A stretch of DNA of 64,000 nucleotides. It comes from an uncultured Candidatus Saccharibacteria bacterium. GTDB lineage: Bacteria > Patescibacteriota > UBA1384 > DTJR01. A program made the position numbers and the translations under genes. Every line of letters starts with the position of its first letter. Within the stretch, counting starts at the first letter, position 1. Of this stretch, positions 1 through 64,000 are shown piece after piece. The notes beneath the pieces are model-generated. The model saw only the letters and a list, made by a program, of their open reading frames with translations. It was not told the origin of the DNA and searched no databases. The stretch lies in contig CAZAOT010000002.1 of the NCBI GenBank assembly GCA_964487045.1, positions 53,305 to 117,304 of the forward strand. Reading direction: 5' to 3'.

Positions 1-564
1 TTCGAATTCGGACAGGGCTATGTTGCTCTTTCCAGAGTAAGAAGGCTCTCTGGCATATATATAATCGGCTGGAACGATGTAGCGTTTCAGGTGGATCCTG
101 AGGTGTTAGAAATGGACAAAGAGTTTCGTCTAGAATCCGAGCAAGCACAAATCGGATATGATCGCTTCTCAGCTGAAGATATTGATAAGATGCAAAAAAG
201 TTTTATCAAATATTGCGGTGGAAGTTTGGAGGTTGTAGATTTTGCACCAATAATTCACGAAAAAATTTCCACTCTAGATCAAACACTTAAACTCTGGAAG
301 GAAGGCCATCCGATAAATGAAATTGCCAAAAAGCGAGAAATTTCGGAAAAGACAGTGCTCGAACATATCGAGAAATTAGTCGAAACACATAAAATTCAAA
401 AAGAAGAATTATTTGGCGCCTTATCACCTGAGGCTCTCGAATCACTTAGTACTATCCACAAGGCCTTCCGATCCTTGAACACTACTAAACTTACTCCTAT
501 ATACGAAAAGCTCTCTGGCAAATTTTCCTACGACGACCTGAAAATCGCCCGAATGATGATGTGA
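1..564 (+). CDS. 3' fragment of a Pif1/RecD-family (SF1B) helicase with a C-terminal HTH-type tail; 5' end is outside the window
   Basis: Frame 1 is open from nt 1 (FEFGQGYVALSRVRRLSGIYIIGWN...). The YVALSRVR motif resembles helicase motif VI of Pif1-like helicases. It is followed by a ~100-aa helix-turn-helix-like tail (INEIAKKREISEKTVLEHIEKL). Stop at 562-564. Confidence 0.5.
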   Translation, partial: FEFGQGYVALSRVRRLSGIYIIGWNDVAFQVDPEVLEMDKEFRLESEQAQIGYDRFSAEDIDKMQKSFIKYCGGSLEVVDFAPIIHEKISTLDQTLKLWKEGHPINEIAKKREISEKTVLEHIEKLVETHKIQKEELFGALSPEALESLSTIHKAFRSLNTTKLTPIYEKLSGKFSYDDLKIARMMM

Positions 565-616
565 GATTTTCTATCGAGTATCGACAGCAAAATCAATATT
601 TAGTAGTTAGTAGCCA

Positions 617-844
617 GGCGAAAAGTGCGAGCACTTAAGCCTATTAATAATAGATAGCTCTCTGAAGTTGAAAGCTGGAACTGATTATCTTGGCAAACTT
701 GCCCAAGAATGAATTCCAGAAGGTTCAACAATGAGAGCTTCACCAAGGGCGTTGCGGGGGTAAGGAAATCGTTAAAAACCTAGGGGACACACCGAAAGTG
801 TCCTCTGGGTTGTTAACATCTATGCGAGCTTATAGCTCGCCAAT
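617..844. repeat. Copy A of a ~228-bp conserved element (candidate structured ncRNA / accessory-segment boundary repeat)
   Basis: Near-identical to 20487-20712 (about 20 substitutions over 228 bp, same orientation). Contains predicted helices AGCTCTC(656-662)/GAGAGCT(733-739), GTTGAA(667-672)/TTCAAC(724-729), hairpin CTTGG(689-693)/CCAAG(703-707), hairpin GGGGACAC(783-790)/GTGTCCTC(798-805) and terminal hairpin GCGAGCT(824-830)/AGCTCGC(834-840). Confidence 0.6.
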
Positions 845-937
845 AGATATTCAAATCTATACTTTGTGTTAGGTTTGTGCTATTGTAATTACGCCCTTTG
901 GCGCCAAAACGCCTTTTTTATTTTAAAAGGATTATGC

Positions 938-2389
938 ATGCAAGAAGAAGTATTTTTACGATTCAATGAAGTTAGCTTCGAATATCAACCTAATAAGCCC
1001 ATATTGGATGAGGCCTCATTCTCAGTGAGAAAGAATTCAAAGATTACTCTTATGGGTCAGAACGGAGCAGGTAAGAGTTCAATCTTCTCGCTTATCACCG
1101 GAGAGCTAAAGCCAAAGTCCGGACTAATTTCTATTAATGAGCAGGCGAGTATTGCAATTGGACGACAAGTCATGGCCAGAGAAGATCTACCTCTCACGAT
1201 CAAAGCATATTTTTCAAAAGCATTTAAGGATGTACCTTTTGAAATTGATAAGAGAATTGAGAAAGTCCTGGATGTCGTCAATTTAAAAATATCATCTGAT
1301 AAAATCGTCGGTGAGCTTTCTGGAGGACAGCAAGCTAGACTGCTTCTTGCTTTTGCCTTAATTCAAGAACCAGATATTTTACTTCTTGACGAGCCAACCA
1401 ACAATCTCGATCAGGCCGGTATAGATCATCTAATTACTTTCTTAGTCATGTATGAAAAAACAGTGATTGTAATTTCTCATGATGCAGACTTTCTAAATTG
1501 CTTTACTGAGGGAGTTGTTTATCTCGATAATTTCACTAAGAAGACCGAACAATACGTAGGTGACTATGAATCGGTAGTCAAGGAAATTTCAGAAAGAATC
1601 GAACGCGAAAGACGAAAAAACGCTCAGCTTAAAAAATCTATAATCGATCGCAAAGAGAAGGTTAACTTCTTTGCCCATAAGGGTGGAAAGATGAGAAGAC
1701 TTGCGCGCAAGCTCAAGGAAGAAACAGCTGACCTAGAAGAGAATATGGTATCGGTCAGAAAAGAAGATCGTGCAATTAGAGACTTTGAAATTCCCGCTCA
1801 AGAAATAGTTGGAAAAATTGTCGAAATTAGCGCAGTGAATAAAATCGAAAATCATGAACCAATAGTAAAAGAAGTTAATTTTACATTAAGACAGGGAATG
1901 CACTTACTAGTAACTGGACCAAATGGAATCGGAAAAAGTACACTACTTAGATCTCTTGCTAGTGGCAGAAATCCAAACGCCAAAATTATGGACGGAGTGA
2001 AGGTTGGCTACTACAGCCAAGATTTTTCGAATTTAAATTTTGACCAGACCGTAATGGAATCACTAGAAGAAATTAAGACTGATGGGATCGATGAGCAGAT
2101 GATGCGATCGATTGCAGCCGGTTTTCATGTGACAGGGGACTTGATGAGTCGAAAAATCTCAGAGCTTTCTGAAGGACAGAAAGGACTATTGTCATTTGCC
2201 AGACTAGTTTTGATGGAGCCGGGACTTTTAATCCTCGATGAGCCAACCAACCACATTAATTTTCGCCATCTACCTGTTATTGCCGAAGCGGTTAATGAAT
2301 ATGAAGGGGCGATGATTGTCGTTAGCCATATGAAAGAGTTTTTAGAGCAGATTAAATTTGATGAAGAATTGGATATTGGGAGAATATAA
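938..2389 (+). CDS. ABC-F family ATPase (two tandem ABC nucleotide-binding domains, no transmembrane domain)
   Basis: Two Walker A motifs (GQNGAGKSS, GPNGIGKST), two ABC signatures (LSGGQQARL, LSEGQKGLL) and two Walker B motifs (ILLLDEPTN, LLILDEPTN). Likely start is the ATG at 938 after AAAAGGA; the 866 start in the track is probably an upstream extension. Confidence 0.85.
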   Translation: MQEEVFLRFNEVSFEYQPNKPILDEASFSVRKNSKITLMGQNGAGKSSIFSLITGELKPKSGLISINEQASIAIGRQVMAREDLPLTIKAYFSKAFKDVPFEIDKRIEKVLDVVNLKISSDKIVGELSGGQQARLLLAFALIQEPDILLLDEPTNNLDQAGIDHLITFLVMYEKTVIVISHDADFLNCFTEGVVYLDNFTKKTEQYVGDYESVVKEISERIERERRKNAQLKKSIIDRKEKVNFFAHKGGKMRRLARKLKEETADLEENMVSVRKEDRAIRDFEIPAQEIVGKIVEISAVNKIENHEPIVKEVNFTLRQGMHLLVTGPNGIGKSTLLRSLASGRNPNAKIMDGVKVGYYSQDFSNLNFDQTVMESLEEIKTDGIDEQMMRSIAAGFHVTGDLMSRKISELSEGQKGLLSFARLVLMEPGLLILDEPTNHINFRHLPVIAEAVNEYEGAMIVVSHMKEFLEQIKFDEELDIGRI

Positions 2390-2827
2390 CTAGATCTGGG
2401 TAACTTTTATATTATTCACAGACAGAAGGGCTGCAAAAACACCGTAACCATTTATCTTATTACCCGTGAATGTACCGTCATAAATGCTACCAGCGCCGCA
2501 AGATGGACTACCTGATTTCAAAACAACTTCTTCAGCGCCAAATTCCTTTACTATTTCAAGAGCTTTTTCAGCACCGGCTAGATATTCCTTAGTTACATCT
2601 TTACCATTTGAATCTATTATCTTTGCTTTGCCATTTATCACATCAAATCCATCTCCTCCCACTATTTCACATGCTGGTCTTGGTACGCCTAAATTTGCTA
2701 GTAGCTCAGGACACAACAGGATTGCCTCGCTACCTTCAAATGACTTTCTGGCTTCTTCCGAAAGCTTGCCTTTACCGTCATACCTGCAATTTACTCCTAA
2801 TAAACATGCGCTTATAACTTTTTTCAT
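2390..2827 (-). CDS. DUF523-family protein (TudS-like, 2-thiouracil desulfidase family)
   Basis: N-terminal VISACLLGxNCRYDG... and LCPE...GVPRP plus SGSPSCG motifs, characteristic of the DUF523 family. Confidence 0.65.
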   Translation of the reverse strand: MKKVISACLLGVNCRYDGKGKLSEEARKSFEGSEAILLCPELLANLGVPRPACEIVGGDGFDVINGKAKIIDSNGKDVTKEYLAGAEKALEIVKEFGAEEVVLKSGSPSCGAGSIYDGTFTGNKINGYGVFAALLSVNNIKVTQI

Positions 2828-3032
2828 ACTTGTATTTTAGTTTAATTTCAAAAATGAACAAGGGCCCTCGTTTCCGAGGGCCCCGTTTGGCTGAGCGATT
2901 ACGACCGCGCATTACTGCTTGGTCGCGGCCGCCAGAGAAAAGCAATATTCCCCGGCCGTCAAAGTTGTGGTTCGTTGCGACGTCAATTCGCTCACGAACA
3001 AGTTCCACCGCCCTGTCTGCCAAATCGCGCAT
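2778..3032 (-). pseudogene. GC-rich remnant resembling the N-terminus of a PP-loop (SGGxD) ATPase, truncated by a hairpin
   Basis: AAAGGAG Shine-Dalgarno 5 nt upstream of the ATG at 3032. Encodes MRDLADRAVELVRERIDVATNHNFDGRGILLFSGGRDQ..., then runs through the perfect hairpin GGGCCCTCG-TTTC-CGAGGGCCC (2862-2883) into the tudS start. Local GC is far above the flanks. Confidence 0.25.
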
Positions 3033-3328
3033 GATGGCTCCTTTCGCTCCTCAATCGATGATGTAACAGCTGATTGTCAATGATCAATCAAGACAATTTA
3101 GCACTATAGTAAATCGCAGTCAATACTTAAATAGAAATATTTGAGAGCACTAATCATTCAGGACCTTGCCTCTCGGTATACGACGATGCTCGCTCCTGTT
3201 GAATTATTGAAATTATACAACATTCTTATAAATTATCAACACTAAAACCTGAGGTTTTTTCTCAGCTTGCATATAATAGTAATTGTCATTATGATTTAAC
3301 TGCCGCTAAAATATTTAAAGGAAAAATT

Positions 3329-3763
3329 ATGAAAAAAGTTGTTGAGAAAATTGCGAAGGAATTAGAAGGAAAAGTTAGCGAGAAGAAAGGAATTATCAGT
3401 GTTGAGGCAACCATCGCTGAGAGAAAAGCATTTCTATCAAAAAAGAAATTGACCTATTCATTCCAAGCAAAGATAAACGATGAAGATAAGTCGGTATTGT
3501 TTTCTGAAATGCTTAAGGAAGCCGGTTCTGGATTTAGCTCTGGTGGGGGATTTGATGGCGAAATGTCGACTGGGTTTGGATTCAAAAAAGAATCATACAA
3601 TACGATGAGTGGATCAAGAGAAGGCTCAATCGAAGAAAGCTCAAAACTTTTCGGCAAAGATTATCAGTATAAATTCGACTATTCCAAAGTACGAAAAGAA
3701 ATAGAATCAGCCGCAAAAGAAAAGGGATATAAGTTCGAGTATCAGATTCTCCCAATTAGATAA
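3329..3763 (+). CDS. Hypothetical cytoplasmic protein (K/E-rich, Gly-rich middle)
   Basis: Clean ORF with upstream AGGAAAA RBS, followed by a strong bidirectional terminator. No recognisable motif. Confidence 0.5.
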   Translation: MKKVVEKIAKELEGKVSEKKGIISVEATIAERKAFLSKKKLTYSFQAKINDEDKSVLFSEMLKEAGSGFSSGGGFDGEMSTGFGFKKESYNTMSGSREGSIEESSKLFGKDYQYKFDYSKVRKEIESAAKEKGYKFEYQILPIR

Positions 3764-3765
3764 TT

Positions 3766-3807
3766 AAAAAAATCCCTCGCTGATAATTATGACGAGGGAT
3801 TTTTTTG
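3766..3807. terminator. Bidirectional intrinsic terminator
   Basis: ATCCCTCG(3772-3779)/CGAGGGAT(3793-3800) stem flanked by an A-run and a T-run, between convergent genes. Confidence 0.7.
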
Positions 3808-3813
3808 TTTTGA

Positions 3814-4698
3814 TTATTCGCTTATCTTGAGATCTATTGTTTTGACTATTTTTCCTTCTTTTTCAGCGCGATCATGATTGATCGAGTAGCTTTTAGTTCC
3901 GTTGTCCATATCTTCGCTTTCCATAAAGGGGAGCCCATCTACTACTTCGAACACATTGTCGGTAAATATCTGCTGATATCTCCCCTCAGAAAAATTTGTA
4001 TCTATTGTGTAATGCCAGTAGAAATTGCTTGTTGGTCCATCTGGCGTGCCTTGCGGTCGATAGAAGGTAGCTAGAGCTTGCGATTCGGTATAAGGCGCAG
4101 GTAGTGAGCCAGCGTTGGCATAGACTGGGCTCAAGGCTCCGTAATCATTGTATCCTCGCGAAGTATCTGATGGCTTATGCATTCTAATTATGTAGTTATA
4201 TAGAGGACTACCATAGAAGCTTGTATCAGGGTTTTGCGCCAGATCGGACGAAAATGTCGCCACATAGTAGGCCTTCAGCCTGCAGTTTGTAGCATCTATT
4301 TTAATTGCTACCTGCCCAACAAGACCTTCTCCGGAAATTTTTAATAGCTTATTATCGTACTTAGCGATATATGGCTTACACTCTTCGACAGTTAGTTTTT
4401 TACCTTGTGACGAGCCAGATGATTTTCCGCTAGAAGCTCCTCCTACAAACATAAATATAATAGTAATTAAAATTAATACACTGAAGCTTATCCACATAAT
4501 AATCTGAGTGATCTTGAATAGTACTATTATTTTTGCAAAAAATATCAAATAGAAAACGATCCAAATAATTAGCAAAATCCAGAACCACAGTGTGAAACCG
4601 ATAAAAATTAATAGCATAATCAAGCTTATTAGCGCCAAGGCTAGCATTATAAGCATCGCGAACTTACTATCTTTCTTTACTCTTTCAATAAAATTCAT
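3814..4698 (-). CDS. Membrane protein: 3-4 N-terminal transmembrane helices and a C-terminal extracytoplasmic domain
   Basis: Hydrophobic N-terminal 90 aa (LIMLLIFIGFTLWFWILLIIWIVFYLIFFAKIIVLF...), then a Ser/Gly linker and a ~190-aa globular region. Confidence 0.55.
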   Translation of the reverse strand: MNFIERVKKDSKFAMLIMLALALISLIMLLIFIGFTLWFWILLIIWIVFYLIFFAKIIVLFKITQIIMWISFSVLILITIIFMFVGGASSGKSSGSSQGKKLTVEECKPYIAKYDNKLLKISGEGLVGQVAIKIDATNCRLKAYYVATFSSDLAQNPDTSFYGSPLYNYIIRMHKPSDTSRGYNDYGALSPVYANAGSLPAPYTESQALATFYRPQGTPDGPTSNFYWHYTIDTNFSEGRYQQIFTDNVFEVVDGLPFMESEDMDNGTKSYSINHDRAEKEGKIVKTIDLKISE

Positions 4699-4914
4699 AT
4701 CTCTCCCACTCCGTGAATTTCGCTCCTCGACGGAAGAAATTCCGGAAGTCCCGTATCAAGTCCCGATGCGTAACGCGGATGAATAATCCGACGTGAAGCT
4801 TTCGAGAGTTGAGACTGGGATAATTATTTAATTACATAAAATATCTCAAATTTTAACATTATTTCAATGTTTTAATGGTTGAACAAAGATCATATCTAGC
4901 GTAATATTTCTATC

Positions 4915-5478
4915 ATGAGAAAAACTTATCTTAATAAAAAGATTCTATATTACACTGCAGGAATTATATTGATAGTAATCATTACTTATTTAACGCCGGA
5001 CAGTGCACTCAAAGTACTGCTTCAATCAAATTTTACCTACAAGAATGATCGCTATGAGAATAAAAATTTTGAGCTAATAATCGATAAGTTAAACATCAAA
5101 TCACCTGTGATTTTAGATGTTGACCCGGTGAACAAGGACGTTTATAACCAAGAGCTTACTAAAGGAGTCGCCCATATGAAAGGAACTGCGATGCCGGGTG
5201 ATAAGGGGAATGTATTTATCTATGGACATTCTTCGTCAGATATTAAAAGCCCTTATGATAAAATATTCTCTAACTTAAACAATTTAAACAACGACGATAA
5301 AATTATAATTAACTATAAAAATAGTGTATATACGTATCGAGTTATTGAAAAAAAAATCGTTGAGAAAACAGACCTAAGTGTTATTGAGCAAAAAAATAAT
5401 TCACTTTTGACTTTGATGACTTGCTGGCCACTGGGGACAACCGAGAAACGCTTGATAATAATTGCTGAACAAAGCTAG
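4915..5478 (+). CDS. Sortase family transpeptidase
   Basis: N-terminal transmembrane anchor, conserved His in a YGHS context, and the catalytic TLMTCWP (TLxTC) motif. Confidence 0.75.
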   Translation: MRKTYLNKKILYYTAGIILIVIITYLTPDSALKVLLQSNFTYKNDRYENKNFELIIDKLNIKSPVILDVDPVNKDVYNQELTKGVAHMKGTAMPGDKGNVFIYGHSSSDIKSPYDKIFSNLNNLNNDDKIIINYKNSVYTYRVIEKKIVEKTDLSVIEQKNNSLLTLMTCWPLGTTEKRLIIIAEQS

Positions 5479-5616
5479 AAAAGAGTTGGGGAAACCCGCT
5501 TATTTTTGATAATTATGACTTGAAATTAGTAGCATAAGCTTATGTTTATTTTAATCTAGATATATCTGTAATAACAATTAAAAATTGATTGAAAGTAAAA
5601 ATATTTAGGGGAGAAA

Positions 5617-5970
5617 ATGAAACTAAACGATATCTACAAATGTGAGGTGTGCGGCAATGTGGTTGAACTGACATTCGTCGGTGGCGGGGAATTAGTTTGC
5701 TGCGGCAAACCAATGATTCAACAAGCGCCAAAGTCTGAGGATCAAGGCACCGAAAAGCATAAACCTGTCATAAATGACGAGGATGTTGAAGTGGGATCCG
5801 TTCCTCATCCCATGGAAGAAGAGCATTTTATTACCTGGATTGAATCAGTCGATGGAGAGGATGTGTATCGAGTGAACCTGAAACCAGGCGATGATCCAAA
5901 AGCCAAATTCGGCTCTGCGGTCAAAGAAGCTCGAGCTTACTGCAACGTCCACGGTCTCTGGAAGAGTTGA
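5617..5970 (+). CDS. dfx: Desulfoferrodoxin / superoxide reductase (2Fe-SOR)
   Basis: N-terminal desulforedoxin-like CxxCG...CCG motif. C-terminal SOR domain with HPMEEEHFITWIE and YCNVHGLW (Cys-His iron ligands). Confidence 0.85.
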   Translation: MKLNDIYKCEVCGNVVELTFVGGGELVCCGKPMIQQAPKSEDQGTEKHKPVINDEDVEVGSVPHPMEEEHFITWIESVDGEDVYRVNLKPGDDPKAKFGSAVKEARAYCNVHGLWKS

Positions 5971-5993
5971 ATCAAGTTCAGCTAGAGCTGATT

Positions 5994-6584
5994 TTACTTT
6001 ACGAGATCATCTATATATTTTTTTATAAATCTTCTAGCTGGAGAAGTAAGTTTGTATTTAAGTGCTGCTTCCAATTCCACCCATTCGAAGCAAGATGATT
6101 CATCATTTATTGTTATTTTATCCAATTCTTTTACATGGAATTCATAAATATGCCATTTGTGGTGGTCGGCACCCCGACGACATGGATCATCGTCAAGATC
6201 GTATTCCATGATATTCTTCATCTTTTCGGGCCTTATGCCGACTTCCTCCAACACTTCTCTTGTTGCCGAATCTTCAGGCATTTCACTTGAGTTCACGTGA
6301 CCAGCAGGTATGGAATAGCCAAAGGGAAATTTGCTTAATTTTATTAAAAGAAGTTGGTTATTATCATTGAATATAAATGCTCCTACACTTTCATGCCAAT
6401 AATTATTTTCTTTGTCAAACCAATACTTAATTTTTTTATCAATTATTATTGAACGCTCAGATTTTGCTTTACAGCCAGAGCAGAAAAAATTACCATCTTT
6501 CTGTTTTTGAATATTATTACTGTAGCACTTAGGGCAAAACTCTCCCTTATCAACTCGTTGAATACTTTTATTAGTTATTTTCAT
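5994..6584 (-). CDS. NUDIX hydrolase with N-terminal zinc-ribbon
   Basis: CPKC...CSGC zinc ribbon, then the Nudix box GHVNSSEMPEDSATREVLEEVGI (GX5EX7REVXEEXGU). Confidence 0.8.
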   Translation of the reverse strand: MKITNKSIQRVDKGEFCPKCYSNNIQKQKDGNFFCSGCKAKSERSIIIDKKIKYWFDKENNYWHESVGAFIFNDNNQLLLIKLSKFPFGYSIPAGHVNSSEMPEDSATREVLEEVGIRPEKMKNIMEYDLDDDPCRRGADHHKWHIYEFHVKELDKITINDESSCFEWVELEAALKYKLTSPARRFIKKYIDDLVK

Positions 6585-6698
6585 AATTTACCCTATATTT
6601 TGATAAAAATATCATAGAATACTCACGATATCTAGTTTCTCCTCTTCAGCTATTTACAAAATAATAATTAAGTCTATAATCTTGAAAAACCCACAGAA

Positions 6699-7712
6699 AT
6701 GTTTGACTTCAAAGTAAAACAAATAAATTCAGACTTTCTAGTAACGGAAGTCCCACTACTGCCGGAAGTTAAGAGCCCTCAAAAAAGCAATTACACATAC
6801 GTCTGGTTAAGTAAAAGTAACTATACAACCTTTCGATCTTTAGAGTTAATATCAAAAAAATTCAATATATCGTTAGCAGATGTTAATGCACAAGGCTTAA
6901 AAGACGAAGATGCAATTACATCTCAAATTATCTCACTTAAGAAAATATTAACACCTAGCCAGGTTAATGCATTTAATCTAGAATCTCGTAAATCCTCAAA
7001 GACTTATATGAAAATTGATAGGATTATTGGTTATGGTAAATATCCTGTTCAAGAAAGAAATCTTCATGGCAATTGCTTCGAAGTCACGATTCGAAATCTC
7101 GAATTGAGTAGAGCTGAAAAGTTGGAAGAATTATTAAGAAACCATAGAACACTATCGTTTATCAACTATTACGATAGCCAAAGATTTGGAATGCCAGGCG
7201 GTCCTTACAATACTCACCTAATAGGCAGATCTATAATTGATAATAATTTAGATAAGCTCAAAAAAGAGCTTTTAAAGTCAAATAATAATATTAATGTTAA
7301 TACTATTAAAACCTGGGATAATTTTTACGAACAAGTAGACAGTAGAAAGATTTCATTCTTTATAAATTCATACAATAGCGCACTGTTCAATACTGAATTA
7401 TCGAGCCAGGTCCGCTTCAATAACAAAAGCCAAAGAGTTGAATTTAACAATCTACCAAAATTGTATCTTCCCAAAACACCTCACTATCTAATTGCAAACA
7501 ACATTATTATCGATGGTTATTCCATAAAGGATCGATCTGTCATAAAAAAGACTAAGACGAGACTCTCTTCAGTTCAAACCGCAATATATTCAAAAAAAAT
7601 ACAAAAAGACAGAATTAATTTAGGTAAATACTCACTAACAGTTTCATTCTATCTGCCAACGGGAAGCTACGGAACAATGCTTATAAGCCAGCTGGTCTAT
7701 TGGTCGAGATAA
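6699..7712 (+). CDS. truD: tRNA pseudouridine synthase TruD-like
   Basis: GLKDEDAIT matches the TruD GxKDxxA catalytic-Asp motif. NYYDSQRFG matches the TruD NYFGxQRFG motif. Confidence 0.6.
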   Translation: MFDFKVKQINSDFLVTEVPLLPEVKSPQKSNYTYVWLSKSNYTTFRSLELISKKFNISLADVNAQGLKDEDAITSQIISLKKILTPSQVNAFNLESRKSSKTYMKIDRIIGYGKYPVQERNLHGNCFEVTIRNLELSRAEKLEELLRNHRTLSFINYYDSQRFGMPGGPYNTHLIGRSIIDNNLDKLKKELLKSNNNINVNTIKTWDNFYEQVDSRKISFFINSYNSALFNTELSSQVRFNNKSQRVEFNNLPKLYLPKTPHYLIANNIIIDGYSIKDRSVIKKTKTRLSSVQTAIYSKKIQKDRINLGKYSLTVSFYLPTGSYGTMLISQLVYWSR

Positions 7713-7746
7713 AAAAGAAGAGGCGGGCTGCAAACAGCCCGCCCCA
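7711..7746. terminator. Bidirectional terminator at the low-GC / high-GC junction
   Basis: GGCGGGCTG(7722-7730)-CAAA-CAGCCCGCC(7735-7743), preceded by an A-run. Confidence 0.65.
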
Positions 7747-7756
7747 GTGCGATCAC

Positions 7757-8029
7757 CTAGTCGCCGCAGTACCCCTTCTTCGTAACACGGTTACCGATGA
7801 TCTTGTTGGCATCGCGCCCGCGGATTTTAACCCGCCTGGCAAACTCTGTGCCACACTTTGGACAATTCAACTTGCCACCAGTGTTGTCTTCAGTGATTCC
7901 ACTCACGTAGCACTTCACTAGATGACCCGGCCCCTCCTTGTTGTACTTGTAAAGAAGGAACTGGCACTTTGAGCAGTAGACTTCAATTGGATATATGCCC
8001 TTTCCCCCTTTTTGTTTCCTTTTTGGCAT
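7757..8029 (-). CDS. Small zinc-ribbon protein (GC-rich operon)
   Basis: CSKC...CPKCG pairs and a basic N-terminus; GC about 52%; immediately upstream of the DHOD-like gene on the same strand. Confidence 0.4.
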   Translation of the reverse strand: MPKRKQKGGKGIYPIEVYCSKCQFLLYKYNKEGPGHLVKCYVSGITEDNTGGKLNCPKCGTEFARRVKIRGRDANKIIGNRVTKKGYCGD

Positions 8030-8037
8030 GAGACACC

Positions 8038-9168
8038 TCAGTATGATGTGGTTATAGCTTTATGCGGACAAGTCCCCACACATGCGTTGCATCCTACGCA
8101 TTTTGCTGAATCTATCGTCGGCTTAAGGTCAGCGAATGTCATCGCTGAGAACCCACACACGTGGACGCATTTTGCACACATCCTGCACTTGTCCAAGTTG
8201 ACTATAGGCGTAGTGGGGTTGAACCTGCTTTCACAGTCAGACCACCTTTGAGATACACCGATCAACGAACGTATGTCTGGATACTGTGAATTTGACTCAA
8301 GAAACCTTAGTATTTCACAAGAGATTCTCTTGAAGACTCCAGGACCCTCAAGGGCTGGCGCGGTATAAAGTTGTACAGCACTAGCGCCAGCCATGATCAT
8401 CTGGATAACACGTTCGCCCGTGTTGACTCCACCTGATCCTACCACTGGAATTGCTAGCGCACTAGAGAGTGTGTATACACACCACAGGGCAATCGGAAAG
8501 ACCGCGTCACCTGTCACGCCACCAGCACCGCCCTTAACCCCTAAGGTCGGCTTAGTGGTGTTGATATCTAGAAAGAGACCAGGACCGATTGAGTTGGTTG
8601 TCACGACACAATCGGCTCCCTCTCTCTCTGCCTCTAAAGCCATTTCCGTGATGAGAGGCGAGTATGATAGCTTCACCCAAACAGGAAGATCAATGGCGGA
8701 TCGAAGTGTCCCCACAGTCCGCCTCAGATGCTCATAGTTGATGTTCAGATTGCCATGCAATGCACCAGAGTGCGCGCATGAAACATTGACCTCGAAAGCA
8801 TCAACGTGACCTGTTCGCGCAAATTGACGAGCAAGCCGGACGCAGCCTTCGATGTCACGTGCGCTTAGAGAAACGATTAGCGCTCCATGTTTCTTAGCGG
8901 CAATAGTGTACTCGTTAAGCCAGGTCTGCCACGATGTCTGGTTGCTCCACTCGCAGTTCAGCATCGATCCATTGCCAAAGACGTGGTAACGCGGACTCGG
9001 TATATTCCTGCGTTCCTCAGGTACTGTCTCGCGCAAAGATCTCGTGACCATCCCGCTGCACCCCTCTGACACACTCCTTACAAAGAAATCCGGAGATTCA
9101 GTGATATGGCCCGAGGCCAAAAGCAGCGGAGTCGATAGCTCAACACTGCCGACACTTGCACTAATCAT
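8038..9168 (-). CDS. Dihydroorotate/dihydropyrimidine dehydrogenase-family flavoprotein fused to a C-terminal 2x[4Fe-4S] ferredoxin domain (PreA-like)
   Basis: DHOD-fold motifs (LLLASGH, TTNSIGPG, VVGSGGV, MAGASAVQ) plus C-terminal CRMCAKCVHVC and CVGCNACVGTCP clusters. High GC. Confidence 0.7.
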   Translation of the reverse strand: MISASVGSVELSTPLLLASGHITESPDFFVRSVSEGCSGMVTRSLRETVPEERRNIPSPRYHVFGNGSMLNCEWSNQTSWQTWLNEYTIAAKKHGALIVSLSARDIEGCVRLARQFARTGHVDAFEVNVSCAHSGALHGNLNINYEHLRRTVGTLRSAIDLPVWVKLSYSPLITEMALEAEREGADCVVTTNSIGPGLFLDINTTKPTLGVKGGAGGVTGDAVFPIALWCVYTLSSALAIPVVGSGGVNTGERVIQMIMAGASAVQLYTAPALEGPGVFKRISCEILRFLESNSQYPDIRSLIGVSQRWSDCESRFNPTTPIVNLDKCRMCAKCVHVCGFSAMTFADLKPTIDSAKCVGCNACVGTCPHKAITTSY

Positions 9169-9721
9169 CTTGCCCAGCTCCTTTCAGTACTTGCTCCATA
9201 CGTCTGAGCATCTCCACAGCTATCATGTTCTCATTTGCCTGACTTACTCGAAATACACACTCAAAAGTCTCTGTGTGGATCCGAGCAATTTCGTCTTCTG
9301 CAGCAGCCAGTCTCTCTCTGATCTCGTCCTCGGTTTCCGTTGCGCGATAGTCGCGCAGCCTTGTCTCGAGAAACTTGATGTCTTCAGGCAGTACAGCAAT
9401 ACGATATATCTCCCAGCTACACGAGGAAGCGCGCGATACGTTACTTACGTGCAACTCCGTCACGTATGACCCGCGCGGGTCGATCTCGCTAACCAACAGA
9501 CCATATCTACTACCGTATAGTTCGTGATCAAAGAGAATGCCACCGCTTTTAAGTATTCGTGCGAACGCTTCATCGTCCATGCAAACTCGGCCAGTTTCGC
9601 CGTCACGAGGGAGTCGAGTTGTGGCCCAACTCAACTCTTTCACATCGGGATAGGCCTCGATCAGTTTCCTTTTCAGGAAACCTTTACCAACCCCAGAAGG
9701 GCCAGTAAATGAGATAATCAT
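9161..9721 (-). CDS. gmk: Guanylate kinase (GC-rich copy)
   Basis: P-loop ISFTGPSGVGKG and the ATTRLPRDGE (TTRxPRxGE) motif; overlaps the upstream gene by 8 nt (operon). Confidence 0.8.
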   Translation of the reverse strand: MIISFTGPSGVGKGFLKRKLIEAYPDVKELSWATTRLPRDGETGRVCMDDEAFARILKSGGILFDHELYGSRYGLLVSEIDPRGSYVTELHVSNVSRASSCSWEIYRIAVLPEDIKFLETRLRDYRATETEDEIRERLAAAEDEIARIHTETFECVFRVSQANENMIAVEMLRRMEQVLKGAGQDD

Positions 9722-9868
9722 TCAACTCACCCTTTCAAGGAGCTATATTCGTATACACGAATAAATAGTTATACTTCAGCATGGTTGAAAAGTCAATCAA
9801 ACAATTTACAATCCCTTATAAACTCCCCAGAAAATGATACGATTAGATTGTAAATTAATCGGATTATT

Positions 9869-10858
9869 ATGAATGATAAAAATTTTCAGAAAAATGTAGA
9901 AAGACTAATCGATCCAGTCAGTGTCGGATCTATTCACTTTGCTCAGACTTTCAATCAAAAGCTACCCAAGTCAGTGCAGACAAAACTAATCGAATCTTCA
10001 TCAAAAACTATTTCTTCGATGGGTTTTGTGGTTGAGCCATACAGCTCGTTTCTATGCTACGAAATAATTGATCTTGAAAAAGCCAAAGAACTTCTCCCAA
10101 GAGGCTTTAAAATGATTAAAACAAGAATATTCGACGATGATGAGCCCAAATATTATTCAATTTTCGGCTGCTTCAGGGCCCATACGAGTGCATTCTGGGG
10201 ACTTAGGAACGAGTTTTATATCATTGCTGAGAATGAATCTACTGGACTTTTGAGCTGGATAATTGTCGATTATGATTCGGACACTATCAGCTACGATAAA
10301 GCTAGTGGCTTAAGGCCACCAAACGCTCCCAGGTCAGTTGTGACCACAGACTGCAAAGGCTTTGTTTTGGTAGATATCAAAAATCCCGAGCTTAACCGTC
10401 AAATGATTTTCAGTCTTAAAGTCGAAAACGGAGTGCATAAGAAGCTCGATCAAAGACTTTGGCTTGAGGGTAATTTATCAATTGGATACGGTAAAGTCTT
10501 GTCGAAAAATAACGCTGACATATTCTCTCTCAAATTCGAGCCCTGCGAAGTCGAGAAAGCACTTAAAATTGACGACAAAGATCTAGAGCTGGAGTCAAAC
10601 ACCTGGTATCCCGGCTTGATTGCCGAGCAGCCTAGCCAGATCGTTTGTTTTCCTTATGCACAGCATTTCGTTTCTGACAGCCCGGGATTTTCTAGCAATA
10701 TAAAAGATAGAGATGAGTTAATTGATGCAGTCACAAAAATTGATTTCAATAAAATCAAAGTAATGTCACCGAAGTCATTTCAGCAGATGATTGTCGTAGG
10801 TAGCGCTGTTTCTTTTGTGATTACAATTATTTTGATAATTCTACTAATAATTAAATAA
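9869..10858 (+). CDS. Hypothetical protein with a C-terminal transmembrane anchor
   Basis: 329-aa ORF with a C-terminal hydrophobic helix (IVVGSAVSFVITIILIILLII), followed by hairpins. Confidence 0.5.
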   Translation: MNDKNFQKNVERLIDPVSVGSIHFAQTFNQKLPKSVQTKLIESSSKTISSMGFVVEPYSSFLCYEIIDLEKAKELLPRGFKMIKTRIFDDDEPKYYSIFGCFRAHTSAFWGLRNEFYIIAENESTGLLSWIIVDYDSDTISYDKASGLRPPNAPRSVVTTDCKGFVLVDIKNPELNRQMIFSLKVENGVHKKLDQRLWLEGNLSIGYGKVLSKNNADIFSLKFEPCEVEKALKIDDKDLELESNTWYPGLIAEQPSQIVCFPYAQHFVSDSPGFSSNIKDRDELIDAVTKIDFNKIKVMSPKSFQQMIVVGSAVSFVITIILIILLIIK

Positions 10859-10902
10859 TATAAATTTCTGATTTGGCGAGCTAGAAGCTCGCGCTTATAT
10901 TG

Positions 10903-10946
10903 AAAACCCCAAGAACTTGTTGCGGGCAAGTTCCTAGGTTTTCAAA
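10903..10946 (+). terminator. Intrinsic terminator after the 9869-10858 gene
   Basis: AAAACC..AAGAACTTG-TTGCGGG-CAAGTTCCT..GGTTTT long imperfect hairpin ending in a T-run. Confidence 0.55.
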
Positions 10947-11100
10947 CTTTCCTGACCTCAACACGCTTCAGGGACTACTCAAATTTTTTCTTACTGATGA
11001 GCCTCGCCCTGACAAGTTTGCAGGGCTACTCATCTAGCGAAAAAATTCTCACTTTATTTGTTGTTTGGATAATTCAAAATTAACCAAACTATAAGTAAAA

Positions 11101-11133
11101 GAAAAACCCCCGGACGCAAGCGGCCGGGGTTTG
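11101..11133. terminator. Bidirectional GC-rich terminator
   Basis: CCCCGG-ACGCAAGCGG-CCGGGG hairpin with A-run and T-run flanks, directly downstream of the minus-strand gene 11151-11438. Confidence 0.7.
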
Positions 11134-11150
11134 TAGCGACAGGTCCTCTG

Positions 11151-11438
11151 TCAGAGCGTAGGCAGTACCACGCGAAAAAACGTGATAGTTGCCATGACAG
11201 CAGGGACGCTGAAGCCAATCAGCGCGACCAGCTTCGTGAGCGTTCGTGGGGTCGCCTGCAGGAACCCTCTCAGCCAACTCGTGAAGACAAAGGCATTCGC
11301 AGAGATCTGCAGGATAGCCGTGGCCAACCTCCACTCCTCATGATTACTGAGGTAGAAATTGGCCAGCACGAACATCGTCAATCCCGTCAGACCTGACAAG
11401 ATCATCAGGATTCTGACACTGCGACTAATTCCGGCCAT
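11151..11438 (-). CDS. Small GC-rich integral membrane protein (3 TM helices)
   Basis: 95-aa hydrophobic ORF in a ~55% GC patch; the overlapping ORF 11089-11334 is judged spurious. Confidence 0.45.
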   Translation of the reverse strand: MAGISRSVRILMILSGLTGLTMFVLANFYLSNHEEWRLATAILQISANAFVFTSWLRGFLQATPRTLTKLVALIGFSVPAVMATITFFRVVLPTL

Positions 11439-11509
11439 TTTCTCACTTCCAGTGATTGGCGCAGAATGTTGGATAATATCATATTTTTAGCAAAAAGTCA
11501 ATGCTAGAA

Positions 11510-11542
11510 TCCTTGCGTATCAGGTTAAAAAGTTCTATTATT
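11510..11542 (+). promoter_or_regulatory. Copy 1 of an identical 33-bp promoter-like module (TTGCGT-17 bp-TATTAT)
   Basis: TCCTTGCGTATCAGGTTAAAAAGTTCTATTATT is an exact match to 12484-12516. -35-like TTGCGT 11513-11518, 17-bp spacer, -10-like TATTAT 11536-11541. Confidence 0.45.
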
Positions 11543-11665
11543 GAGTTAATGTGTTGGCCAATAATATATTAAATTGATGACAGATATGTCGGAAAAATTT
11601 ATTGAGAGCAATAATTGATCAATAATTTGAATAAAATACGATGTATGGATTTTACAGGATCTGCA

Positions 11666-11694
11666 TTGACAGAATCTAGCTTTTTTGATATTAT
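11666..11694 (+). promoter_or_regulatory. Near-consensus sigma70-type promoter upstream of the NYN gene
   Basis: TTGACA (11666-11671), 17-bp spacer, TATTAT (11689-11694). Followed by hairpin ACCCGCC(11711-11717)/GGCGGGT(11729-11735) plus TTTT in the leader. Confidence 0.45.
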
Positions 11695-11753
11695 GTACTT
11701 AGCTAAAAACACCCGCCCTGCTATGCACGGCGGGTTTTATATTAAGGGGAAAT

Positions 11754-12317
11754 ATGAGTTCTAAAGAGAGGGTGGGAATATTTATTGATGGCAGTAATCT
11801 GTATCACAAGCTGAAAAATAAAGAAATAAATATTAAGAACACAGGTAGATTTGATTTTTGTGAATTCTGTAATTGGTTAGCACGCGATAGGGAGATTATT
11901 TTCAAAGCATATTATATCGGAGTTGTACGAGCTAAGGCTGACGACAAGAAAGCTCAGAACATGCGAAAAAGCCAACAGAAATTGTTTTCTCATTTATGCA
12001 GCAAATCACAAAATTTTGTTGTTAGACGTGGGTTTATGATGAAAAACGACGGTGCATTTCATAAAAAAGGAGTCGATGTACACCTAGCCACAGACCTATT
12101 AGTTGGTGCGTACGAGGATTTGTGGGATACGGCAATAATCGTTTCCTCAGATACAGACTTAATTCCAGCGATTGAAAAAGTTAAACAGATCGGAAAGAAA
12201 GTCGAATATATCGGCTTCGCTCATCTGCCCAGTTTTGGCCTGCAGAAATATGCATCACTATCCCGGCTCTTGATAAAAGAAGATGTTCAGGCTTTTGAGT
12301 ACAAAAATGAAAGATAA
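11754..12317 (+). CDS. NYN-domain (LabA/DUF88-like) predicted RNase
   Basis: VGIFIDGSNL, GVDVHLATDLL and IVSSDTDL motifs of the NYN/LabA fold. Confidence 0.75.
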   Translation: MSSKERVGIFIDGSNLYHKLKNKEINIKNTGRFDFCEFCNWLARDREIIFKAYYIGVVRAKADDKKAQNMRKSQQKLFSHLCSKSQNFVVRRGFMMKNDGAFHKKGVDVHLATDLLVGAYEDLWDTAIIVSSDTDLIPAIEKVKQIGKKVEYIGFAHLPSFGLQKYASLSRLLIKEDVQAFEYKNER

Positions 12318-12483
12318 GTGCCTTGTTCAATTGGAGATAGAGAAAAAGTTGAAAATAGTATTAAAAGCGGGAGGCGTCACCAGCAGCACGTAGCTTTCGG
12401 TTCGTTTCTCCCTCTTAATTAACTATAATTTATTCATTTTATCAACTTTTGTCAATATTTAGATTAAAAATATATTATATATT

Positions 12484-12516
12484 TCCTTGCGTATCAGGTT
12501 AAAAAGTTCTATTATT
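12484..12516 (+). promoter_or_regulatory. Copy 2 of the 33-bp promoter-like module, upstream of the small membrane protein / hsdM operon
   Basis: Exact duplicate of 11510-11542, 33 nt upstream of the ATG at 12549. Confidence 0.45.
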
Positions 12517-12548
12517 AGCCAAGAAGTTAGTAATTAAATTTATTTTTT

Positions 12549-12809
12549 ATGGATAGAATCGAGAAATTAGAAGAAGAGATTCAGCTGATTAAAAAACGAA
12601 ACACTTCGGTTGAGCTGGATAAGCAGTGGGAAACCAGCTGGACGAGAAGGGGACTGATCGCACTTTTCACTTACTTAGCAATCTCGCTTTATATGCTTGC
12701 AATTAACATCGACCGACCGTTTCTCAACGCCATCGTCCCAACCGTCGGCTTCATGCTCTCAACCTTGACTTTGCCGTGGTTTAAAAAGATGTGGATAAAA
12801 AATAAATGA
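12549..12809 (+). CDS. Small membrane protein (2 TM) heading the RM operon
   Basis: 86-aa ORF with an N-terminal coiled segment and two hydrophobic helices. Confidence 0.45.
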   Translation: MDRIEKLEEEIQLIKKRNTSVELDKQWETSWTRRGLIALFTYLAISLYMLAINIDRPFLNAIVPTVGFMLSTLTLPWFKKMWIKNK

Positions 12810-12902
12810 ATATCGACTATAAAGAATTAGAAAAGTTTTTGTATAACGCCAATTTAGTCTTTGAGCAAAATTTTATTGGTGGGATAATTGTGGGGAGGAA
12901 TA

Positions 12903-14483
12903 ATGACCGATGATCAAAAAAGAAATTTAGAAAAGCAGCTCTGGGGTGTCGCGAATGTGCTGCGCGGTAAGATGAATGCCGATGAGTACAAGAACTACAT
13001 TCTCGGCTTTATTTTTTATAAGTATCTTTCTGAAAAGCTGGAAAATTTTGTTGATGAAAAGTTGCTAAAAGGCGACGGAATAAAATTTTCAGATATTAAA
13101 GAAAATACAAAAGAGGGGCAAGAATACATTACTAGCATAAAAAAGCGCTGTTTAAACGAACTTGGCTTTTTTCTTATGCCGACCGAATTATTCTCCTACT
13201 TGGTAAAAAAGGGCAAAGGCGATTTGAAAACCGACGGCAATTTCATTCTCGAAGATCTAAAAAGTGTTTTAAACAAAATCGAACAAACATCTCAAAATAC
13301 TGACTCGGAAGATGACTTCAAGGGGTTGTTTGCGGACGTATCACTAACTTCAGACAAACTGGGCAATGGTGAAAATAAAAAGAATGAAACAATTGTCGAT
13401 GTGCTGTCTTTATTAGATGAAATTGACTTCAAACTAGATGATGCAAAAAGTGATCTTTTGGGTGATGCTTATGAATACCTAATCGGCCAATTTGCTGCCG
13501 GTGCTGGCAAAAAAGGCGGTGAATTCTACACCCCGGCACAAGTTTCTCGACTTTTAGCCCAAATTGTGACCGAAGGGAAAAGCCGTATCCGCTCTGCATA
13601 TGACGCAACTTGCGGCTCGGGTTCTTTGCTTTTGCGCCTTCGCGAATTTTCTCAAGTAGATGATTATTACGGTCAAGAGCTAAACCCGACAACCTACAAC
13701 CTCGCCCGCATGAATATGATTCTTCACGGCGTTCACTTTGATCACTTCAATATCAAACAAGGCGATACGTTGACAAACGATCTGCATCCGGATCTTAAAG
13801 CCGAAGCAATTGTTGCTAATCCGCCATTTTCTGCTGAATGGAAGGGCGAAAAAGATCCCGCACTTGTCCAGGATGAGAGATTTGCGCAATATGGACGACT
13901 CGCTCCAAATAAAAGAGCTGACTATGCTTTCGTAACTCACATGATTCATCACTTAGCTGATAATGGCATAATGGCAATTTTGCTTCCTCATGGTGTGCTT
14001 TTTGCCGGCTCTGCTAATTTAACAATTCGCCGATATATCATTGAGAAATTAAATTATTTAGATGCAGTAATAGGGTTGCCGGCCAATTTATTTTATAATG
14101 TCGGGATACCTGCATGCATTTTAGTGTTCAAAAAATGCCGCAAACAAGACGGCGATATTCTCTTTATCGATGCGTCACGAGAGTTCGCTAAAGGCAAGAA
14201 TCAAAACCACCTGACAAGCGAAAACCTTGCCAAGATATTTGAAACTTACAAAGACCGCAAAGAAGTCGATAAATATTCGCACAAGGCAACACTCGATGAA
14301 ATCAAAGAAAACGACTTCAATCTAAATATTCCTCGTTATGTCGATACCTTCGAACCAGAACCGGAAATTAACCTCAACGAAGTCGTCACCGAAATCAAAA
14401 AGATCGACACCGACATGATCGAAGTCGATAAAAAAATCACAGAATATTGCAAGGAATTAAATATAAAATCACCTTTTCAATAA
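12903..14483 (+). CDS. hsdM: Type I restriction-modification system methyltransferase subunit
   Basis: HsdM N-terminal domain (LWGVANVLRGKMNADEYKNYILGFIFYKYLSE), AdoMet motif I (DATCGSGSLL) and motif IV NPPF (IVANPPFS). GGGGAGG RBS before the ATG at 12903. Confidence 0.9.
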   Translation: MTDDQKRNLEKQLWGVANVLRGKMNADEYKNYILGFIFYKYLSEKLENFVDEKLLKGDGIKFSDIKENTKEGQEYITSIKKRCLNELGFFLMPTELFSYLVKKGKGDLKTDGNFILEDLKSVLNKIEQTSQNTDSEDDFKGLFADVSLTSDKLGNGENKKNETIVDVLSLLDEIDFKLDDAKSDLLGDAYEYLIGQFAAGAGKKGGEFYTPAQVSRLLAQIVTEGKSRIRSAYDATCGSGSLLLRLREFSQVDDYYGQELNPTTYNLARMNMILHGVHFDHFNIKQGDTLTNDLHPDLKAEAIVANPPFSAEWKGEKDPALVQDERFAQYGRLAPNKRADYAFVTHMIHHLADNGIMAILLPHGVLFAGSANLTIRRYIIEKLNYLDAVIGLPANLFYNVGIPACILVFKKCRKQDGDILFIDASREFAKGKNQNHLTSENLAKIFETYKDRKEVDKYSHKATLDEIKENDFNLNIPRYVDTFEPEPEINLNEVVTEIKKIDTDMIEVDKKITEYCKELNIKSPFQ

Positions 14484-14484
14484 A

Positions 14485-15042
14485 ATGAAGAACCCCGAAA
14501 ATTACGATGCAATTCGAATTGATGGAATAATTTGGAAGATACAAGGATCTGAAGTTATTCCAATTTGCCCAAAAGATAATTTACAAATGTACCCAGTTAA
14601 TAATTCTCGTTTTGGATGGGAAGATGATATTTATAATCGTAGTAATATTCTAAAATGCCTAGATGATCATTTTGTCGAGATGAAAAGGGGCTATGGTGAT
14701 GAGATACGCTATATCACTGACCGTTTAAAGGCCAGGGATCTTAAAAATATTAAAATTTTAAACCTTGATGATGAAGCTATGCCGATTGCAAAAGCAAATT
14801 CGAAAACAACCGATAATAAATATTCGGCAACTATTCAAGTAATGGAATCAAAGCGTGGATTGCAGGTTGTCGTTTACGCTGGAAAAAAGGGTGGCAAAAA
14901 TACACAAATTTTCGTAGAGCCGGAAGCGAAAAAGATGAGTTTTGATCATAATGATGCACACCCCAGTGAAATCTTTACTGAAATTACTGCGAAATTTCAA
15001 GACGGTACTTCCAGCACAATTAAAAAAAATGACAAAAATTAA
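14485..15042 (+). CDS. Hypothetical protein embedded between hsdM and hsdS
   Basis: 185-aa ORF starting 1 nt after the hsdM stop and overlapping the hsdS start by 12 nt; no recognisable motif. Confidence 0.5.
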   Translation: MKNPENYDAIRIDGIIWKIQGSEVIPICPKDNLQMYPVNNSRFGWEDDIYNRSNILKCLDDHFVEMKRGYGDEIRYITDRLKARDLKNIKILNLDDEAMPIAKANSKTTDNKYSATIQVMESKRGLQVVVYAGKKGGKNTQIFVEPEAKKMSFDHNDAHPSEIFTEITAKFQDGTSSTIKKNDKN

Positions 15043-16255
15043 CACCCCAAAACTTAGATTCAAGGAATTCACTGACGAGTGGCAAGAAAAAAAGCTCTGC
15101 GATGTTTTGTTGTGTATTGTGGATAATCGTGGAAAAACACCTGGATTATCCAGCAGGGGAATTCCCTTGATAGAAGTAAATGCAATGGGTGCAAAGAAAG
15201 TTGATTATTTTGGTATCAACAAATATGTCAGCGATGAAACTTATGAAAAATGGTTTAGAAAGCATATTTCAGAGGGAGATGTATTATTCAGCACGGTCGG
15301 AAAGACAGCGGTATGTTCTACTTATAGCGGGGACAAAAAAGCTGCAATTGCTCAAAATATTGTTGGCCTGAGAGCAAATCATCAAAATTCTGCAAACTTT
15401 TTATATTATTTATTAATTGAACCTAGTAATAATAATAAATTTAAGAAAATAGAAATGACTGCTGTTCAGCCAAGCGTTAAAGTTTCTCAAATGATTCACC
15501 TAAAATTTAATCTGCCTCAGAAGCCCGAGCAGCAAAAAATTGCTGATTTTTTAGGAGCGGTGGATGAGAAGATTGAAAAATTGGAAGAAAAGAAAAAGGC
15601 ATTTGAAAAATACAAAAAAGGCATTATGCAGGCAATTTTCAGCCAAATGATTCGTTTCAAAAAACCCGACGGCTCAAATTTTCCGGATTGGGAAGAAAAG
15701 AAATTAGGAGAAATTGGTGAATTTTATCGTGGCCACAGCTACACGGCTGCTAACGTTAAAGTCGAGGGTTTCCTTGTGCTTAGGTCAAATAATATCCAAG
15801 GAAATAAATTAATAATCAATCGCGATCTTCAATTTGTTAACAAGCCTTTTGGTAAACAAATAGCGCTGAGAAAAGATGACATAGCAATATGCATGGCAAA
15901 CGGTAGTAAGCAACTGGTCGGCAAATCAGCTGTGTATGATGGGGATTACAACGGTCCCGCTACAGTTGGCGCATTTTGCTCAATTTATCGATCAAAATGT
16001 TTATTAGCCAAATATTTATTTGAATTGTCAAAGTACGACCGGGAGATTGAACTTCTCCTAAGCGGCACCAACATCAACAATTTAAAAAACTCGGATTTAG
16101 CGAGTATAGGATTCAAATTACCCACATCATTTGAAGAACAAGAAAAAATTGCAGAGTTTTTGTTTACGTTAGATAATAAAATCAATTTAATAAATAGCCT
16201 GCTGGAGCAGACAAAACTTTTCAAAAAATCATTGCTGCAAAGGATGTTTGTATGA
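15031..16255 (+). CDS. hsdS: Type I RM specificity subunit with two target-recognition domains
   Basis: N-terminal PKLRFKEFTDEWQEKKL, central conserved coiled region (QQKIADFLGAVDEKIEKLEEKKKAFEKYKKGIMQAIF) and a second half with the same architecture. The ATG at 15031 is the likely start. Confidence 0.85.
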
Positions 16256-16515
16256 AACCCGAAAACTATGAGCAGCTAAATACGGTTCATTTAGATGACC
16301 TTGATCGTCTGTTGAATTCATGTGGCATAAATTCAGAATACAAACAAAAAAAGGTTAAGTGCAAATTTTGCAAAAACACAATCGACAGTAATAATGTTTA
16401 TTCTGTATTCAAGGATTCAGGTTCTTACAAATTAATATGTGACCGACCAGAATGTATTCAGTCACTACTACAACTTGTTAATGAGCGGAAGAAAAAGGAG
16501 TGCGGTAATGAATGA
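16252..16515 (+). CDS. Small Cys-rich (zinc-ribbon-like) protein embedded in the RM operon
   Basis: 87 aa, CKFCKN...CDRPEC. The ATG overlaps the hsdS stop (ATGA) and the ORF overlaps the next ORF by 8 nt. Confidence 0.4.
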   Translation: MKPENYEQLNTVHLDDLDRLLNSCGINSEYKQKKVKCKFCKNTIDSNNVYSVFKDSGSYKLICDRPECIQSLLQLVNERKKKECGNE

Positions 16516-17617
16516 TGCTTGGAAGTATTTATCGGGATTTGGTTCAGGAACATTTATTACAATAGTTATTGCGTATATCCTTTTTAAGAACCCCGAGGTC
16601 GTCAAGAAATGGGGTGCAATATTCTACGATCTTCTATCAAGAATATTTGATAAGTATAAATATAAATCCGAAAAGTATAGAATCGAAACAAAGCTCAATA
16701 GCTTCGTTGATGATCTCTCTAGAGATTCCGACATCGATCCAACTAAAGTAAGGATTCAATGGGCGGCTAGAGAGGAGGATGAGAAATGTTTAGTTAATGA
16801 TAATGACGTAATTATTGTTATGCGCGATAGAGAACACAAACATAGAAACTTTGTTCACGCAGCATATTTTTTTACATCCAACATGCTGCTCTGGAGAACA
16901 AAAAGACACATTTCAAAAAAACAAGGGCAAGCGATCGATATATACACAGCAAAAAAAATCATAGAGAAAGACCCTGTTTCGCTAAGGATTTATTTAGAGA
17001 ATTATTTTCAGCCACTTCTTGAAGATGCTGACGTTAATAAGTTGGTAAAAAAATTCGTCGAAATTGATAAGTCGGGATTTTATACTAATATTCTTCTAAC
17101 TGAATTATCTTCCCTTGGTTATAAAACACTTTTGGACGCAAAGGACAGCGACATCGTAGTTGAGGCAAAACTTCTCATTGAATTTCTCTATAATTTTGCA
17201 AACCGCGAACTTGGTGATGAGCAAACTGAAGATACCTTCATCGGAAAATATTCTAGGTGCTCTATTAAGATTGTTTCTACAATTACACTCAGAATCCTCG
17301 ATCGAGTTGAGTCTCCAGCGAAAAGAATTCTCGACGCTTTTTCCAGAGGTCTAGAAAATGTGTACATTATTGGACCTTACGGTGAATATGGCAAGGTTTT
17401 TATTGACAAAGTAATAGATAAGGTAATTTCATCAAATGAAAATCTGGTAGTTTGTCAAAAAAGAAAATTTACTGGCTGTATTAAAAAGGATGGCGAGAAG
17501 ATTTCGATATTAACATATTTTGCTCATATTCAGAATCCTAAACAGATATCCTATTTAATTACTGATGATATGACAGAGAGAATTGAAAAATTTAAAACTG
17601 AGGCTGTTGAAAAATGA
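16508..17617 (+). CDS. Hypothetical ~370-aa protein with N-terminal TM helix, embedded between hsdS and hsdR
   Basis: GGAG RBS 8 nt upstream of the ATG at 16508. N-terminal hydrophobic helix (FGSGTFITIVIAYILF). No P-loop or known nuclease motif seen. The stop overlaps the hsdR ATG (ATGA). Confidence 0.5.
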   Translation: MNDAWKYLSGFGSGTFITIVIAYILFKNPEVVKKWGAIFYDLLSRIFDKYKYKSEKYRIETKLNSFVDDLSRDSDIDPTKVRIQWAAREEDEKCLVNDNDVIIVMRDREHKHRNFVHAAYFFTSNMLLWRTKRHISKKQGQAIDIYTAKKIIEKDPVSLRIYLENYFQPLLEDADVNKLVKKFVEIDKSGFYTNILLTELSSLGYKTLLDAKDSDIVVEAKLLIEFLYNFANRELGDEQTEDTFIGKYSRCSIKIVSTITLRILDRVESPAKRILDAFSRGLENVYIIGPYGEYGKVFIDKVIDKVISSNENLVVCQKRKFTGCIKKDGEKISILTYFAHIQNPKQISYLITDDMTERIEKFKTEAVEK

Positions 17618-20409
17618 CAACACAATCCGAATTACAACTTGAAAATACATTAGTCGAGCAAATGCAGCGGTTGGGGTTTGAGTCGATTACAATCGATGGC
17701 GTTGATGCATTGGTTGCAAATCTCAAAACTCAACTCGAAAAATTTAATCAAATAAAATTTTCCGATGCAGAGTTTGCGCAAATTTTGAATCATTTAAACA
17801 AAGGCGATCGATTCCAGAAAGCAAAGACTCTGCGCGACCGATTTATCGTTCGCCGAGATGATGGTGAGACATCGTTCATTCGATTCTTTAATATGGATCA
17901 GTGGTGCAAAAATGAGTACCAAGTTGCAAGGCAGATCACGCAAATTGGCAAATATGAAAACCGCTATGATGTAACTCTTTTGATCAATGGCTTGCCTTTA
18001 GTGCAGATTGAGCTAAAGCGCCGTGGAATGGAAATGAAAGAAGCGTTTAATCAAATCCAACGCTACCACAAACACTCGTTTACTGGAACATTATTTGAGT
18101 ATGTTCAGATTTTTGTTATCTCAAATGGCGTTAACACTAAATACTTTTCAAATAACCCAAACCAATCGTTCGAACAAACTTTTTTTTGGACCGATGAGAA
18201 GAATGAGAAGATAACTAGACTGGAAGATTTTGCCAAGTTATTTCTAGAAAAGTGTGCGGTATCCAAATTCATTGCCGAGTACATTGTACTCGCCGAATAC
18301 CATAAAATCCCATTGGTTTTGCGACCGTATCAGTACTACGCAGTAAAAGAAATTGAATCGCGAGTTAAGGAATCAAACAAAAACGGTTACATCTGGCATA
18401 CCACCGGCTCGGGGAAGACTTTGACATCATTTAAAGCCAGCCAAGTACTCTCAGGAATTCCAGAGGTAAAGAAAGTTTTGTTCGTAGTTGACCGCAAGGA
18501 TTTAGATATTCAAACGACCAAGGAATTCAATTCATTTTCCGACGGCTCGGTGGACGGAACCGATAACACTCGGCATTTAGTTAGCCAGCTAGAGGATAAA
18601 AACCGCAAGCTAATCGTTACAACGGTTCAGAAACTTGATATTGCCATTGGCCGAGAAAGTTATTTGAAAAAGCTGGAATATTTGAAAGATGAAAAAGTAG
18701 TTATCATTTTTGACGAATGTCACAGAGGTCAGTTCGGTCAGACGCATGCGAGAATTAAATCATTTTTTAAGCGCGCGCAACTTTTTGGTTTTACTGGCAC
18801 GCCGATTTTTGCTGAAAATAATGTTGGCGGAGTAACAACGGCCGATGTTTTCGATGAATGCTTGCATCGCTACATCATTACCAATGCGATTTCTGATAAT
18901 AATGTTCTGGGGTTTGCGGTTGAGTATGTAGGCAAATACAAACAAAAGGATAGCGATGTGGTTGATAAAGATATTTTTGCAGATAGTATGGTGGAGGGAA
19001 TAAATACTCGGGAAGTTTTGGAAAGTGATGCGCGGGTTGAAAAGATTGCGGAATATGTGTTGCAAGACTGGAAGCGAAAGACCAAAAATGGAAAGTTCAA
19101 TGCATTCTTTGCAGTTTCGAGTATTGAGATATTAAAGAAATACTACAAGATTTTATCTGCCAAGAAGCCAGATGATTTTAAGATTGCTACAATTTTTACA
19201 TATCAGGCCAACGAAGATGAAGTCATTGATTTGGACGTTGACGCATTTCCAGAGGAGGGCGAACCGGTCAATCAGCATTCGCGCGATTTCTTGGAGAGCT
19301 GTATTAAAGATTACAATGCATTATATTCGACTAACTTTTCAACTGACCGATTTTATGACTATTACCGAGATTTGCAGCAAAGAATTAAAAAGCGAGAAGT
19401 TGATTTAGTTTTGGTCGTAAATATCTTTTTGACTGGTTTTTATAGCCCTCGCTTAAATACTCTATATGTCGATAAAAACTTACGCTATCACGGGCTGATT
19501 CAGGCATATTCGCGAACAAATCGTTTGCTTGATTCCGATAAGCCGCATGGCAATATTGTTTCGTTTAGGAATTTGAAAGAAGCGACAGATAAGGCGCTGG
19601 CACTTTATGGCGACGAGAATGCAAAAGAAATTGTTTTCAAAAAGCCGTACAAGCAACAGAAAAAGGAATTTGAAGTAAAGCTTGTTGGACTCCGGGAGAA
19701 GGTGCCGACCGTTGAGTCGGTTGATGGACTAAAAAGCGAGGATGAGTTAGCTGAATTCGTTAAATCGTTTCGTGATCTACTTAGAGTTAAATCGTCGCTG
19801 GAGACATTTGCCGAATTTTCATTTGCTGATTTAGGTATTTCTGAACAAGAATTTTATGATTATCAAAGTAAATATTTGGATATATATGACGAAAGAAAAG
19901 AACATGGGCAAGGGCCTGAATTGATTCTTGATCAAATTGATTTTGAGTTAGAACTGACAATTAGAGATGTGATCAATTATGACTATATAATTATGCTGAT
20001 TGCTGGACTAAAGAATATAACTTCGGATCGATTGAGAGAAAAGAAGGCTGAGGATATTTTGCGAATGTTTGATCGAGATGTAAAGCTCAGAAAAAAGAAG
20101 GATCTAATAAAGAAATTCATTGAAGAAAATTTGCCAAAGATCGACAAGGCAGAGAGCGTTGAGAAAGCGTTTGGTGAATTTTGGGCAAACGAAAGATCGA
20201 AGGTTTTGCGAGATTTGGCAAGCGAAGAAAATATTCCGGTTGAAAATATCGAGGAGTTGGTAGGTGAATACTTATATACACAAAAATTACCGAAAGATCA
20301 GGAAGTTGCCGACATTCTGCCAGCAGGAACTAAGTTCTTAAAGCAGCAAGGCCTGATTGATCGAATTAAAGGTGTGATTGAGAAAATTGTAGATGTGTTT
20401 GAGTGGTAA
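17614..20409 (+). CDS. hsdR: Type I restriction enzyme R subunit (SF2 helicase/endonuclease)
   Basis: Walker A HTTGSGKTLT, DEAD-box-like FDECHRGQ, and 931 aa typical of HsdR. Confidence 0.9.
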   Translation: MTTQSELQLENTLVEQMQRLGFESITIDGVDALVANLKTQLEKFNQIKFSDAEFAQILNHLNKGDRFQKAKTLRDRFIVRRDDGETSFIRFFNMDQWCKNEYQVARQITQIGKYENRYDVTLLINGLPLVQIELKRRGMEMKEAFNQIQRYHKHSFTGTLFEYVQIFVISNGVNTKYFSNNPNQSFEQTFFWTDEKNEKITRLEDFAKLFLEKCAVSKFIAEYIVLAEYHKIPLVLRPYQYYAVKEIESRVKESNKNGYIWHTTGSGKTLTSFKASQVLSGIPEVKKVLFVVDRKDLDIQTTKEFNSFSDGSVDGTDNTRHLVSQLEDKNRKLIVTTVQKLDIAIGRESYLKKLEYLKDEKVVIIFDECHRGQFGQTHARIKSFFKRAQLFGFTGTPIFAENNVGGVTTADVFDECLHRYIITNAISDNNVLGFAVEYVGKYKQKDSDVVDKDIFADSMVEGINTREVLESDARVEKIAEYVLQDWKRKTKNGKFNAFFAVSSIEILKKYYKILSAKKPDDFKIATIFTYQANEDEVIDLDVDAFPEEGEPVNQHSRDFLESCIKDYNALYSTNFSTDRFYDYYRDLQQRIKKREVDLVLVVNIFLTGFYSPRLNTLYVDKNLRYHGLIQAYSRTNRLLDSDKPHGNIVSFRNLKEATDKALALYGDENAKEIVFKKPYKQQKKEFEVKLVGLREKVPTVESVDGLKSEDELAEFVKSFRDLLRVKSSLETFAEFSFADLGISEQEFYDYQSKYLDIYDERKEHGQGPELILDQIDFELELTIRDVINYDYIIMLIAGLKNITSDRLREKKAEDILRMFDRDVKLRKKKDLIKKFIEENLPKIDKAESVEKAFGEFWANERSKVLRDLASEENIPVENIEELVGEYLYTQKLPKDQEVADILPAGTKFLKQQGLIDRIKGVIEKIVDVFEW

Positions 20410-20486
20410 GAGCTCGTCGCTTGCGACACCGATATCGAAAGTCGATCCTTATAAAAGCTTAGGACAAGTTTTTTACATGAGATAAG

Positions 20487-20712
20487 GCGAAAAGTGCGAG
20501 CACTTGAGCCTATAAAAAATATCACGCTCTCCGAAGTTGAAAGCTGGAACTGATTATCTTGGCAAACTTGCCCAAGAATGAATTCCAGAAGGTTCAACAA
20601 GGAGAGCTTCATCAAGGGCGTTGCGAGGGTCAGGAAATCGTTAAAAACCTAGGGAACACACCGAAAGTGTGCCCTGGGTTGTTAATATTAGCCGCGAGCT
20701 TTAGCTCGCCAA
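20487..20712. repeat. Copy B of the ~228-bp conserved element
   Basis: Aligns with 617-844. Helix partners changed in a correlated way (GCTCTCC 20526-20532 / GGAGAGC 20601-20607). Lies between convergent hsdR and the glycosyltransferase gene. Confidence 0.6.
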
Positions 20713-20739
20713 AAAATAATTTATATTATCTGCGAATTA

Positions 20740-21915
20740 TTATTCGCCCGAAACAGCTTTCTCAATAACCCCCAAAGTCCTCTTTGCCGCATCCTCCCAA
20801 TCAAACAGCTCTAATCTCTTTTTTCCATTTGTGATAAGTTCACCTCTAACCTTTTCATCCGTCAAAGCAGTGTAGAGCATTTCAGCAAGCTCCTTCTCAT
20901 CTTCTGTCTTATGAAGCAGGGCGGCTTTGCCTGTAATTTCCGGAATCGAAGTACAATCTGACGCGACTATCGGAATCTCGCAAGCCATTGCTTCTACAAG
21001 TGGCATACCAAATCCTTCGAATTTGGAAGGGAAGGCAAAGACTTTGGCAAAGCGCAGATAGTCAGCCATAATTTCATCCGGAATATATCCCGGCTCAATT
21101 ATGTCTTTTCGAATATTTTCATCAAGCTTATTTTTTTCACCTTCTATTTCTTCATATAAATACCCAGGTCGTCCGGCCAGCACTAGCTTTGTAGATAAAT
21201 CAGGGTGTTCACTTCGTAAAATTCCAAATGCTTTAATCAAGGTCTTAATATTTTTCTTAGCCTCGAGTCTGCCAATGAAATAGATATATTCACCAAGCTT
21301 CTTAATTGGTTCTGGAGCTTCACCTTTTTTCGCAGTGAACTTTTCCTTATCAAAACCATGATAGATAACGGTAATTTTTTTGGGATCAGCATTGTAGAAT
21401 TTGATAAGATCCTTCTTGGTTGCCTCAGAAATAGCGATAATCTCAGTCGCGTGCTTCACGGCGAAGCTCATTGACCAGTTATGGTAGAACCGTTCGAGTG
21501 GAGTATAGAGTTCGGGAAAATATCTAAATCCAACATCATGAAGAGTTGTGACAATTTTTTTAGGATGAAAAATCGGTATCGTGTGAGCAGGTTCAAATAG
21601 AACGTCGGGTTTATTTTGAATTAGCTCCCATGAAAGTCTGATCTGGCTCCATAGTTTTGGAAAAGGCATCACTTTATTTTCGGCATTATCTGATTTCGAT
21701 AAATAGCTAAGAGGAGTCTTGGAATAAAGTCTAAACAGTAGATCCTTCGACTTCCGGCCTCGCTCAATATCTCGGTCGGAACGCTCAGGATGACGCGACT
21801 GCGTCATTTTTACTAGATTTTTAATAATCTCTTGCGAGTAATATTCCGTCCCAGTTTTTTGCGCCACATTTGATCTTGATGCGTCGATACCTATAACAAA
21901 TTTTTTATTTTCCAT
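20740..21915 (-). CDS. GT-B glycosyltransferase, family 4-like
   Basis: C-terminal EGFGMPLVEAMACEIPIVASD (E-X7-E region) of retaining GT4 enzymes. Confidence 0.8.
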   Translation of the reverse strand: MENKKFVIGIDASRSNVAQKTGTEYYSQEIIKNLVKMTQSRHPERSDRDIERGRKSKDLLFRLYSKTPLSYLSKSDNAENKVMPFPKLWSQIRLSWELIQNKPDVLFEPAHTIPIFHPKKIVTTLHDVGFRYFPELYTPLERFYHNWSMSFAVKHATEIIAISEATKKDLIKFYNADPKKITVIYHGFDKEKFTAKKGEAPEPIKKLGEYIYFIGRLEAKKNIKTLIKAFGILRSEHPDLSTKLVLAGRPGYLYEEIEGEKNKLDENIRKDIIEPGYIPDEIMADYLRFAKVFAFPSKFEGFGMPLVEAMACEIPIVASDCTSIPEITGKAALLHKTEDEKELAEMLYTALTDEKVRGELITNGKKRLELFDWEDAAKRTLGVIEKAVSGE

Positions 21916-22029
21916 TTTTTATTTTTTATTGATTGACTTATTGGGATATTGATTATTGCTTACAGATATATTTTATACTTTAATTTCTCTATTCTCTATT
22001 CGCTATTCTCTATTCTTAGCGCTACTGCA

Positions 22030-23037
22030 CTATTTGCCCCTCCATGTAAATGATTCTAAGAAATCTTCAAAATTATCAACCGCAAGACCAATTCCTTTGA
22101 TCGCGACAAGATCTGGCTCATCTACAAGTTGGCAGGGGACTCCGGTCACCTTTGTCATTAATTCATCAAAATCATTTAGTTGCGAAGATCCTCCGCAAAT
22201 TACTATTCCTTTATCCATGACATCGCTTGATAATTCTGGCGGGGTTTTCTGAAGTACCTGCTTAACAGCAAGAATAATTTCATTCAAGACGGGTTTGAGC
22301 GCTGCAGAAATCTCATTGGTGTGAACCATAATCGATTCCGGTAATCCCGAAATCGTATTTGAGCCTGAAATTTCCATTTTGGCATCTTTTTTTTGGGCGA
22401 TTGCTGAACCAATTTTTTCTTTTAGTAGTTCAGCGCTTTGAGAGCCGATAATCAAATTTCTCTTCTTTCTTATAAAATCGATAATCGCTTGATCCATCTT
22501 GTTGCCGCCATAGCGAACAGATGAAAACGAAACGATATCGGATAGTGAGATGACGGCAACCTCCGTCTTTCCTCCGCCTACATCAATTATCATATTTCCA
22601 CTTGAACTCGATATATCGATTCCGGCACCGATCGCAGCCGCGAGAGGGGATTTGATCAAGTAAACTCTCTTCGCTCCAGCACTTTCGACCGCATCGAGAA
22701 CGGCTTTCTTCTCAGTAGAGGTCGCGCCAACTGGGCAATTGATAATGATGTCTGGCTTCACCAATCGCATTCGTCCGAGTATCCTCGAGAGGTAAATCTC
22801 AATCATTTGCTTAGTCGTTTTATAGCTTGCAATAACTCCGTCAGTCAGGGGACTTGAGGCGATAATTGCTTCTGGAGTTCGGCCAAGCATCGTTTTAGCC
22901 TCATTCCCAACTGCAACTGCTTTGTTTTTGACCACATTAACAGCTACAACATTAGGTTCGTCAATCATTATTCCCTTGCCAGGAATATAGAACCTAATAT
23001 TGCTTGTACCTAAATCTATGCCAATTCGTTTTATCAT
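22030..23037 (-). CDS. mreB: Rod-shape-determining actin homolog MreB
   Basis: IGIDLGTSNIRFY phosphate-1 motif, adenosine-motif region and C-terminal CGGSSQL...VDEPDLVAIKG. Confidence 0.8.
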   Translation of the reverse strand: MIKRIGIDLGTSNIRFYIPGKGIMIDEPNVVAVNVVKNKAVAVGNEAKTMLGRTPEAIIASSPLTDGVIASYKTTKQMIEIYLSRILGRMRLVKPDIIINCPVGATSTEKKAVLDAVESAGAKRVYLIKSPLAAAIGAGIDISSSSGNMIIDVGGGKTEVAVISLSDIVSFSSVRYGGNKMDQAIIDFIRKKRNLIIGSQSAELLKEKIGSAIAQKKDAKMEISGSNTISGLPESIMVHTNEISAALKPVLNEIILAVKQVLQKTPPELSSDVMDKGIVICGGSSQLNDFDELMTKVTGVPCQLVDEPDLVAIKGIGLAVDNFEDFLESFTWRGK

Positions 23038-24281
23038 TTTCTTACAATTTCAGCGCCAAGAAGGCTTAATTTTTCTACAAGATCCTCATAACCTCGATCT
23101 ATAATCTCACTGTTATTAATAATCGATTTGCCCTGCGCCATTAGCGAAGCTAATACTAAGGTAATACCACTTCGCAAGTCAAGCGAAACTATTCTTGCAC
23201 CACTTAGTTTTACTGGCCCTGCAATGCTAGCAGTATTTCCGGTAACTTTCGCTTTTAGGCCCATCTTCTCTAGCTCATTGATGTAGGCGAGACGATTTTC
23301 AAACATCGTCTCCTTAATAATAGATTCACCATCGGCGAGGGCTGCGATTAAACTCATCGGCGACTGCATATCGGTTGGAAACCCGGGGTATGGAGCAGTC
23401 TCTATCTTAAATGGCTTATAGGTGCCATTTGATTCTACCTTTACTTCATTTTCGCTAAAAGTAAATTTTGCTCCACACTGCTTGAGAAGCTGAAGCGGCT
23501 CTTTCATCGCAAAAGCCGGGAAGTTCTTGATTGTTCCTTCTCCTCCAGTAACTAAAAAGCCAACTAGATAGGAAAATGCCTCAATTCGGTCGGGCATTAT
23601 TTCAATTTCATCAAGTGATAATTCGGATGAGCCAGTAATGACAATCGTTCGGTCACCAGCAAGATCAATTTCAGCCCCAGCTTTTTTAAGCACTTCGCAC
23701 AGAGCCATTATCTCTGGCTCGATCGCACAATTTTCGATCGTAAAGGTCTCTTCAAAGTTAGCAGTGAAAAGCAAAATGTTTTCCGTCGCTGTTACACTTG
23801 GCTCAAATAACCTGATTTTATTTGAAGTAAATTCTTCATGAGTTATCTCATATCTTTCGCCTTCGCATTTGACTTTTGCCCCAAGCGCCTTGAATGCTTC
23901 GAGGTGGGAGTCAATTGGTCTTTGGCCTATAGCGCATCCACCAGGGAAGGGGACGATGACTTTTTTGTATCTTGCAAGGATCGGTCCAAGATAGACTATA
24001 GAAGCTCGCAGCTTGGTTGCTAGACCGTTTTTAAGCTGGTTCTTAGTAGCACTTGTGCCATCAAGAGTTAGAATATTATCTTTAAAATTATATTTTCCGC
24101 CCAAATCTTCAAAAATCTCGAGTTGTTTACGAATATCAGCAATGTCCGGAACATTGCGTACGACAAACTTTTTCTGAATGAGTATCGCAAGCGGAATTAT
24201 CTTGAGCGCTTCGTTTTTAGCACCACTAACCGAAATAGTACCATTTAGTTTTTTACCGCCAATTACTTCAAATCTTCCCAT
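23034..24281 (-). CDS. murA: UDP-N-acetylglucosamine 1-carboxyvinyltransferase
   Basis: FEVIGGKKLNGTISVSGAKNEALKII N-terminus; catalytic loop PGGCAIGQRPID with the active-site Cys. Confidence 0.9.
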   Translation of the reverse strand: MGRFEVIGGKKLNGTISVSGAKNEALKIIPLAILIQKKFVVRNVPDIADIRKQLEIFEDLGGKYNFKDNILTLDGTSATKNQLKNGLATKLRASIVYLGPILARYKKVIVPFPGGCAIGQRPIDSHLEAFKALGAKVKCEGERYEITHEEFTSNKIRLFEPSVTATENILLFTANFEETFTIENCAIEPEIMALCEVLKKAGAEIDLAGDRTIVITGSSELSLDEIEIMPDRIEAFSYLVGFLVTGGEGTIKNFPAFAMKEPLQLLKQCGAKFTFSENEVKVESNGTYKPFKIETAPYPGFPTDMQSPMSLIAALADGESIIKETMFENRLAYINELEKMGLKAKVTGNTASIAGPVKLSGARIVSLDLRSGITLVLASLMAQGKSIINNSEIIDRGYEDLVEKLSLLGAEIVRK

Positions 24282-24327
24282 ATAGACTCCATTCTAGTAT
24301 AATAAACTTCAATATAGAAGAATTATT

Positions 24328-24984
24328 ATGAAATCAAATTATTATCTTATAGCAATTATAGCCTTTTTTGTAAGCGCTTTTTTTATAATTACTTATGCTT
24401 CAGGATATAAGGTTGATATAACCAACCGAAATATTTCCCAAACATCAATGATTGTAATCGATGCTGACCAAGAATCAACCGTTTTGCTTGATTCGATCAT
24501 TATCGGGAAAGGTAAGCAGACGATCAGAAACCTCGTACCTAAAAGTTATTCATTAACCGTAGAGCGTGAAGGTTACCATACTTGGACCAAAAATCTAGAG
24601 CTAGAACCAGGAGAAGCTGAAATAATCAACTACGCGATATTATTTAAAAACTCTCCTGAGATAGAGGAGTATAAAGTAGACCAGAGCGACTTTTTCACTA
24701 AACTAGCTGATAAAGACGGTATCAGGGTTACGAACAACGAAATTTATCAAAATGATAACTTTGTCACCAGGTTTTCAAACGATGTCAAGGGAGTGGTTTG
24801 GTACTCCGACAGAAGGTATATTGCCTACACATATGACAAAAAGTTAAAAATTACAGAGATTGACGGTGAAAATGAGACCACTCTTCTTGATAAAGATTCA
24901 GATTCACCAGCAATTTTTCTAAACTCGGGCAAATATGTAATTTATGAAAATAACTCTAAAATATATCGCGCTAAACTAAGATGA
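24328..24984 (+). CDS. Membrane-anchored protein with PEGA-like beta domain
   Basis: N-terminal TM helix; IIIGKGKQTIRNLVPKSYSLTVEREGYHTWTKNLELEPGEA resembles a PEGA domain. Confidence 0.45.
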   Translation: MKSNYYLIAIIAFFVSAFFIITYASGYKVDITNRNISQTSMIVIDADQESTVLLDSIIIGKGKQTIRNLVPKSYSLTVEREGYHTWTKNLELEPGEAEIINYAILFKNSPEIEEYKVDQSDFFTKLADKDGIRVTNNEIYQNDNFVTRFSNDVKGVVWYSDRRYIAYTYDKKLKITEIDGENETTLLDKDSDSPAIFLNSGKYVIYENNSKIYRAKLR

Positions 24985-25715
24985 AAAAACTAGATATTCT
25001 TGGTGTAGAGATAGACGAGATAAGTAAGTCAGACTTAATCAGCTCTATTCGAAGCCATCTTCAGAAAAAAGAAAAATGTTTGATCTTTACGGTCAACAAC
25101 GAGTTTATTGTAGAAGCTCAGTCAAATGATCATTTTAGGCAAACCCTAAATAAGTCTACTTTCTCAATTGCAGATTCCTCTGGAGTAGTTTGGGCAGCAA
25201 AGAGACTTTATGGAAAGAATATTGAGCGTATCCCTGGGGCAGATCTCTTTATCGATTTAGTAGAAATTTCAAAAGAAGGCTATGGGATATTTCTTCTTGG
25301 CGGCCAAAAAGATGTGGGCAAGAAGGCTAAGGAAGAACTAGAGAAGAATTTTCCTGGAGTAAATATCGTTGGATATCTTGATGGAATTGAAATATCTGAA
25401 AACCAAGATGATGAATTAATCGCTAAAATTAACGATGCCAAGCCTGATATCGTTTGCGTCGCACTAGGAGCGCCAAAGCAAGAAATTTGGATTGAAAATA
25501 ATTATAAGAAGCTAAGCGCTAACGTATTTATTGGAATAGGTGGAACTCTTGATTATACTTCTGGCAAAATCAAAAGGGCACCAGCCATTTTCCGAAAACT
25601 ATCGCTAGAATGGCTTTATAGATTGATGCGCCAACCAAGCAGATATCCTAGGATAAAAAAGGCCTTGATAGACTTTCCTGCCTTGGTCAGAAATAAGGGA
25701 AAAGCACTTGACTAA
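24981..25715 (+). CDS. WecB/TagA/CpsF-family (GT26) glycosyltransferase
   Basis: Family-typical LDILGVEIDEISKSDLI start; 244 aa; overlaps the upstream gene by 4 nt. Confidence 0.75.
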   Translation: MKKLDILGVEIDEISKSDLISSIRSHLQKKEKCLIFTVNNEFIVEAQSNDHFRQTLNKSTFSIADSSGVVWAAKRLYGKNIERIPGADLFIDLVEISKEGYGIFLLGGQKDVGKKAKEELEKNFPGVNIVGYLDGIEISENQDDELIAKINDAKPDIVCVALGAPKQEIWIENNYKKLSANVFIGIGGTLDYTSGKIKRAPAIFRKLSLEWLYRLMRQPSRYPRIKKALIDFPALVRNKGKALD

Positions 25716-25940
25716 AGTGACAATTTAGGATTTAATTATATTAAAGCGGCTATAGCCGCTTATATTTATACCCAAATTACAAATTATAAATTAATTGTCC
25801 CAGTCACTTTTCACCCTCTCGCAATAAACAAAGCTAAGAAATTTGCGAACCTGCCTACCGGCAGGCAGGTAGGGATCAAAGTGACGGGACTTCCGGAATT
25901 GCTTCCTGCCTTGGAGCGCAATTCACGGAGCGGAGGCAAA

Positions 25941-27116
25941 ATGCAAATAGCAGAGTTTCTATCAGCAATCAAAATGTTATCAGACGAAAAGGGTCTGCCC
26001 GAAGCAGTAGTTCTTGAAGCTGTCGAATCAGCTCTCGCCGCTGCATATCGAAAAGACTTTGGTAAACCTGGTCAAATTATTAAAATTGTCCTTAATCCTC
26101 AGACAAACACGATGAAAGTTTGGCAAGTTTACAATATTCTTGCCAAGGACGAAGAAAAAACAAATCCAGAAGCTCAATTCACTCTTGACGAAGCCAAGAA
26201 ATTCAATAAAAAAGCCGAAGAGGGTGGAGAGATCGAGATTCCGCTCGAGGTTAAATATGACTTTGGACGAGTTGCTGCTCAGACCGCCAAGCAAGTTATT
26301 ATCCAGAAGCTAAGAGAAGCAGAAAGAGAAGTTCTCTACGAAGAATTCAAGAGCAAAGAAAAGAAAATTGTTAATGGTACCGTACAGAGAGTCGAAGGTC
26401 AAAATGTAATTGTCGACCTAGGCAAAATCAACGGAATCATGCTTACTTCAGATCAAATTCCTGGTGAAAGATATTACACCGGTCAGAAGATAAAAGTTTA
26501 CGTTAAAGAAGTCGAAGAGACCGTCAAGGGACCAAGAATTCTCGTTTCACGAGCCGATGCCGATTTTGTAAAGGGATTATTCCTACAAGAAGTTCCTGAA
26601 ATCGAACAAGGTTCTATCGAAATTGTTGAAATCTCGAGAGAAGCTGGATCACGAACTAAGGTTGCAGTCCGATCCAACGACGAGAACCTTGATCCAGTTG
26701 GGTCCGTAGTCGGACAGCGTGGCACAAGAGTCCAGTCAGTTCTAAGTGAACTAGCCGGAGAGAAGATTGATATCATCTTGTTTGATGATGACTTAGAAAC
26801 ATTGATTAAAAATGCTATGTCACCAGCCACAATCGACAAGATTAAATTCGACAAGAAAAACAAAATTGCTAAAATCTGGGTGCCAGAAGATCAGCTATCA
26901 TTGGCAATCGGAAAGAGCGGACAGAATGTCCGACTAGCCAGTAAATTAGTTGGCTGGGAGCTAGATATTGTCAAAGATTCTGAAAAACCAAAGGAAAAGA
27001 ATAGAGAAGAGGGAATAGAGAATAGCGAGTCCAACTCCGCTGACGCTTCGCTGGACAAGGAAGAAAAAGAAACTATCGAAGAAGTAACCGAAGAAAAAAC
27101 CGAAGAAGAAAAATAG
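25941..27116 (+). CDS. nusA: Transcription termination/antitermination factor NusA
   Basis: N-terminal domain (LSDEKGLPEAVVLEAVESALAAAYRK), S1 and two KH regions, acidic C-terminal tail. GGAGG RBS before the ATG at 25941. Confidence 0.85.
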   Translation: MQIAEFLSAIKMLSDEKGLPEAVVLEAVESALAAAYRKDFGKPGQIIKIVLNPQTNTMKVWQVYNILAKDEEKTNPEAQFTLDEAKKFNKKAEEGGEIEIPLEVKYDFGRVAAQTAKQVIIQKLREAEREVLYEEFKSKEKKIVNGTVQRVEGQNVIVDLGKINGIMLTSDQIPGERYYTGQKIKVYVKEVEETVKGPRILVSRADADFVKGLFLQEVPEIEQGSIEIVEISREAGSRTKVAVRSNDENLDPVGSVVGQRGTRVQSVLSELAGEKIDIILFDDDLETLIKNAMSPATIDKIKFDKKNKIAKIWVPEDQLSLAIGKSGQNVRLASKLVGWELDIVKDSEKPKEKNREEGIENSESNSADASLDKEEKETIEEVTEEKTEEEK

Positions 27117-27166
27117 AACAAACTAGCATGGGGGAGGAAAGAACATAAGCAAGAGGTGGATGACAT

Positions 27167-29707
27167 ATGTTAAGCAGTAGCCCATTTAATAAGCTCTCTC
27201 GTAATGCAAAGTTAGTCTTAACTGAGGCTCAGAAGGCCGCAGAATTCGATGGAAAAAATCTAAGAAGCGACTACCTTCTTCTCGCTTTAGTCGAAATACC
27301 AGGCACATTAAGCCACGACATTCTCAAGGAGTACTCAATCAATCTTGACCAAATCAAGATGCTTCTTAGTATTGATAAAACTAAACAGAAAAATCCTGGA
27401 GTAATAGGAGACGAAGCCAAGGATATTCTCAGAATAGCCTTTAGAGTCGCTGCTGATTACGGACATTATTCAGTCGACACAGAACACATTTTAGTTGGAA
27501 TTCTGTCGAGCGAAACGCACGAAGGATATAAATTAATCAAAAAAGTTGGCATCGATCCGAAGCAAATCAAAAGTCAAATTCAAGACATTTTCTCTAATAT
27601 TACCCAGATGGATCAGATGATTACTCATCAGCAGAACACACCTGAATTCGATAAAAACGAACTTGATCACTATGAGGAAAACAGTTTTGATATGCCGCCA
27701 ATGCCAGGGCCTCCTGCACCAGAGATGCAGCAAGATGGGTATTCTATGCCACCGCTCAAGACCCAGTCACCACCTAAAAAAGCAATTGAAGTTTTTGCCA
27801 CAAACTTAGTAGAAAAGGCCAAGAAAGGCGAAATTGACCCAGTTTGGGGACGAGACAATGAGATAGCCAGAGCTACTCAGATACTCCTGCGCAAAGCCAA
27901 AAACAACCCTGTATTTATCGGCGAACCAGGAGTGGGGAAGACCGCTATTGTAGAAGGGTTGGCTCTGAGAATCTCACAAGGAAAAGTACCAAGCCCGTTA
28001 ATCGGCAAGAAAATATATCAGCTTGACCTTGGACAAATGATAGCCGGGACGATGTATAGAGGCCAGTTTGAAGATAGGCTCAAGAAAGTTATCTCGGAGA
28101 TAAAGAAAGATAAAAATATTATTATATTTATCGATGAGCTCCACACAATAGTTGGTGCCGGATCAGCTGAGGGCTCTATGGACGCTTCCAACCTTCTGAA
28201 GCCCGCATTAGCTAAGGGCGAAATTAGAATGATTGGAGCGACAACTTTTGACGAATATCGCAAACATTTAGAAAAAGATGCTGCGCTCGAGAGAAGATTG
28301 CAAACAATCAAGGTACTTGAGCCGACGGTTGAAGAAACTATCAGTATATTAAATGGAATCAAAAGCGCGTACGAGAAACATCACAAGGTCAAAGTCGACA
28401 AGTCAGCTATCGAGGCAGCTGCCAGGCTCAGCAAAAAATATATTAATTATCGTTTTCTGCCCGACAAAGCAATTGACCTGATAGACGAAGCTTCAGCAGC
28501 TAAGACTTTGGAAAAAAATACATCAGAAGTCCGCGATAAATTAAACAAAATTAGACATAAAATCGAAGAGCTTTCGGCATTTAAGGAGCGATTAATCAGT
28601 GAAGAAAAATTCGAGCAAGCCGCCAAAGTCAGAGATGAAGAGCTTAAGCAATTAGAGATTGAGAAGGGGATGCTTGATAGTGAAACAACAGGCGATGAGA
28701 AAATCACTGATCGAGATATTGCTAGACTAATCTCAGAAATTTCCGGAATTCCAGCTGGAGAAATCCTAGAAGATGAAATTAAGAAATTTATGACTATCGA
28801 AAAAGATTTATCTAGTCATATCGCTGGTCAAAAAGAGGCGATAGGGGAGATTGCAAAATCTCTAAGGCGCAACCGTTCGGGAATTTCGAGTGGCGATCGA
28901 CCAATAGGATCATTTATCTTCTTAGGCCCCAGTGGAGTGGGAAAAACTGAAGTTGCTAGAGTCCTAGCAAGGCATATTTACGGATCAGAAAACGCTCTTA
29001 TCAAACTCGACATGAGTGAATTTATGGAACGACATAATACTGCGCTACTAGTTGGCGCCCCTCCTGGCTATGTAGGATATGAAGATGCTGGTAAATTGAC
29101 CGAAGCAGTCAGAAAAAATCCCTATAGCGTAATCTTGTTTGATGAGATTGAGAAGGCTCATCCCGATGTTTTTAATATTTTGTTGCAACTTCTTGACGAG
29201 GGAAGATTAACTGACGCGAAGGGAAGGAAAGTAGACTTCACTCATTCGGTAATTATCATGACCTCAAATATAGGTATCGAAGAATATAATAAGATAAGTA
29301 AGTTTGGATTTATCGATGGTAGCGATAAAGCACAAGATATCAAAGATAAAGTTAAAGATGATCTTAAGAAAGTATTTAAGCCAGAGCTCGTCAACCGAAT
29401 AGATCGAGTAATTGTATTTGACCCATTGACTGAAGACGAATTCAAAATTATTGCTAAGATTCATCTTGATAAATTAAAGGATAAACTCAAAATAAAGAAA
29501 ATATCCCTTTCCTATGATCAAAAGACCATCGAGAAGCTATCGAAGCTTGCCAGCGATAAAGTATTTGGAGCAAGACCACTTATTCGCGAGATTGAACATA
29601 GCATCTCTGATGAGATTTCAAGCCTTATAATTAGCGGTAAAATAAAAGAAGGCGATAAAGTAAAGATTTATGAGCGACAAGGAAACATCAAAATCGCAAA
29701 AGCTTGA
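27167..29707 (+). CDS. clpC: Class III AAA+ chaperone ClpC-like (two Clp_N repeats, two AAA modules, UVR motif)
   Basis: Walker [14 protein letters not shown] (AAA1) and [12 protein letters not shown] (AAA2), short middle domain with [16 protein letters not shown] (UVR), sensor-2 [10 protein letters not shown]. An extra Pro/Gln-rich linker follows the N-domain. Confidence 0.85.
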
Positions 29708-31169
29708 AGCGAAGCTTATCTCAAAGCTCGGGTACATATCGCAAAGCGATCTAGCCAAAGTACACCGAGCTATTGAGTTTAGCCGAAAAGCTCATTTTGG
29801 CATGAAAAGGTATTCCGGTGAGGATTATATTATCCATCCGATCTCAGTGGCACTAAAGCTAGCCGAACTAAAACTTGACTCTACATCGATAATTTCTGCC
29901 CTTCTTCATGACACAGTCGAAGACACAGAAATTACAACCATGCAGATAAGAAAAATGTTTAATTCGGAAATTGCCAATATGGTTGAGTCGGTTACAAAAC
30001 TTAGCTCAGTCAGAATCAAGAAAACCTGGTTTCCACTAATAAAGCAGACGCAGGAGGAGATTTCTCAATTCGAACGCCAGGCGGAAACTCTTCGAAAAAT
30101 GCTTATTGCGATGAGCCGCGACGTAAGAGTAATTATTATTAAACTAGCTGATAAAATTCATAATCTTGAAACCTTGGAATACTTGCCTCAAGACAAGAGA
30201 GAGCGAATTGCCAAGGAAGCAATAGAAATTTACGCTCCAATCGCTGGAAGACTCGGAATGGGTGAGTGGCGAGGGGAGCTTGAGGATTTATCATTTCCTT
30301 TTGTATATCCCCAAGAAAACAAAGAGCTTTTATCCCTAGCAATTCCACAAATTCAAGAAAGAGAAAAATATCTTAAAAAATTAACAATCAGGCTAAATAA
30401 GCTTCTTAAGGAAAATAAAATAGAAGCAGAAGTTAATTTCAGAGCAAAAAAGTGGTACAGCCTGTTTAAAAAATTACAAAAATACAACAATAACCTTGAA
30501 AAAATATATGACCTAATTGCCGTTAGAATAATTGTCGAGTCCATAGAAGACTGTTATGGAGCACTCGGGATAATTCACAGCGTTTGGCGACCACTCTTGG
30601 GTAGAATCAAGGATTATGTCGCTCTACCAAAACCAAACGGATATCAATCAATTCACACTACCGTATTTGCTGACGAAGGAAAGATCGTAGAGTTTCAGAT
30701 TAGAACTCGCAAGATGCACCGACAAGCAGAGTTTGGTATCGCATCGCACTGGATTTACGCTGACGCGAAAACTTCAAAGCTGCCAAATAAAGATGAGCTA
30801 AAGTGGATAGATGATTTCTATCGAGTTCAGAAACAGCTTCGTTCTCCTGAGGAATTGTTTAAATATCTTAAAATGGATCTCTTTGAAGACAGAATTTTCG
30901 TATTTACTCCTCAAGGAGATGTGAAGGACTTACCGGCTGGTGCTACCCCAATCGACCTTGCTTATTCAGTTCACACCGCCCTTGGCAACCGCTGTATCGG
31001 CGCCAAGGTCAATGGAAAGATTGCTCCACTTGATAGTAGTTTGCACAATGGCGACATCGTCGCGATTATTAAAAAAGAAAGCGCCAGGCCTCATGCTGAT
31101 TGGCTTAAATTTGTAAAAACAGATATTGCAAGAACTCAAATCAAGAAAGCGACAAACAGGCAATTGTAA
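29670..31169 (+). CDS. Bifunctional (p)ppGpp synthetase/hydrolase, Rel/SpoT homolog, short form (HD + synthetase + TGS, no ACT)
   Basis: HD motif LLHDTVEDT; synthetase region RIKDYVALPKPNGYQSIHTTV; TGS-like C-terminus VFTPQGDVKDLPAGATPIDLAY. 499 aa. Confidence 0.8.
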   Translation: MSDKETSKSQKLEAKLISKLGYISQSDLAKVHRAIEFSRKAHFGMKRYSGEDYIIHPISVALKLAELKLDSTSIISALLHDTVEDTEITTMQIRKMFNSEIANMVESVTKLSSVRIKKTWFPLIKQTQEEISQFERQAETLRKMLIAMSRDVRVIIIKLADKIHNLETLEYLPQDKRERIAKEAIEIYAPIAGRLGMGEWRGELEDLSFPFVYPQENKELLSLAIPQIQEREKYLKKLTIRLNKLLKENKIEAEVNFRAKKWYSLFKKLQKYNNNLEKIYDLIAVRIIVESIEDCYGALGIIHSVWRPLLGRIKDYVALPKPNGYQSIHTTVFADEGKIVEFQIRTRKMHRQAEFGIASHWIYADAKTSKLPNKDELKWIDDFYRVQKQLRSPEELFKYLKMDLFEDRIFVFTPQGDVKDLPAGATPIDLAYSVHTALGNRCIGAKVNGKIAPLDSSLHNGDIVAIIKKESARPHADWLKFVKTDIARTQIKKATNRQL

Positions 31170-31198
31170 TTTGCAGGGTAAATTGATAAAGTTTGATC

Positions 31199-32143
31199 AT
31201 GATCCAAAAACCAAGAGGAACACAAGATTATTTTGGGGAAGAGTTTAAGCTGCGACGAAATATAGAAAACAAATTCGTCGATAGTTTTGTTTCAAAAGGT
31301 TACCAGGGTTTGGAAACACCAATCTTTGAACAAAGAAGCTTATTTGTAAGGTCAGTAGGCGAGCAAACCGATATCGTTCAGAAAGAACTTTTTGACCTAG
31401 AAAAGAAGTCTGATGAAATATATTCACTCCGACCAGAATTTACTGCCGGAATAATCAGGGCACTAGTTGAACTTGGTATGAAAAGCATGCCAAAGCCAAT
31501 TAAAGTTTTTTCGATTGGGCCATGCTTCAGATATGAACGACCACAAAAAGGAAGAAAAAGACAATTCAACCAAATGGACATCGAGCTTATTGGCAAAGCA
31601 TCAGCTGAGATAGATGCGCAGATTATTGCTGATGGATATGAGTTTTTAAAAGACATTTCACTCGAGCCTTCTGTCAGCCTAAATACACTAGGCAGCAAAG
31701 AAACTAGAATAAAATATAGCAGCGCGTTAAAGCAGTTACTTTCTACAAGGAAAGAAAAGCTTTGCGAAAATTGCCTCTCAAGAATGGAAAAAAATCCGCT
31801 TAGAGTTTGGGACTGCAAAGATGAAGCATGCGATCCAGGCGAGATTCCACCAGTTAGTGCCAATCTAACTGAAGAAGAACTTGCTTACTACAATGAAGTG
31901 AAAGAGATACTCACTCAAAAGGGCGTTAAATTCAAGGAGACACCGAGCTTGGTGCGAGGGCTTGATTATTACACTGGAATTATTTTTGAATACAATCTGG
32001 AAGATGATGAGGAAAGAGCTAATTCAGTTGGTGGTGGCGGCAGATACGACGAGCTAATTGGTGAGCTTGGAGGAGGGGATATGCCAGCTGTTGGATTTGG
32101 ACTCGGCTTTGAGCGAATTGTCGAAAAATTGAAAAATATATAA
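31199..32143 (+). CDS. Histidyl-tRNA synthetase catalytic core without anticodon-binding domain
   Basis: Class II aaRS motifs: PRGTQDY, motif 2 region FSIGPCFRYERPQKGRKRQF, motif 3 GGGRYDELI, GFGLGFERI. The ORF stops right after and is followed by 145 nt of noncoding DNA before lexA. Confidence 0.65.
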   Translation: MIQKPRGTQDYFGEEFKLRRNIENKFVDSFVSKGYQGLETPIFEQRSLFVRSVGEQTDIVQKELFDLEKKSDEIYSLRPEFTAGIIRALVELGMKSMPKPIKVFSIGPCFRYERPQKGRKRQFNQMDIELIGKASAEIDAQIIADGYEFLKDISLEPSVSLNTLGSKETRIKYSSALKQLLSTRKEKLCENCLSRMEKNPLRVWDCKDEACDPGEIPPVSANLTEEELAYYNEVKEILTQKGVKFKETPSLVRGLDYYTGIIFEYNLEDDEERANSVGGGGRYDELIGELGGGDMPAVGFGLGFERIVEKLKNI

Positions 32144-32288
32144 ATTTTATTCGTAGTGCTGACCTTAACCCCGCACAGCTCCTTACCGCAAAACGAACTA
32201 CGTTCTGTTATTGCTGTAGCGTCGTCTGCGGGGTCTTCGGCCTCAACTATTATTTCCCTAAATGTAGAGGCCTTGACATGTTCGCTTT

Positions 32289-32915
32289 TTGTTTGGTACG
32301 CTTAATTTAATGAAAAAACAGCTCCCGCTCACAAAAAGACAGTCCGAAATTCTTGGCTTTATAAAATTCTTTATTGACGAGAACAGCTATGCTCCAAGCT
32401 ATAGAGAAATCGCTAAGTCACTCAAATTATCATCAGTGGCAACTGTGGCAGAATATATATCGGTACTCGAAATCAAAGGATACCTGACTAAGCAAGGATC
32501 ATGCGCGAGAGCGCTTCAGTTGACTCCCGCCTGGGACGAAAGAACCTTTGAGGTTCAGCTTATTGGAAGAATTGCTGCCGGACATCCCATCGAAGCAATC
32601 CGAACCAACGAGACTATAGATATTCCAAGAGATATGATCGGACCTAATATCTTCGCATTGCAAGTGAGTGGAGACTCGATGAAAGATGATGGAATTTTTG
32701 ATGGTGATTATGTAATTATCGAAAAAACCAATAACCCTAAAAACGGTGACATAGTAGTCGCCTTAGTTGATGAAGATAATGTTACCCTCAAAAGATTCTT
32801 CAGAGAAAAAACCCGTATAAGGCTCCAGCCAGCTAACTCAAATTACAAGCCTATTTATACACGCAAAGCGTTGGTTCAAGGTAGAGTAAAGGGCGTAATA
32901 AGAAAGTATGTTTGA
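32289..32915 (+). CDS. lexA: LexA repressor
   Basis: N-terminal winged-helix (SYREIAKSLKLSSVATVAEYISVLEIKGYL) and S24 peptidase domain with GDSMKDDGIFDGDYVII and the K of the Ser-Lys dyad. The true start may be the ATG at 32310. Confidence 0.85.
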   Translation: MFGTLNLMKKQLPLTKRQSEILGFIKFFIDENSYAPSYREIAKSLKLSSVATVAEYISVLEIKGYLTKQGSCARALQLTPAWDERTFEVQLIGRIAAGHPIEAIRTNETIDIPRDMIGPNIFALQVSGDSMKDDGIFDGDYVIIEKTNNPKNGDIVVALVDEDNVTLKRFFREKTRIRLQPANSNYKPIYTRKALVQGRVKGVIRKYV

Positions 32916-32955
32916 GACTATTGACGCGAAAAAAATATGTTATAATTAGTTTATT

Positions 32956-33591
32956 ATGGCTAAATCATTAGATATTATCGATCCAAAAAAAGAAATTTCG
33001 ACCGAAGACGAAAGGCTTGATGAAGGAGATGACATGATAAGAGCTCGATCCGAAAGAAAGGAAGAGGGCGGTGGTGGTTTGTTTTATTTGATTATTGGTA
33101 TTATTGCCGTTATTGTCTCAACATCACTAGCTCTATATATCTTGTTTAAAGATGATAGCTCGTCTAATAAAGCTGCTACTGCGTCAGTTACCTCAACTTC
33201 TACTGCCGCAGCCTCTAGCACTTCCACTGCAAGCGCAACAGTAAGTTCTTCAGCTACCGGAACACAAGTTGCATCAGCTAGCCCAGCAGCGTCTCAGGCC
33301 TCTTCGAGTTTTAAATACACAAATGAGCAAATAAGAATCGCTAACGGAAATGGAATCAGTGGCGAGGCTGCTAAAGTACAAACTCTACTTGAGGGCAAAG
33401 GATACAAAATTACTTCAGTAGGAAATGCATCCAAAACATACGAAACTTCTATCGTTTACTACAAGACTGGACAAGAAGCATTGGCTGAAACACTTAAGAA
33501 AGACATCTCCTCACTTTATACCGCTACTGTAGAAAAATCAGACTCCGTAGTCGGTAGTTATGACGCAGTTATTGCCCTCGGCGCTAAGTAA
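32956..33591 (+). CDS. Membrane-anchored protein with C-terminal LytR_C (LytR/CpsA/Psr C-terminal) domain
   Basis: TM helix, Ser/Thr/Ala-rich linker, then IRIANGNGISGEAAKVQTLLEGKGYKITSVGNA. Confidence 0.55.
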   Translation: MAKSLDIIDPKKEISTEDERLDEGDDMIRARSERKEEGGGGLFYLIIGIIAVIVSTSLALYILFKDDSSSNKAATASVTSTSTAAASSTSTASATVSSSATGTQVASASPAASQASSSFKYTNEQIRIANGNGISGEAAKVQTLLEGKGYKITSVGNASKTYETSIVYYKTGQEALAETLKKDISSLYTATVEKSDSVVGSYDAVIALGAK

Positions 33592-34174
33592 CTCTCTCGT
33601 TTTCACGCTAGGACTAATAGTTTTGTTTTTTGTTTTACGATATTTGCTTTTATACCTCTCTAGCGACAAACCACTTATTTATTATTTGATACTTTTTCCT
33701 GGAGTGATAATTCATGAGCTTTCTCACGTAATCTTTTGCCTTATCACATTTACTCGAATAAAGTCTCTTAAGCTCTTTTCAAAGAGCGGGGGATTCGTGA
33801 TTCACAACAAACCAAGATGGCTATGGGTGAGCTTCATAATCTCAGTTGCGCCAATATTAGTTGGATCGGTAATTTTATTTATAACGATGAGATATTTTTC
33901 AAATCAAACAATCCTAAGCGCCTTAAATATTAAAAGTCTCTTCTTGCTCTACTTCTTAAGCAGCATCGTCATAACAATGCTGCCCAGCAAGCAAGACTTT
34001 CTGAACGCAGCGAGTGTCTATATCGCGATATTTATAGCTATAATCTGCTACTATTTTCTCTCTGACAACAAGATTTTCTTTGTCCAGCTCAATACATTGA
34101 TTGTATTTGGCTGCCTGATACTTCTTGTGATCAATTTATTATTCTATAGCCTAAGGAAAGTTGTATGGAAATAA
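33560..34174 (+). CDS. Polytopic membrane protein with HExxH motif (putative membrane zinc metalloprotease-like)
   Basis: GVIIHELSHVIF inside a TM segment; about 5 hydrophobic helices. Confidence 0.45.
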   Translation: MTQLLPSALSNSLVFTLGLIVLFFVLRYLLLYLSSDKPLIYYLILFPGVIIHELSHVIFCLITFTRIKSLKLFSKSGGFVIHNKPRWLWVSFIISVAPILVGSVILFITMRYFSNQTILSALNIKSLFLLYFLSSIVITMLPSKQDFLNAASVYIAIFIAIICYYFLSDNKIFFVQLNTLIVFGCLILLVINLLFYSLRKVVWK

Positions 34175-34398
34175 AAATAGAAGTTAAGGCTAACGCAGCA
34201 AGAGATAAGCTACTTACGAAAAACGGGAAGATAATTGTGCAAACAAAACAGCCCGACAAGAATAATTTAGCAAATCAAGGCGTTATAGATATTCTGTCAA
34301 AACACTTTGCTGTAGGTGAGGATAAAATCAAAATAATTAAGGGCTTTAAAAGTAAAAATAAAATTGTAGAGGTAAAAAATGAAAATAATCTCGCTTAA
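34165..34398 (+). CDS. DUF167 / YggU-family small protein
   Basis: 77 aa, family-typical MEIKIEVKANAARDKL...IIKGFKSKNK. Confidence 0.55.
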   Translation: MEIKIEVKANAARDKLLTKNGKIIVQTKQPDKNNLANQGVIDILSKHFAVGEDKIKIIKGFKSKNKIVEVKNENNLA

Positions 34399-34774
34399 AA
34401 AAGGGGACAAGGTAGTCGAAAGTCTAACGAAAATTGTAAGTAAGGAAGATATCAAAAGTGGACTCTTAGTTGGACTTGGAGCTCTAACAGAAGCGCAGCT
34501 TATGGTTTACGACCTTGGGACAAAGTCGTATTCATCAAAGAATCTCTCGGGGACACTTGAGGTAGGCAACTTTACTTCGATTATCGCGAAGGACCCACAA
34601 GGTCAAGCACATATCCATCCTCATATAACCTTATGTGATAAGGATTTTAATACATACTGTGGGCATCTTAAGGAGGGGATAGTTGGTGCAACTCTAGAGA
34701 TAGTAATTTTTGAATCGACCCAAGATATAAAGCGATACGAGGATAGTGAGATTGGATTAAATTTGATAAAATAG
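34379..34774 (+). CDS. PPC (DUF296) domain protein
   Basis: ISLKKGDKVVESL...GLGALTEAQL...HIHPHITL pattern of PPC/DUF296. Confidence 0.55.
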   Translation: MKIISLKKGDKVVESLTKIVSKEDIKSGLLVGLGALTEAQLMVYDLGTKSYSSKNLSGTLEVGNFTSIIAKDPQGQAHIHPHITLCDKDFNTYCGHLKEGIVGATLEIVIFESTQDIKRYEDSEIGLNLIK

Positions 34775-34793
34775 AATTAACAAAGTTAAAAAA

Positions 34794-34866
34794 GCCCCAC
34801 TTCGCCCAGAAGGGCTTCGCGGGGTTTCCTGTTCTCCCAAGGAGGGAAACAGGAGCAAGGGGAAAT
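34794..34866 (+). terminator. Terminator hairpin followed by a second structured leader hairpin
   Basis: GCCC-AGAA-GGGC core within CCCCAC...GCGGGG plus TTT, then TCCTGTT...AACAGGA stem enclosing CTCC..GGAG. Confidence 0.5.
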
Positions 34867-35940
34867 ATGAAGGAGTTTTTTGCGAAATTGTTTGGTGAGA
34901 AAAAATATCGCAATGTATTTATCATTTGCGTTGTTCTGGCAATATTAATCGTAACAGGAGCAATTGCCGCGAAATACTATAATCAAAAACCGCAATATGC
35001 TGGTTCTAAAAATACAGGATTGCAAAAAGCTACTCAAAAGACTATTTGCCTGTTGGATGGGCAGGCTTATGATGCAGATAAAGCCACAAGGCATCCACTT
35101 GCTATAATCGTAGAAAACCATCCAGATGCTAGACCACAATCGGGTCTAATAGATGCTTCAATTGTGTATGAAGCAATAACCGAGGGTGGAATTACTAGAT
35201 TTTTAGCAATATTTGGGCCAACAGACACAAATGAAATTGGACCAATTAGAAGCGCAAGACTCTTTTTTATGGACTATCTTAAGGAGTATGACGCCTTTTT
35301 TGCACACGCTGGGGGAAATGAGGACGCACTTGCAAATATAGATAAGTACTCGATCAAAGATATACCTCATACCGAACCTTATTATAGAAGAGATTATAAA
35401 GGTAGAAGCGTCGCGAGCGAGCACACTTTATACTCATCTACCGAACAACTCTATGCTCTAGCTAAGGCTAGGGGATTCGATACAACTAAATCTGACTACT
35501 CTGCGATGAAATTTAAGGTAGATGGACCAGCCGAACCAACAGGCAAAGGTGTAGAGATTAATTTCTCATCTGAGAGCTATAAGGTTACATGGGCCTTCGA
35601 CACTGCTACAAATTCCTACTTAAGATCAATGGCAGGCGCTCCACATAAAGACAGAACTTCCAGCAACCAGATAACAGCGAAGAATATCGTCATACAAACA
35701 GTCGATAGAACCTACCAGCCGACCGGAAGCTACGGATCTTCGAACTATGTCTTTAAAAATATCGGTGAGGGAAATGCTTATGTACTAGAGGACGGCAAAA
35801 CAATTAAAGCAAAATGGAAGAAAGCTTCTCTAACATCAAGGACAAAGTTCTATGACGAATCAGGCGCAGAAATATCCTTTAATCCAGGTAAGACTTGGTA
35901 CGAGATAGTTCCACCTGAAGTGACTCCAAGCTTCATCTAA
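34867..35940 (+). CDS. DUF3048-family (YerB-like) secreted/lipoprotein-like protein
   Basis: N-terminal TM/signal; PLAIIVENHPDARPQSGL...VYEAITEGGITRFLAIF typical of DUF3048. Confidence 0.6.
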   Translation: MKEFFAKLFGEKKYRNVFIICVVLAILIVTGAIAAKYYNQKPQYAGSKNTGLQKATQKTICLLDGQAYDADKATRHPLAIIVENHPDARPQSGLIDASIVYEAITEGGITRFLAIFGPTDTNEIGPIRSARLFFMDYLKEYDAFFAHAGGNEDALANIDKYSIKDIPHTEPYYRRDYKGRSVASEHTLYSSTEQLYALAKARGFDTTKSDYSAMKFKVDGPAEPTGKGVEINFSSESYKVTWAFDTATNSYLRSMAGAPHKDRTSSNQITAKNIVIQTVDRTYQPTGSYGSSNYVFKNIGEGNAYVLEDGKTIKAKWKKASLTSRTKFYDESGAEISFNPGKTWYEIVPPEVTPSFI

Positions 35941-35955
35941 AAAAACAAGCGAATC

Positions 35956-35985
35956 GAAAAAGCCCCCTCGCGGGGGCTTTTTCTT
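35956..35985. terminator. Bidirectional terminator
   Basis: AAAAAGCCCCC-TCGC-GGGGGCTTTTT. Confidence 0.75.
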
Positions 35986-36013
35986 GCACAAACTTACTTT
36001 GCTGAAAAGTAAG

Positions 36014-36640
36014 TTAGATGCTGTTCATAACGCTTTTTACAAGTTCAACATAACTTCTAGAGTGATTATAGTTGAATAAAGCGCTATCTATGTCTCCTCT
36101 GTCAGCTCCACCAGCAGCTAACAAGTTAGCTCCGGCGAAAACAGAGTCTCTAAGAGAACAGATATCGTTTCCTTCGTTGGCGTAATGCCTAAACGTTGAT
36201 GGCATAAACTGCATCGGACCAGTAGCACCAGCATAAGATTTTTTACATCCGCCGGTAGACTTACCAGTTTCGACTTGGTGAACAGCTTCAATAAGCTTCC
36301 AGTCTATACCAAACTTGTTAGCAGCTTCCCTATAAAGGGTTCTTAACTGCTCAAGTGAATAATCAGCAGCAACCGGAGCACTAGAAGTTACCTCAGCAAC
36401 TTGTACTCTTTCGCGAGCAACAAGCTGTCTTTGTTCTGAAGCGTTAATTTTCTTTTGGGCTTCCGATAGGCCAATTACAAACTCAACGTTTGGCTTGGGC
36501 CTTTCGATTTTAAGGTTCTTGTTTACCGAGAGCATAATTTTCTTAGGCTCGGCGGCTTCGTCTTGCGAGCTTGCATGGAGCGGTTGTAAGGCTCCCCAAA
36601 CTAAGACGAGCATTGTTAGAGGAAGAATGTAATTCTTCAT
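36014..36640 (-). CDS. Secreted lytic transglycosylase (SLT-domain)
   Basis: Signal peptide; catalytic-Glu context EAVHQVETG and GATGPMQFMPSTF. Confidence 0.7.
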   Translation of the reverse strand: MKNYILPLTMLVLVWGALQPLHASSQDEAAEPKKIMLSVNKNLKIERPKPNVEFVIGLSEAQKKINASEQRQLVARERVQVAEVTSSAPVAADYSLEQLRTLYREAANKFGIDWKLIEAVHQVETGKSTGGCKKSYAGATGPMQFMPSTFRHYANEGNDICSLRDSVFAGANLLAAGGADRGDIDSALFNYNHSRSYVELVKSVMNSI

Positions 36641-37094
36641 TGAAATAAAAATCTTCCGATGTTTCGGAAGAAGGTTAGGATTATATCAGAAAATGATAAT
36701 TTGTCAAGCCCCAAGGGCATATTTATAGCTATTTTAGGCAAGTTTGAACCTGTTAAGTAGAAATGCTATAAAATTTGAACCTGTAAATATTGAGAAAAAT
36801 ACAAATTTTGGGGCATAAAAACTATTGACAATTTGCCCATTATATGGTAAGTTTACCCCTTGCTTGATTCGCCCAGCTTGAAAAAAGTATTGAGGGCAGA
36901 ATTCCAGCTGGGAATTGCGGAGAGTTGCTTCAAATTTTTAAATGAAGCAGTGCCCCTCCTTCCCTTTTCCTGGCTGGAATCCTGCCCTTTTATAAAACCC
37001 GAGGATAGCGCTTTAGCGCTACTCGAGTTCTAGGGCAATACGTTCCTTGACATAAGGCAACAACTCGGCGCAACCAGCGCCAAGGAGGAAAGAG

Positions 37095-38480
37095 ATGAGA
37101 AGCACGATTCGCATAGCGACCGTAGTGCTAGTGCTGATGTATCTGGCATGTTCGGCCGCGATGTCGTTCGGGATCCTCGAGGGGTTGGCAATCTTCTCGG
37201 CTCTGGCCGGGAAGGGCGGCAAGCCTGAGCAGGTCACCGTAACCAAGGGTGAGATTTCCATGACGGCTACGCCAGTCATGGCGATCCCGACTGGGTTCGG
37301 TTTCAAGCTCCAGTCAATGACGTTCAACGTAACGGCTGGGACCGGGCTCGCTCCAGACTTCTATCATCCGGTTTTTCCTGTCTTGAAGTGCCTGGCACCC
37401 GATGGCAACCCCATCATGCTGGTACCAATTGACTGGCAACCGAATGGGAAGCCACTCCAGAATCTCCTCGTCACCCTCGACAACGAGCCAATCACGAAGG
37501 CTGTAGATGCTCGTTCACTCGTGGAGAACGAGGGTGCTTGGCTGCGACGAGCGATCCGCGAGGCCAACCGCGACCTTGGACGACAGTATGAAGATTCGAG
37601 CAACGTGCCCGACACCTTCTTCGAACCGTTCATCGCTATGTCAAAAGATGTCAAGCACTCCTTGACGGCTGACAAGCGCCACAACTTCAACAGTCCCACT
37701 GGAAGCGTCAACATGATGCTGGTCTTCCCGATGGGCAACCTCTTCTCGCGCCCGCATTTCGTCGCCTGCAACCTCAAGCAACCCGGCAAGGGAGATAACA
37801 GCTACAACTGCTCTTTCCATTTCCGGGTGCTCGATGAGCCGGTTGAAGTGCCGGCACCCTTCGAGTCGATCGTGCCCATGAACATTGACGGAAAGCTCTC
37901 GCAGCAGCAGATCACTCAGCCTGCACAGCAGGCTTCTGCACCGTCAGCTCAGGTAGCGGGCACCGCGGATAATCGCACTCTCGGAAGCGCGCCCCAACCT
38001 CAGCAACCGCAGTATCAGGCTCCGGCGCCCCAGCAGCAGGCCCCTCAGTACCAGCCGCCTGCCCAGCAATCACAGCCGAGTATTGCGACACCGCCAACGA
38101 TCGACAAGGCTGCGCAGTTCATCCTGCGCCCCGGCGATCAAGCATGGTGGAAGCCGTGCTCATGGGAGCGTCCGAGCAATTGGACGCCGGGTGATCATTG
38201 CTCGGTGGTCCTGTTCTTTCTGGACAGGAGGTACAACCTCCTGCACAGCGGGAACCTCGATGAACGGGACGTGGAGTGGTGGATCAACGGCGATCGGCAG
38301 GACATGAACTTGCCGTCGCATAACTCGATCACCTTTCCCGATCACACCCCGTCGTGCGGTGTGATCTATCAGCGCATGCCGTCAAACAGCGACATTACGT
38401 TGCTGTTCCGCGGCAAGCGCTACGGCTTCAGCACGACTCAGGCGAATATACTCTGGCGACCGATCATGGTCGCCGAGTAA
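37095..38480 (+). CDS. Secreted hypothetical protein with Pro/Gln-rich repeat (high-GC island)
   Basis: Signal peptide; low-complexity PQPQQPQYQAPAPQQQAPQYQPPAQQ block; GC about 60%; SD AAGGAGG. Confidence 0.6.
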   Translation: MRSTIRIATVVLVLMYLACSAAMSFGILEGLAIFSALAGKGGKPEQVTVTKGEISMTATPVMAIPTGFGFKLQSMTFNVTAGTGLAPDFYHPVFPVLKCLAPDGNPIMLVPIDWQPNGKPLQNLLVTLDNEPITKAVDARSLVENEGAWLRRAIREANRDLGRQYEDSSNVPDTFFEPFIAMSKDVKHSLTADKRHNFNSPTGSVNMMLVFPMGNLFSRPHFVACNLKQPGKGDNSYNCSFHFRVLDEPVEVPAPFESIVPMNIDGKLSQQQITQPAQQASAPSAQVAGTADNRTLGSAPQPQQPQYQAPAPQQQAPQYQPPAQQSQPSIATPPTIDKAAQFILRPGDQAWWKPCSWERPSNWTPGDHCSVVLFFLDRRYNLLHSGNLDERDVEWWINGDRQDMNLPSHNSITFPDHTPSCGVIYQRMPSNSDITLLFRGKRYGFSTTQANILWRPIMVAE

Positions 38481-38511
38481 TCCGGCGAAAGCCAAGGAGG
38501 ATTGAGAGAAA

Positions 38512-39669
38512 ATGAAGACACTGATGCTTGTTGTACTGCTACTCACGGCCTCTCTGGGCTTCGCCCAGAGTGAGCCGAACTCGAGCACGCCGCCTGTGAC
38601 CGAGCAGGTCCAGGCGACCACGACGACTACGACAGCGACGGCTACGGCGACGAGTACAACGCCCGCGCCGACCGCAGTGACCACACAACCGGTAACGGTG
38701 ACATTCGACGTCACCGTCCCGATCAGCACCCCCTTGAAAGGGGGAGTTGCGAGTGGGCTAGTTGTCAACCGGACACGCCCGCTCACGAGAGCGGAGTCTG
38801 AGTTCCTCAAGACCGTTCCGAATGGCAAAGACTCGGACGGACAGAGCTACCGTGACCTGATCGAAGTCGCATTCCGATCCGGCATCGCCCACGCCGAGAC
38901 GGCGCCTAGCTACGGCACCGTCGACAACAATGGTGTCGTATACGACTACTCGTATTACTGCCGGCTCGTTCAGCCGGCGGATGCGAGTAAGCCCGTCACC
39001 GGCAGGGTCGAAGACACCTTACACGGGACCGCGACTGGGACGATCAATGTCCCGGTCATCACCGTCAAGGGCGCAGATGGCGCTCCCGGCAGGCCCGGCG
39101 AGACGGTGTACGTCCAGCCTGCGCCGGCTCCGCAGCCTGTCTGCCAGCAGCAGGCCCCGGCGCAGTACTGCCCGCCCCCGCCTCCGCCCCAGCGCGTGCT
39201 GTTCTACACAGTACCGAAGGACCCGTATGGCTCTCCGGTGGTCGCCCAGAACAATGGGTGCAACCAGCAGAGTGCCTACATCCCACAGTACAACGCGTGG
39301 GATCGGCTTGGGCAGGTGCTTCTTCCGTTCGCACTCAAGCCTGAGCCCAACAATTGGAGCTGGTCCACCGTGATCAGCAATGGGAGTTCGTCCAACTCCA
39401 ACGCCACCAACAACAACTCCAACACCGCCTACGGCGGAGCGGGAGGAGCAGGTGGGCAAGGAGGTAGCTCCTGGTCGAATAGCCAGGGCGGCAACGCCTG
39501 GCAGAATCAGGGCCAGGGGATGATGCAGGGTCAGTGGACCCTGAACGACATCACCAACACACTCAACAATATAAATGATTGGCTGAACGCCAATCAGAAC
39601 ACCCTCAACGGTGGCGATCAGACCACCGGAGTGGGGGTGACAACGAATACCGGGGTCGCCGTGCACTAG
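38512..39669 (+). CDS. Secreted hypothetical protein with poly-Thr linker, Pro/Gln-rich and Gly/Asn/Ser-rich segments, and a C-terminal TLNN..W..NTLNGG.QTT module
   Basis: Signal peptide (LTASLGFAQSEP); SD AAGGAGG; GC about 62%; C-terminal 45 aa homologous to aa 67-103 of the adjacent LPXTG protein. Confidence 0.6.
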   Translation: MKTLMLVVLLLTASLGFAQSEPNSSTPPVTEQVQATTTTTTATATATSTTPAPTAVTTQPVTVTFDVTVPISTPLKGGVASGLVVNRTRPLTRAESEFLKTVPNGKDSDGQSYRDLIEVAFRSGIAHAETAPSYGTVDNNGVVYDYSYYCRLVQPADASKPVTGRVEDTLHGTATGTINVPVITVKGADGAPGRPGETVYVQPAPAPQPVCQQQAPAQYCPPPPPPQRVLFYTVPKDPYGSPVVAQNNGCNQQSAYIPQYNAWDRLGQVLLPFALKPEPNNWSWSTVISNGSSSNSNATNNNSNTAYGGAGGAGGQGGSSWSNSQGGNAWQNQGQGMMQGQWTLNDITNTLNNINDWLNANQNTLNGGDQTTGVGVTTNTGVAVH

Positions 39670-39699
39670 TTGCACATACGACCCCCACGACCTCATCAC

Positions 39700-39733
39700 T
39701 TGGAGCGGCGGGACTAAACTCCCGCCGCTCCAA
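39700..39733. terminator. Perfect 14-bp-stem hairpin at the 3' edge of the high-GC island
   Basis: TTGGAGCGGCGGGA-CTAAAC-TCCCGCCGCTCCAA. Confidence 0.7.
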
Positions 39734-39871
39734 TAGACTTTTCTAAATTTCACACCATTGACTTTTTCTTCAGAATTTGCTTCAATTGACCACAAATAAG
39801 CAATATCCAAGAAGCAGTCAATGCTTTAGAAAAATAATTAGTTCCCCGAGAATGTGGGGGAAGGGAGATAT

Positions 39872-40723
39872 ATGAAAAAAGGATATACAATCCTTTTAGG
39901 AGCAGCTGTTCTGACCCTTGTCGGCGGGACAGTAACGTTTGCAACTTCTGCAGACGAGATTATTAATGGTGTCTTCGCTGAGACCGGGATTGAGCAAAAT
40001 CAAACCCAGTGGCAGTGGCAAGATCAGGAGCAATTTCAGGCTCAGATCCAAGAATCCATTAATAATAACGAGAATACACTCAACAATACGAATGAGTGGA
40101 CAAATACTAATACCAACACTCTAAATGGTGGGAATCAAACCACCAACGTTGGTATAGTAAATAACACCGCTGTCGCAGTAGACAATGGCGGTGGATCTGG
40201 ATCAAGTGATGACAACGGCGGAGCCGCTGCATCAACTGGTGGAGCCGTGTCAGTAGGTAGCGACGAAAATGGAAATAGCGGAGTTGCTGTTTCTGGAAAC
40301 GCTGCTGCTGCAGCTGGTAATGCCGCTGCTACCGGAACAGGTGCCGCACAAAATGGCGGAACAGGTGGTCAGCAAGCAACAACTGGCGTAGGAGTCGCAG
40401 CTGGAGAAAATGCAGCTGCTTCATCTGCTTCACAAACTGGAACAAACAACGGCTCAAGCGCTGCTGCCTCAACTGGCAACAGCTCAGCCGCTGCTTCAAC
40501 CGGATCAAATGGAACTTCAGCTACAACCACTTCAGGTGGACAAAAAGTAGCTCTAGCTCAGCCAGAGCAAAAAGTTGCTCAGGCTGTGAAAAGTTCTGGA
40601 ACCTTGCCAAAGACAGGTATTCCAGCAGCCGTTCCAGCACTAGGCTCGCTTGCAATTGGAGCAATATCTACAGTAGCATTAGCTGCTCGAAGAAAGTTTC
40701 AGTTCATTAAAGAAAACCTATAA
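39872..40723 (+). CDS. LPXTG-anchored surface protein (sortase substrate), Ala/Gly/Ser-rich
   Basis: Signal peptide; C-terminal LPKTG, then hydrophobic stretch and ARRKF tail; GGGAGA RBS. Confidence 0.7.
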   Translation: MKKGYTILLGAAVLTLVGGTVTFATSADEIINGVFAETGIEQNQTQWQWQDQEQFQAQIQESINNNENTLNNTNEWTNTNTNTLNGGNQTTNVGIVNNTAVAVDNGGGSGSSDDNGGAAASTGGAVSVGSDENGNSGVAVSGNAAAAAGNAAATGTGAAQNGGTGGQQATTGVGVAAGENAAASSASQTGTNNGSSAAASTGNSSAAASTGSNGTSATTTSGGQKVALAQPEQKVAQAVKSSGTLPKTGIPAAVPALGSLAIGAISTVALAARRKFQFIKENL

Positions 40724-40892
40724 TTCAGCACTATAAATAGGCAAAAATCCCCAGGTAAAACTGGGGATTTTTGTTTGTATTAAAACCAGACTATCAAATC
40801 ATCAAATTTTAAAATCCAAATTACTAAAAAAAATACCAAATATTAAATTTATAAAACTTTAAAAATCAATCGTTATCAGGTATAATACGGGC

Positions 40893-41861
40893 ATGGAAAA
40901 GCAAGAGCTGGGCAAGCTTCTCAAAATCGAGGATAAGAAAGTCGAAGCCAAAACGATTGAAGAGGAGATGGCGTCGGCTAATTTTTGGTCAGATCAGCAA
41001 GAAGCTACAAAAAAAAGTCAAAGGCTTACTTATCTAAACAATGTAATTGGCAATTTTGACAAAGCTAACGACGAGGAAAGCTTAAAAGGCCTAGAGATAG
41101 AAGCTTTATATACTGGCGAATATGACCATATGGGGGCGATCCTCTCGATTCACGCTGGTGCAGGTGGAACAGAAGCCCAAGATTGGGCCGAGATGCTAGA
41201 GAGAATGTATTTAAGATATTCTGAAAAGAATAATTATAAGGCAGAGATATTAGATCAGTCACTAGGGGAAGAAGCGGGGATTAAATCGGCTGAGCTTAGA
41301 ATCGAAGGTGTAAATGCTTATGGCAACCTTAAAACAGAGTCTGGGGTGCATAGGTTAGTGCGAATAAGCCCATTTGATGCCGATAAAGCTAGACATACTT
41401 CTTTTGCCCTTGTTGAAGTAATTCCAGAATTCGATGAGCTCCAAGACATTCAAATAGAAGACAAGGATTTAAAAATCGACGTTTTCCGAGCTTCCGGACA
41501 TGGCGGTCAATCAGTTAATACTACAGATTCAGCAGTCAGAATCACTCATTTACCAAGCAAGATTGTTGTATCCTGTCAAAATGAACGATCGCAAGTACAA
41601 AATAGAGAAGTGGCAATGAAGGTCTTGAAAATAAAACTAAAAAAATTAGAATTAGACGAACGGAAAAAGAAAGAGCAAGGTCTTCGAGGAGAACATACCT
41701 CTGCCGAGTGGGGCAATCAGATCAGATCATACGTATTGCAGCCATATCAGCAGGTTAAAGATCATCGAACCGACTTCACCAGCTCGAACCCTACGGAAGT
41801 TCTAAATGGTGAACTAAACGGATTTATACAAGCTTATTTAAGAAAGTTAAAAAATAGTTAA
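40893..41861 (+). CDS. prfB: Peptide chain release factor 2, encoded without programmed frameshift
   Basis: SPF tripeptide (RISPFDADKARHTSFALVEV) and GGQ motif (ASGHGGQSVN). No CTTTGAC shift site upstream. TATAAT at 40881-40886 only 6 nt before the ATG. Confidence 0.85.
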   Translation: MEKQELGKLLKIEDKKVEAKTIEEEMASANFWSDQQEATKKSQRLTYLNNVIGNFDKANDEESLKGLEIEALYTGEYDHMGAILSIHAGAGGTEAQDWAEMLERMYLRYSEKNNYKAEILDQSLGEEAGIKSAELRIEGVNAYGNLKTESGVHRLVRISPFDADKARHTSFALVEVIPEFDELQDIQIEDKDLKIDVFRASGHGGQSVNTTDSAVRITHLPSKIVVSCQNERSQVQNREVAMKVLKIKLKKLELDERKKKEQGLRGEHTSAEWGNQIRSYVLQPYQQVKDHRTDFTSSNPTEVLNGELNGFIQAYLRKLKNS

Positions 41862-41877
41862 TCTATAGGGAGTAAAA

Positions 41878-42183
41878 ATGTTTGATAAAGCAAAAGAAAT
41901 CTACCAATTGCAGAAGAAAGCCAAGGACATTCAAAAAGAGCTGAAAAATACTGAGGTTGAGGCTCAAAGTTCAGATGGATCAATTACGATCGTTTTTACT
42001 GCTGATCAAAAAATTAAATCGATCGAGCTAAGCGAAACTGCGCTTGGAAGCATGAACAAGAGAGAATTAGAAGATAAATTAGTCAAAGTAATTGCTGAAG
42101 CACTATCCAGAACCCAAGCTGTTGCAGCTGAAAAAACCAAAGGACTTATGTCTGAAATGGGACTTAATATCCCTGGAATGTGA
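41878..42183 (+). CDS. ybaB: Nucleoid-associated protein YbaB/EbfC
   Basis: 101 aa with the characteristic MFDKAKEIYQLQKKAKDIQKEL...GSITIVFTADQKI pattern. Confidence 0.8.
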   Translation: MFDKAKEIYQLQKKAKDIQKELKNTEVEAQSSDGSITIVFTADQKIKSIELSETALGSMNKRELEDKLVKVIAEALSRTQAVAAEKTKGLMSEMGLNIPGM

Positions 42184-42284
42184 CACGGCAGTGTTATCCT
42201 GAGCGCTTCTGTAAATTCAGCAGAATTTTCAGAAAGCCGAAGGATTAAAGAGAAAAATAGCAAAATAGAGAGCAAAGGAAAAAT

Positions 42285-42836
42285 ATGTATCTAATCGTCG
42301 GGCTGGGAAATCCCGGGCAAGAGTACGAGAAGACTAGGCACAATGTCGGCTTTATGGTTTTAGATAAACTGACCAAAGAAATTGATTCAAGCAGCTTCCA
42401 TCATGACAAAAAGCATAAAGGCGAAATAGCAAAAGTTCGGCTAGGGGAACACGAAATAATTCTGCTCAAACCTCACACTTATATGAATCTTTCTGGAGAG
42501 TCTTTGGCATCAGTTGCTAAATATTATGAAATCGATCCCGAAAAAACTATTGTTATATCAGATGATGTTAATCTCGAATTAGGGCAGATAAGAGTCAGAT
42601 ATTCCGGCGAGGCAGGAGGGCACAAAGGCCTTGGATCAATTATTTCACATGCAGGACTAGATTTCTGGCGAATCAGAGTCGGTATAGGACAAAGCGATCA
42701 GATACCACTCGAAGACTATGTACTTCAAAAATTCTCAGACGATGAGAATAAAATTATCAATGAGTCAATTGACAAAATAACCACTTATCTGATAAAATCA
42801 CTCTCTAGTGAAGACTTGGAAAATATCACTTTATAA
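42285..42836 (+). CDS. pth: Peptidyl-tRNA hydrolase
   Basis: LIVGLGNPGQEYEKTRHNVGF N-terminal signature. Confidence 0.9.
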   Translation: MYLIVGLGNPGQEYEKTRHNVGFMVLDKLTKEIDSSSFHHDKKHKGEIAKVRLGEHEIILLKPHTYMNLSGESLASVAKYYEIDPEKTIVISDDVNLELGQIRVRYSGEAGGHKGLGSIISHAGLDFWRIRVGIGQSDQIPLEDYVLQKFSDDENKIINESIDKITTYLIKSLSSEDLENITL

Positions 42837-42920
42837 AAAATAATCTTAGCAGGACCCGTTCGACTCGCAATGCTCGCTCAGGGCAGGGCGTCGCCGGGGA
42901 TTGTACTGCGAAAGGAAACA

Positions 42921-43781
42921 ATGGCAAAAGCAAAGAAAGAAATGTCCTCATCAGAGGAAACGGAGCTCGATAAGGAAATCGCAGGCGACCAGGAATCTCA
43001 TTCTTCGCAAGAGATCTCTCTTGAGGATGACCAAAAAGAAACGGAGACTGAGGAGCAAGTAGCATCTGAAGAAGCTGCAATAAATACTGATAACGACACT
43101 GCCAAAGAAGCGAATAAGGCTGAAAAAACTAGTAAAAAGACTACAAAAGCGAAACAAAGCAAACAGGCTAAGAAGTCAAAAATCAAAAAGTCAAAATCTA
43201 AGAAATACCAAGAAACTATCAAGGAATTCGACAAGAACAAAGAGCATACGATCGAAGATGCAATCAAATTAGTAAAGACACTATCATACTCGAAATTCGA
43301 TGGAACCATCACGCTTGACGTAAAGCTCTCTAAAGCTAAGAAGGGCGATGATGCTATCAGAGGAACAGTCAAATTGCCTCACTCTACTGGCAAGTCATCT
43401 AACGTCGTTGTTATAACTGAAGAGCTTATCGAGAAGATCAAAGGTGGATACTCTGACTTTGATGTCCTCATCACAAGTCCAGATATGATGCCAAAGCTTG
43501 CACAAGTAGCAAAAATACTTGGACCAAAGGGTAAAATGCCTAATCCAAAAGATGGAACTGTAGTTGCTGATCCTGAGGAAGCAGCTAAAGAAATCAGCCT
43601 TACCGCAAGATACAGAATGGATGCTGGACGAAATCTTCATATCGCTGTCGGAAAAGTCTCATTTGAAGAAAATGTACTTGCTGAAAATACTAGAGCAGTA
43701 CTCAAAGCTCTAGCTCATCTAAAGAAAGATGCAGCCTATCTCAGCCCAACCATGGGACCAGGCGTGAAGATTAGTCTGTAA
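42921..43781 (+). CDS. rplA: 50S ribosomal protein L1 with ~100-aa K/E/S-rich N-terminal extension
   Basis: C-terminal 200 aa match L1 (GTVKLPHSTGKSSNVVVIT, ILGPKGKMPNPKDGTV). AAAGGA RBS before the ATG at 42921. Confidence 0.75.
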   Translation: MAKAKKEMSSSEETELDKEIAGDQESHSSQEISLEDDQKETETEEQVASEEAAINTDNDTAKEANKAEKTSKKTTKAKQSKQAKKSKIKKSKSKKYQETIKEFDKNKEHTIEDAIKLVKTLSYSKFDGTITLDVKLSKAKKGDDAIRGTVKLPHSTGKSSNVVVITEELIEKIKGGYSDFDVLITSPDMMPKLAQVAKILGPKGKMPNPKDGTVVADPEEAAKEISLTARYRMDAGRNLHIAVGKVSFEENVLAENTRAVLKALAHLKKDAAYLSPTMGPGVKISL

Positions 43782-43797
43782 ATAATTACGAATTAGC

Positions 43798-43826
43798 TGA
43801 AAAAAGGCCCTTTAGGGCCTTTTTTC
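43798..43826. terminator. Intrinsic terminator after rplA
   Basis: AGGCCC-TTTA-GGGCCT followed by TTTTT. Confidence 0.75.
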
Positions 43827-44099
43827 ATATATCATAATAATTTTCCTTTAACAAAAGTCGATTTTGCGCTTCGAGAGGCCGATTCTAGCGAAGCGATTTT
43901 CGGAGTGTCTCAGAAAGCAAAATCGTCTTTTGGGCGAGCAGGGGTAAGGAATTATTAAAACCATAGGGGGCCGCTTCAAGAGTAGGCCCCCTTTGGTTTT
44001 GATATAACAGCAGCTTTTGCTGCTAGAAAGTATTTTAAAATACCTTATCCAAAAGAGGTCATGGGTTGACTTTTGGGGTGTTTTGTGCTATACTACTCG

Positions 44100-44514
44100 G
44101 TTACGATTTAGGGGGATTACCTCCGACAATCGAGCATGTTTGACAGGGAGGGTTTTTCCTTGAAAAAGCTTATGGAGTTCTTGTTCACCTGGAGGCAGAG
44201 CCGGATCATCCGGCGGCGTCTCCGGCAGTACTGCCCGCGAATCGCGGAGCAGAGCGTCAAGCGTGTGTTCGACCTGTTTCCTGGCTGCTAGCCGCCCCTG
44301 GAGCCGACACCTTCGCCGCAAGGTGACTGTGTCGGCTCCGCCACACTTTCAAGCGTTGACATCAAACGCTTTTTTTAGTACTATATTTCTAGTCAAAGAC
44401 AGCTGGGACCGAAAGGTTTAAACCATAACCCTGCCGAGACAAAACAAATTGGATTTTATTGTTTTGTTTACGACGTCTTTGCACGTCGTATTTATTTATA
44501 AAAAGTAATTAAGG
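44100..44514 (+). promoter_or_regulatory. Candidate ribosomal protein L10 leader (rplJ 5' UTR autoregulatory RNA) with attenuator
   Basis: ~250-nt GC-rich patch in an AT-rich spacer. Strong helices: GCCGACACCTT-CGCCGC-AAGGTG..GTGTCGGC and AAGCGTT-GACATCA-AACGCTT plus T7 (44351-44377), then ACGACGT-CTTTGC-ACGTCGT just before rplJ. Confidence 0.4.
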
Positions 44515-45036
44515 ATGCAGATGGTATTAACAAAAGAGAAAAAGACAGAGTTACTTGGTACGCTGAAGACTCTTTTCTCTGAATCTGGAGCTTCAATCGC
44601 CTCAGATTATTCTGGATTATCAAATAAAGAGCTTACAGAGCTTCGAAAATCCATGAAAGAGAAGGGGATTAGACTAGTTGTTACCAAGAACACTTTAGCT
44701 CGAAAGGTTATAAAAGAGCTAAATTTGGATATAGATGATGAAATCCTTGATAAACCGGTTATTTTTGCCTTTGGAGAAGATGAGGTCGAGACGGCAAAAA
44801 GCCTTTCTGCATTTGCCAAAGAGCATGACAAGCTAGAAGTTCTAGGTGGTATAGTTCAAGGCGAAATTGCCGACAAGTCAAAAGTCACGATTCTCGCGCT
44901 TCTTCCTGGAAGGGCAGAGCTCGAAGCCAAACTTGTTGGAATATTGGCCGCACCAACTTATGGGCTTGTAAACGTCCTTCACGGCAATATCAGAGGATTA
45001 GTCAATGTTTTGGGTCAAATTAGAGATAATAAATAA
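44515..45036 (+). CDS. rplJ: 50S ribosomal protein L10
   Basis: L10 N-terminal pattern (KEKKTELLGTLKTLFSESGASIASDYSGLSNKELTELR) and 173 aa. Confidence 0.9.
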   Translation: MQMVLTKEKKTELLGTLKTLFSESGASIASDYSGLSNKELTELRKSMKEKGIRLVVTKNTLARKVIKELNLDIDDEILDKPVIFAFGEDEVETAKSLSAFAKEHDKLEVLGGIVQGEIADKSKVTILALLPGRAELEAKLVGILAAPTYGLVNVLHGNIRGLVNVLGQIRDNK

Positions 45037-45110
45037 TTAATTAATATAATCCCGATTAGATATTACCGACTCCTTCGGAGTCAGATATCTAACGGGACAA
45101 GGGAGATAAC

Positions 45111-45683
45111 ATGGCAGACGAAGAAACAAAAGTCGAAGAAGCTGTAGAAACCCCAGCAGAAGAAAAAGCTGAAGAAACTACAGAAGAAGTAAAAGAGGAA
45201 GCTCCTAAGGCTGAAGAAAAAGTCGAAGAAGCTTCCGACACCGCTGAAGCTACGCCGGACAAGCCTAAAGCAGAAGTAAAAGAAGAAAAAGCCGAACCAA
45301 CCGGTAAATTTGCTGACATGATCAAGCAAATTGAAGAAATGAAGGTTGCTGATCTCGCTGAGCTTGTAAAAGCTCTAGAGGACAGATTCGGTGTATCTGC
45401 CGCTATGCCTATGGCAGTAGCTGGTGCAGGTGCTGCAGCTGGAGCTGCTGGAGCTGAGGCTGAAGAGAAGTCAAGCTACACAGTCATGCTTAAGGATGGT
45501 GGCGCTCAAAAGATCGCTGTCATCAAGGCTGTTCGAGAAATCAACCAAGAACTAGGTCTTAAAGAGGCCAAGGACTTAGTTGACGGCGCTCCTAAGGAAG
45601 TCAAAAAAGATGTTCCTAAAGCCGATGCAGAAGAAGCCAAGAAAAAACTCGAAGCTGCTGGTGCAACTGTTGAGTTGATATAA
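45111..45683 (+). CDS. rplL: 50S ribosomal protein L7/L12 with ~65-aa acidic N-terminal extension
   Basis: C-terminal domain [35 protein letters not shown]...[13 protein letters not shown]; Ala/Gly hinge; preceded by an unusual E/K-rich extension. Confidence 0.85.
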
Positions 45684-45851
45684 AATAGCTCTTTAAAACT
45701 ACTCGCCCTCGCTAGCCCAAAAGGTTGGTGAGGGCGTTTAGTTAAGACTCAAAGATCAAAATTACAATGTCAAACAAAATCACAAGCTCAAAGCATCGAT
45801 TTGGTTCTTTGGTATTTGATATTTGTTGGAACTTTGAACTTAGGATTTTTT

Positions 45852-46994
45852 ATGTTTCAATATAAAATTTTTCATAAATCGAATATTTCTAAAGCTCGTA
45901 CAGGTGCATTTAGCACACCCCATGGATCTATCTCTACTCCTGTTTTTATGCCTGTTGGAACGGTTGGAGCAGTAAAGACTATGCTTCCTAGTGAATTAGA
46001 GAATCAAGGTAGCCAGATTATCCTTGGCAATACTTATCACTTATATCTTAGACCAGGAGATAAGCTAATTAAAAAGCTTGGTGGCTTGCAAAAATTTACC
46101 TCTTGGAACAAACCAATGCTAACTGACTCTGGTGGATTCCAGGTTTTTTCTCTATCGGGCGCCAAAGATAGGGGAGAATCACAAAAACAAAAACCACGAA
46201 AGCTCACCGAGAAAGGTGTAACATTTTATTCCCACATTGATGGCTCAAAACATTTTATCTCTCCTGAAAAATCAATTGAGATTCAGGAAAATCTTGGCGC
46301 AGATATTATCATGGCATTCGATCATGTTCTACCTGCTGATGCGACTAAAAATGATGTAAAAGAAGCAATGGAAAGAACACATAGATGGCTTGATAGATGC
46401 ATCAAGGCTAAAAGAAGATCCGATCAGGCGCTATTTCCTATATGCCAGGGAGGACAATTTAAAGATTTACGTGAAATTTCGGCTCAAATAATTAGCAACC
46501 TGGATATGCCAGGAAATGCAATTGGCGGAGTCTCAGTGGGAGAGAAAAAAGAAAAAATTTACGAAGTAACTTCCTGGTGCTCCGAAATCCTACCAGAGAA
46601 TAAACCGAGGTATCTTATGGGCATCGGATACCCGGAAGACATTTGCAAGGTAATTAAGTTAGGGATTGATATGTTCGACTGTGTCCTGCCAACTAGATTA
46701 GCCCGCCACGGGGTTGTTTGGATCAAAAGTAGCAAACAAAACGCGATCAAGCTCGAAGGACTTGATTATGGCTACGAGCAGATCGATTTGTCAAAAGCAA
46801 AAAATATAAGCGAAAAACCTATAGAGGCGAACTGCAAGTGCCCATCATGCCAAGGATTTTCGAGAATTTACATCAATCATTTACTTAAAGAAGGGGAGCC
46901 GCTAGGAATTCACCTGACAACCCTTCATAACTTGCACTTCACTCACCAGTTAGTCAAAGATATTACCAAGGCCATCGAAGAAAATAAGTTCTAA
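45852..46994 (+). CDS. tgt: Queuine tRNA-ribosyltransferase (tRNA-guanine transglycosylase)
   Basis: FSTPHGSISTPVFMPVGTVGAVK, LTDSGGFQVFSL, zinc site CxC..C (CKCPSCQGFSRIYINHL). Confidence 0.85.
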   Translation: MFQYKIFHKSNISKARTGAFSTPHGSISTPVFMPVGTVGAVKTMLPSELENQGSQIILGNTYHLYLRPGDKLIKKLGGLQKFTSWNKPMLTDSGGFQVFSLSGAKDRGESQKQKPRKLTEKGVTFYSHIDGSKHFISPEKSIEIQENLGADIIMAFDHVLPADATKNDVKEAMERTHRWLDRCIKAKRRSDQALFPICQGGQFKDLREISAQIISNLDMPGNAIGGVSVGEKKEKIYEVTSWCSEILPENKPRYLMGIGYPEDICKVIKLGIDMFDCVLPTRLARHGVVWIKSSKQNAIKLEGLDYGYEQIDLSKAKNISEKPIEANCKCPSCQGFSRIYINHLLKEGEPLGIHLTTLHNLHFTHQLVKDITKAIEENKF

Positions 46995-47057
46995 ACTAAG
47001 GCTGTATTAGCGTAGCGGTATTTTTGGTATAATTACTTCAAGTGAATAAGAGGGGTA

Positions 47058-49517
47058 ATGAATTCTGATTTTTTCTACACCTACCAGGTTTATTTTTGGG
47101 TTGGAATAGTACTACTCGTTGGTATAGTTATTTATTTTTTGTATAAGCTGTTTCTAAAAAGTGAACTTTCAAAAAGAGCAAATGATCTTGTAATGATCGA
47201 GGTTAGGCTGCCAAAAAAATACGAGATCGAGTCTTACGAACATCAGAAAAATATATCCGAGATAGAGGCGATTGCCGATCAGTTCTTCTCGTCCTTGGCG
47301 TCACTATACGAAACAAAGATATCGGGCCTATTGTCCCAACCTGTAATTTCGTTTGAGTATGTTGCTAGAGATAAAGAAATTATCTTTTTTATCGGTGTTC
47401 CAAGGACTCTGCAGAGCTTGATGGAAAAACAGATTCAGAGCTTCTATCCTGAGGCTAATATCGAGCCAAATGGTGATTTTAGAATTTTCGAGGAAGGACT
47501 CGATGTCGCTTACGGAATTATCAAAACCTCTAGAAGTTACATTTATCCTATAAAAACATATGCGGAGCTAGAATACGACACTATTCAGAACATCACCAAC
47601 TCACTTTCTAAAATTGGCGAAGATGCTAGAGCTTCAATCCAAATCCTAGTTCGACCGACAAACCAAGGTTGGAGGACGCATATCGAATGGGCGATTAGAA
47701 AAATTCAGGAGGGCAGGGGAGTTCCGCTTGGAATTTCTTGGTATAATAAAATTTCTTATTTTATAGGCCAGTTCTTCCAAAGTTCAACCACCACTGATCA
47801 GGATCTTGCTAAGAGAAATACTCCGCTTCAAGAAGAAACGATAAAATTACTAACAAAGAAAAGCGCTAAGACCGGCTTTGACGTGCAGGTTAGAATCGTC
47901 GCGCTTGCCAAAACAAAACAAGAAGCAGAGGTGATCCTTCGAAATATTTATTCAGGCTTTACTCAATTTAACTCTCCAGATAGAAATACTTTGAAGATGT
48001 TTAGAAATTATGACAAAAAAGCATTCTTAACACATTTTATACTCAGATCCTTTATTCCATTTGATAAAATCATCCTTAACTCCGAAGAGCTAGCAACACT
48101 TTATCACTTCCCATCTGAGCACATAGACACGCCAGGAATTAGGTGGTTTATGGCCAAACGTTCTTCGGCACCAGCAACTTTGCCGAAAGAGGGGATTGTC
48201 CTTGGAAAAAATGTCTATCGAGGTGACGAAAATCTAATTAGATTGAAAGAAAACGATAGACGAAGACATCTTTATGCGATTGGAATGACCGGCACCGGTA
48301 AGTCTACATTTTTTGAAAGTTTGATACTTCAGGACATAAAAAACGGCAAGGGCGTCGCAGTATTTGATCCTCATGGAGAACTAGTTGAAAAAATTCTAAG
48401 CAAGATTCCCAAAGAAAGAGCTGAAGACGTTATTTATTTCGATCCCTCTGATGCCACAAGACCAATGGGAGTGAACCTCTTAGAGTGGAAGACTAAAGAC
48501 CAGAAGGACTTTTTGGTTCAGGAAGCTATTCAAATATTCTATAAACTCTTTGATCCAAACGGCCAAGGATTTGTCGGCCCTCAGTTTGAACACTGGATGA
48601 GAAATGCAGCACTGACCGTTATGGAATATCCTGATGGGGGAACGCTACTCGAAATACCTAAATTATTTTCTGATGATAGCTTTCGCGAGCAAAGAGTGGC
48701 ATATCTTAAAGATGATGTAGTAAAATCATTCTGGACGCAGCAAATGGCTAAAACTGCTGATTTTCACAAATCTGAGATGTTTAATTACTTCATCTCTAAA
48801 TTTGGTAGATTCATGACAAATATCACAATGCGTAATATCATTGGCCAGCCAAAATCTGCATTTGACTTCCGTGAGGTGATGGATAGCAAGAAGATTCTAC
48901 TTATCAAACTCGCTAAGGGAGAAATTGGGGAAATCAATTCAAATCTACTAGGAATGATTTTTGTCGCTAGACTGTTTACTGCTGCGCTCTCAAGGACCGA
49001 CATAGACGAAGCTGACAGACAAGACTTCTATCTATACGTTGATGAATTTCAAAACTTTGCAACTGATACATTTGCTTCGATTCTTTCAGAAGCGAGAAAA
49101 TTCAGACTTAATCTCAATATCACCAACCAATACATTGCTCAGATTCCAGAAAACATTCGCGATGCAATAATCGGTAACGTAGGCACTTTGGTCGCGTTTA
49201 GGATCGGTGTGCCCGATGCTGAATTTATGGAGAAAGAATTTGAACCTGTCGCCAACAAAACAGATTTAAACAACATCGATGCGTTTAATGCCTATATTAA
49301 ACTCTTAGTAGATAATGCTCCGACAAGACCTTTTTCAATGCAGACAATAAAAGATCCAACCGAGGAGAACACAAAACTCGGCTCGGCTATCAGAGAGCTT
49401 TCTCGGTTGAAGTACGGACGGGATGTAAGTATAGTAGAGTTAGAAATTCAAGACAGAATCAAGACTTATGAAGCACCTAGCCAAACTCAAGACATTACTA
49501 GAGAGACAGGGAGATAA
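47058..49517 (+). CDS. Membrane-anchored P-loop ATPase of the FtsK/HerA/VirD4 (T4CP-like) superfamily, paralog 1
   Basis: N-terminal TM helix; Walker A RRRHLYAIGMTGTGKST; DPHGEL motif; Walker B FYLYVDEFQNFAT; NITNQYIAQ. About 400-aa N-terminal domain paralogous to the next gene. Confidence 0.6.
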   Translation: MNSDFFYTYQVYFWVGIVLLVGIVIYFLYKLFLKSELSKRANDLVMIEVRLPKKYEIESYEHQKNISEIEAIADQFFSSLASLYETKISGLLSQPVISFEYVARDKEIIFFIGVPRTLQSLMEKQIQSFYPEANIEPNGDFRIFEEGLDVAYGIIKTSRSYIYPIKTYAELEYDTIQNITNSLSKIGEDARASIQILVRPTNQGWRTHIEWAIRKIQEGRGVPLGISWYNKISYFIGQFFQSSTTTDQDLAKRNTPLQEETIKLLTKKSAKTGFDVQVRIVALAKTKQEAEVILRNIYSGFTQFNSPDRNTLKMFRNYDKKAFLTHFILRSFIPFDKIILNSEELATLYHFPSEHIDTPGIRWFMAKRSSAPATLPKEGIVLGKNVYRGDENLIRLKENDRRRHLYAIGMTGTGKSTFFESLILQDIKNGKGVAVFDPHGELVEKILSKIPKERAEDVIYFDPSDATRPMGVNLLEWKTKDQKDFLVQEAIQIFYKLFDPNGQGFVGPQFEHWMRNAALTVMEYPDGGTLLEIPKLFSDDSFREQRVAYLKDDVVKSFWTQQMAKTADFHKSEMFNYFISKFGRFMTNITMRNIIGQPKSAFDFREVMDSKKILLIKLAKGEIGEINSNLLGMIFVARLFTAALSRTDIDEADRQDFYLYVDEFQNFATDTFASILSEARKFRLNLNITNQYIAQIPENIRDAIIGNVGTLVAFRIGVPDAEFMEKEFEPVANKTDLNNIDAFNAYIKLLVDNAPTRPFSMQTIKDPTEENTKLGSAIRELSRLKYGRDVSIVELEIQDRIKTYEAPSQTQDITRETGR

Positions 49518-49518
49518 A

Positions 49519-52083
49519 ATGCCGGAAAATACTTATAACTTCAATGATGACAGAGTCTTGTGTAGACTGCTGATTCCGAAGAATAATGAAAAAACACCTG
49601 CTGCCGCGGAGTTGTTTTTCGCTGCACTTCATGGCGTATATACCGCTTCTAGCCGAATCCAACCGATAATGAGCTTTGAAATGGTCTCGATCAATAAATA
49701 TATCCAGTTTTACTTCGAGGTACCAAAATATTTAAAAGAATTTGTTGAGGGGCAATTATATGCTCAATACCCAAATGTCGAGATATCTGTAGCGGAAGAT
49801 TATGTCAAACATGCCCCAGATAAATTCTCGGTAGGAGCAGAATTATTAACTACTAAAGAAGATGTTTTTCCAATTAAAACCTTCCAAAGTTTCGAGGCAG
49901 ATCCGCTATCAGGAATCACCAGTATCCTCAGCCAGTTAGCTACAAACGAAGAATTATGGGTGCAAATCTGTATCGCTCCTGTTAAGGATACCTGGCAGAA
50001 AAAATCAGTTTCTCATGTAAACGCACTTAAGGCCGGAAGGAATCCGGGAGAATCATTATTTAAAAGTATTGTTCGTGGTGCCTGGGGAGTAGCTCCAACA
50101 ATCGCCGGAGAGAAACCCGCTTCAAGCTCTGTAGACATATCAGGACCGATGGCAGCGGCTATCAAAGGAATTGAAGAAAAGTGTACGAAACTTGGTTTCG
50201 AGACAAAAATAAGGGTAGTCTCAACCTCAACCGACCAGACAATTTCTAGCCAAAGACTTGCCGGAGTCGTGGGAGCTTTCAAGCAGTTCAACTCCACAAA
50301 CATGAACGGATTTATGCAGGGACCAGCCTTAACTGGCCAAACAATTATCGAAGCATACAAAAAGAGAGCAATCGGATTCAAGCCTTATATTCTAAACACT
50401 GAAGAGCTTGCATCAATTTTTCACTTGCCGGGCGAATCGGTCGTAACTCCATCGATGAATTACGCCGGAAGTAAGAAAGGGGAGCCGCCACTCAACTTGC
50501 CCATAATTGGCGAGGATGCTGAGGATGACTCAGAAATGTCTGTACTTGGAAAAACGAACTTCCGAGGAACAGAGAAGAAATTTGGTATAAAAATCAAAGA
50601 TAGGGCTCTTCACATGTACGCGATTGGAAAAACCGGTACAGGTAAATCCACACTCCTTAAAAATATGATCATCGACGATATTCACAAGGGAAGGGGAGTT
50701 GCAGTAGTTGATCCTCACGGAGACCTTGTAGCCGATGTCATGGATCATATTCCAGAGTCGAGAATTAACGACGTTATCTTCTTTTCTCCTGCCGATAGAG
50801 ATTTTCCAGTAGGCTTTAACTTATTTGAAAAAGTTGACCCCGAATATAAAAACATAGTTGCTTCTGGTATTGTCGGAGTTTTCAAAAAAATATTCGGAGA
50901 ATCATGGGGACCAAGACTCGAATATATCTTGAGAAATGTTGTGCTTGGACTTTTAGATTATCCAGAGGCAACTTTGCTACAAGTTCTCAAAGTTTTAACT
51001 GATACAAAGTTTCGCCGACAGGTAGTTGAGCAGATTTCAGACCCAATCATTAAAGATTTTTTCGTAAACGAATTTGAGCGCTATGATCAGAAGTTCAGAA
51101 CAGAAGCGGTCGCGCCAATTCAAAACAAAGTAGGACAATTCTTAAGTTCATCCACAATTCGCAACATTGTCGGCCAGAGCTCAAACTCGATTGACATGAG
51201 AAAAGCGATGGATGAAAGTAAAATTGTTTTGGTAGACCTGTCGATAGGAAGAATTGGCGAAGACAATAGCGCACTACTCGGATCATTGATTATTACTAAA
51301 ATTCAGATGGCTGCGATGAGTCGAGCTGAAATGAAAAGAGAAGAGCGAACCCCTTTCTACCTATACGTAGACGAGTTTCAGAACTTTGCAACTGATTCTT
51401 TTGCAGTAATCCTTTCAGAGGCCAGAAAATATGGATTGTCACTTATGGTAACGAACCAGTATATCGCTCAGATGCCTGAGACAGTCGCAAACGCGGTTTT
51501 CGGAAACGTAGGCTCGATTATCACTTTCAGAGTAGGAGCAGGGGATGCTGAGTTTTTGAATCGCGAATTTGTACCCGTCTTTGAACCATCAGACCTCGTG
51601 AATATCGATAACTACGCCATTTATCTAAAAATGGCAATTAATGGTGTGACTAGCCAACCTTTCTCAGCAAAGACAGTTTTGTCGAACTATGAGCCGACGG
51701 GCTTCAAGGCACAAATTATCGAACAATCAAGAATAAAGTATTCGAGACCAAGAGAAGAGGTTGAGAAGGTAATTGCAGAAACAACATTAGGTTCATCAAG
51801 CAATCCGAACAACCTAAGTCCAAATGAGCTTATAGGCAAGGATAAAGCAGAAAATACCCCGGAAAATATAGCTTCCCCGGCCGTCGAAGTAGGGGAGGGG
51901 GAGTCGAATTTTGAGGAAAATAAGGAAGAAATTAAACCAGATTTACCGGAAGAACTAGCTAACGCCAAGAAGGGGGAAGATTATGACACAAATAATTGGT
52001 ATTTTTTGACCCGCACTAATTTTCGTAAACTTACCGGTAGGGAAGAACCGGAAGATGAAGTAAAAGAAGCTTCTGAAGAATAA
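49519..52083 (+). CDS. P-loop ATPase of the FtsK/HerA/VirD4 (T4CP-like) superfamily, paralog 2, acidic C-terminal tail
   Basis: GGGAGA RBS before the ATG at 49519. Walker A HMYAIGKTGTGKST; DPHGDL; FYLYVDEFQNFAT; MVTNQYIAQ. C-terminal E/P-rich ~110 aa. Confidence 0.6.
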   Translation: MPENTYNFNDDRVLCRLLIPKNNEKTPAAAELFFAALHGVYTASSRIQPIMSFEMVSINKYIQFYFEVPKYLKEFVEGQLYAQYPNVEISVAEDYVKHAPDKFSVGAELLTTKEDVFPIKTFQSFEADPLSGITSILSQLATNEELWVQICIAPVKDTWQKKSVSHVNALKAGRNPGESLFKSIVRGAWGVAPTIAGEKPASSSVDISGPMAAAIKGIEEKCTKLGFETKIRVVSTSTDQTISSQRLAGVVGAFKQFNSTNMNGFMQGPALTGQTIIEAYKKRAIGFKPYILNTEELASIFHLPGESVVTPSMNYAGSKKGEPPLNLPIIGEDAEDDSEMSVLGKTNFRGTEKKFGIKIKDRALHMYAIGKTGTGKSTLLKNMIIDDIHKGRGVAVVDPHGDLVADVMDHIPESRINDVIFFSPADRDFPVGFNLFEKVDPEYKNIVASGIVGVFKKIFGESWGPRLEYILRNVVLGLLDYPEATLLQVLKVLTDTKFRRQVVEQISDPIIKDFFVNEFERYDQKFRTEAVAPIQNKVGQFLSSSTIRNIVGQSSNSIDMRKAMDESKIVLVDLSIGRIGEDNSALLGSLIITKIQMAAMSRAEMKREERTPFYLYVDEFQNFATDSFAVILSEARKYGLSLMVTNQYIAQMPETVANAVFGNVGSIITFRVGAGDAEFLNREFVPVFEPSDLVNIDNYAIYLKMAINGVTSQPFSAKTVLSNYEPTGFKAQIIEQSRIKYSRPREEVEKVIAETTLGSSSNPNNLSPNELIGKDKAENTPENIASPAVEVGEGESNFEENKEEIKPDLPEELANAKKGEDYDTNNWYFLTRTNFRKLTGREEPEDEVKEASEE

Positions 52084-52810
52084 ATTGTACGACATCATTT
52101 AATCTCTAAATTATTGTTCTATTAGTTCGAATAGCACTGACTTAGATCTAAGCATATACGTATAAATCGTTTAATAAGCGCGAATTATTATTGTATTATT
52201 AGCCATATTTTGACCTATAAAAGCTACAGACTCAGAGCCAGTGATCAAGAGATAGCAATAGGCGAAATAAGAGGGAAATTAAAGGCTTAATTAAATACAT
52301 TAAATACTATTAAATACTTATGATTATTTGCATGTTGTATGTCTACAAATTATAGCTAGACCAAACTGGATTTTAATCATGTCGCATAATATATCTTTCA
52401 CGACATCAACGAGCTAGAAAAATATTTGCTCAGATTTATATAATGGAGTATTTAATTAATTATTTGGATATCAATTTCAGCGGTGAAATATCTAGTTTTA
52501 TAAACAATAATTATTGCTTTATTCTCCAGCAATCATATGAACGTATATCTACTTAAAATCATACCTAATTATGCTAAATAATAGCTCATTTATACCTGTT
52601 AGAGGCCCTGTAATCGCCGTAGAGAGGTTTTAATTTGTAAGACGACTAAATACTCATCTAATACAATAAAATAACAAGTAAAATCACGTTAGTGAGTCAA
52701 CTTTATTATAATTTTATTTAATTATAATAATTTACATAATTTAAGAGCATAACTAGCTAAAAGCTAATTAAAATAATTAATAAATAAAAAATTAGAACCG
52801 ATCCCCCAGC
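52084..52810. other. 727-bp AT-rich ORF-free region between convergent genes, with three tandem 10-bp TTAAATAC-type repeats (52291-52320)
   Basis: No ORF of at least 60 aa on either strand; about 78% A+T; tandem TTAAATACAT/TAAATACTAT/TAAATACTTA at helical periodicity; several small hairpins. Confidence 0.5.
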
Positions 52811-53710
52811 CTATTTCTTAGTTACTATCGCTTTTTTTTCATACCACCAAGCTAGTACTGGTGAAGCTACAAATATTGAACTATATGTACCAACTCCAAT
52901 TCCTACGATCATCATAAGTACAAATGGTTTTATCGTCCCGCCACCAAGCAGGAACATAGCTATCAAGACCAATATAACGGTTAATGATGTGTTGAGTGAT
53001 CTTGCGATTGTTTGATTGACTGAGACGTTCGCATTCTCAGAAATTGATAGTTGTGGGTGTTTGATCATGTTCTCTCTAATTCGGTCGAATACGACGATTG
53101 TATCGTGTACTGAGAACCCAAGGATGGTTAGAGCAGCTACAACTATCGTCCCCTCAATTTCATAACCGGCAAATTTTCCCACAACCGTGAAAACTGCGAA
53201 TGAAAATGCAAGATCATGAATAAGTGCAACGATTGCAATCGTACCAAAAGACCAGGAAGAAACTTGTCGCGGAACTGATCTAAATGCGTACGCTAAATAC
53301 CCTATTATTAGCACTGATGCGATGATAATTCCGATGATAGCCTTGCGAGTCAGGTTTTGTCCAACAGAAGCACCAACTGATTCATGTCGCAAAATATCAG
53401 AGTCGGGCAGGGCATTTTTGATCTTTGATTCAAAATCTTTATAGTCACTCTCTGTTTGTATCTTGGCTCTAAGGACAAATTGATTCTTTCCTGACTCCTG
53501 TATCACTACCTCATGCCCCTTGTATGCATCAGCTAGCTTAGTTCTCATTTCTTCAATCTTTATTTCATTATTACTTTTAAGCTCAACAAGCGTGCCCCCT
53601 GTAAAATCGATTCCGAAAGTTGGCTTCCAGGCGAAAATCACAACTAGTCCCACAACCAACATAAATAGCGAGATATAGATCCAAACCATTTTGTATTTTA
53701 TAATATTCAT
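52811..53710 (-). CDS. secF: Protein-export membrane protein SecF
   Basis: 6-TM topology with FGIDFTGGTLVEL periplasmic-loop signature; overlaps secD by 4 nt. Confidence 0.85.
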   Translation of the reverse strand: MNIIKYKMVWIYISLFMLVVGLVVIFAWKPTFGIDFTGGTLVELKSNNEIKIEEMRTKLADAYKGHEVVIQESGKNQFVLRAKIQTESDYKDFESKIKNALPDSDILRHESVGASVGQNLTRKAIIGIIIASVLIIGYLAYAFRSVPRQVSSWSFGTIAIVALIHDLAFSFAVFTVVGKFAGYEIEGTIVVAALTILGFSVHDTIVVFDRIRENMIKHPQLSISENANVSVNQTIARSLNTSLTVILVLIAMFLLGGGTIKPFVLMMIVGIGVGTYSSIFVASPVLAWWYEKKAIVTKK

Positions 53711-54948
53711 TCTTTATTCTTAATGAAAAATCTTAATATTGTTCTGGTTACGAATATTGCAGTAAATAGTGAAACGAAAATTCCAATTGCTAAAGTCAAT
53801 GCGAAACCTTTAACCAGTCCAGTAGACATATAGAATAGAATTCCTGAAGTAATCAGTGAGGCAATGTTTGAGTCTCTGATGCTTGGCCAAGACCTGGAAA
53901 ATCCATTTTCAAGCGCTTGAACAGCTGACTGATTTTTGGCTCTTTCTTCCTTAAATCTTTCGAATACTAAAATATTTGCATCCACTGCCGCGCCGACAGA
54001 AAATATAAATCCAGCTAGTCCTGCAAGCGTCATTGTAACAGGGATAAGTTTAAATAATGAAGTTACGATCAGTGTATAAATCAAAAGTGCGACTACGGCT
54101 ACAACTCCCAAGGAGCGATAATAAATAATCATGAAAAGCGCAACTAGAACTAGTCCAATCAATCCAGCGATTAGGCTTTTTTCAATTGCGTCGCGACCAA
54201 GGGTTGCTCCTACCTGACTCTCCTGAACTAATTTAATCGGGGCTGGCAATGCACCTTCGTTAATCAACTTTGCAGTTTCCTTTGCTTCTTTGAGAGATGC
54301 TAGCCCTTCAATCTGAGCCTTACCACCCTCTATTTGCTCATTAACCCTAGCGCTATTAATTACCTGTTCGTCGAGTTTAGTAATTATAACTTTTCCAACA
54401 TTTCTCTTGGTGATTTCAGAAAATTTCTTTGCACCTTCAGAGCTAAACTCGAGTGAAATAATTGGTGATACAGCCGAGAAGCCTCCTTGGCTCGAATCAG
54501 ATCCGGCTGTCGCTCTGGTCACGTCAGAACCAGTCAAGTCAGTAGGTACATCCTGCTGACCACTTGCATCAAGTTCATAAAACCTCAGCTGAGCAGTCTT
54601 ACCAATAATTGATTTTGCCTGCTCAATATCTTTGATTCCGGGCATTTCAACTAAGACACCATATTGATCATTAATTTTTGTGCCTTGTATTTGAGGCTCG
54701 CTTACTCCAAGATTATCAACTCTTCTTCTGACCAAATCGATTGTTTCATTCTGGACAGTCTGAGGCTCACGATCTTTGATGCTAGACATATCTATCTGAT
54801 ACAGAAGAGAAACTCCTCCTTGTAAATCCAAACCTAAATGCATTTTAGTATCTTTTGATCCTAAATTAGGTCCCTTTGGATATACTATAAGTCCCGCTAG
54901 AACTGTTATAACGATCACAACAATAAAGTTTATAAGATTTTTTCTCAT
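53707..54948 (-). CDS. secD: Protein-export membrane protein SecD
   Basis: LGLDLQGGVSLLYQ signature and a C-terminal 6-TM bundle; 413 aa (short periplasmic domain). Confidence 0.85.
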   Translation of the reverse strand: MRKNLINFIVVIVITVLAGLIVYPKGPNLGSKDTKMHLGLDLQGGVSLLYQIDMSSIKDREPQTVQNETIDLVRRRVDNLGVSEPQIQGTKINDQYGVLVEMPGIKDIEQAKSIIGKTAQLRFYELDASGQQDVPTDLTGSDVTRATAGSDSSQGGFSAVSPIISLEFSSEGAKKFSEITKRNVGKVIITKLDEQVINSARVNEQIEGGKAQIEGLASLKEAKETAKLINEGALPAPIKLVQESQVGATLGRDAIEKSLIAGLIGLVLVALFMIIYYRSLGVVAVVALLIYTLIVTSLFKLIPVTMTLAGLAGFIFSVGAAVDANILVFERFKEERAKNQSAVQALENGFSRSWPSIRDSNIASLITSGILFYMSTGLVKGFALTLAIGIFVSLFTAIFVTRTILRFFIKNKE

Positions 54949-54970
54949 CTATGACAAAGTAGCTTATTAA

Positions 54971-55882
54971 TTATTTTTTTTCAAGATATAGATTCACAGA
55001 CATCGCTGCCTTTGCTCCATCGCCACTTGCAATGATAACTTGCTTATGAACTATATCAGTAATGTCACCACAAGCGTATAGACCATCAGTTTTAGTCGAG
55101 TTGTCCTTGCCCACTATAATTTCCTTTTGCGAATTTAAGTCTACTACGTCGGTAAAAATATCAGAATTAGGCTCATAGCCTATTTCAACAAATACCATTT
55201 GAGCATCAATTTTTTGCTCGCTCCCCTCTTTATCAACATAGACTACACCACTTACTAACCCGGTTGGATGCTCTAATCCTGTAGTTTTTGCGTTGTTTAT
55301 TATAGTAATATTTTCAGACGAAATAATCGCGTCTATTCTTATTTGCTCTGCCATTAGGTTTTCCCCAAGGTTTAGAATAGTTACTTGCTCGGCAATTTTA
55401 GCCAAAATTAACGCAGAGCTGGCTGCAGAATTTCCGCCGCCAATCACTACCGCTCTTTTACCTTTTGCGAAGGGTCCATCGCATGTCGCACAATAACTGA
55501 GCCCTTTACCAACCAATGCCTCTTCACCCTCTATTCCAAGATGCCTGTGATGCTTACCCGAGGCAATTAGGACTGTTTTTGACTCATATATTTCACCCGC
55601 TTCGTCCTCTACTTTGAAATTATCGGCCTTTGCAACCTTCTTTACTTTAACTGGGTATTTTATCTCTACAGATTTGTATTTTTTAACTTGCTCAACCATC
55701 TTCGAGATTAATTCACTTCCGTTTATCTCATCTACTGCAGGATAATTTTCAATAACTCCAGCATTAAAGGCTTGTCCTCCAAGATCAGTGGTTAAAATAA
55801 GAACTTCCTTTTCATAGCGAGCTAGATAAAGGGCCGCTGCAAGCCCAGCTGGCCCAGCGCCGATGATAATGCAATCTTTCAT
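54971..55882 (-). CDS. trxB: Thioredoxin reductase
   Basis: FAD motif IIGAGPAGLAAALY; redox-active CATCDG; NADPH motif VIGGGNSA. Confidence 0.85.
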   Translation of the reverse strand: MKDCIIIGAGPAGLAAALYLARYEKEVLILTTDLGGQAFNAGVIENYPAVDEINGSELISKMVEQVKKYKSVEIKYPVKVKKVAKADNFKVEDEAGEIYESKTVLIASGKHHRHLGIEGEEALVGKGLSYCATCDGPFAKGKRAVVIGGGNSAASSALILAKIAEQVTILNLGENLMAEQIRIDAIISSENITIINNAKTTGLEHPTGLVSGVVYVDKEGSEQKIDAQMVFVEIGYEPNSDIFTDVVDLNSQKEIIVGKDNSTKTDGLYACGDITDIVHKQVIIASGDGAKAAMSVNLYLEKK

Positions 55883-56925
55883 GATACAACTTTCTTAATT
55901 AAATCTACCAACCTGTTTGAATATCCCCACTCGTTATCATACCAGGCAATGACTTTGAGCATATTCCCATCCACTACCTGAGTCAATGAAAGATCAATAA
56001 TTGCAGAATGTGGATCCCCCACTATATCGGAAGATACAAGCGGTTCATTTGTCGCCCTTACAATACCCAGCCATCTGTCTGTTTCACATTCTCGAGATAG
56101 AAAGTCATTTACCTCCTCTATTGTGACATCCTTGCCAAGAAGCATCGTAATATCAGAGATTGAACCTACTGGTACAGGTACTCTGATTGAAAGTCCGTCA
56201 AATTTTCCCTTGAGACTAGGAACTGTTTTGGTTGCTGCGATTGCTGCCCCAGTTGTAGTTGGAATTGTGTTGATGGCCGCTCCCCTAGCCCTTCTTAAAT
56301 CTCGATGTGGCCCGTCGACAAGTGTTTGGTCGGCAGTATATGCATGAACGGTCGTCATCATAGACTTTTCTATCTTAAATTGTTCATCAATCATTTTGAT
56401 AATCGGTGCGATGCAGTTTGTTGTACAAGATGCATTTGAAATAATATCATCGCTCGACTTTATATCTTTGTCATTAACTCCATAAACGAAAGTGCCAACT
56501 TTATCATCTTTGGCTGGAGCAGAAATTATCACTTTCTTAGCCCCTGCCTTTAGATGAGCTCCTGCTGATTCTTTGTCCGTAAAGTGGCCGGTGGATTCTA
56601 TCACTACATCAACCCCAAGTTTTTTCCATGGCAGCTTGGATGGGTCAGCTTCTGACAAGACGCCAACCTTTTTTCCATCTACTGAAATATAACCGACAAA
56701 AGGCTCTTCGCCCTTAGCGCTTGACGAAACTTCATTTTCTAGAATGCCATAGACTGAATCATATTTAAGCAGATGAGCCAAAGTAGGTGCGTCCGCTAAG
56801 TCGTTTACCGCAACTAAATCAAAATCCGTTTTATCAAGTTCCCCAGTACTTTCTAATTCTAAAATAGCTCGAACTAATTGCCTTCCAATTCTTCCGAAAC
56901 CATTTATTGCAATTTTTATAGCCAT
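55879..56925 (-). CDS. gap: Glyceraldehyde-3-phosphate dehydrogenase
   Basis: INGFGRIGR NAD-binding motif; catalytic ASCTTNC; 348 aa. Confidence 0.9.
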   Translation of the reverse strand: MAIKIAINGFGRIGRQLVRAILELESTGELDKTDFDLVAVNDLADAPTLAHLLKYDSVYGILENEVSSSAKGEEPFVGYISVDGKKVGVLSEADPSKLPWKKLGVDVVIESTGHFTDKESAGAHLKAGAKKVIISAPAKDDKVGTFVYGVNDKDIKSSDDIISNASCTTNCIAPIIKMIDEQFKIEKSMMTTVHAYTADQTLVDGPHRDLRRARGAAINTIPTTTGAAIAATKTVPSLKGKFDGLSIRVPVPVGSISDITMLLGKDVTIEEVNDFLSRECETDRWLGIVRATNEPLVSSDIVGDPHSAIIDLSLTQVVDGNMLKVIAWYDNEWGYSNRLVDLIKKVVS

Positions 56926-56953
56926 AATGATCTCCCTCCTTATTAAATAGAAT

Positions 56954-57913
56954 TTAATTAACCGGGTTCTTAGCCGGCCTTCCCGCTAAAACTTCAATAA
57001 TATTTTCGCAAACGCATTCCCCCATCGCTCGCCTTGCTTCAAGAGTTGCGCTGGCAATATGCGGGGTCAAAACTACATTTTGTAGTTTATATAGCTCCTC
57101 GCTAACATCGCCCTCTTTCTCAAAGACATCTAGCCCGGCGGCAAAAATCTCACCATCACGAAGTGCATTAATAAGCGCATCCTCATCGATGATAGCTCCC
57201 CTAGCAGTATTTATTAGGATAGCTGACTTCTTCATTGCTTTTAGCTCACTAGAGCCAATCATGTGGCGGGTAGAGTCCAAAAGTGGCACATGGATTGAAA
57301 TAAAATCACTGCGCTCTATAAGAGTGTTAAGCGAAACATGATCAGCCTGAAAATTTCTTTCAACTTCTTCGTTCTTGTTGATATCGCTATAAAGAACCTT
57401 CATACCGAAGCCATGATATGCTATTTGGCAAAGAGCCTGACCAATTCTACCAATTCCAATTATGCCCAAAGTTTTACCAGCAATTTCAGGTCCTAACAAT
57501 AAATTAGGTTCCCAGAGATCATACTTATCAGCTCTTACATATCTATCACCTTCGACTATACGCCTTGCGCATGCAAGCATAAGAGCCATAGCGTGCTCTG
57601 CAACGGCTTGGGTCATAACCTCAGGCGTATTTGTAACTACAATCCCCTTCTCTTTCGCATAAGAGACATCGATATTGTCAAATCCAACCGCATAATTAGC
57701 GATGATTTTTAATTCCGGCAGAAGGGCATCAATAATTTCTTTATCTATCTTATCGCTGAGCAAAGTAACTACAGCCTCTGAGCCCTTAGCCCTGCGGATG
57801 AATTCTGGTTTAGCAAGTGACTCGTCCTTTTCGTTTATTTCAATTTGACACTGTTTTCTTTCTAAATGTTCTATACCTTCTTTATCGATCGGACGCGATA
57901 TAAATACTTTCAT
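56954..57913 (-). CDS. D-isomer-specific 2-hydroxyacid dehydrogenase (glycerate / phosphoglycerate dehydrogenase-like)
   Basis: NAD-binding GIIGIGRIGQA; catalytic Arg/Glu/His region (ILINTARG...HIAS). Confidence 0.75.
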   Translation of the reverse strand: MKVFISRPIDKEGIEHLERKQCQIEINEKDESLAKPEFIRRAKGSEAVVTLLSDKIDKEIIDALLPELKIIANYAVGFDNIDVSYAKEKGIVVTNTPEVMTQAVAEHAMALMLACARRIVEGDRYVRADKYDLWEPNLLLGPEIAGKTLGIIGIGRIGQALCQIAYHGFGMKVLYSDINKNEEVERNFQADHVSLNTLIERSDFISIHVPLLDSTRHMIGSSELKAMKKSAILINTARGAIIDEDALINALRDGEIFAAGLDVFEKEGDVSEELYKLQNVVLTPHIASATLEARRAMGECVCENIIEVLAGRPAKNPVN

Positions 57914-57921
57914 TTTTTCTC

Positions 57922-58878
57922 CTAAATCGCAGAAAACTTTAATATCTTATTTTGATCAAGCTTCTTCATAATTTCGTGTGTAGTTAGCGACCCCGTGGTT
58001 GAACCCATCTCTTCGACAACAGATGCTGAATTGACCATTCCCCACTTTGCAGACTCCTCTAGTGAATTACCTTTTATTATGCCGCCTAGAAGAGCGCCTG
58101 CAAACGCATCGCCTGCTCCAGTTGAATCTTTCACTTTGGCAACTGCACTATGCATATGAAAATAGCTATCCTGACTCGCAAAATATGCACCGTTTTTGCC
58201 GTCAGTGATCACTGCTACATTTGTACCAAGTGAAATAATTTTTGCAAGCTGGTCTTTAATATCTTTTGCACCAAATAATTCATCTGCTTCTTCTCGATTT
58301 ATTATTAGCAAGGAAGTATATGGAAGAAGTGGTCTGAATAAATCAAAGTCTCTCAAAATAAAGCTACCTGGATTAAAAATTAGTTTCGATCCATTTGCGA
58401 CTGAGGCTCTTACGCTACTTATCAAATCTTCACACCCCTCTCCGGCAGAAGCGAGATAAATATAGTCGGATTTAGGTAATTTCAAACGCGAGTAATTTCT
58501 CTTTAGATGATTGGAAAGTACTGTCCGCTCACCTTTAAACAATAATATAAAAGATTGATTTGTCGTCTGATCAATTATGACGTTATCGTGACTAATTTTA
58601 TTAGAATCCAAATGACCAATTATTTCTCTTCCTTCGAAATCTTTCCCAACAAACGAAACTAAATTTACATCTATATCCAAGGCAGAAAGATTCGTTGATA
58701 CATTTAAAGCGCTACCGCCAAAAGATTTATAGACCTCTTCTATAGGAATTTTTTCTCCGTAACTAAAACAAATTTTTTTATCCTGAGAGCTTGGCTGGAT
58801 CAATCCAGCATCTTGTCCACCAATAACCAAAAAATGATCAGTAGAGCAATCCCCTACTACTGCTACTTTTATATTCAT
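57922..58878 (-). CDS. PfkB-family carbohydrate/nucleoside kinase
   Basis: C-terminal DSTGAGDAFAGALLGG anion-hole motif of the ribokinase superfamily. Confidence 0.75.
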   Translation of the reverse strand: MNIKVAVVGDCSTDHFLVIGGQDAGLIQPSSQDKKICFSYGEKIPIEEVYKSFGGSALNVSTNLSALDIDVNLVSFVGKDFEGREIIGHLDSNKISHDNVIIDQTTNQSFILLFKGERTVLSNHLKRNYSRLKLPKSDYIYLASAGEGCEDLISSVRASVANGSKLIFNPGSFILRDFDLFRPLLPYTSLLIINREEADELFGAKDIKDQLAKIISLGTNVAVITDGKNGAYFASQDSYFHMHSAVAKVKDSTGAGDAFAGALLGGIIKGNSLEESAKWGMVNSASVVEEMGSTTGSLTTHEIMKKLDQNKILKFSAI

Positions 58879-58918
58879 TAATTAAATTCTACCCTTCTCT
58901 AGATATAAAGGCAACGCG

Positions 58919-59458
58919 CTAAACCTTAAGAAAACTCACTTTCTTTCCCTTAGTATCGAGAGTAGCATACTCACCATTTTGAAGAGTCGGCACTTGAACC
59001 ATAAATGTAGATGGATACTGAACGGCGGTTTTTCGTGAGTGGAGATGCCCACTAATATGAATTTCTGGAGCATTATTTAGCTTATTTTTTAAAATAGAGA
59101 CAAGTGGAGGCCGATGTGTAACCAAAATCTTACCAGATAGTTCGCCCGCATTAGCCAAGGCCTCTTCATGATCACATATTCCGCATATCCCATCACGGCA
59201 AACCTGGTTAACTGAATACTTACTTTCGTGAAGCATCGTACTCGCACCGCCTTCATCAGCATTACCACAAATCACATAACCATTCACACCATGCTCATCG
59301 AAAAGGGCAAATATTTTTTCAAGAAAATCAGTGTCTGAATTTTGCGTAATATCACCCGAGATAATTACCCCCTCAGGAGATTCTCTTTTTATAATAAGAT
59401 CGATAAATTTAAGTGTTTTTTGAGCCGAATGTAGATCAGAAATTAATACTAATTTCAT
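58919..59458 (-). CDS. Metallophosphoesterase (YfcE-like calcineurin-fold)
   Basis: ISDLH, GDITQ, GNAD and GHLH metal-ligand motifs. Confidence 0.65.
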   Translation of the reverse strand: MKLVLISDLHSAQKTLKFIDLIIKRESPEGVIISGDITQNSDTDFLEKIFALFDEHGVNGYVICGNADEGGASTMLHESKYSVNQVCRDGICGICDHEEALANAGELSGKILVTHRPPLVSILKNKLNNAPEIHISGHLHSRKTAVQYPSTFMVQVPTLQNGEYATLDTKGKKVSFLKV

Positions 59459-60093
59459 TGCCCCAGAGCTGACTTAACTTCCGCCTCTAGATTATTGAAA
59501 TTTTCGACTGGTTTATTATTTAAAAAAATACTTGGAGTTCCCTGGAGACCGAGCGCCAGAGCATCTTCTTCGTCCTTACTTACTCTTCCCTTAACCTCAT
59601 CCGAGTTTAAGTCTTTCTCAAATTGGCTTGAATTAAGCCCTAATTTTTTTGCCAACTCTTTGACGCCATCTTCAGTTGAGTTTGGTGTTTGAGAGAAAAG
59701 TGCGTCAGACATTTCCTTGATCTTACCTTGCTTATTAGCAGCCTCTGCAGCTTGAGCAAAAATACCGGCATCGTCATGAACAACAAAATTTCGAATCTGA
59801 ACATTTACATCATTAGGAAATTTTTCAAGAACTGAGTTTATTGCCTCGTGGGCAGTTTTACAATAAGGACAGAGATAGTCTGAGAAAATAACGAGCTTAA
59901 TCTTAGCATCAGATTTTCCAACAACTGGCGCCTTATCATTGCTAATAAGCGCTGGATCAGCAGGCTTAGCCTGGGCTGTTTTAGTGGGATTATTCGTATT
60001 TGTTCCAGATGAGGATGGATTGAGTAAGTATCCCCCCATCACGAGTCCAACAGCAACTATCACGATCAGAAAAATTATTTGTGGGTTTTTCAT
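59455..60093 (-). CDS. Secreted DsbA-like thiol:disulfide oxidoreductase
   Basis: Signal/TM anchor; CPYC active site in an FSDYLCPYCKTAHE context. Confidence 0.7.
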   Translation of the reverse strand: MKNPQIIFLIVIVAVGLVMGGYLLNPSSSGTNTNNPTKTAQAKPADPALISNDKAPVVGKSDAKIKLVIFSDYLCPYCKTAHEAINSVLEKFPNDVNVQIRNFVVHDDAGIFAQAAEAANKQGKIKEMSDALFSQTPNSTEDGVKELAKKLGLNSSQFEKDLNSDEVKGRVSKDEEDALALGLQGTPSIFLNNKPVENFNNLEAEVKSALGQ

Positions 60094-60143
60094 AAGTCTT
60101 CCTTTTATTTTGCTTTATGAACTTTAACAAAAGATTTAAGCAA

Positions 60144-61109
60144 TTACAAAATTTGTGTATGGTCTAAAATTATTTTCTTTATGCTGTCAAAAGTCTGTTC
60201 ATATTTCCCTTGAAGGTTTTCGACGACAAAATCACATTCCTCTTTTCTTGAAATCTCTTTTTTAGCGATTTCCATTCTTCTAGCTATTTCTTCATCATCA
60301 TGCCCGCCGCGCTCTCTAAGTCTATACTCAATCTCATGGGTAGGAGCTGTAATAAAAATGGTTATAATATTTGAAAAATGCTTTTTGAGCTCAACTGCAC
60401 CATTAATATCTACTTCTGCAAGAATCGTCTTACCTGATTTATAAGCATCGGCAATTAAAGTATATGAGCTTCCATACCAATTATTGTCATGAAAATTTCT
60501 CTCAATTAACTTTCCTTGGTCATACATTTTCAAAAACTCGTCCTTACTAACATGAACTCGCAAAATTGGATCTTCTGGTCTTTTGAACTCGCGCGTCATA
60601 TATGTCTTAACACGTTCGAATTTATCAGGATACGTAGTCATCAAGTCTTTAATTATTACGCTCTTGCCGCAGGCAGTCGGAGCTACCAATATAATAAACT
60701 TATTCTCTTTCTTTTCTTCAAGTAATTTAATAACTATATCGATGTATTTCTTGTGAGAGGTAAACTCTAATTTTGATTTTGCCTCATCAGCTGACAAAAA
60801 TTCATACTCATCAAATTCTTCATCCTGAAGTTTTTGAACATTATCGATTTCGATCGCAACTACATTTTCAATAAACTCACCATGTTCGGACTCAAATTCA
60901 AAACTCATTTTGAGATCAGTGAAATTCAGAATCCTAACAAGTCCAAGCTCTTCCTCAATCTCCCTGAAAGCGCAATCGATATATGACTCCCCTTCTTCGC
61001 ACTTTGCAGTTGGATACTGCCAAATCTTCGTTTGCGGTCTTCGACATACTAAAAACAATGGTTTTTTATCCTTTATCTTATAGACAACCATTGATACTTT
61101 TTTTCTCAT
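60144..61109 (-). CDS. Fusion protein: N-terminal NUDIX-like domain and C-terminal guanylate-kinase-like P-loop NMP kinase
   Basis: N-terminus REIEEELGL (Nudix-box-like). C-terminus ILVAPTACGKS P-loop, YMTREFKRPED (TTRxPRxGE-like), NWYGSSY (YGT-like), IFITAPTHEIEYRLRERG. Confidence 0.5.
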   Translation of the reverse strand: MRKKVSMVVYKIKDKKPLFLVCRRPQTKIWQYPTAKCEEGESYIDCAFREIEEELGLVRILNFTDLKMSFEFESEHGEFIENVVAIEIDNVQKLQDEEFDEYEFLSADEAKSKLEFTSHKKYIDIVIKLLEEKKENKFIILVAPTACGKSVIIKDLMTTYPDKFERVKTYMTREFKRPEDPILRVHVSKDEFLKMYDQGKLIERNFHDNNWYGSSYTLIADAYKSGKTILAEVDINGAVELKKHFSNIITIFITAPTHEIEYRLRERGGHDDEEIARRMEIAKKEISRKEECDFVVENLQGKYEQTFDSIKKIILDHTQIL

Positions 61110-61366
61110 ATTTGAATCTCTATTTCTTGTCCGTCCTTGAGGCCGAGCTCATCCCAAATATCTCGCAAATCGATAAGTCGATGAGTGTGCATTTCTCCCG
61201 AACAATCACATGGAACATCATAAACTCGAAGGCTTAAATTTTTGTCATTAAGCTTATACTTTGACTCACCTAAAGAAAAATATTCCCAAAATTTTTTAGG
61301 AATTAAAATATACTTATCAATATCACTAAATTTTCGCTTTTCATTGAAATGAGCTGTGAGCTTCAT
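61106..61366 (-). CDS. Small hypothetical protein
   Basis: 86-aa ORF overlapping the downstream gene start by 4 nt; no motif recognised. Confidence 0.4.
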   Translation of the reverse strand: MKLTAHFNEKRKFSDIDKYILIPKKFWEYFSLGESKYKLNDKNLSLRVYDVPCDCSGEMHTHRLIDLRDIWDELGLKDGQEIEIQI

Positions 61367-61375
61367 ATAAATAAT

Positions 61376-62473
61376 TTATTTAGTCATTAATTTTAGACTG
61401 CTATATGCTATTCCTAGTCCAACTAGACAGATAACAAAGATTACAATTGGTCCGACAAACGGAACAAAGTTTAATAAGCCAATTATCATCGCGCCAACTA
61501 TTGCAGCAAGGTAATCAACTCGCAATTGCTTTGATTTAGTTATCCATTTAATCAAGACCGACCCAGCGAAAATTGACGCATAAGCGTACGCGAATATCCA
61601 AGCTAAGATGTACAAAAGGCCTAGCGCGAATGCGGAGAATATACCGACATAAGTAAGCGCCAAGATCAAAATTATTATTGGAGTCACAACCGTAGCAACT
61701 AGACCAGTTAGAAGTGTTGCTGAGAATTTCTCTTGTGCTTGCGTAATCAGATTTGTAATAGTTTTTCTCTGAACCCACGCGACTAACGCACCAAACAGCA
61801 TCAGCATCATTAGGCCACCTATGATTGATGAATTAGAATTTAGGACATCTTTCTGAATTTTATTGAAGCTTGGGTTTGATACGAGTGACTCAGGAAACTG
61901 AAGTTCCTTATCTGCGAAGTAGCTAAGTTTGCCTTTAATTTTTGAATTATCATCGGAGGATATTTGATCACTTATGAGCTCAACATCTTTTTCCGCAATA
62001 AATCCTTCTAAGATAATTTTTCCTGCCCCTGCTTTTACGTTGCCAGCGACCTGACCTCTTAAGTACAGGTTTCCTCCATATACATAGACATCTCCATCAA
62101 TAATACTAGGGCTTTCGAGAGATACATTGCCACCGAACATAATCAAATCGCCTTTAATGTGACTAGCGATAGTAACATCACCTGCTCCAATAACTAATCT
62201 ATTGCCTATTTCAGGCGATTTAACGCTTGCCTTAGCGCCAAAAAGGTAGGCGCTATTTTCAACTGAATTGTTTACTTCGATTTCTCCAGCAAATATCGTT
62301 AAATCGCCCTTAGTATCACTTTTGATTTTGGCAAAATTAGAAAAAATTAGCGGATTTTTCTGCTGTTTTTCAATTGTAATCATGTCTCCGCTTGAGACTT
62401 CCGCAGCTTTAGCTTGAGATCCAGTTACGCCTAAAGCTAAAATTAGAGCAAGCAAGACAAAATATCTTCTCAT
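61376..62473 (-). CDS. Membrane protein with N-terminal bactofilin-like beta-helical repeats and a C-terminal multi-TM domain
   Basis: Signal peptide; repeated GD/GN-hydrophobic beta-solenoid units (GDLTIFAGEIEVN, GDVTIASHIKGDLIMFGGNVSLE, GDVYVYGGNLYLRG); four C-terminal TM helices. Confidence 0.5.
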   Translation of the reverse strand: MRRYFVLLALILALGVTGSQAKAAEVSSGDMITIEKQQKNPLIFSNFAKIKSDTKGDLTIFAGEIEVNNSVENSAYLFGAKASVKSPEIGNRLVIGAGDVTIASHIKGDLIMFGGNVSLESPSIIDGDVYVYGGNLYLRGQVAGNVKAGAGKIILEGFIAEKDVELISDQISSDDNSKIKGKLSYFADKELQFPESLVSNPSFNKIQKDVLNSNSSIIGGLMMLMLFGALVAWVQRKTITNLITQAQEKFSATLLTGLVATVVTPIIILILALTYVGIFSAFALGLLYILAWIFAYAYASIFAGSVLIKWITKSKQLRVDYLAAIVGAMIIGLLNFVPFVGPIVIFVICLVGLGIAYSSLKLMTK

Positions 62474-62598
62474 TTTATTCTCCTTTTCTTTATGCTTAGG
62501 ATATCACTATCGCTCCTTTAATCAATCCTTTAATAATTTTTCTTACTCGACAAAGATTATTTTGTTTGATTAAATTTTACTAATATTAAAAAGGAGTT

Positions 62599-62787
62599 AT
62601 GGTGAAAATTGAAGTAGATAGAGATAAATGTATTGGATGCATGACTTGTGTCAACCTTTGCCCAGATTGTTTCGAGATGAAAGAAGGAAAAAGTTCACCA
62701 AAAGAATGCAAAGAGTGTAATTGTGACCTCAATGAAGTAGCCGAGAGTTGCCCTGTAGAGGCAATTACGATAAGCGAAAAAGAATAA
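62599..62787 (+). CDS. Small 4Fe-4S/3Fe-4S ferredoxin
   Basis: CIGCMTCVNLCP cluster motif plus distal Cys (CPVEA); 62 aa; strong terminator follows. Confidence 0.8.
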   Translation: MVKIEVDRDKCIGCMTCVNLCPDCFEMKEGKSSPKECKECNCDLNEVAESCPVEAITISEKE

Positions 62788-62804
62788 AGAAATAATACAA
62801 ACAT

Positions 62805-62840
62805 TCCCGCCCGCCTCCACCTCGGAGGCGGGCGTTTTCA
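62805..62840 (+). terminator. Intrinsic terminator after the ferredoxin gene
   Basis: CCCGCCCGCCTCC-ACCTC-GGAGGCGGGCG followed by TTTT. Confidence 0.8.
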
Positions 62841-62938
62841 TTTATAAACCATTGAATATCTATTTATACAGAGGTAATATACTAACAATACGTTCGTGAA
62901 AGAACCCCATCGGGGTTATTTGACAGGGAGGCTGTACG

Positions 62939-63319
62939 ATGAAAATGGCAGTCTGCATCACAGTGATTCTCGTTTTCTTTTCCCCAGTCGTCGCAGATGA
63001 CTCCGGCCACGACAAGGCAATCGCAGTAGAGATTGTCCTTCTCAAGGGTGTTATGACTCGCGGCGCGAGTAGGAGGAACATCGAGCTAGGCTCCGACACA
63101 AAGGTTCTCGTTAGATTCTCATGGAACAACGAGGGCTACCTCCAAGAACCCACCTATTCTCTCGAGAACAGCGCAGTCGTTGACGTGAGACTTAAGAAGG
63201 TCAGGCTCGCAGAGCGCTGCCAGCTAGACCTTGAGATCACCGCCAAATCTCCCGGCTCGACTAAGCTGAACTTCGCCGCTTGCGAACATCGCACCTTTCT
63301 AGGCTTCACGGTCAGGTGA
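62939..63319 (+). CDS. Small secreted hypothetical protein on a GC-rich insert
   Basis: Signal peptide (MKMAVCITVILVFFSPVVA); GGGAGG RBS 7 nt upstream; GC about 55% versus flanks below 40%; convergent with the dus 3' end and overlapping it. Confidence 0.45.
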   Translation: MKMAVCITVILVFFSPVVADDSGHDKAIAVEIVLLKGVMTRGASRRNIELGSDTKVLVRFSWNNEGYLQEPTYSLENSAVVDVRLKKVRLAERCQLDLEITAKSPGSTKLNFAACEHRTFLGFTVR

Positions 63320-64000
63320 TCCACCTGACTTGCCCGACCTCACAGGCCCTCCCTCGCGGATGGCCTGTTTGATTTCGGTAAATATCTCTGGGTGATTTTT
63401 GGCCCAGCGACCAATCATCACACCATCTAGATTTCCTATCTTTTTTTCAAAATCTTCTGCAGATTTAATATCACCATTTCCAAGAACTATAATGTTTGGA
63501 AATATACTTTTTATTTCAAATGCTAGAGTCCAATCAGATTCGCCTTTGTATTTTTGAGTAGGAGTACGTCCGTGTACCGATATCATATCTATTCCTGCAT
63601 CCACGAGCTGCCTTACAAACTCAATTGACTTGTTAATGTCTTTATCGGGAATTCTAATTTTGCAGCTCAGCTGTGTAGTTTTTAATACTTGGCGCATCGC
63701 CCTAATAATATCGGATGACTTTTGAGGGTCTGAAAGCTGGATAGCTCCAAATCCTTGTTTCTGAGCTTTCTGCACCGGGCAGCCAAAATTAACATCAATC
63801 CCATCTGGCTTGAGTTCCTGCTCTATCATCTTTGCCGCTTGCGCCATTACTTTTGGACTTGTACCGAATATTTGAACTATAATCGGTCGCTCAGCACTGC
63901 CAAAACTCATCATCTCCCAAGCTTGAGGAACTCGTCTTATAACGGCCTCGCTCGCTACCATTTCAGTAAACACGAGATCAGCTCCAGCTTTTCTGCAAGC
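63299..64000 (-). CDS. dus: tRNA-dihydrouridine synthase, N-terminus beyond window end
   Basis: TEMV, VNFGCPVQK (catalytic Cys loop) and ISVHGRT motifs; frame open to nt 64000; last ~20 codons encoded by GC-rich DNA. Confidence 0.8.
   Translation of the reverse strand, partial: ACRKAGADLVFTEMVASEAVIRRVPQAWEMMSFGSAERPIIVQIFGTSPKVMAQAAKMIEQELKPDGIDVNFGCPVQKAQKQGFGAIQLSDPQKSSDIIRAMRQVLKTTQLSCKIRIPDKDINKSIEFVRQLVDAGIDMISVHGRTPTQKYKGESDWTLAFEIKSIFPNIIVLGNGDIKSAEDFEKKIGNLDGVMIGRWAKNHPEIFTEIKQAIREGGPVRSGKSGGSPDREA

Follow-up and report, generated by a model that had tools for sequence, protein, structure and literature searches.

In curli (CsgA/CsgB) and in TasA/TapA fibres, a minor surface protein that resembles the secreted subunit nucleates or anchors that subunit; the repeats of curli are N/Q-rich and follow alternating polar patterns. 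Cohesin–dockerin systems rely on a C-terminal docking element of a secreted protein, which binds a module on a sortase-anchored scaffoldin. For the chaplins of Streptomyces, it has been proposed that short secreted members assemble together with the chaplin domains of long, sortase-anchored members, which would tether the secreted layer to the wall (PMC5618241).

The locus described here lies in a 64-kb stretch of DNA (the window) and was compared with its counterparts in six other uncultured low-GC genomes. In 7/7 genomes, one and the same module stands at the end of a secreted protein and at the start of the mature form of a predicted wall-anchored protein, which is encoded by the next gene. 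The two copies vary together from genome to genome, and this co-variation forms the basis of the docking model that is weighed below against its alternatives.

Organization of the locus and its putative control elements

The window and the six other genomes have a common gene order, in which SLT is followed by a pair of GC-rich genes, then a low-GC gene for a sortase substrate (the LPXTG gene) and RF2 (Table 1). The GC-rich two-gene block occupies the identical site in 7/7 syntenic genomes, the RF2 proteins of which are 68–76% identical to one another, with the exception of the close pair L007/L013 (89%). An assembly chimera was ruled out, as identical junctions recur across independent assemblies (NCBI, ENA, JGI and Logan) that cover several species. 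In relatives that lack the block (L005, L006, L024, L025, L027, L032–L034, L038, L039, L041 and L043), the genes beside SLT are HIT/YqeY/YbeY/FtsA/FtsZ and the synteny is unlike that of the block-bearing loci; these are therefore not true empty sites. Among the loci compared, a PaaX-like gene is confined to the L007 locus group (L007–L012 and L014) and L013. No silent donor cassettes were found within the 64-kb window. The public labels of the related MAGs are discordant, and comprise Dehalococcoidales, Berkelbacteria, Saccharibacteria and WS2.

Table 1. Features of the locus and the sortase gene, with positions in the window.
Feature	Position	Strand	Properties or basis
Sortase, 187 aa, TLMTC	4915..5478	+	Pfam Sortase 6.4e-29
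Promoter-like sequence before the GC-rich operon (TTGACA, 17 nt, TG-n-TAAGTT)	36825..36853	+	Read from sequence; activity inferred
Leader hairpin, ~94 nt, nearly invariant, then T-rich tract; 5' leader of the operon	36894..36987	+	Folding, covariation
Gene 1, 461-aa secreted protein: hypervariable N-half, Q/P-rich linker, C-terminal domain	37095..38480	+	GC3 0.73
Gene 2, 385-aa secreted fibre-like protein	38512..39669	+	GC3 0.76
Tail module, extreme C-terminus of gene 2 (aa 330-385)	39499..39666	+	BLASTP, shuffles, HMMs, cognate matching
Perfect 14-bp GC-rich hairpin, then T-rich tract	39700..39733	+	Likely terminator of the operon, at the right-hand limit of the GC-rich domain
Promoter-like sequence before the anchor gene (TTGACT, 17 nt, TTCAAT)	39758..39786	+	Kept in the other loci; inferred from sequences
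Anchor gene, 283-aa wall-anchored partner (predicted)	39872..40723	+	GC3 0.31; ATG 39872 preferred over GTG 39854
Copy of the module in the anchor (aa 48-104 counted from the ATG)	40013..40183	+	BLASTP, shuffles, HMMs, cognate matching
Cell-wall sorting signal: LPKTG, hydrophobic segment, ARRKF(QFIKENL)	40604..40720	+	Sequence; kept in orthologs

Gene 1 has a positional counterpart in 7/7 loci, with pairwise similarities that range from none to 64%, and its product had no match in Pfam, NCBIfam, PHROG or PDB. The RBS context GCCAAGGAGGA is common to genes 1 and 2. The product of gene 2 comprises a signal peptide, a T-rich linker, a head domain (aa ~60–180; 46% identical to P0002, a protein recovered by the module profile below), a Pro-rich/GXY stalk, a G/N/Q-rich region and the tail module. 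Collagen repeats are present in its counterparts at 4/7 loci, where the Pfam Collagen model (PF01391) scores 33.0 bits in L030, above the cut-off of 27.2, and 20–24 bits, under that cut-off, in L004, L007 and L018. The window protein retains a GXY remnant of 4 triplets only (GADGAPGRPGET) and has no Pfam Collagen match. Sequence searches of the PDB returned collagen and linker-type matches only.

The anchored partner starts with a signal-like N-terminus (MKKGYTILLGAAVLTLVGG), which is followed by a Q-rich stretch, the module, a conserved G/A/S/N-rich stalk and the LPKTG signal, and it is 68% identical to its L001 ortholog over the full length. The reading frames of this gene and of gene 2 are those reported in an earlier note on this DNA (385 aa for gene 2; LPKTG for the anchor). 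Of the two candidate starts of the anchor gene, 39854 and 39872, the ATG at 39872 is preferred because the orthologs begin at the equivalent Met. The sorting signal is complete, as that note had described it, and consists of LPKTG, a GIPAAVPALGSLAIGAISTVALA-type hydrophobic stretch (22 hydrophobic residues) and ARRKF; it is kept in 6 orthologs as LPKTG, or as LPESG in L007 and L013. With an LPXTG-type motif, a hydrophobic segment, a positive tail and a signal peptide, the protein is a credible sortase substrate, and its anchoring to the wall is predicted. It is the sole ORF with a sorting signal found in the 64 kb. The Pfam match bears out the sortase with a TLxTC motif that had also been reported; the only sortase seen in the window, it lies 35 kb from its presumed substrate and scores below the NCBIfam cut-offs of all named classes.

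Upstream of the GC-rich operon, the −35 box and the TGGTA-type −10 box are kept across the block-bearing loci in an alignment of the upstream regions. The leader hairpin was previously undescribed. It has an MFE of −51.4 kcal/mol (z = −7.3), and in 11 distinct sequences 7 of its 34 pairs carry compensatory double changes. A covariance model detected one copy per block-bearing locus (119–135 bits) and no copy in the loci that lack the block; in Rfam the hairpin reached no family's gathering threshold, and returned only sub-threshold miRNA-precursor look-alikes (29 bits versus 53.5). It offers a ready marker for locating further loci of this type. At the other end of the operon, GC drops from 0.59 to 0.35 past the hairpin that follows gene 2, and counterparts of this hairpin were found in the other loci.

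The module shared by tail and anchor

The resemblance between the C-terminus of the gene 2 product and the N-terminal part of the anchored protein, on which the earlier note had centred, was confirmed by BLASTP, by shuffles and by cross-class HMMs. BLASTP aligned aa 330–385 of gene 2 with aa 55–110 of the anchor (GTG numbering), with 32 of 56 residues identical and a composition-adjusted E-value of only 0.15. Counted over the final ~55 aa of gene 2 and aa 48–104 of the anchor (ATG numbering), 32/55 residues agree, with z = 13–17 relative to shuffles of matched composition. The Smith–Waterman score of tail against anchor was 170, compared with 44–62 ± 8–9 for shuffles (z = 12–16); these included shuffles restricted to the N/T/Q-rich segments, and 0 of 2000–5000 reached the observed score. 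For the 50-aa tail of the window the score was 149 (z = 16.7), and module similarity lay above that of composition-matched shuffles in 7/7 genomes (z = 10–18). An HMM built solely from four tails of the GC-rich proteins recognized the native anchored proteins with 34–59 bits and had no other match among 250 ORF segments of the window, while the reciprocal HMM, from native proteins to tails, gave 34–46 bits. In the four sequences compared, 21 module columns are invariant. A profile of three modules retrieved only P0001, P0002 and P0004, each with a C-terminal module, among 1.84 billion representatives. Word-indexed protein searches that started from the anchor or from an alignment of the module gave no match; as the anchors of the window, L001 and L007 are missing from the proteins searched, these negatives have no bearing on anchored carriers. 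The shared segment is genuine homology and not low complexity. The earlier note had allowed that the similarity might be restricted to N/T-rich composition; this is not so, as profiles match across the two classes and do not match other ORFs of the window.

The divergence in codon usage between the two genes, also remarked on earlier and evident over their whole length (GC3 0.76 versus 0.31), persists within the aligned module as a GC3 gap of 0.2–0.4 between tail and anchor. Third-position identity is 0.40 in the window module, with the same codon at 16/32 identical residues; across genomes it is 0.14–0.48, with the same codon at 6/33 to 16/32 identical residues, and the longest exact DNA match between tail and anchor is 9–17 nt. 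Recent gene conversion or duplication is excluded because third positions are only 14–48% identical. The match is retained solely at the protein level and not by DNA-level conversion, in agreement with the earlier view of an older homology as opposed to a recent DNA duplication. A DGR VR/TR pair was discarded as well, as only 22–42% of mismatches fall at A of the putative template and nucleotide identity is ~60%. Reading the module as coiled-coil heptads works for the tails of the window and L001, but was not adopted because it misfits L007, L013 and L018.

Co-variation of the module between the partners is a point absent from the earlier reading. The module occurs as about four sequence types among the seven genomes, with cognate tail–anchor scores of 149, 122, 146 and 120, as opposed to 36–80 when the four types are paired with anchors not their own. 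Against the anchor of its own genome a tail scores 109–149, and across types 27–80, as exemplified by L018 (QWQTQSLWNQSNPVTQVGVSTPVTVNQ in the tail versus QWQSQSLHNESNLHTSVNVSTPVNVSQ in its own anchor) and L004 (NNTNNNANSNSNANANNI versus NNVNNNANSNSNANANNV). In a permutation test, 4/5040 arrangements reached the diagonal sum, all of which were mere reshuffles among genomes of the same type. This co-variation suggests that the two partners pair functionally, over and above an old homology; it rests on few events, since only about four module types are independent. In the anchor, the module directly precedes the conserved GGSGS..DNGGAAAS stalk in the seven genomes.

In both GC-rich genes, lineages have exchanged head domains, and the tail stays with the anchor. 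L007 and L013 are 89–93% identical in the flanks and 81% identical in the tails, yet their gene 2 heads are just 39% identical and their gene 1 N-halves cannot be aligned; the gene 1 N-half of L013 is 57% identical to that of the distant L001.

A docking model and its alternatives

We hypothesize that the shared segment serves for cognate docking or co-assembly. Binding, geometry and surface display are here deduced from the sequence comparisons, and we regard the proposal as evenly balanced between right and wrong. The gene 2 product would be a secreted, unanchored fibre in which a collagen-like or Pro-rich stalk and a G/N/Q-rich spacer link a variable head to a C-terminal tail, and the next gene would provide a sortase-anchored stalk protein that presents the same module right after its signal peptide. 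The tail would pair homotypically with the anchor module, with like sequences co-assembling as cross-beta or as a short coiled coil, and the variable fibre would be held non-covalently on a protein that sortase fixes to peptidoglycan. Heads could thereby be exchanged by recombination without loss of attachment. AlphaFold2 monomers were of low confidence (mean pLDDT 37.8 and 47.2) and hinted at no more than a weak helix in the module's first half, and a Foldseek search of the PDB returned nothing informative. If the tail docks, the locus would encode a surface fibre in two parts, a conserved stalk with a covalent anchor and heads that can be exchanged and are often collagen-like; binding specificity (for example toward hosts or surfaces) could then change fast without re-evolving attachment. 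The co-varying pair would amount to a small, testable protein–protein recognition code.

Co-variation is compatible with direct and indirect coupling alike, and the two modules could each bind the same third component, one that differs between lineages, for example an S-layer, a glycopolymer of the wall or an enzyme that modifies or processes them. The co-variation would then arise from the varying partner, with tail and anchor not touching, and the anchor module does adjoin the wall-proximal low-complexity stalk. We consider this unlikely: direct tethering is simpler given the extreme C-terminal and N-terminal positions and the gene adjacency, and the locus has no conserved candidate for such a component, with the PaaX-like gene limited to the L007 group and L013.

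Somewhat less probable still is that the module is a relic of fission or duplication, left when an ancestral single head–stalk–module–LPXTG protein was split and kept alike by occasional conversion between the adjacent genes, with no functional pairing. Joining gene 2 and the anchor at the module would rebuild an LPXTG fibre protein of the usual Scl-like design, an identity of 73.6% over 72 nt is still picked up by blastn, and there are patches of 13 and 17 identical nt in the window and L004. However, the near-random third positions and the GC3 gap in the aligned module mean that any conversion is older than the complete turnover of synonymous sites, and the proteins nevertheless still match by type. 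A remnant with no function at a hypervariable locus would also be expected to decay, and no ortholog with a head fused to an LPXTG tail was found among the loci fetched or in the protein collections searched, which are without the anchored proteins.

The earlier note had spoken of a high-GC island and of a surface-protein family, marked by the module, whose members are exchanged between GC-divergent genomes. On this view the GC-rich genes would have come horizontally from a donor of high GC, which we judge improbable. The boundaries of the block are sharp, GC3 of its genes is 0.73–0.76 in the window against about 0.35 for the genome, and an ancient foreign origin is conceivable. However, the GC-rich genes have a GC3 of 0.64–0.79 in all seven genomes, where genome GC3 is near 0.35, and the conserved position of the operon in these genomes shows that it is no recent import. 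Third-position identity at conserved residues is 0.42–0.51 between lineages other than L007/L013, so that synonymous sites are saturated and an import into the ancestor should have ameliorated. Furthermore, the tail, which tracks vertically, is as GC-rich as the swapped heads. The searches made found no homologues in high-GC genomes, phage or viral contigs; tblastn of genes 1 and 2 gave no match in phage records and none in viral contigs, and PHROG matches came solely via collagen repeats, on which grounds a phage or mobile origin was rejected. A recently acquired genomic island was likewise rejected, as compositional deviation is its only hallmark here: the borders have no tRNA and no att-like or flanking repeats, the neighbouring genes scanned had no integrase or mobility match, and the block is present in synteny in 7/7 genomes. 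Exchange between GC-divergent genomes is thus not borne out by a block that sits at the same site in seven low-GC genomes and has no high-GC homologue; exchange moves head domains among related low-GC lineages at one locus.

Chance resemblance of N/T/Q-rich low-complexity sequence, which the modest BLASTP E-value and the strong composition bias of the region might suggest, has been refuted by shuffling and by the profile searches, since no within-segment shuffle reached the score in any of the seven genomes, the cross-class HMMs are specific, with invariant columns across four sequences, and the match is type-specific inside each genome.

More tentatively than the docking model itself, the locus as a whole may represent an undescribed self-contained system, in which a hypervariable operon that holds its GC3, a governing leader hairpin and a homotypic tail–anchor tether belong together; we see this joint reading as possible but rather doubtful. 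Under it, a GC3 near 0.7 that outlasts synonymous saturation, in a GC-rich domain with the same extent as the transcription unit, would imply an active local force, for example GC-biased gene conversion where recombination has a hot spot, or selection that acts on the mRNA or DNA. The persistence of high GC3 despite saturated synonymous sites runs counter to the standard expectation of amelioration, and makes the operon well suited to weighing recombination-driven GC bias (compare PMC4450053) against selection in bacteria.

Comparison with described surface systems

The streptococcal proteins Scl1/Scl2 and BclA of Bacillus/Clostridioides likewise consist of a collagen-like stalk that bears a variable globular head and is attached to the wall or exosporium, and their heads are hypervariable, as here. 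At the present locus, in contrast, fibre and LPXTG anchor are separate polypeptides, presumably joined via the shared module. Curli have five repeats where a single module is found here, and the proposed attachment is by sortase in a monoderm-type envelope, with no CsgG/E/F-type secretion genes in the locus; the Curlin repeat had no Pfam match. Cohesin–dockerin pairs are heterotypic, folded domains with Pfam families, whereas both partners here carry the same short sequence, and no cohesin or dockerin family was detected in Pfam and NCBIfam scans.

The chaplins (ChpD–H short, ChpA–C long) likewise have a module of ~40–55 aa that is common to secreted and sortase-anchored proteins. The chaplin domain (PF03777/DUF320) had no Pfam match at E ≤ 0.1 in either protein of the window, however, and the differences extend to character and context. 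The module here is polar (N/Q/T-rich) and the chaplin domain hydrophobic; it forms the tail of a large multi-domain fibre protein and not a whole mature peptide; and its hosts are low-GC uncultured bacteria. By analogy of architecture, the locus would follow the logic of a chaplin-like domain shared between secreted and anchored proteins, implemented with a different family.

The GC-rich block and its conserved setting

The window has a GC content of about 39%, from which a sharply edged block with 57–66% GC stands out. It holds the two genes for secreted proteins (gene 1 and gene 2, the latter fibre-like), which have a common ribosome-binding context (GCCAAGGAGGA). The gene downstream encodes a wall-anchored protein (the anchor) composed, in order, of a signal peptide, a Q-rich stretch, a module of about 55 residues also found as the C-terminal tail of the gene 2 protein, a G/A/S/N-rich stalk and the full sorting signal (LPKTG, hydrophobic segment, ARRKF) described in the earlier note, which had also correctly recognized the sortase. 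The anchor gene is the sole ORF with a sorting signal within the 64 kb. No matches to the gene 1, gene 2 or anchor proteins were found in Pfam, NCBIfam, PHROGs or PDB sequences, and a gene 2 family profile matched PDB only where relatives of gene 2 have collagen-like or G-rich linker sequence.

Features of the window and of related loci
Sequence	Position	Strand	Feature
Window	4915-5478		sortase, TLMTC motif
Window	8038-9721	-	milder compositional anomaly, GC 0.50, GC3 0.49-0.51
Window	36894-36987	+	leader hairpin (~94 nt), between conserved promoter-like site and gene 1
Window	~36,950-39,740		GC-rich block
Window	37095-38480	+	gene 1, 461 aa, signal peptide, GC3 0.73
Window	38512-39669	+	gene 2, 385 aa, signal peptide, GC3 0.76
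Window	39700-39733		perfect 14-bp hairpin, closes GC-rich block
Window	39872-40723	+	anchor gene, GC3 0.31
Window	40858-41861		RF2 gene, single 322-aa ORF
Window	62939-63319	+	126-aa ORF, GC3 0.65, local GC 0.53-0.56
L001	1606-1699		leader hairpin
L003	905-1076 and 1135-4165		GC-rich block with preceding leader-hairpin-like match
L007	7656-8228		PaaX-like gene
L007	11670-12482		anchor gene, LPESG
L013	4726-5466 (reverse complement)		anchor gene, LPESG
L041 (reverse complement of 1-6310)	733-1653		306-aa ORF, GC3 0.62

Nearly all other window genes have GC3 values of 0.28–0.44, the exceptions being the segments at 8038-9721 and 62939-63319. The former has no relation to the surface locus and may have been acquired separately; its products are a guanylate-kinase-like protein and one that resembles dihydroorotate dehydrogenase and carries 4Fe-4S domains. 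The latter, with a signal-peptide-like N-terminus and no Pfam match, is another small GC-rich gene, with a probably secreted product.

Database searches retrieved just two relatives of gene 2, P0002 and P0003, and a three-module profile run against 1.84 billion representatives added P0004 alone, a result uninformative on anchored or fused carriers. Three anchors looked up in the collection of 15 billion proteins (those from L001, L007 and the window) are missing there, though their genes are called on the contigs, which probably explains why the profile retrieved secreted carriers only. Strongly low-complexity surface proteins may be systematically missing from such collections, which would bias any census of these modules.

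Six more genomes (L001, L004, L007 with the equivalent L008-L012 and L014, L013, L018 and L030) were identified from the contigs of these relatives and from scans of genome and metagenome collections for the SLT protein encoded next to the block. All have the same order: DUF3048, divergent SLT, gene 1, gene 2, LPXTG gene, RF2 and, where the contig is long enough, YbaB/Pth/L1. Across all seven, GC3 is 0.64–0.79 in genes 1 and 2 and 0.31–0.38 in the anchor gene. A PaaX-like gene separates SLT from gene 1 in L007 and L013; this low-GC gene, present also in L014 and confined to this sublineage, precedes the leader hairpin and encodes a PaaX_M/Cas2-like domain with an N-terminal DNA-binding domain, making it a candidate regulator of the operon. 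The LPESG motif that replaces LPKTG in L007 and L013 could reflect another sortase specificity or drift, and the L013 anchor gene appears to begin at TTG. In L041, an island-less relative (contig GC 39%), a GC-rich ORF adjoins SLT and may be an unrelated insertion in the same neighbourhood. The window RF2 gene begins directly after a promoter-like site that belongs to it (TTTAAA, 17 nt, TATAAT), with no frame-0 leader seen upstream, and so the usual prfB programmed +1 frameshift seems absent from the window and related loci.

A module common to fibre tail and wall anchor

The gene 2 tail aligns without gaps to anchor residues 48–104 (from the ATG), with 32 of 55 positions identical. Composition-adjusted BLASTP gives only E=0.15, but shuffles within the biased segments never approached the observed score (z=13–17). 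An HMM built from island tails only found the native proteins at 34–59 bits with no other match among 250 window ORF segments, and the reciprocal HMM likewise recovers the island tails. The homology is therefore genuine, as the earlier note had proposed. Its view that the module is no recent duplication also holds, since the window copies, 73.6% identical over 72 nt of DNA, agree at just 40% of third positions.

Between lineages the module diverges strongly, into about four types (window/L001/L007/L013, L004, L018 and L030). The tail matches its own anchor in every genome, and each of the seven cognate pairs scores significantly above shuffled sequences. With one genome per type, Smith-Waterman scores are 149, 122, 146 and 120 for cognate pairs against 36–80 for non-cognate ones. 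The diagonal sum of the 7x7 score table is reached by 4 of 5040 permutations, all reshuffling same-type genomes, and about four independent module types underlie this co-variation. Even within the first type, the window and L001 have an LNNxNxW motif in tail and anchor alike, and L007 and L013 have it in neither. In all seven genomes the gene 2 protein ends where the anchor module ends, right before a conserved GGSGS..DNGGAAAS stalk. Codons do not track the match: third-position identity is 0.14–0.48, and shared codons at identical residues fall as low as 6 of 33. A DGR-type relationship is ruled out by the mismatch spectrum.

Head exchange, base composition and the leader hairpin

L007 and L013, from one JGI metagenome (Ga0180007), are the sole close pair (RF2 89% identical, third positions 0.63). 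Their DNA identity is 0.82–0.96 in the flanks, 0.35–0.48 and 0.67–0.70 in the N- and C-terminal halves of gene 1, and 0.27–0.47 and 0.67–0.73 in the head and tail of gene 2. The gene 1 N-half of L013 is 57% identical to that of distant L001, and L004 and L030 have a common gene 2 head (58%, 199 aa) despite SLT proteins just 53% identical; collagen repeats occur in four of the seven gene 2 proteins. Divergent heads beside similar flanks and tails, together with heads common to distant genomes, indicate a recombination mosaic of heads on a lineage-specific tail.

Both G3 and C3 are raised in the operon (each ~0.36–0.40, against ~0.18–0.19 in host genes). The enrichment covers the non-coding leader (0.50) and 3' UTR (0.59) but not adjacent intergenic DNA (0.30–0.35), so the GC-rich domain coincides with the transcription unit. 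RF2 proteins are 68–76% identical between lineages with only 42–51% identity at third positions of conserved residues, and synonymous sites are therefore saturated. The tail follows anchor and flanks in vertical descent, but its GC richness (GC3 0.68–0.87) equals that of the swapped heads, so the bias must be upheld locally. It could stem from GC-biased gene conversion at a hot spot of recombination (compare PMC4450053) or from selection on mRNA or DNA.

The exchange between GC-divergent genomes suggested in the earlier note is not supported. The same block occupies the same site in seven low-GC3 genomes with saturated synonymous sites, neither tRNA genes nor mobility genes nor border repeats were found, and phage and viral searches returned no relatives of its genes, all of which argues against recent import from a GC-rich donor. 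An assembly chimera is ruled out by junctions common to independent assemblies from four sources.

The leader hairpin, followed by a T-rich tract, occurs once per island-bearing locus and in none of the island-less loci; further copies lie in L004, L007, L013, L015, L017, L018 and L028-L030. It is nearly invariant (63 of 121 columns without change across 11 aligned sequences), exceeds every neighbouring protein in conservation by a wide margin, shows compensatory changes at seven base pairs and has an MFE of -51.4 kcal/mol (z=-7.3). No Rfam family matched. Its 3' arm (CCCCUCCUUCCC) resembles the 16S rRNA anti-Shine-Dalgarno tail and might base-pair with the ribosome-binding sites (AAGGAGGA) of both operon genes. 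Possible roles of the element are attenuation, action as an sRNA and translational control.

A weak match to the hairpin model (25.8 bits) precedes a three-gene GC-rich block (55–65% GC in a 38–49% context) in the more distant contig L003 (Logan SRR22388050). Its last gene, P0003, combines a gene-2-type head and a long collagen region without the tail module; downstream lie two low-GC CLIPPER-domain proteins, the second with an LPKTG end. The theme of a GC-rich secreted-fibre operon beside a sortase substrate may therefore extend beyond the seven loci.

Proposed tethering of the fibre

The simplest account of these observations is that the tail tethers the variable fibre to the anchor, a binding that we infer. 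The secreted protein would be held by its tail to the sortase-anchored stalk, with like sequences in tail and anchor module pairing. Monomer AlphaFold2 models were too weak to inform this binding. Alternatively, both modules might bind one shared third partner, which we consider unlikely; a gene-fission relic with ancient conversion appears slightly less probable still. Tethering of the fibre by like sequences would have precedents; the defining domains of the curli and chaplin families are both absent from the window proteins. The same logic has been proposed for CsgA and CsgB. An equivalent pairing of short with long chaplins has also been put forward (PMC5618241).

Follow-up and report, generated by a model that had tools for sequence, protein, structure and literature searches.

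We identified a tandem pair of genes, A1 and A2, whose products are, by sequence comparison, members of a phylum-wide and vertically inherited family of Patescibacteria that joins a DUF8128 N-terminal domain to an ATPase resembling T4SS coupling proteins (T4CPs). The two proteins are paralogues with a common domain architecture and intact catalytic motifs, they are conserved vertically across the phylum, and they are homologous to plasmid proteins that occupy the slot of a coupling protein. The best explanation, to which we assign a probability of roughly 45%, is that A1 and A2 descend from the T4CP of monoderm conjugation systems, were duplicated and became fixed in the chromosome, and form a membrane-associated translocase. 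A DNA-handling role for the pair is plausible.

The window, meaning the whole 64-kb (64,000-nucleotide) stretch of DNA analysed, carries A1 at 47058-49517 (819 aa, a predicted membrane-anchored ATPase) and A2 at 49519-52083 (854 aa), both on the forward strand, as are all parts of these genes given below. An earlier note on this DNA had described adjacent large paralogues of 819 and 855 aa at 47058-52083. The ORFs were found there and the first size was correct, whereas the second becomes 854 aa with the likely start. The mechanical ORF of A2 begins at 49468 and encodes 871 aa; ATG 49519, with a GGGAG Shine-Dalgarno sequence, is the likely start. A single base then lies between the A1 stop and the A2 start (TAAaATG), and the genes are translationally coupled paralogues. 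BLASTP aligned the two proteins with 36% identity over 714 aa (E = 4e-152), far above chance, and the paralogy extends, as had been proposed, to the N-terminal domain with 27% identity over about 330 aa. The A1 start is preceded by AGAGGGG and lies 63 nt from the end of tgt. Upstream of A1 the sequence weakly suggests a possible extended -10 promoter element (TGGTATAAT, 47025-47033, forward strand), and a consensus scan of this region found no full -35/-10 pair. As a scan of the tgt-A1 gap found no terminator, read-through from tgt into A1 is also possible.

A1 consists of a TM helix (about residues 10-32), the DUF8128 domain (about residues 44-372, positions 47187-48173), which has the fold of the VirB4/TrwK N-terminal domain, and a RecA-like nucleotide-binding domain (NBD) with an inserted all-helical domain (about residues 373-770). 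A2 has the same layout of DUF8128 and ATPase and an added acidic tail. Precomputed annotations of the exact window proteins (P0001 and P0121) and of their contigs include the DUF8128 family (PF26449). Translation and conservation place Walker A of A1 (GMTGTGKS, residues 409-416) at 48282-48305 and that of A2 (GKTGTGKST, residues 370-378 of 854) at 50626-50652, while the acidic pair of Walker B is D662-E663 of YLYVDEF in A1 (49041-49046), kept in both orthologue groups, and D618-E619 in A2 (51370-51375). Walker A (GxTGTGKST) and Walker B (YVDEF) are thus intact in both proteins and at least 90% conserved in both groups, including G409, G412, G414 and K415 (A1 numbering). All four motifs reported earlier as common to the pair, G(M/K)TGTGKST, DPHG(E/D)L, FYLYVDEFQNFAT and NQYIAQ, were seen in both translations. 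In the structure model, residues 480-610, which separate Walker A from Walker B, form a helical insert like that of T4CPs, and 18 of the 21 conserved differences specific to one or the other paralogue fall in this helical domain.

The membrane anchor and the tail distinguish the two proteins. Maximal Kyte-Doolittle hydropathy over 19 residues reached 2.5 near residues 15-33 of A1 compared to 0.84 at the A2 N-terminus. A TM anchor in the first protein only, as claimed in the earlier note, therefore describes this genome but is not a general trait, as the A2 orthologue has an N-terminal hydrophobic helix at 54 of 60 related loci. Loss of the A2 helix is confined to the clade, this genome included, in which the A1 and A2 genes abut. 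The acidic tail ascribed to A2 was borne out both by its translation, which ends in a low-complexity, net-acidic stretch of roughly 100 aa (51736-52080, start coordinate approximate), and by the orthologues, in which the median length beyond the core was 146 aa for A2 and 14 aa for A1.

Profile searches placed A1 and A2 among the FtsK-HerA P-loop ATPases, in the VirD4/VirB4/HerA branch, with coupling proteins as the closest sequence models, in keeping with the resemblance to T4CPs, FtsK and HerA noted before. Matches above cut-off were obtained with Pfam T4SS-DNA_transf, TrwB_AAD_bind, TraG-D_C and DUF87, the last three of which A2 passes, and TrwB was the sole solved structure retrieved by sequence profile. 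The best NCBIfam matches were likewise TraD/VirD4 models, the curated TraD/VirD4 equivalogs scoring at best 44-47 bits, far under their cut-offs of 250-650. Pfam FtsK_SpoIIIE scored 15-16 bits (cut-off 24) and the 4TM, alpha and gamma domains of FtsK are absent from both proteins; NCBIfam HerA models scored 14-15 bits (cut-off 800). Models of VirB4 also stayed below cut-off. AAA_10 gave 11.7 bits with A2 (cut-off 27.5) and no match with A1, CagE_TrbE_VirB matched neither protein, VirB4_plasma of NCBIfam gave 20 bits (cut-off 590), and a Bacillus VirB4 tblastn query on the window did not detect A1 or A2 at E <= 0.01. The best structural matches of the N-domain were TrwK/VirB4, at 6-8% identity, and no HerA chain was among the matches listed. 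A clean fit to VirB4/TraC, which would have spoken against the earlier proposal, was found in part: the fold of the N-domain is VirB4-like and no VirB4 sequence model reaches its cut-off. A1 and A2 thus represent a subfamily with a VirB4-like DUF8128 N-domain before a RecA-like ATPase with an all-helical insert.

This architecture raises the alternative that A1 and A2 are not substrate receptors but VirB4-type ATPases that assemble or energise an unrecognised envelope machine, a pilus or a secretion apparatus. The N-domain would then dock membrane partners as VirB4 does VirB3/VirB8, and the paralogues would correspond to the VirB4 subunits, inner and outer, in the inner-membrane complex of R388. 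A1 and A2 have the overall length and two-domain layout of VirB4, the N-domain fold matches TrwK/VirB4 only, among the matches listed, and the N-terminal TM helix of A1 recalls VirB3-VirB4 fusions. However, besides the VirB4 scores under cut-off, the Bacillus VirB4 query did not detect A1 or A2, the T4SS cluster of Patescibacteria has a separate bona fide VirB4, and a plasmid member of the family in Bacillus sits in the T4CP slot beside a VirB4. We consider the VirB4-type alternative improbable, at about one chance in eight.

The plasmid relative in question is WP_345805471.1, encoded on a 27.5-kb B. subtilis plasmid (NZ_CP154917.1), which matched A1 residues 89-762 with E = 3e-47 and whose N-domain matched DUF8128 with an hhalign probability of 98.5%. 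Directly 3' of its gene come those for a Replic_Relax relaxase, for conjugal transfer and for an AAA_10 VirB4. Judged by this gene order, the homologue takes the coupling-protein slot alongside a separate VirB4 in the plasmid examined. Homologues were also found in Bacillus phages, within early/recombination regions. We considered pLS20 VirD4 as the Bacillus homologue and rejected it because the pLS20 T4CP (gene 48, two TM helices, IPR003688) differs in architecture. The closest ATPase-domain matches outside the Candidate Phyla Radiation, on Sulfitobacter, Rhodococcus and Haladaptatus plasmids, had uninformative contexts.

A1 and A2 fall into separate orthologue groups, both monophyletic with the plasmid proteins as outgroup, and each is about 50% identical across the related Patescibacteria loci examined, a conservation on par with SecD and Tgt. 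Gene order is fixed as tgt, A1, (X), (Y), A2 and then secF/secD on the opposite strand, and the same flanks were found at 80 loci of different lineages. A profile of the DUF8128 N-domain retrieved 3,471 clusters (50% identity level), and in the best 150 matches listed the domain was N-terminal. The label of an orphan pair given in the earlier note fails, since A1 and A2 belong to this phylum-wide, vertically inherited family. Partner gene X (about 170 aa, no Pfam match) lies between A1 and A2 in 39 related loci, and partner gene Y, which encodes a DNA-binding protein with Sigma70_r4 and HARE-HTH domains, lies just 5' of the A2-type gene in 28 loci. HMMs built from X and Y had no match in the window.

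The neighbourhood bears on two further alternatives. As stated before us, no relaxase, VirB or pilus genes are nearby: no T4SS, relaxase or pilus genes were among the 40 large ORFs of the 64-kb window scanned against Pfam, and no relaxase or mating-pair-formation genes were present in the flanks (+/-10 kb) of the 80 related loci. The homology to plasmid coupling-slot proteins could suggest a decayed remnant of an integrated conjugative element, but GC content of the A1/A2 region (0.39-0.42) is the same as that of the surrounding genome, there is no integrase, relaxase or repeats, the flanks are the same in 80 loci, neither ORF is disrupted, and the catalytic residues are conserved. Composition, synteny and intact conserved motifs effectively refute such a remnant. 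A role in nucleic-acid defence had also been suggested earlier and, considered here for ATPases of the HerA/DptH/MADS type, found little support. PADLOC reported mad8 matches (E 1e-15 to 1e-17) and weak HerA models, which are generic ATPase matches without partner genes, and the Type I R-M system that the window does contain is about 27 kb from the pair. Neither at this locus nor at the 80 related loci does a nuclease, Sir2, methylase or other effector gene adjoin the pair, and no relatives were found on viral contigs. Defence islands are variable, and the fixed housekeeping synteny, vertical inheritance and roughly 50% conservation across related loci argue against this role, as does the essentiality call for a look-alike, SEML1_0142, in S. 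epibionticum. We regard defence as very unlikely and an element remnant as slightly less likely still.

Of the 3,035 Patescibacteria genomes in a 2025 survey, 2,918 (96%) had T4CP homologues, 5,713 in all or about two per genome, and 2,417 (80%) had a VirB4-based T4SS; 148 of the 5,713 T4CP homologues were near virB4 (PMC12102498). The DUF8128 family appears to be what this survey counted in bulk. As a VirB4-based T4SS is present in 80% of genomes and few T4CP homologues are near virB4, a T4SS elsewhere in the genome may well explain the pair. The Patescibacteria T4SS derives from monoderm conjugation machinery. In S. epibionticum, Tn-seq called the T4SS essential, and of two look-alikes of A1 and A2, SEML1_0142 (1019 aa) was called ES/ES/ES and SEML1_0293 (921 aa) NE/NE/NE (Wang et al. 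2023, Tables S1/S2). Wang et al. described this T4SS as without a recognisable coupling protein. Like A1 and A2, both look-alikes have a P-loop domain that begins near residue 360-380; they are annotated as TraM-recognition and T4SS DNA-binding, and are flagged as core and Patescibacteria-enriched, and a Sigma70_r4 + HARE-HTH gene lies 5' of SEML1_0293, comparable to the order of Y and A2 in the 28 loci. They are longer than A1 and A2 and lie apart, one 137 kb and the other 279 kb from dnaA. Matched by annotation and domain positions only, they are likely members of the A1/A2 family.

The spacer 3' of A2 contains a conserved dif-like palindrome, which is new here. This 28-bp candidate dif (Xer recombination) site at 52379-52406, of 11-6-11 form (ATGTCGCATAA TATATC TTTCACGACAT), lies in an AT-rich spacer of about 728 bp (52084-52810) between the convergent A2 and secF. 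It occurs once in the window, where 0.01 copies are expected by chance. Of 59 testable loci, counting the window and 58 related ones, 42 carry one copy each, in every case in the gap from A2 to secF; the rest of those loci had none, and neither did shuffles. Across relatives the inner arms CATAA and TTATG are conserved and the centre is variable, and their consensus agrees with E. coli dif, whose reference sequence we confirmed in the literature, at 20 of 28 positions. The window copy is more diverged, with TTTCA in the right arm where the consensus has TTATG. In the window the site coincides with the cumulative GC-skew maximum and a switch in gene strand. Judged by these sequence features, the 28-mer is a candidate chromosome-dimer resolution site. 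The rest of the spacer had no Rfam match at E <= 1 and a single ATG-started ORF of at least 30 aa (37 aa), and its conservation with relatives is restricted to the dif-like 40 bp. A literature search on dif/Xer in the Candidate Phyla Radiation found nothing, making this, as far as we found, the first candidate dimer-resolution site proposed for the phylum and a replication-terminus marker for fragmented MAGs.

A functional link between this site and A1/A2 would fit a T4SS-independent housekeeping DNA translocase, anchored in the membrane, with the chromosome of the cell itself or incoming DNA as substrate, for example at the terminus and dif during division, auxiliary to FtsK and with Y for DNA recognition. 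The dif-like 28-mer, found just 3' of A2 at 42 of the 59 testable loci and nowhere else in them, its place at the GC-skew maximum and at gene-strand convergence, the conservation equal to SecD and Tgt, the deep linkage of Y to A2, and the phage homologues in early/recombination regions are consistent with such a translocase, as is the presence of homologues in 96% of genomes compared to 80% for VirB4, unlinked to virB4. As single-TM anchors alone form no channel, cytoplasmic DNA pumping would be the simplest stand-alone activity. However, S. epibionticum already has an essential and complete FtsK, in which the 4TM, alpha, motor and gamma domains are all present, which also weakens replacement of FtsK as an explanation, and SEML1_0142 and SEML1_0293 are non-adjacent and 137 kb and 279 kb from dnaA. 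The 28-mer is a candidate dif only, and because the whole neighbourhood is syntenic its adjacency may be mere inherited gene order. We know of no T4CP that works with Xer recombinases. On balance we judge a housekeeping translocase rather unlikely, and clearly less probable than the T4CP reading. Less likely again is a bolder form, in which the pair, present throughout the phylum and of conjugative descent, would pump DNA of the cell's own chromosome at the replication terminus independently of a T4SS, encoded beside a palindromic dif (probably of one recombinase) and with an essential Sigma70_r4/triple winged-helix Y for DNA recognition. If true, ultra-small cells would have an additional way, besides FtsK, of processing the terminus or clearing DNA. 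As a weaker corollary, the DUF8128 family may keep an ancestral VirB4-like architecture of coupling proteins.

Our preferred reading remains a domesticated T4CP-type translocase. A1 and A2 would form a ring-shaped, probably mixed ATPase at the cytoplasmic face of the membrane, with the anchor supplied by A1 in this clade and the long acidic tail of A2 docking an adaptor or substrate. ATP hydrolysis in both subunits would thread the substrate, most likely protein-bound DNA, through the ring, which may, at somewhat less than even odds, pass its cargo to a patescibacterial T4SS encoded elsewhere in the genome. We counted in favour of the T4CP reading the T4CP profile matches, the helical insert, the coupling-slot plasmid homologue with its acidic tail, the coupled genes, the two orthologue groups with Walker motifs kept in both, the essentiality calls for both the T4SS and SEML1_0142 in S. 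epibionticum, and the position of Y upstream of A2-type genes. Counted against it were the VirB4-like N-domain, foreign to canonical T4CPs, and conservation at a housekeeping level, which is unusual among conjugation proteins. We also counted against it the excess of homologues over VirB4 (96% and 80% of genomes) with 148 of 5,713 near virB4, the dispensable SEML1_0293 despite an essential T4SS, homologues in Bacillus phages that themselves lack a T4SS, equivalog scores under cut-off, no T4SS, relaxase or pilin gene in the window, no match to a Bacillus VirB4 tblastn query in 1.36 Mb of related loci (a search of limited sensitivity for divergent patescibacterial VirB4), and the account by Wang et al. 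of a T4SS without a recognisable coupling protein.

Much of bacterial diversity is patescibacterial. These bacteria are host-dependent, and their lifestyle has to be read mainly from the few envelope machines that they conserve. The family is conserved like components of Sec and, if identical to the T4CP homologues of the 2025 survey, appears nearly universal in the phylum. One likely member was called essential in S. epibionticum, the only genetically tractable species. A literature search for DUF8128 found nothing, and in the searchable literature the family figures only within total counts of T4CP homologues, with the suggestion that these were perhaps exapted. The ancient tandem pair, the VirB4-like N-domain, the Bacillus plasmid and phage relatives and the in-operon partners X and Y make its function testable in S. 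epibionticum.

Compared to known systems, A1 and A2 share with FtsK/SpoIIIE the ATPase superfamily, membrane anchoring and a gene adjoining a dif-like site, but the motor model is under cut-off and the 4TM, alpha and gamma domains are lacking. They differ from HerA and the C-domain of DptH (DndH) in an N-domain that matches TrwK/VirB4 and in having no NurA, Sir2, DUF4297 or Dnd partner adjacent. Two-domain layout, size and N-domain fold are those of VirB4/TrwK/TraC. Unlike these, A1 and A2 are not part of a T4SS cluster, in a phylum that has a separate VirB4, and they are flanked by tgt, genes for ribosomal proteins and secDF rather than by VirB3/VirB6/VirB8 homologues. With the T4CPs (VirD4/TrwB/TraD/DotL) they share the RecA-like NBD, Walker A and B with an all-helical domain inserted between, and the N-terminal membrane anchor of A1; TraD and DotL also end in an acidic C-terminal tail as A2 does. 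They depart from T4CPs in being two fixed paralogues, in housekeeping-level conservation with no relaxase/T4SS genes near, in an N-domain of about 330 aa between the A1 anchor and the ATPase, VirB4-like and to our knowledge absent from canonical T4CPs, and in having one TM helix (A1, predicted) or none (A2, this genome) where two are usual, although some Gram-positive T4CPs also depart from the two-helix N-terminal TM domain. The Bacillus plasmid protein, annotated as a DUF87 domain-containing protein, is about 22-24% identical, single copy, without a TM helix and plasmid-borne, unlike A1 and A2, and shares with them homology over the full length including DUF8128 and, with A2, the long acidic C-terminal tail.

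The paralogous ATPase genes A1 (47058-49517, + strand, 819 aa) and A2 (+ strand, 854 aa from the most plausible start, an ATG at 49519 with a GGGAG Shine-Dalgarno) are separated by a single base between the A1 stop and the A2 ATG. They lie on a low-GC (~0.39) Patescibacteria chromosome, and the nearest named relatives of the window are Candidatus Berkelbacteria MAGs. The gene order is prfB, ybaB, pth, rplA, L10 leader, rplJ, rplL, a strong terminator, tgt, A1 and A2, followed by a 728-bp AT-rich spacer and by secF, secD, trxB and gap on the strand opposite to A2. A1 and A2 were 36% identical across 714 aa (E = 4e-152), confirming the tandem pair of paralogous ATPases reported in an earlier note, and the motifs named there were found in both proteins, as was the acidic C-terminal tail of A2. 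A transmembrane anchor in A1 only, also claimed there, held for the window pair and failed among relatives, as an N-terminal hydrophobic helix was present in the A2 orthologue in 54/60 related loci. This helix was absent only from the window's clade, the clade in which A1 and A2 abut.

Other features of the window were recorded alongside. L1 (303 aa; 42870-43781) and L7/L12 (190 aa; 45111-45683) have charged low-complexity N-terminal extensions of ~120 aa and ~65 aa, respectively, if the listed starts are correct, and the L10 leader (RF00557; 44375-44505, upstream of rplJ) scored 44.7 bits against a gathering score of 44. A Type I restriction-modification system at 12888-20409 comprises hsdM, an ORF of 185 aa without a Pfam match, hsdS and hsdR, with a 392-aa ORF lacking a Pfam family (16439-17617) between hsdS and hsdR. 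A high-GC island at 36700-40750 (GC 0.49-0.58 versus ~0.39) encodes three proteins matching no Pfam family, with signal-peptide-like or hydrophobic N-termini and long low-complexity Q/P/T/N/G-rich stretches, the last ending in an LPKTG sortase-type motif, a transmembrane segment and a basic tail.

The C-terminal half of the proteins exceeded the Pfam cut-offs for T4SS-DNA_transf, TrwB_AAD_bind, TraG-D_C and DUF87. The top NCBIfam matches were TraD/VirD4 models, every score falling far under cut-off, TrwB was the sole solved structure reached by sequence profile, and no VirB4 sequence model scored above cut-off against A1 or A2. In the AF2 model of A1 (pLDDT 84.7), a transmembrane helix, an alpha/beta N-domain and a RecA-like domain are seen, and in the last of these a helical insert separates Walker A from Walker B. 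The comparison figures for this model, given without a unit, were highest for the VirB4 C-domain (29.5), followed by the DptH C-domain (28.3), TrwB (25.9), HerA (24.2), DotL (23.6) and FtsK (16.2). A1 and A2 therefore have a VirB4-like architecture with a coupling-protein-like ATPase sequence.

The pair is not the orphan it had been taken for, as it belongs to a phylum-wide ATPase family with recurring synteny; the order tgt, A1, A2 and then secF/secD recurred among 80 fetched genome loci. A1 and A2 form separate orthologue series with Patescibacteria homologues 50-60% identical over near full length, and in a neighbour-joining tree each paralogue formed its own clade, the plasmid homologues falling outside the two. 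Over 76 distant loci the median identity was 49.6% for A1 (809 aa aligned) and 52.8% for A2 (759 aa aligned), which beside the medians for SecD (47%), Tgt (45%), SecF (43%), L1 (42%) and PrfB (57%) indicates housekeeping-level constraint. A profile of the N-terminal domain (DUF8128, PF26449) alone matched 3,471 clusters at 50% identity; the domain was N-terminal in every one of the 150 best matches listed, and full-length matches were typically ~800-1,100 aa. The viral contigs searched for A1/A2 relatives yielded none. Many A2 orthologues carry a short C-terminal motif, h-x-E-G-x-x-h-x-h, behind a long low-complexity tail (e.g. LKEGEEIVL, LDEGVAVNI), which could be a docking peptide and is not evident at the C-terminus of the window's A2.

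In relatives, A1 and A2 can be separated by members of two gene families, neither of which is encoded in the window. Family X (~170 aa; e.g. locus L012, 4640-5140) was found in 39 related loci, has no Pfam domain and comprises 3,110 clusters; every named member is from Patescibacteria or an unclassified bacterial MAG. By eye, X has a charged helix-like N-terminal stretch and then a beta-rich-looking part. Family Y (~345 aa, Sigma70_r4 + HARE-HTH; e.g. locus L019, 13327-14355) was found in 28 loci. In S. epibionticum, SEML1_0294 has the same architecture as Y, is called essential and lies directly upstream of SEML1_0293 (Wang et al. 2023, PMC10633639). SEML1_0293 (921 aa) and SEML1_0142 (1019 aa) have a P-loop domain from about residue 360-380 (Tables S1/S2, PMC10633639), the same layout as A1/A2, and by this domain position are putative orthologues. 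Both are tagged 'core' and 'Patescibacteria-enriched'; the HMM calls were essential in all three cases for SEML1_0142 and non-essential in all three for SEML1_0293, and the complete, essential FtsK is SEML1_0096 (PMC10633639).

The spacer downstream of A2 (52084-52810) is unusually long (728 bp), AT-rich and non-coding, lies between convergent genes and had no Rfam match. It contains a 28-bp, 11-6-11 palindrome at 52379-52406, ATGTCGCATAA TATATC TTTCACGACAT, the sole such site in the window (0.01 expected by chance). One dif-like site each was found in 42/59 testable loci (58 related plus the window; e.g. locus L060, 17727-17754), in every case between A2 and secF; the rest of the 1.3 Mb and the shuffled sequences had none. 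Nothing else in the spacer was conserved in relatives, and a gene for a small membrane protein of ~127 aa fills its position in 20 related loci. The arm sequence is conserved and the 6-bp centre variable; the relatives' consensus, ATGTCGCAyAA-N6-TTrTGCGACAT, matches E. coli dif at 20/28 positions, the inner arms CATAA and TTATG among them, and the right arm of the window copy is more diverged (TTTCA). The site falls at the peak of the cumulative GC skew, where genes also change from the plus to the minus strand, and is a candidate Xer/dif site and replication terminus of Patescibacteria. Its position adjoining an FtsK-superfamily pair is suggestive of a functional link; the proximity may also reflect conserved gene order only. 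The S. epibionticum look-alike genes do not adjoin each other, being found 137 kb and 279 kb from dnaA.

Beyond the phylum, 602 plasmid records were matched by the ATPase domain. An 885-aa 'DUF87 domain-containing protein' encoded by a B. subtilis plasmid of 27.5 kb aligned to A1 residues 89-762 (E = 3e-47), and its N-terminal 320 aa matched the DUF8128 profile with an hhalign probability of 98.5%. Its gene occupies the coupling-protein slot, with a Replic_Relax relaxase directly downstream, followed by genes for conjugal transfer and an AAA_10 VirB4. A similar layout, with TcpD/TcpE-family genes downstream, was found on a second B. subtilis plasmid, of 65 kb. Bacillus phages also carry full-length DUF8128-ATPase homologues, e.g. 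phage G gp156, and the family had a full-length match to phrog_5156 (E ~1e-87). In the one phage inspected, 035JT001, gene 50 (locus L091, 5956-8112) lies in an early/recombination region beside a host-nuclease inhibitor, an ERF recombinase and replication genes.

Walker A and B are conserved and intact in both A1 and A2, the genes are translationally coupled, and of 21 conserved substitutions that distinguish the paralogues, 18 map to the helical domain, the part that faces substrates in T4SS coupling proteins (T4CPs). With A1 carrying a membrane anchor and A2 a docking-type tail, we propose that the two would assemble at the membrane as a mixed ring. This ring would use its helical domains and the tail of A2 to bind an adaptor or substrate, and would translocate it using ATP. 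The plasmid relatives, by analogy, and the deep linkage to Y, a DNA-binding protein, would make protein-bound DNA the most likely cargo. A survey of 3,035 Patescibacteria genomes found 5,713 VirD4-type T4CP homologues in 2,918 and VirB4 in 2,417 (Quinonero-Coronel et al. 2025, PMC12102498), and the resulting ~2 T4CP homologues per genome are consistent with the A1/A2 pair. Only 148 of the 5,713 were near virB4, and exaptation of the T4CP homologues was raised as a possibility (PMC12102498). The essential S. epibionticum T4SS is described as lacking a recognisable coupling protein (PMC10633639). We tentatively favor a ring that feeds the patescibacterial T4SS, at a probability of roughly 45%; independent action of the ring without a T4SS appears rather unlikely.

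A1 and A2 are members of a phylum-wide, already noticed family of coupling-protein-derived ATPases. New here are the tandem arrangement of the paralogues, an N-domain like that of VirB4, X and Y as partners within the operon, the adjoining dif-like site, and the link to phage proteins and to Bacillus plasmid coupling-slot proteins. The Bacillus plasmid homologues resemble A2 in that both are without a transmembrane helix and both have a long acidic tail.
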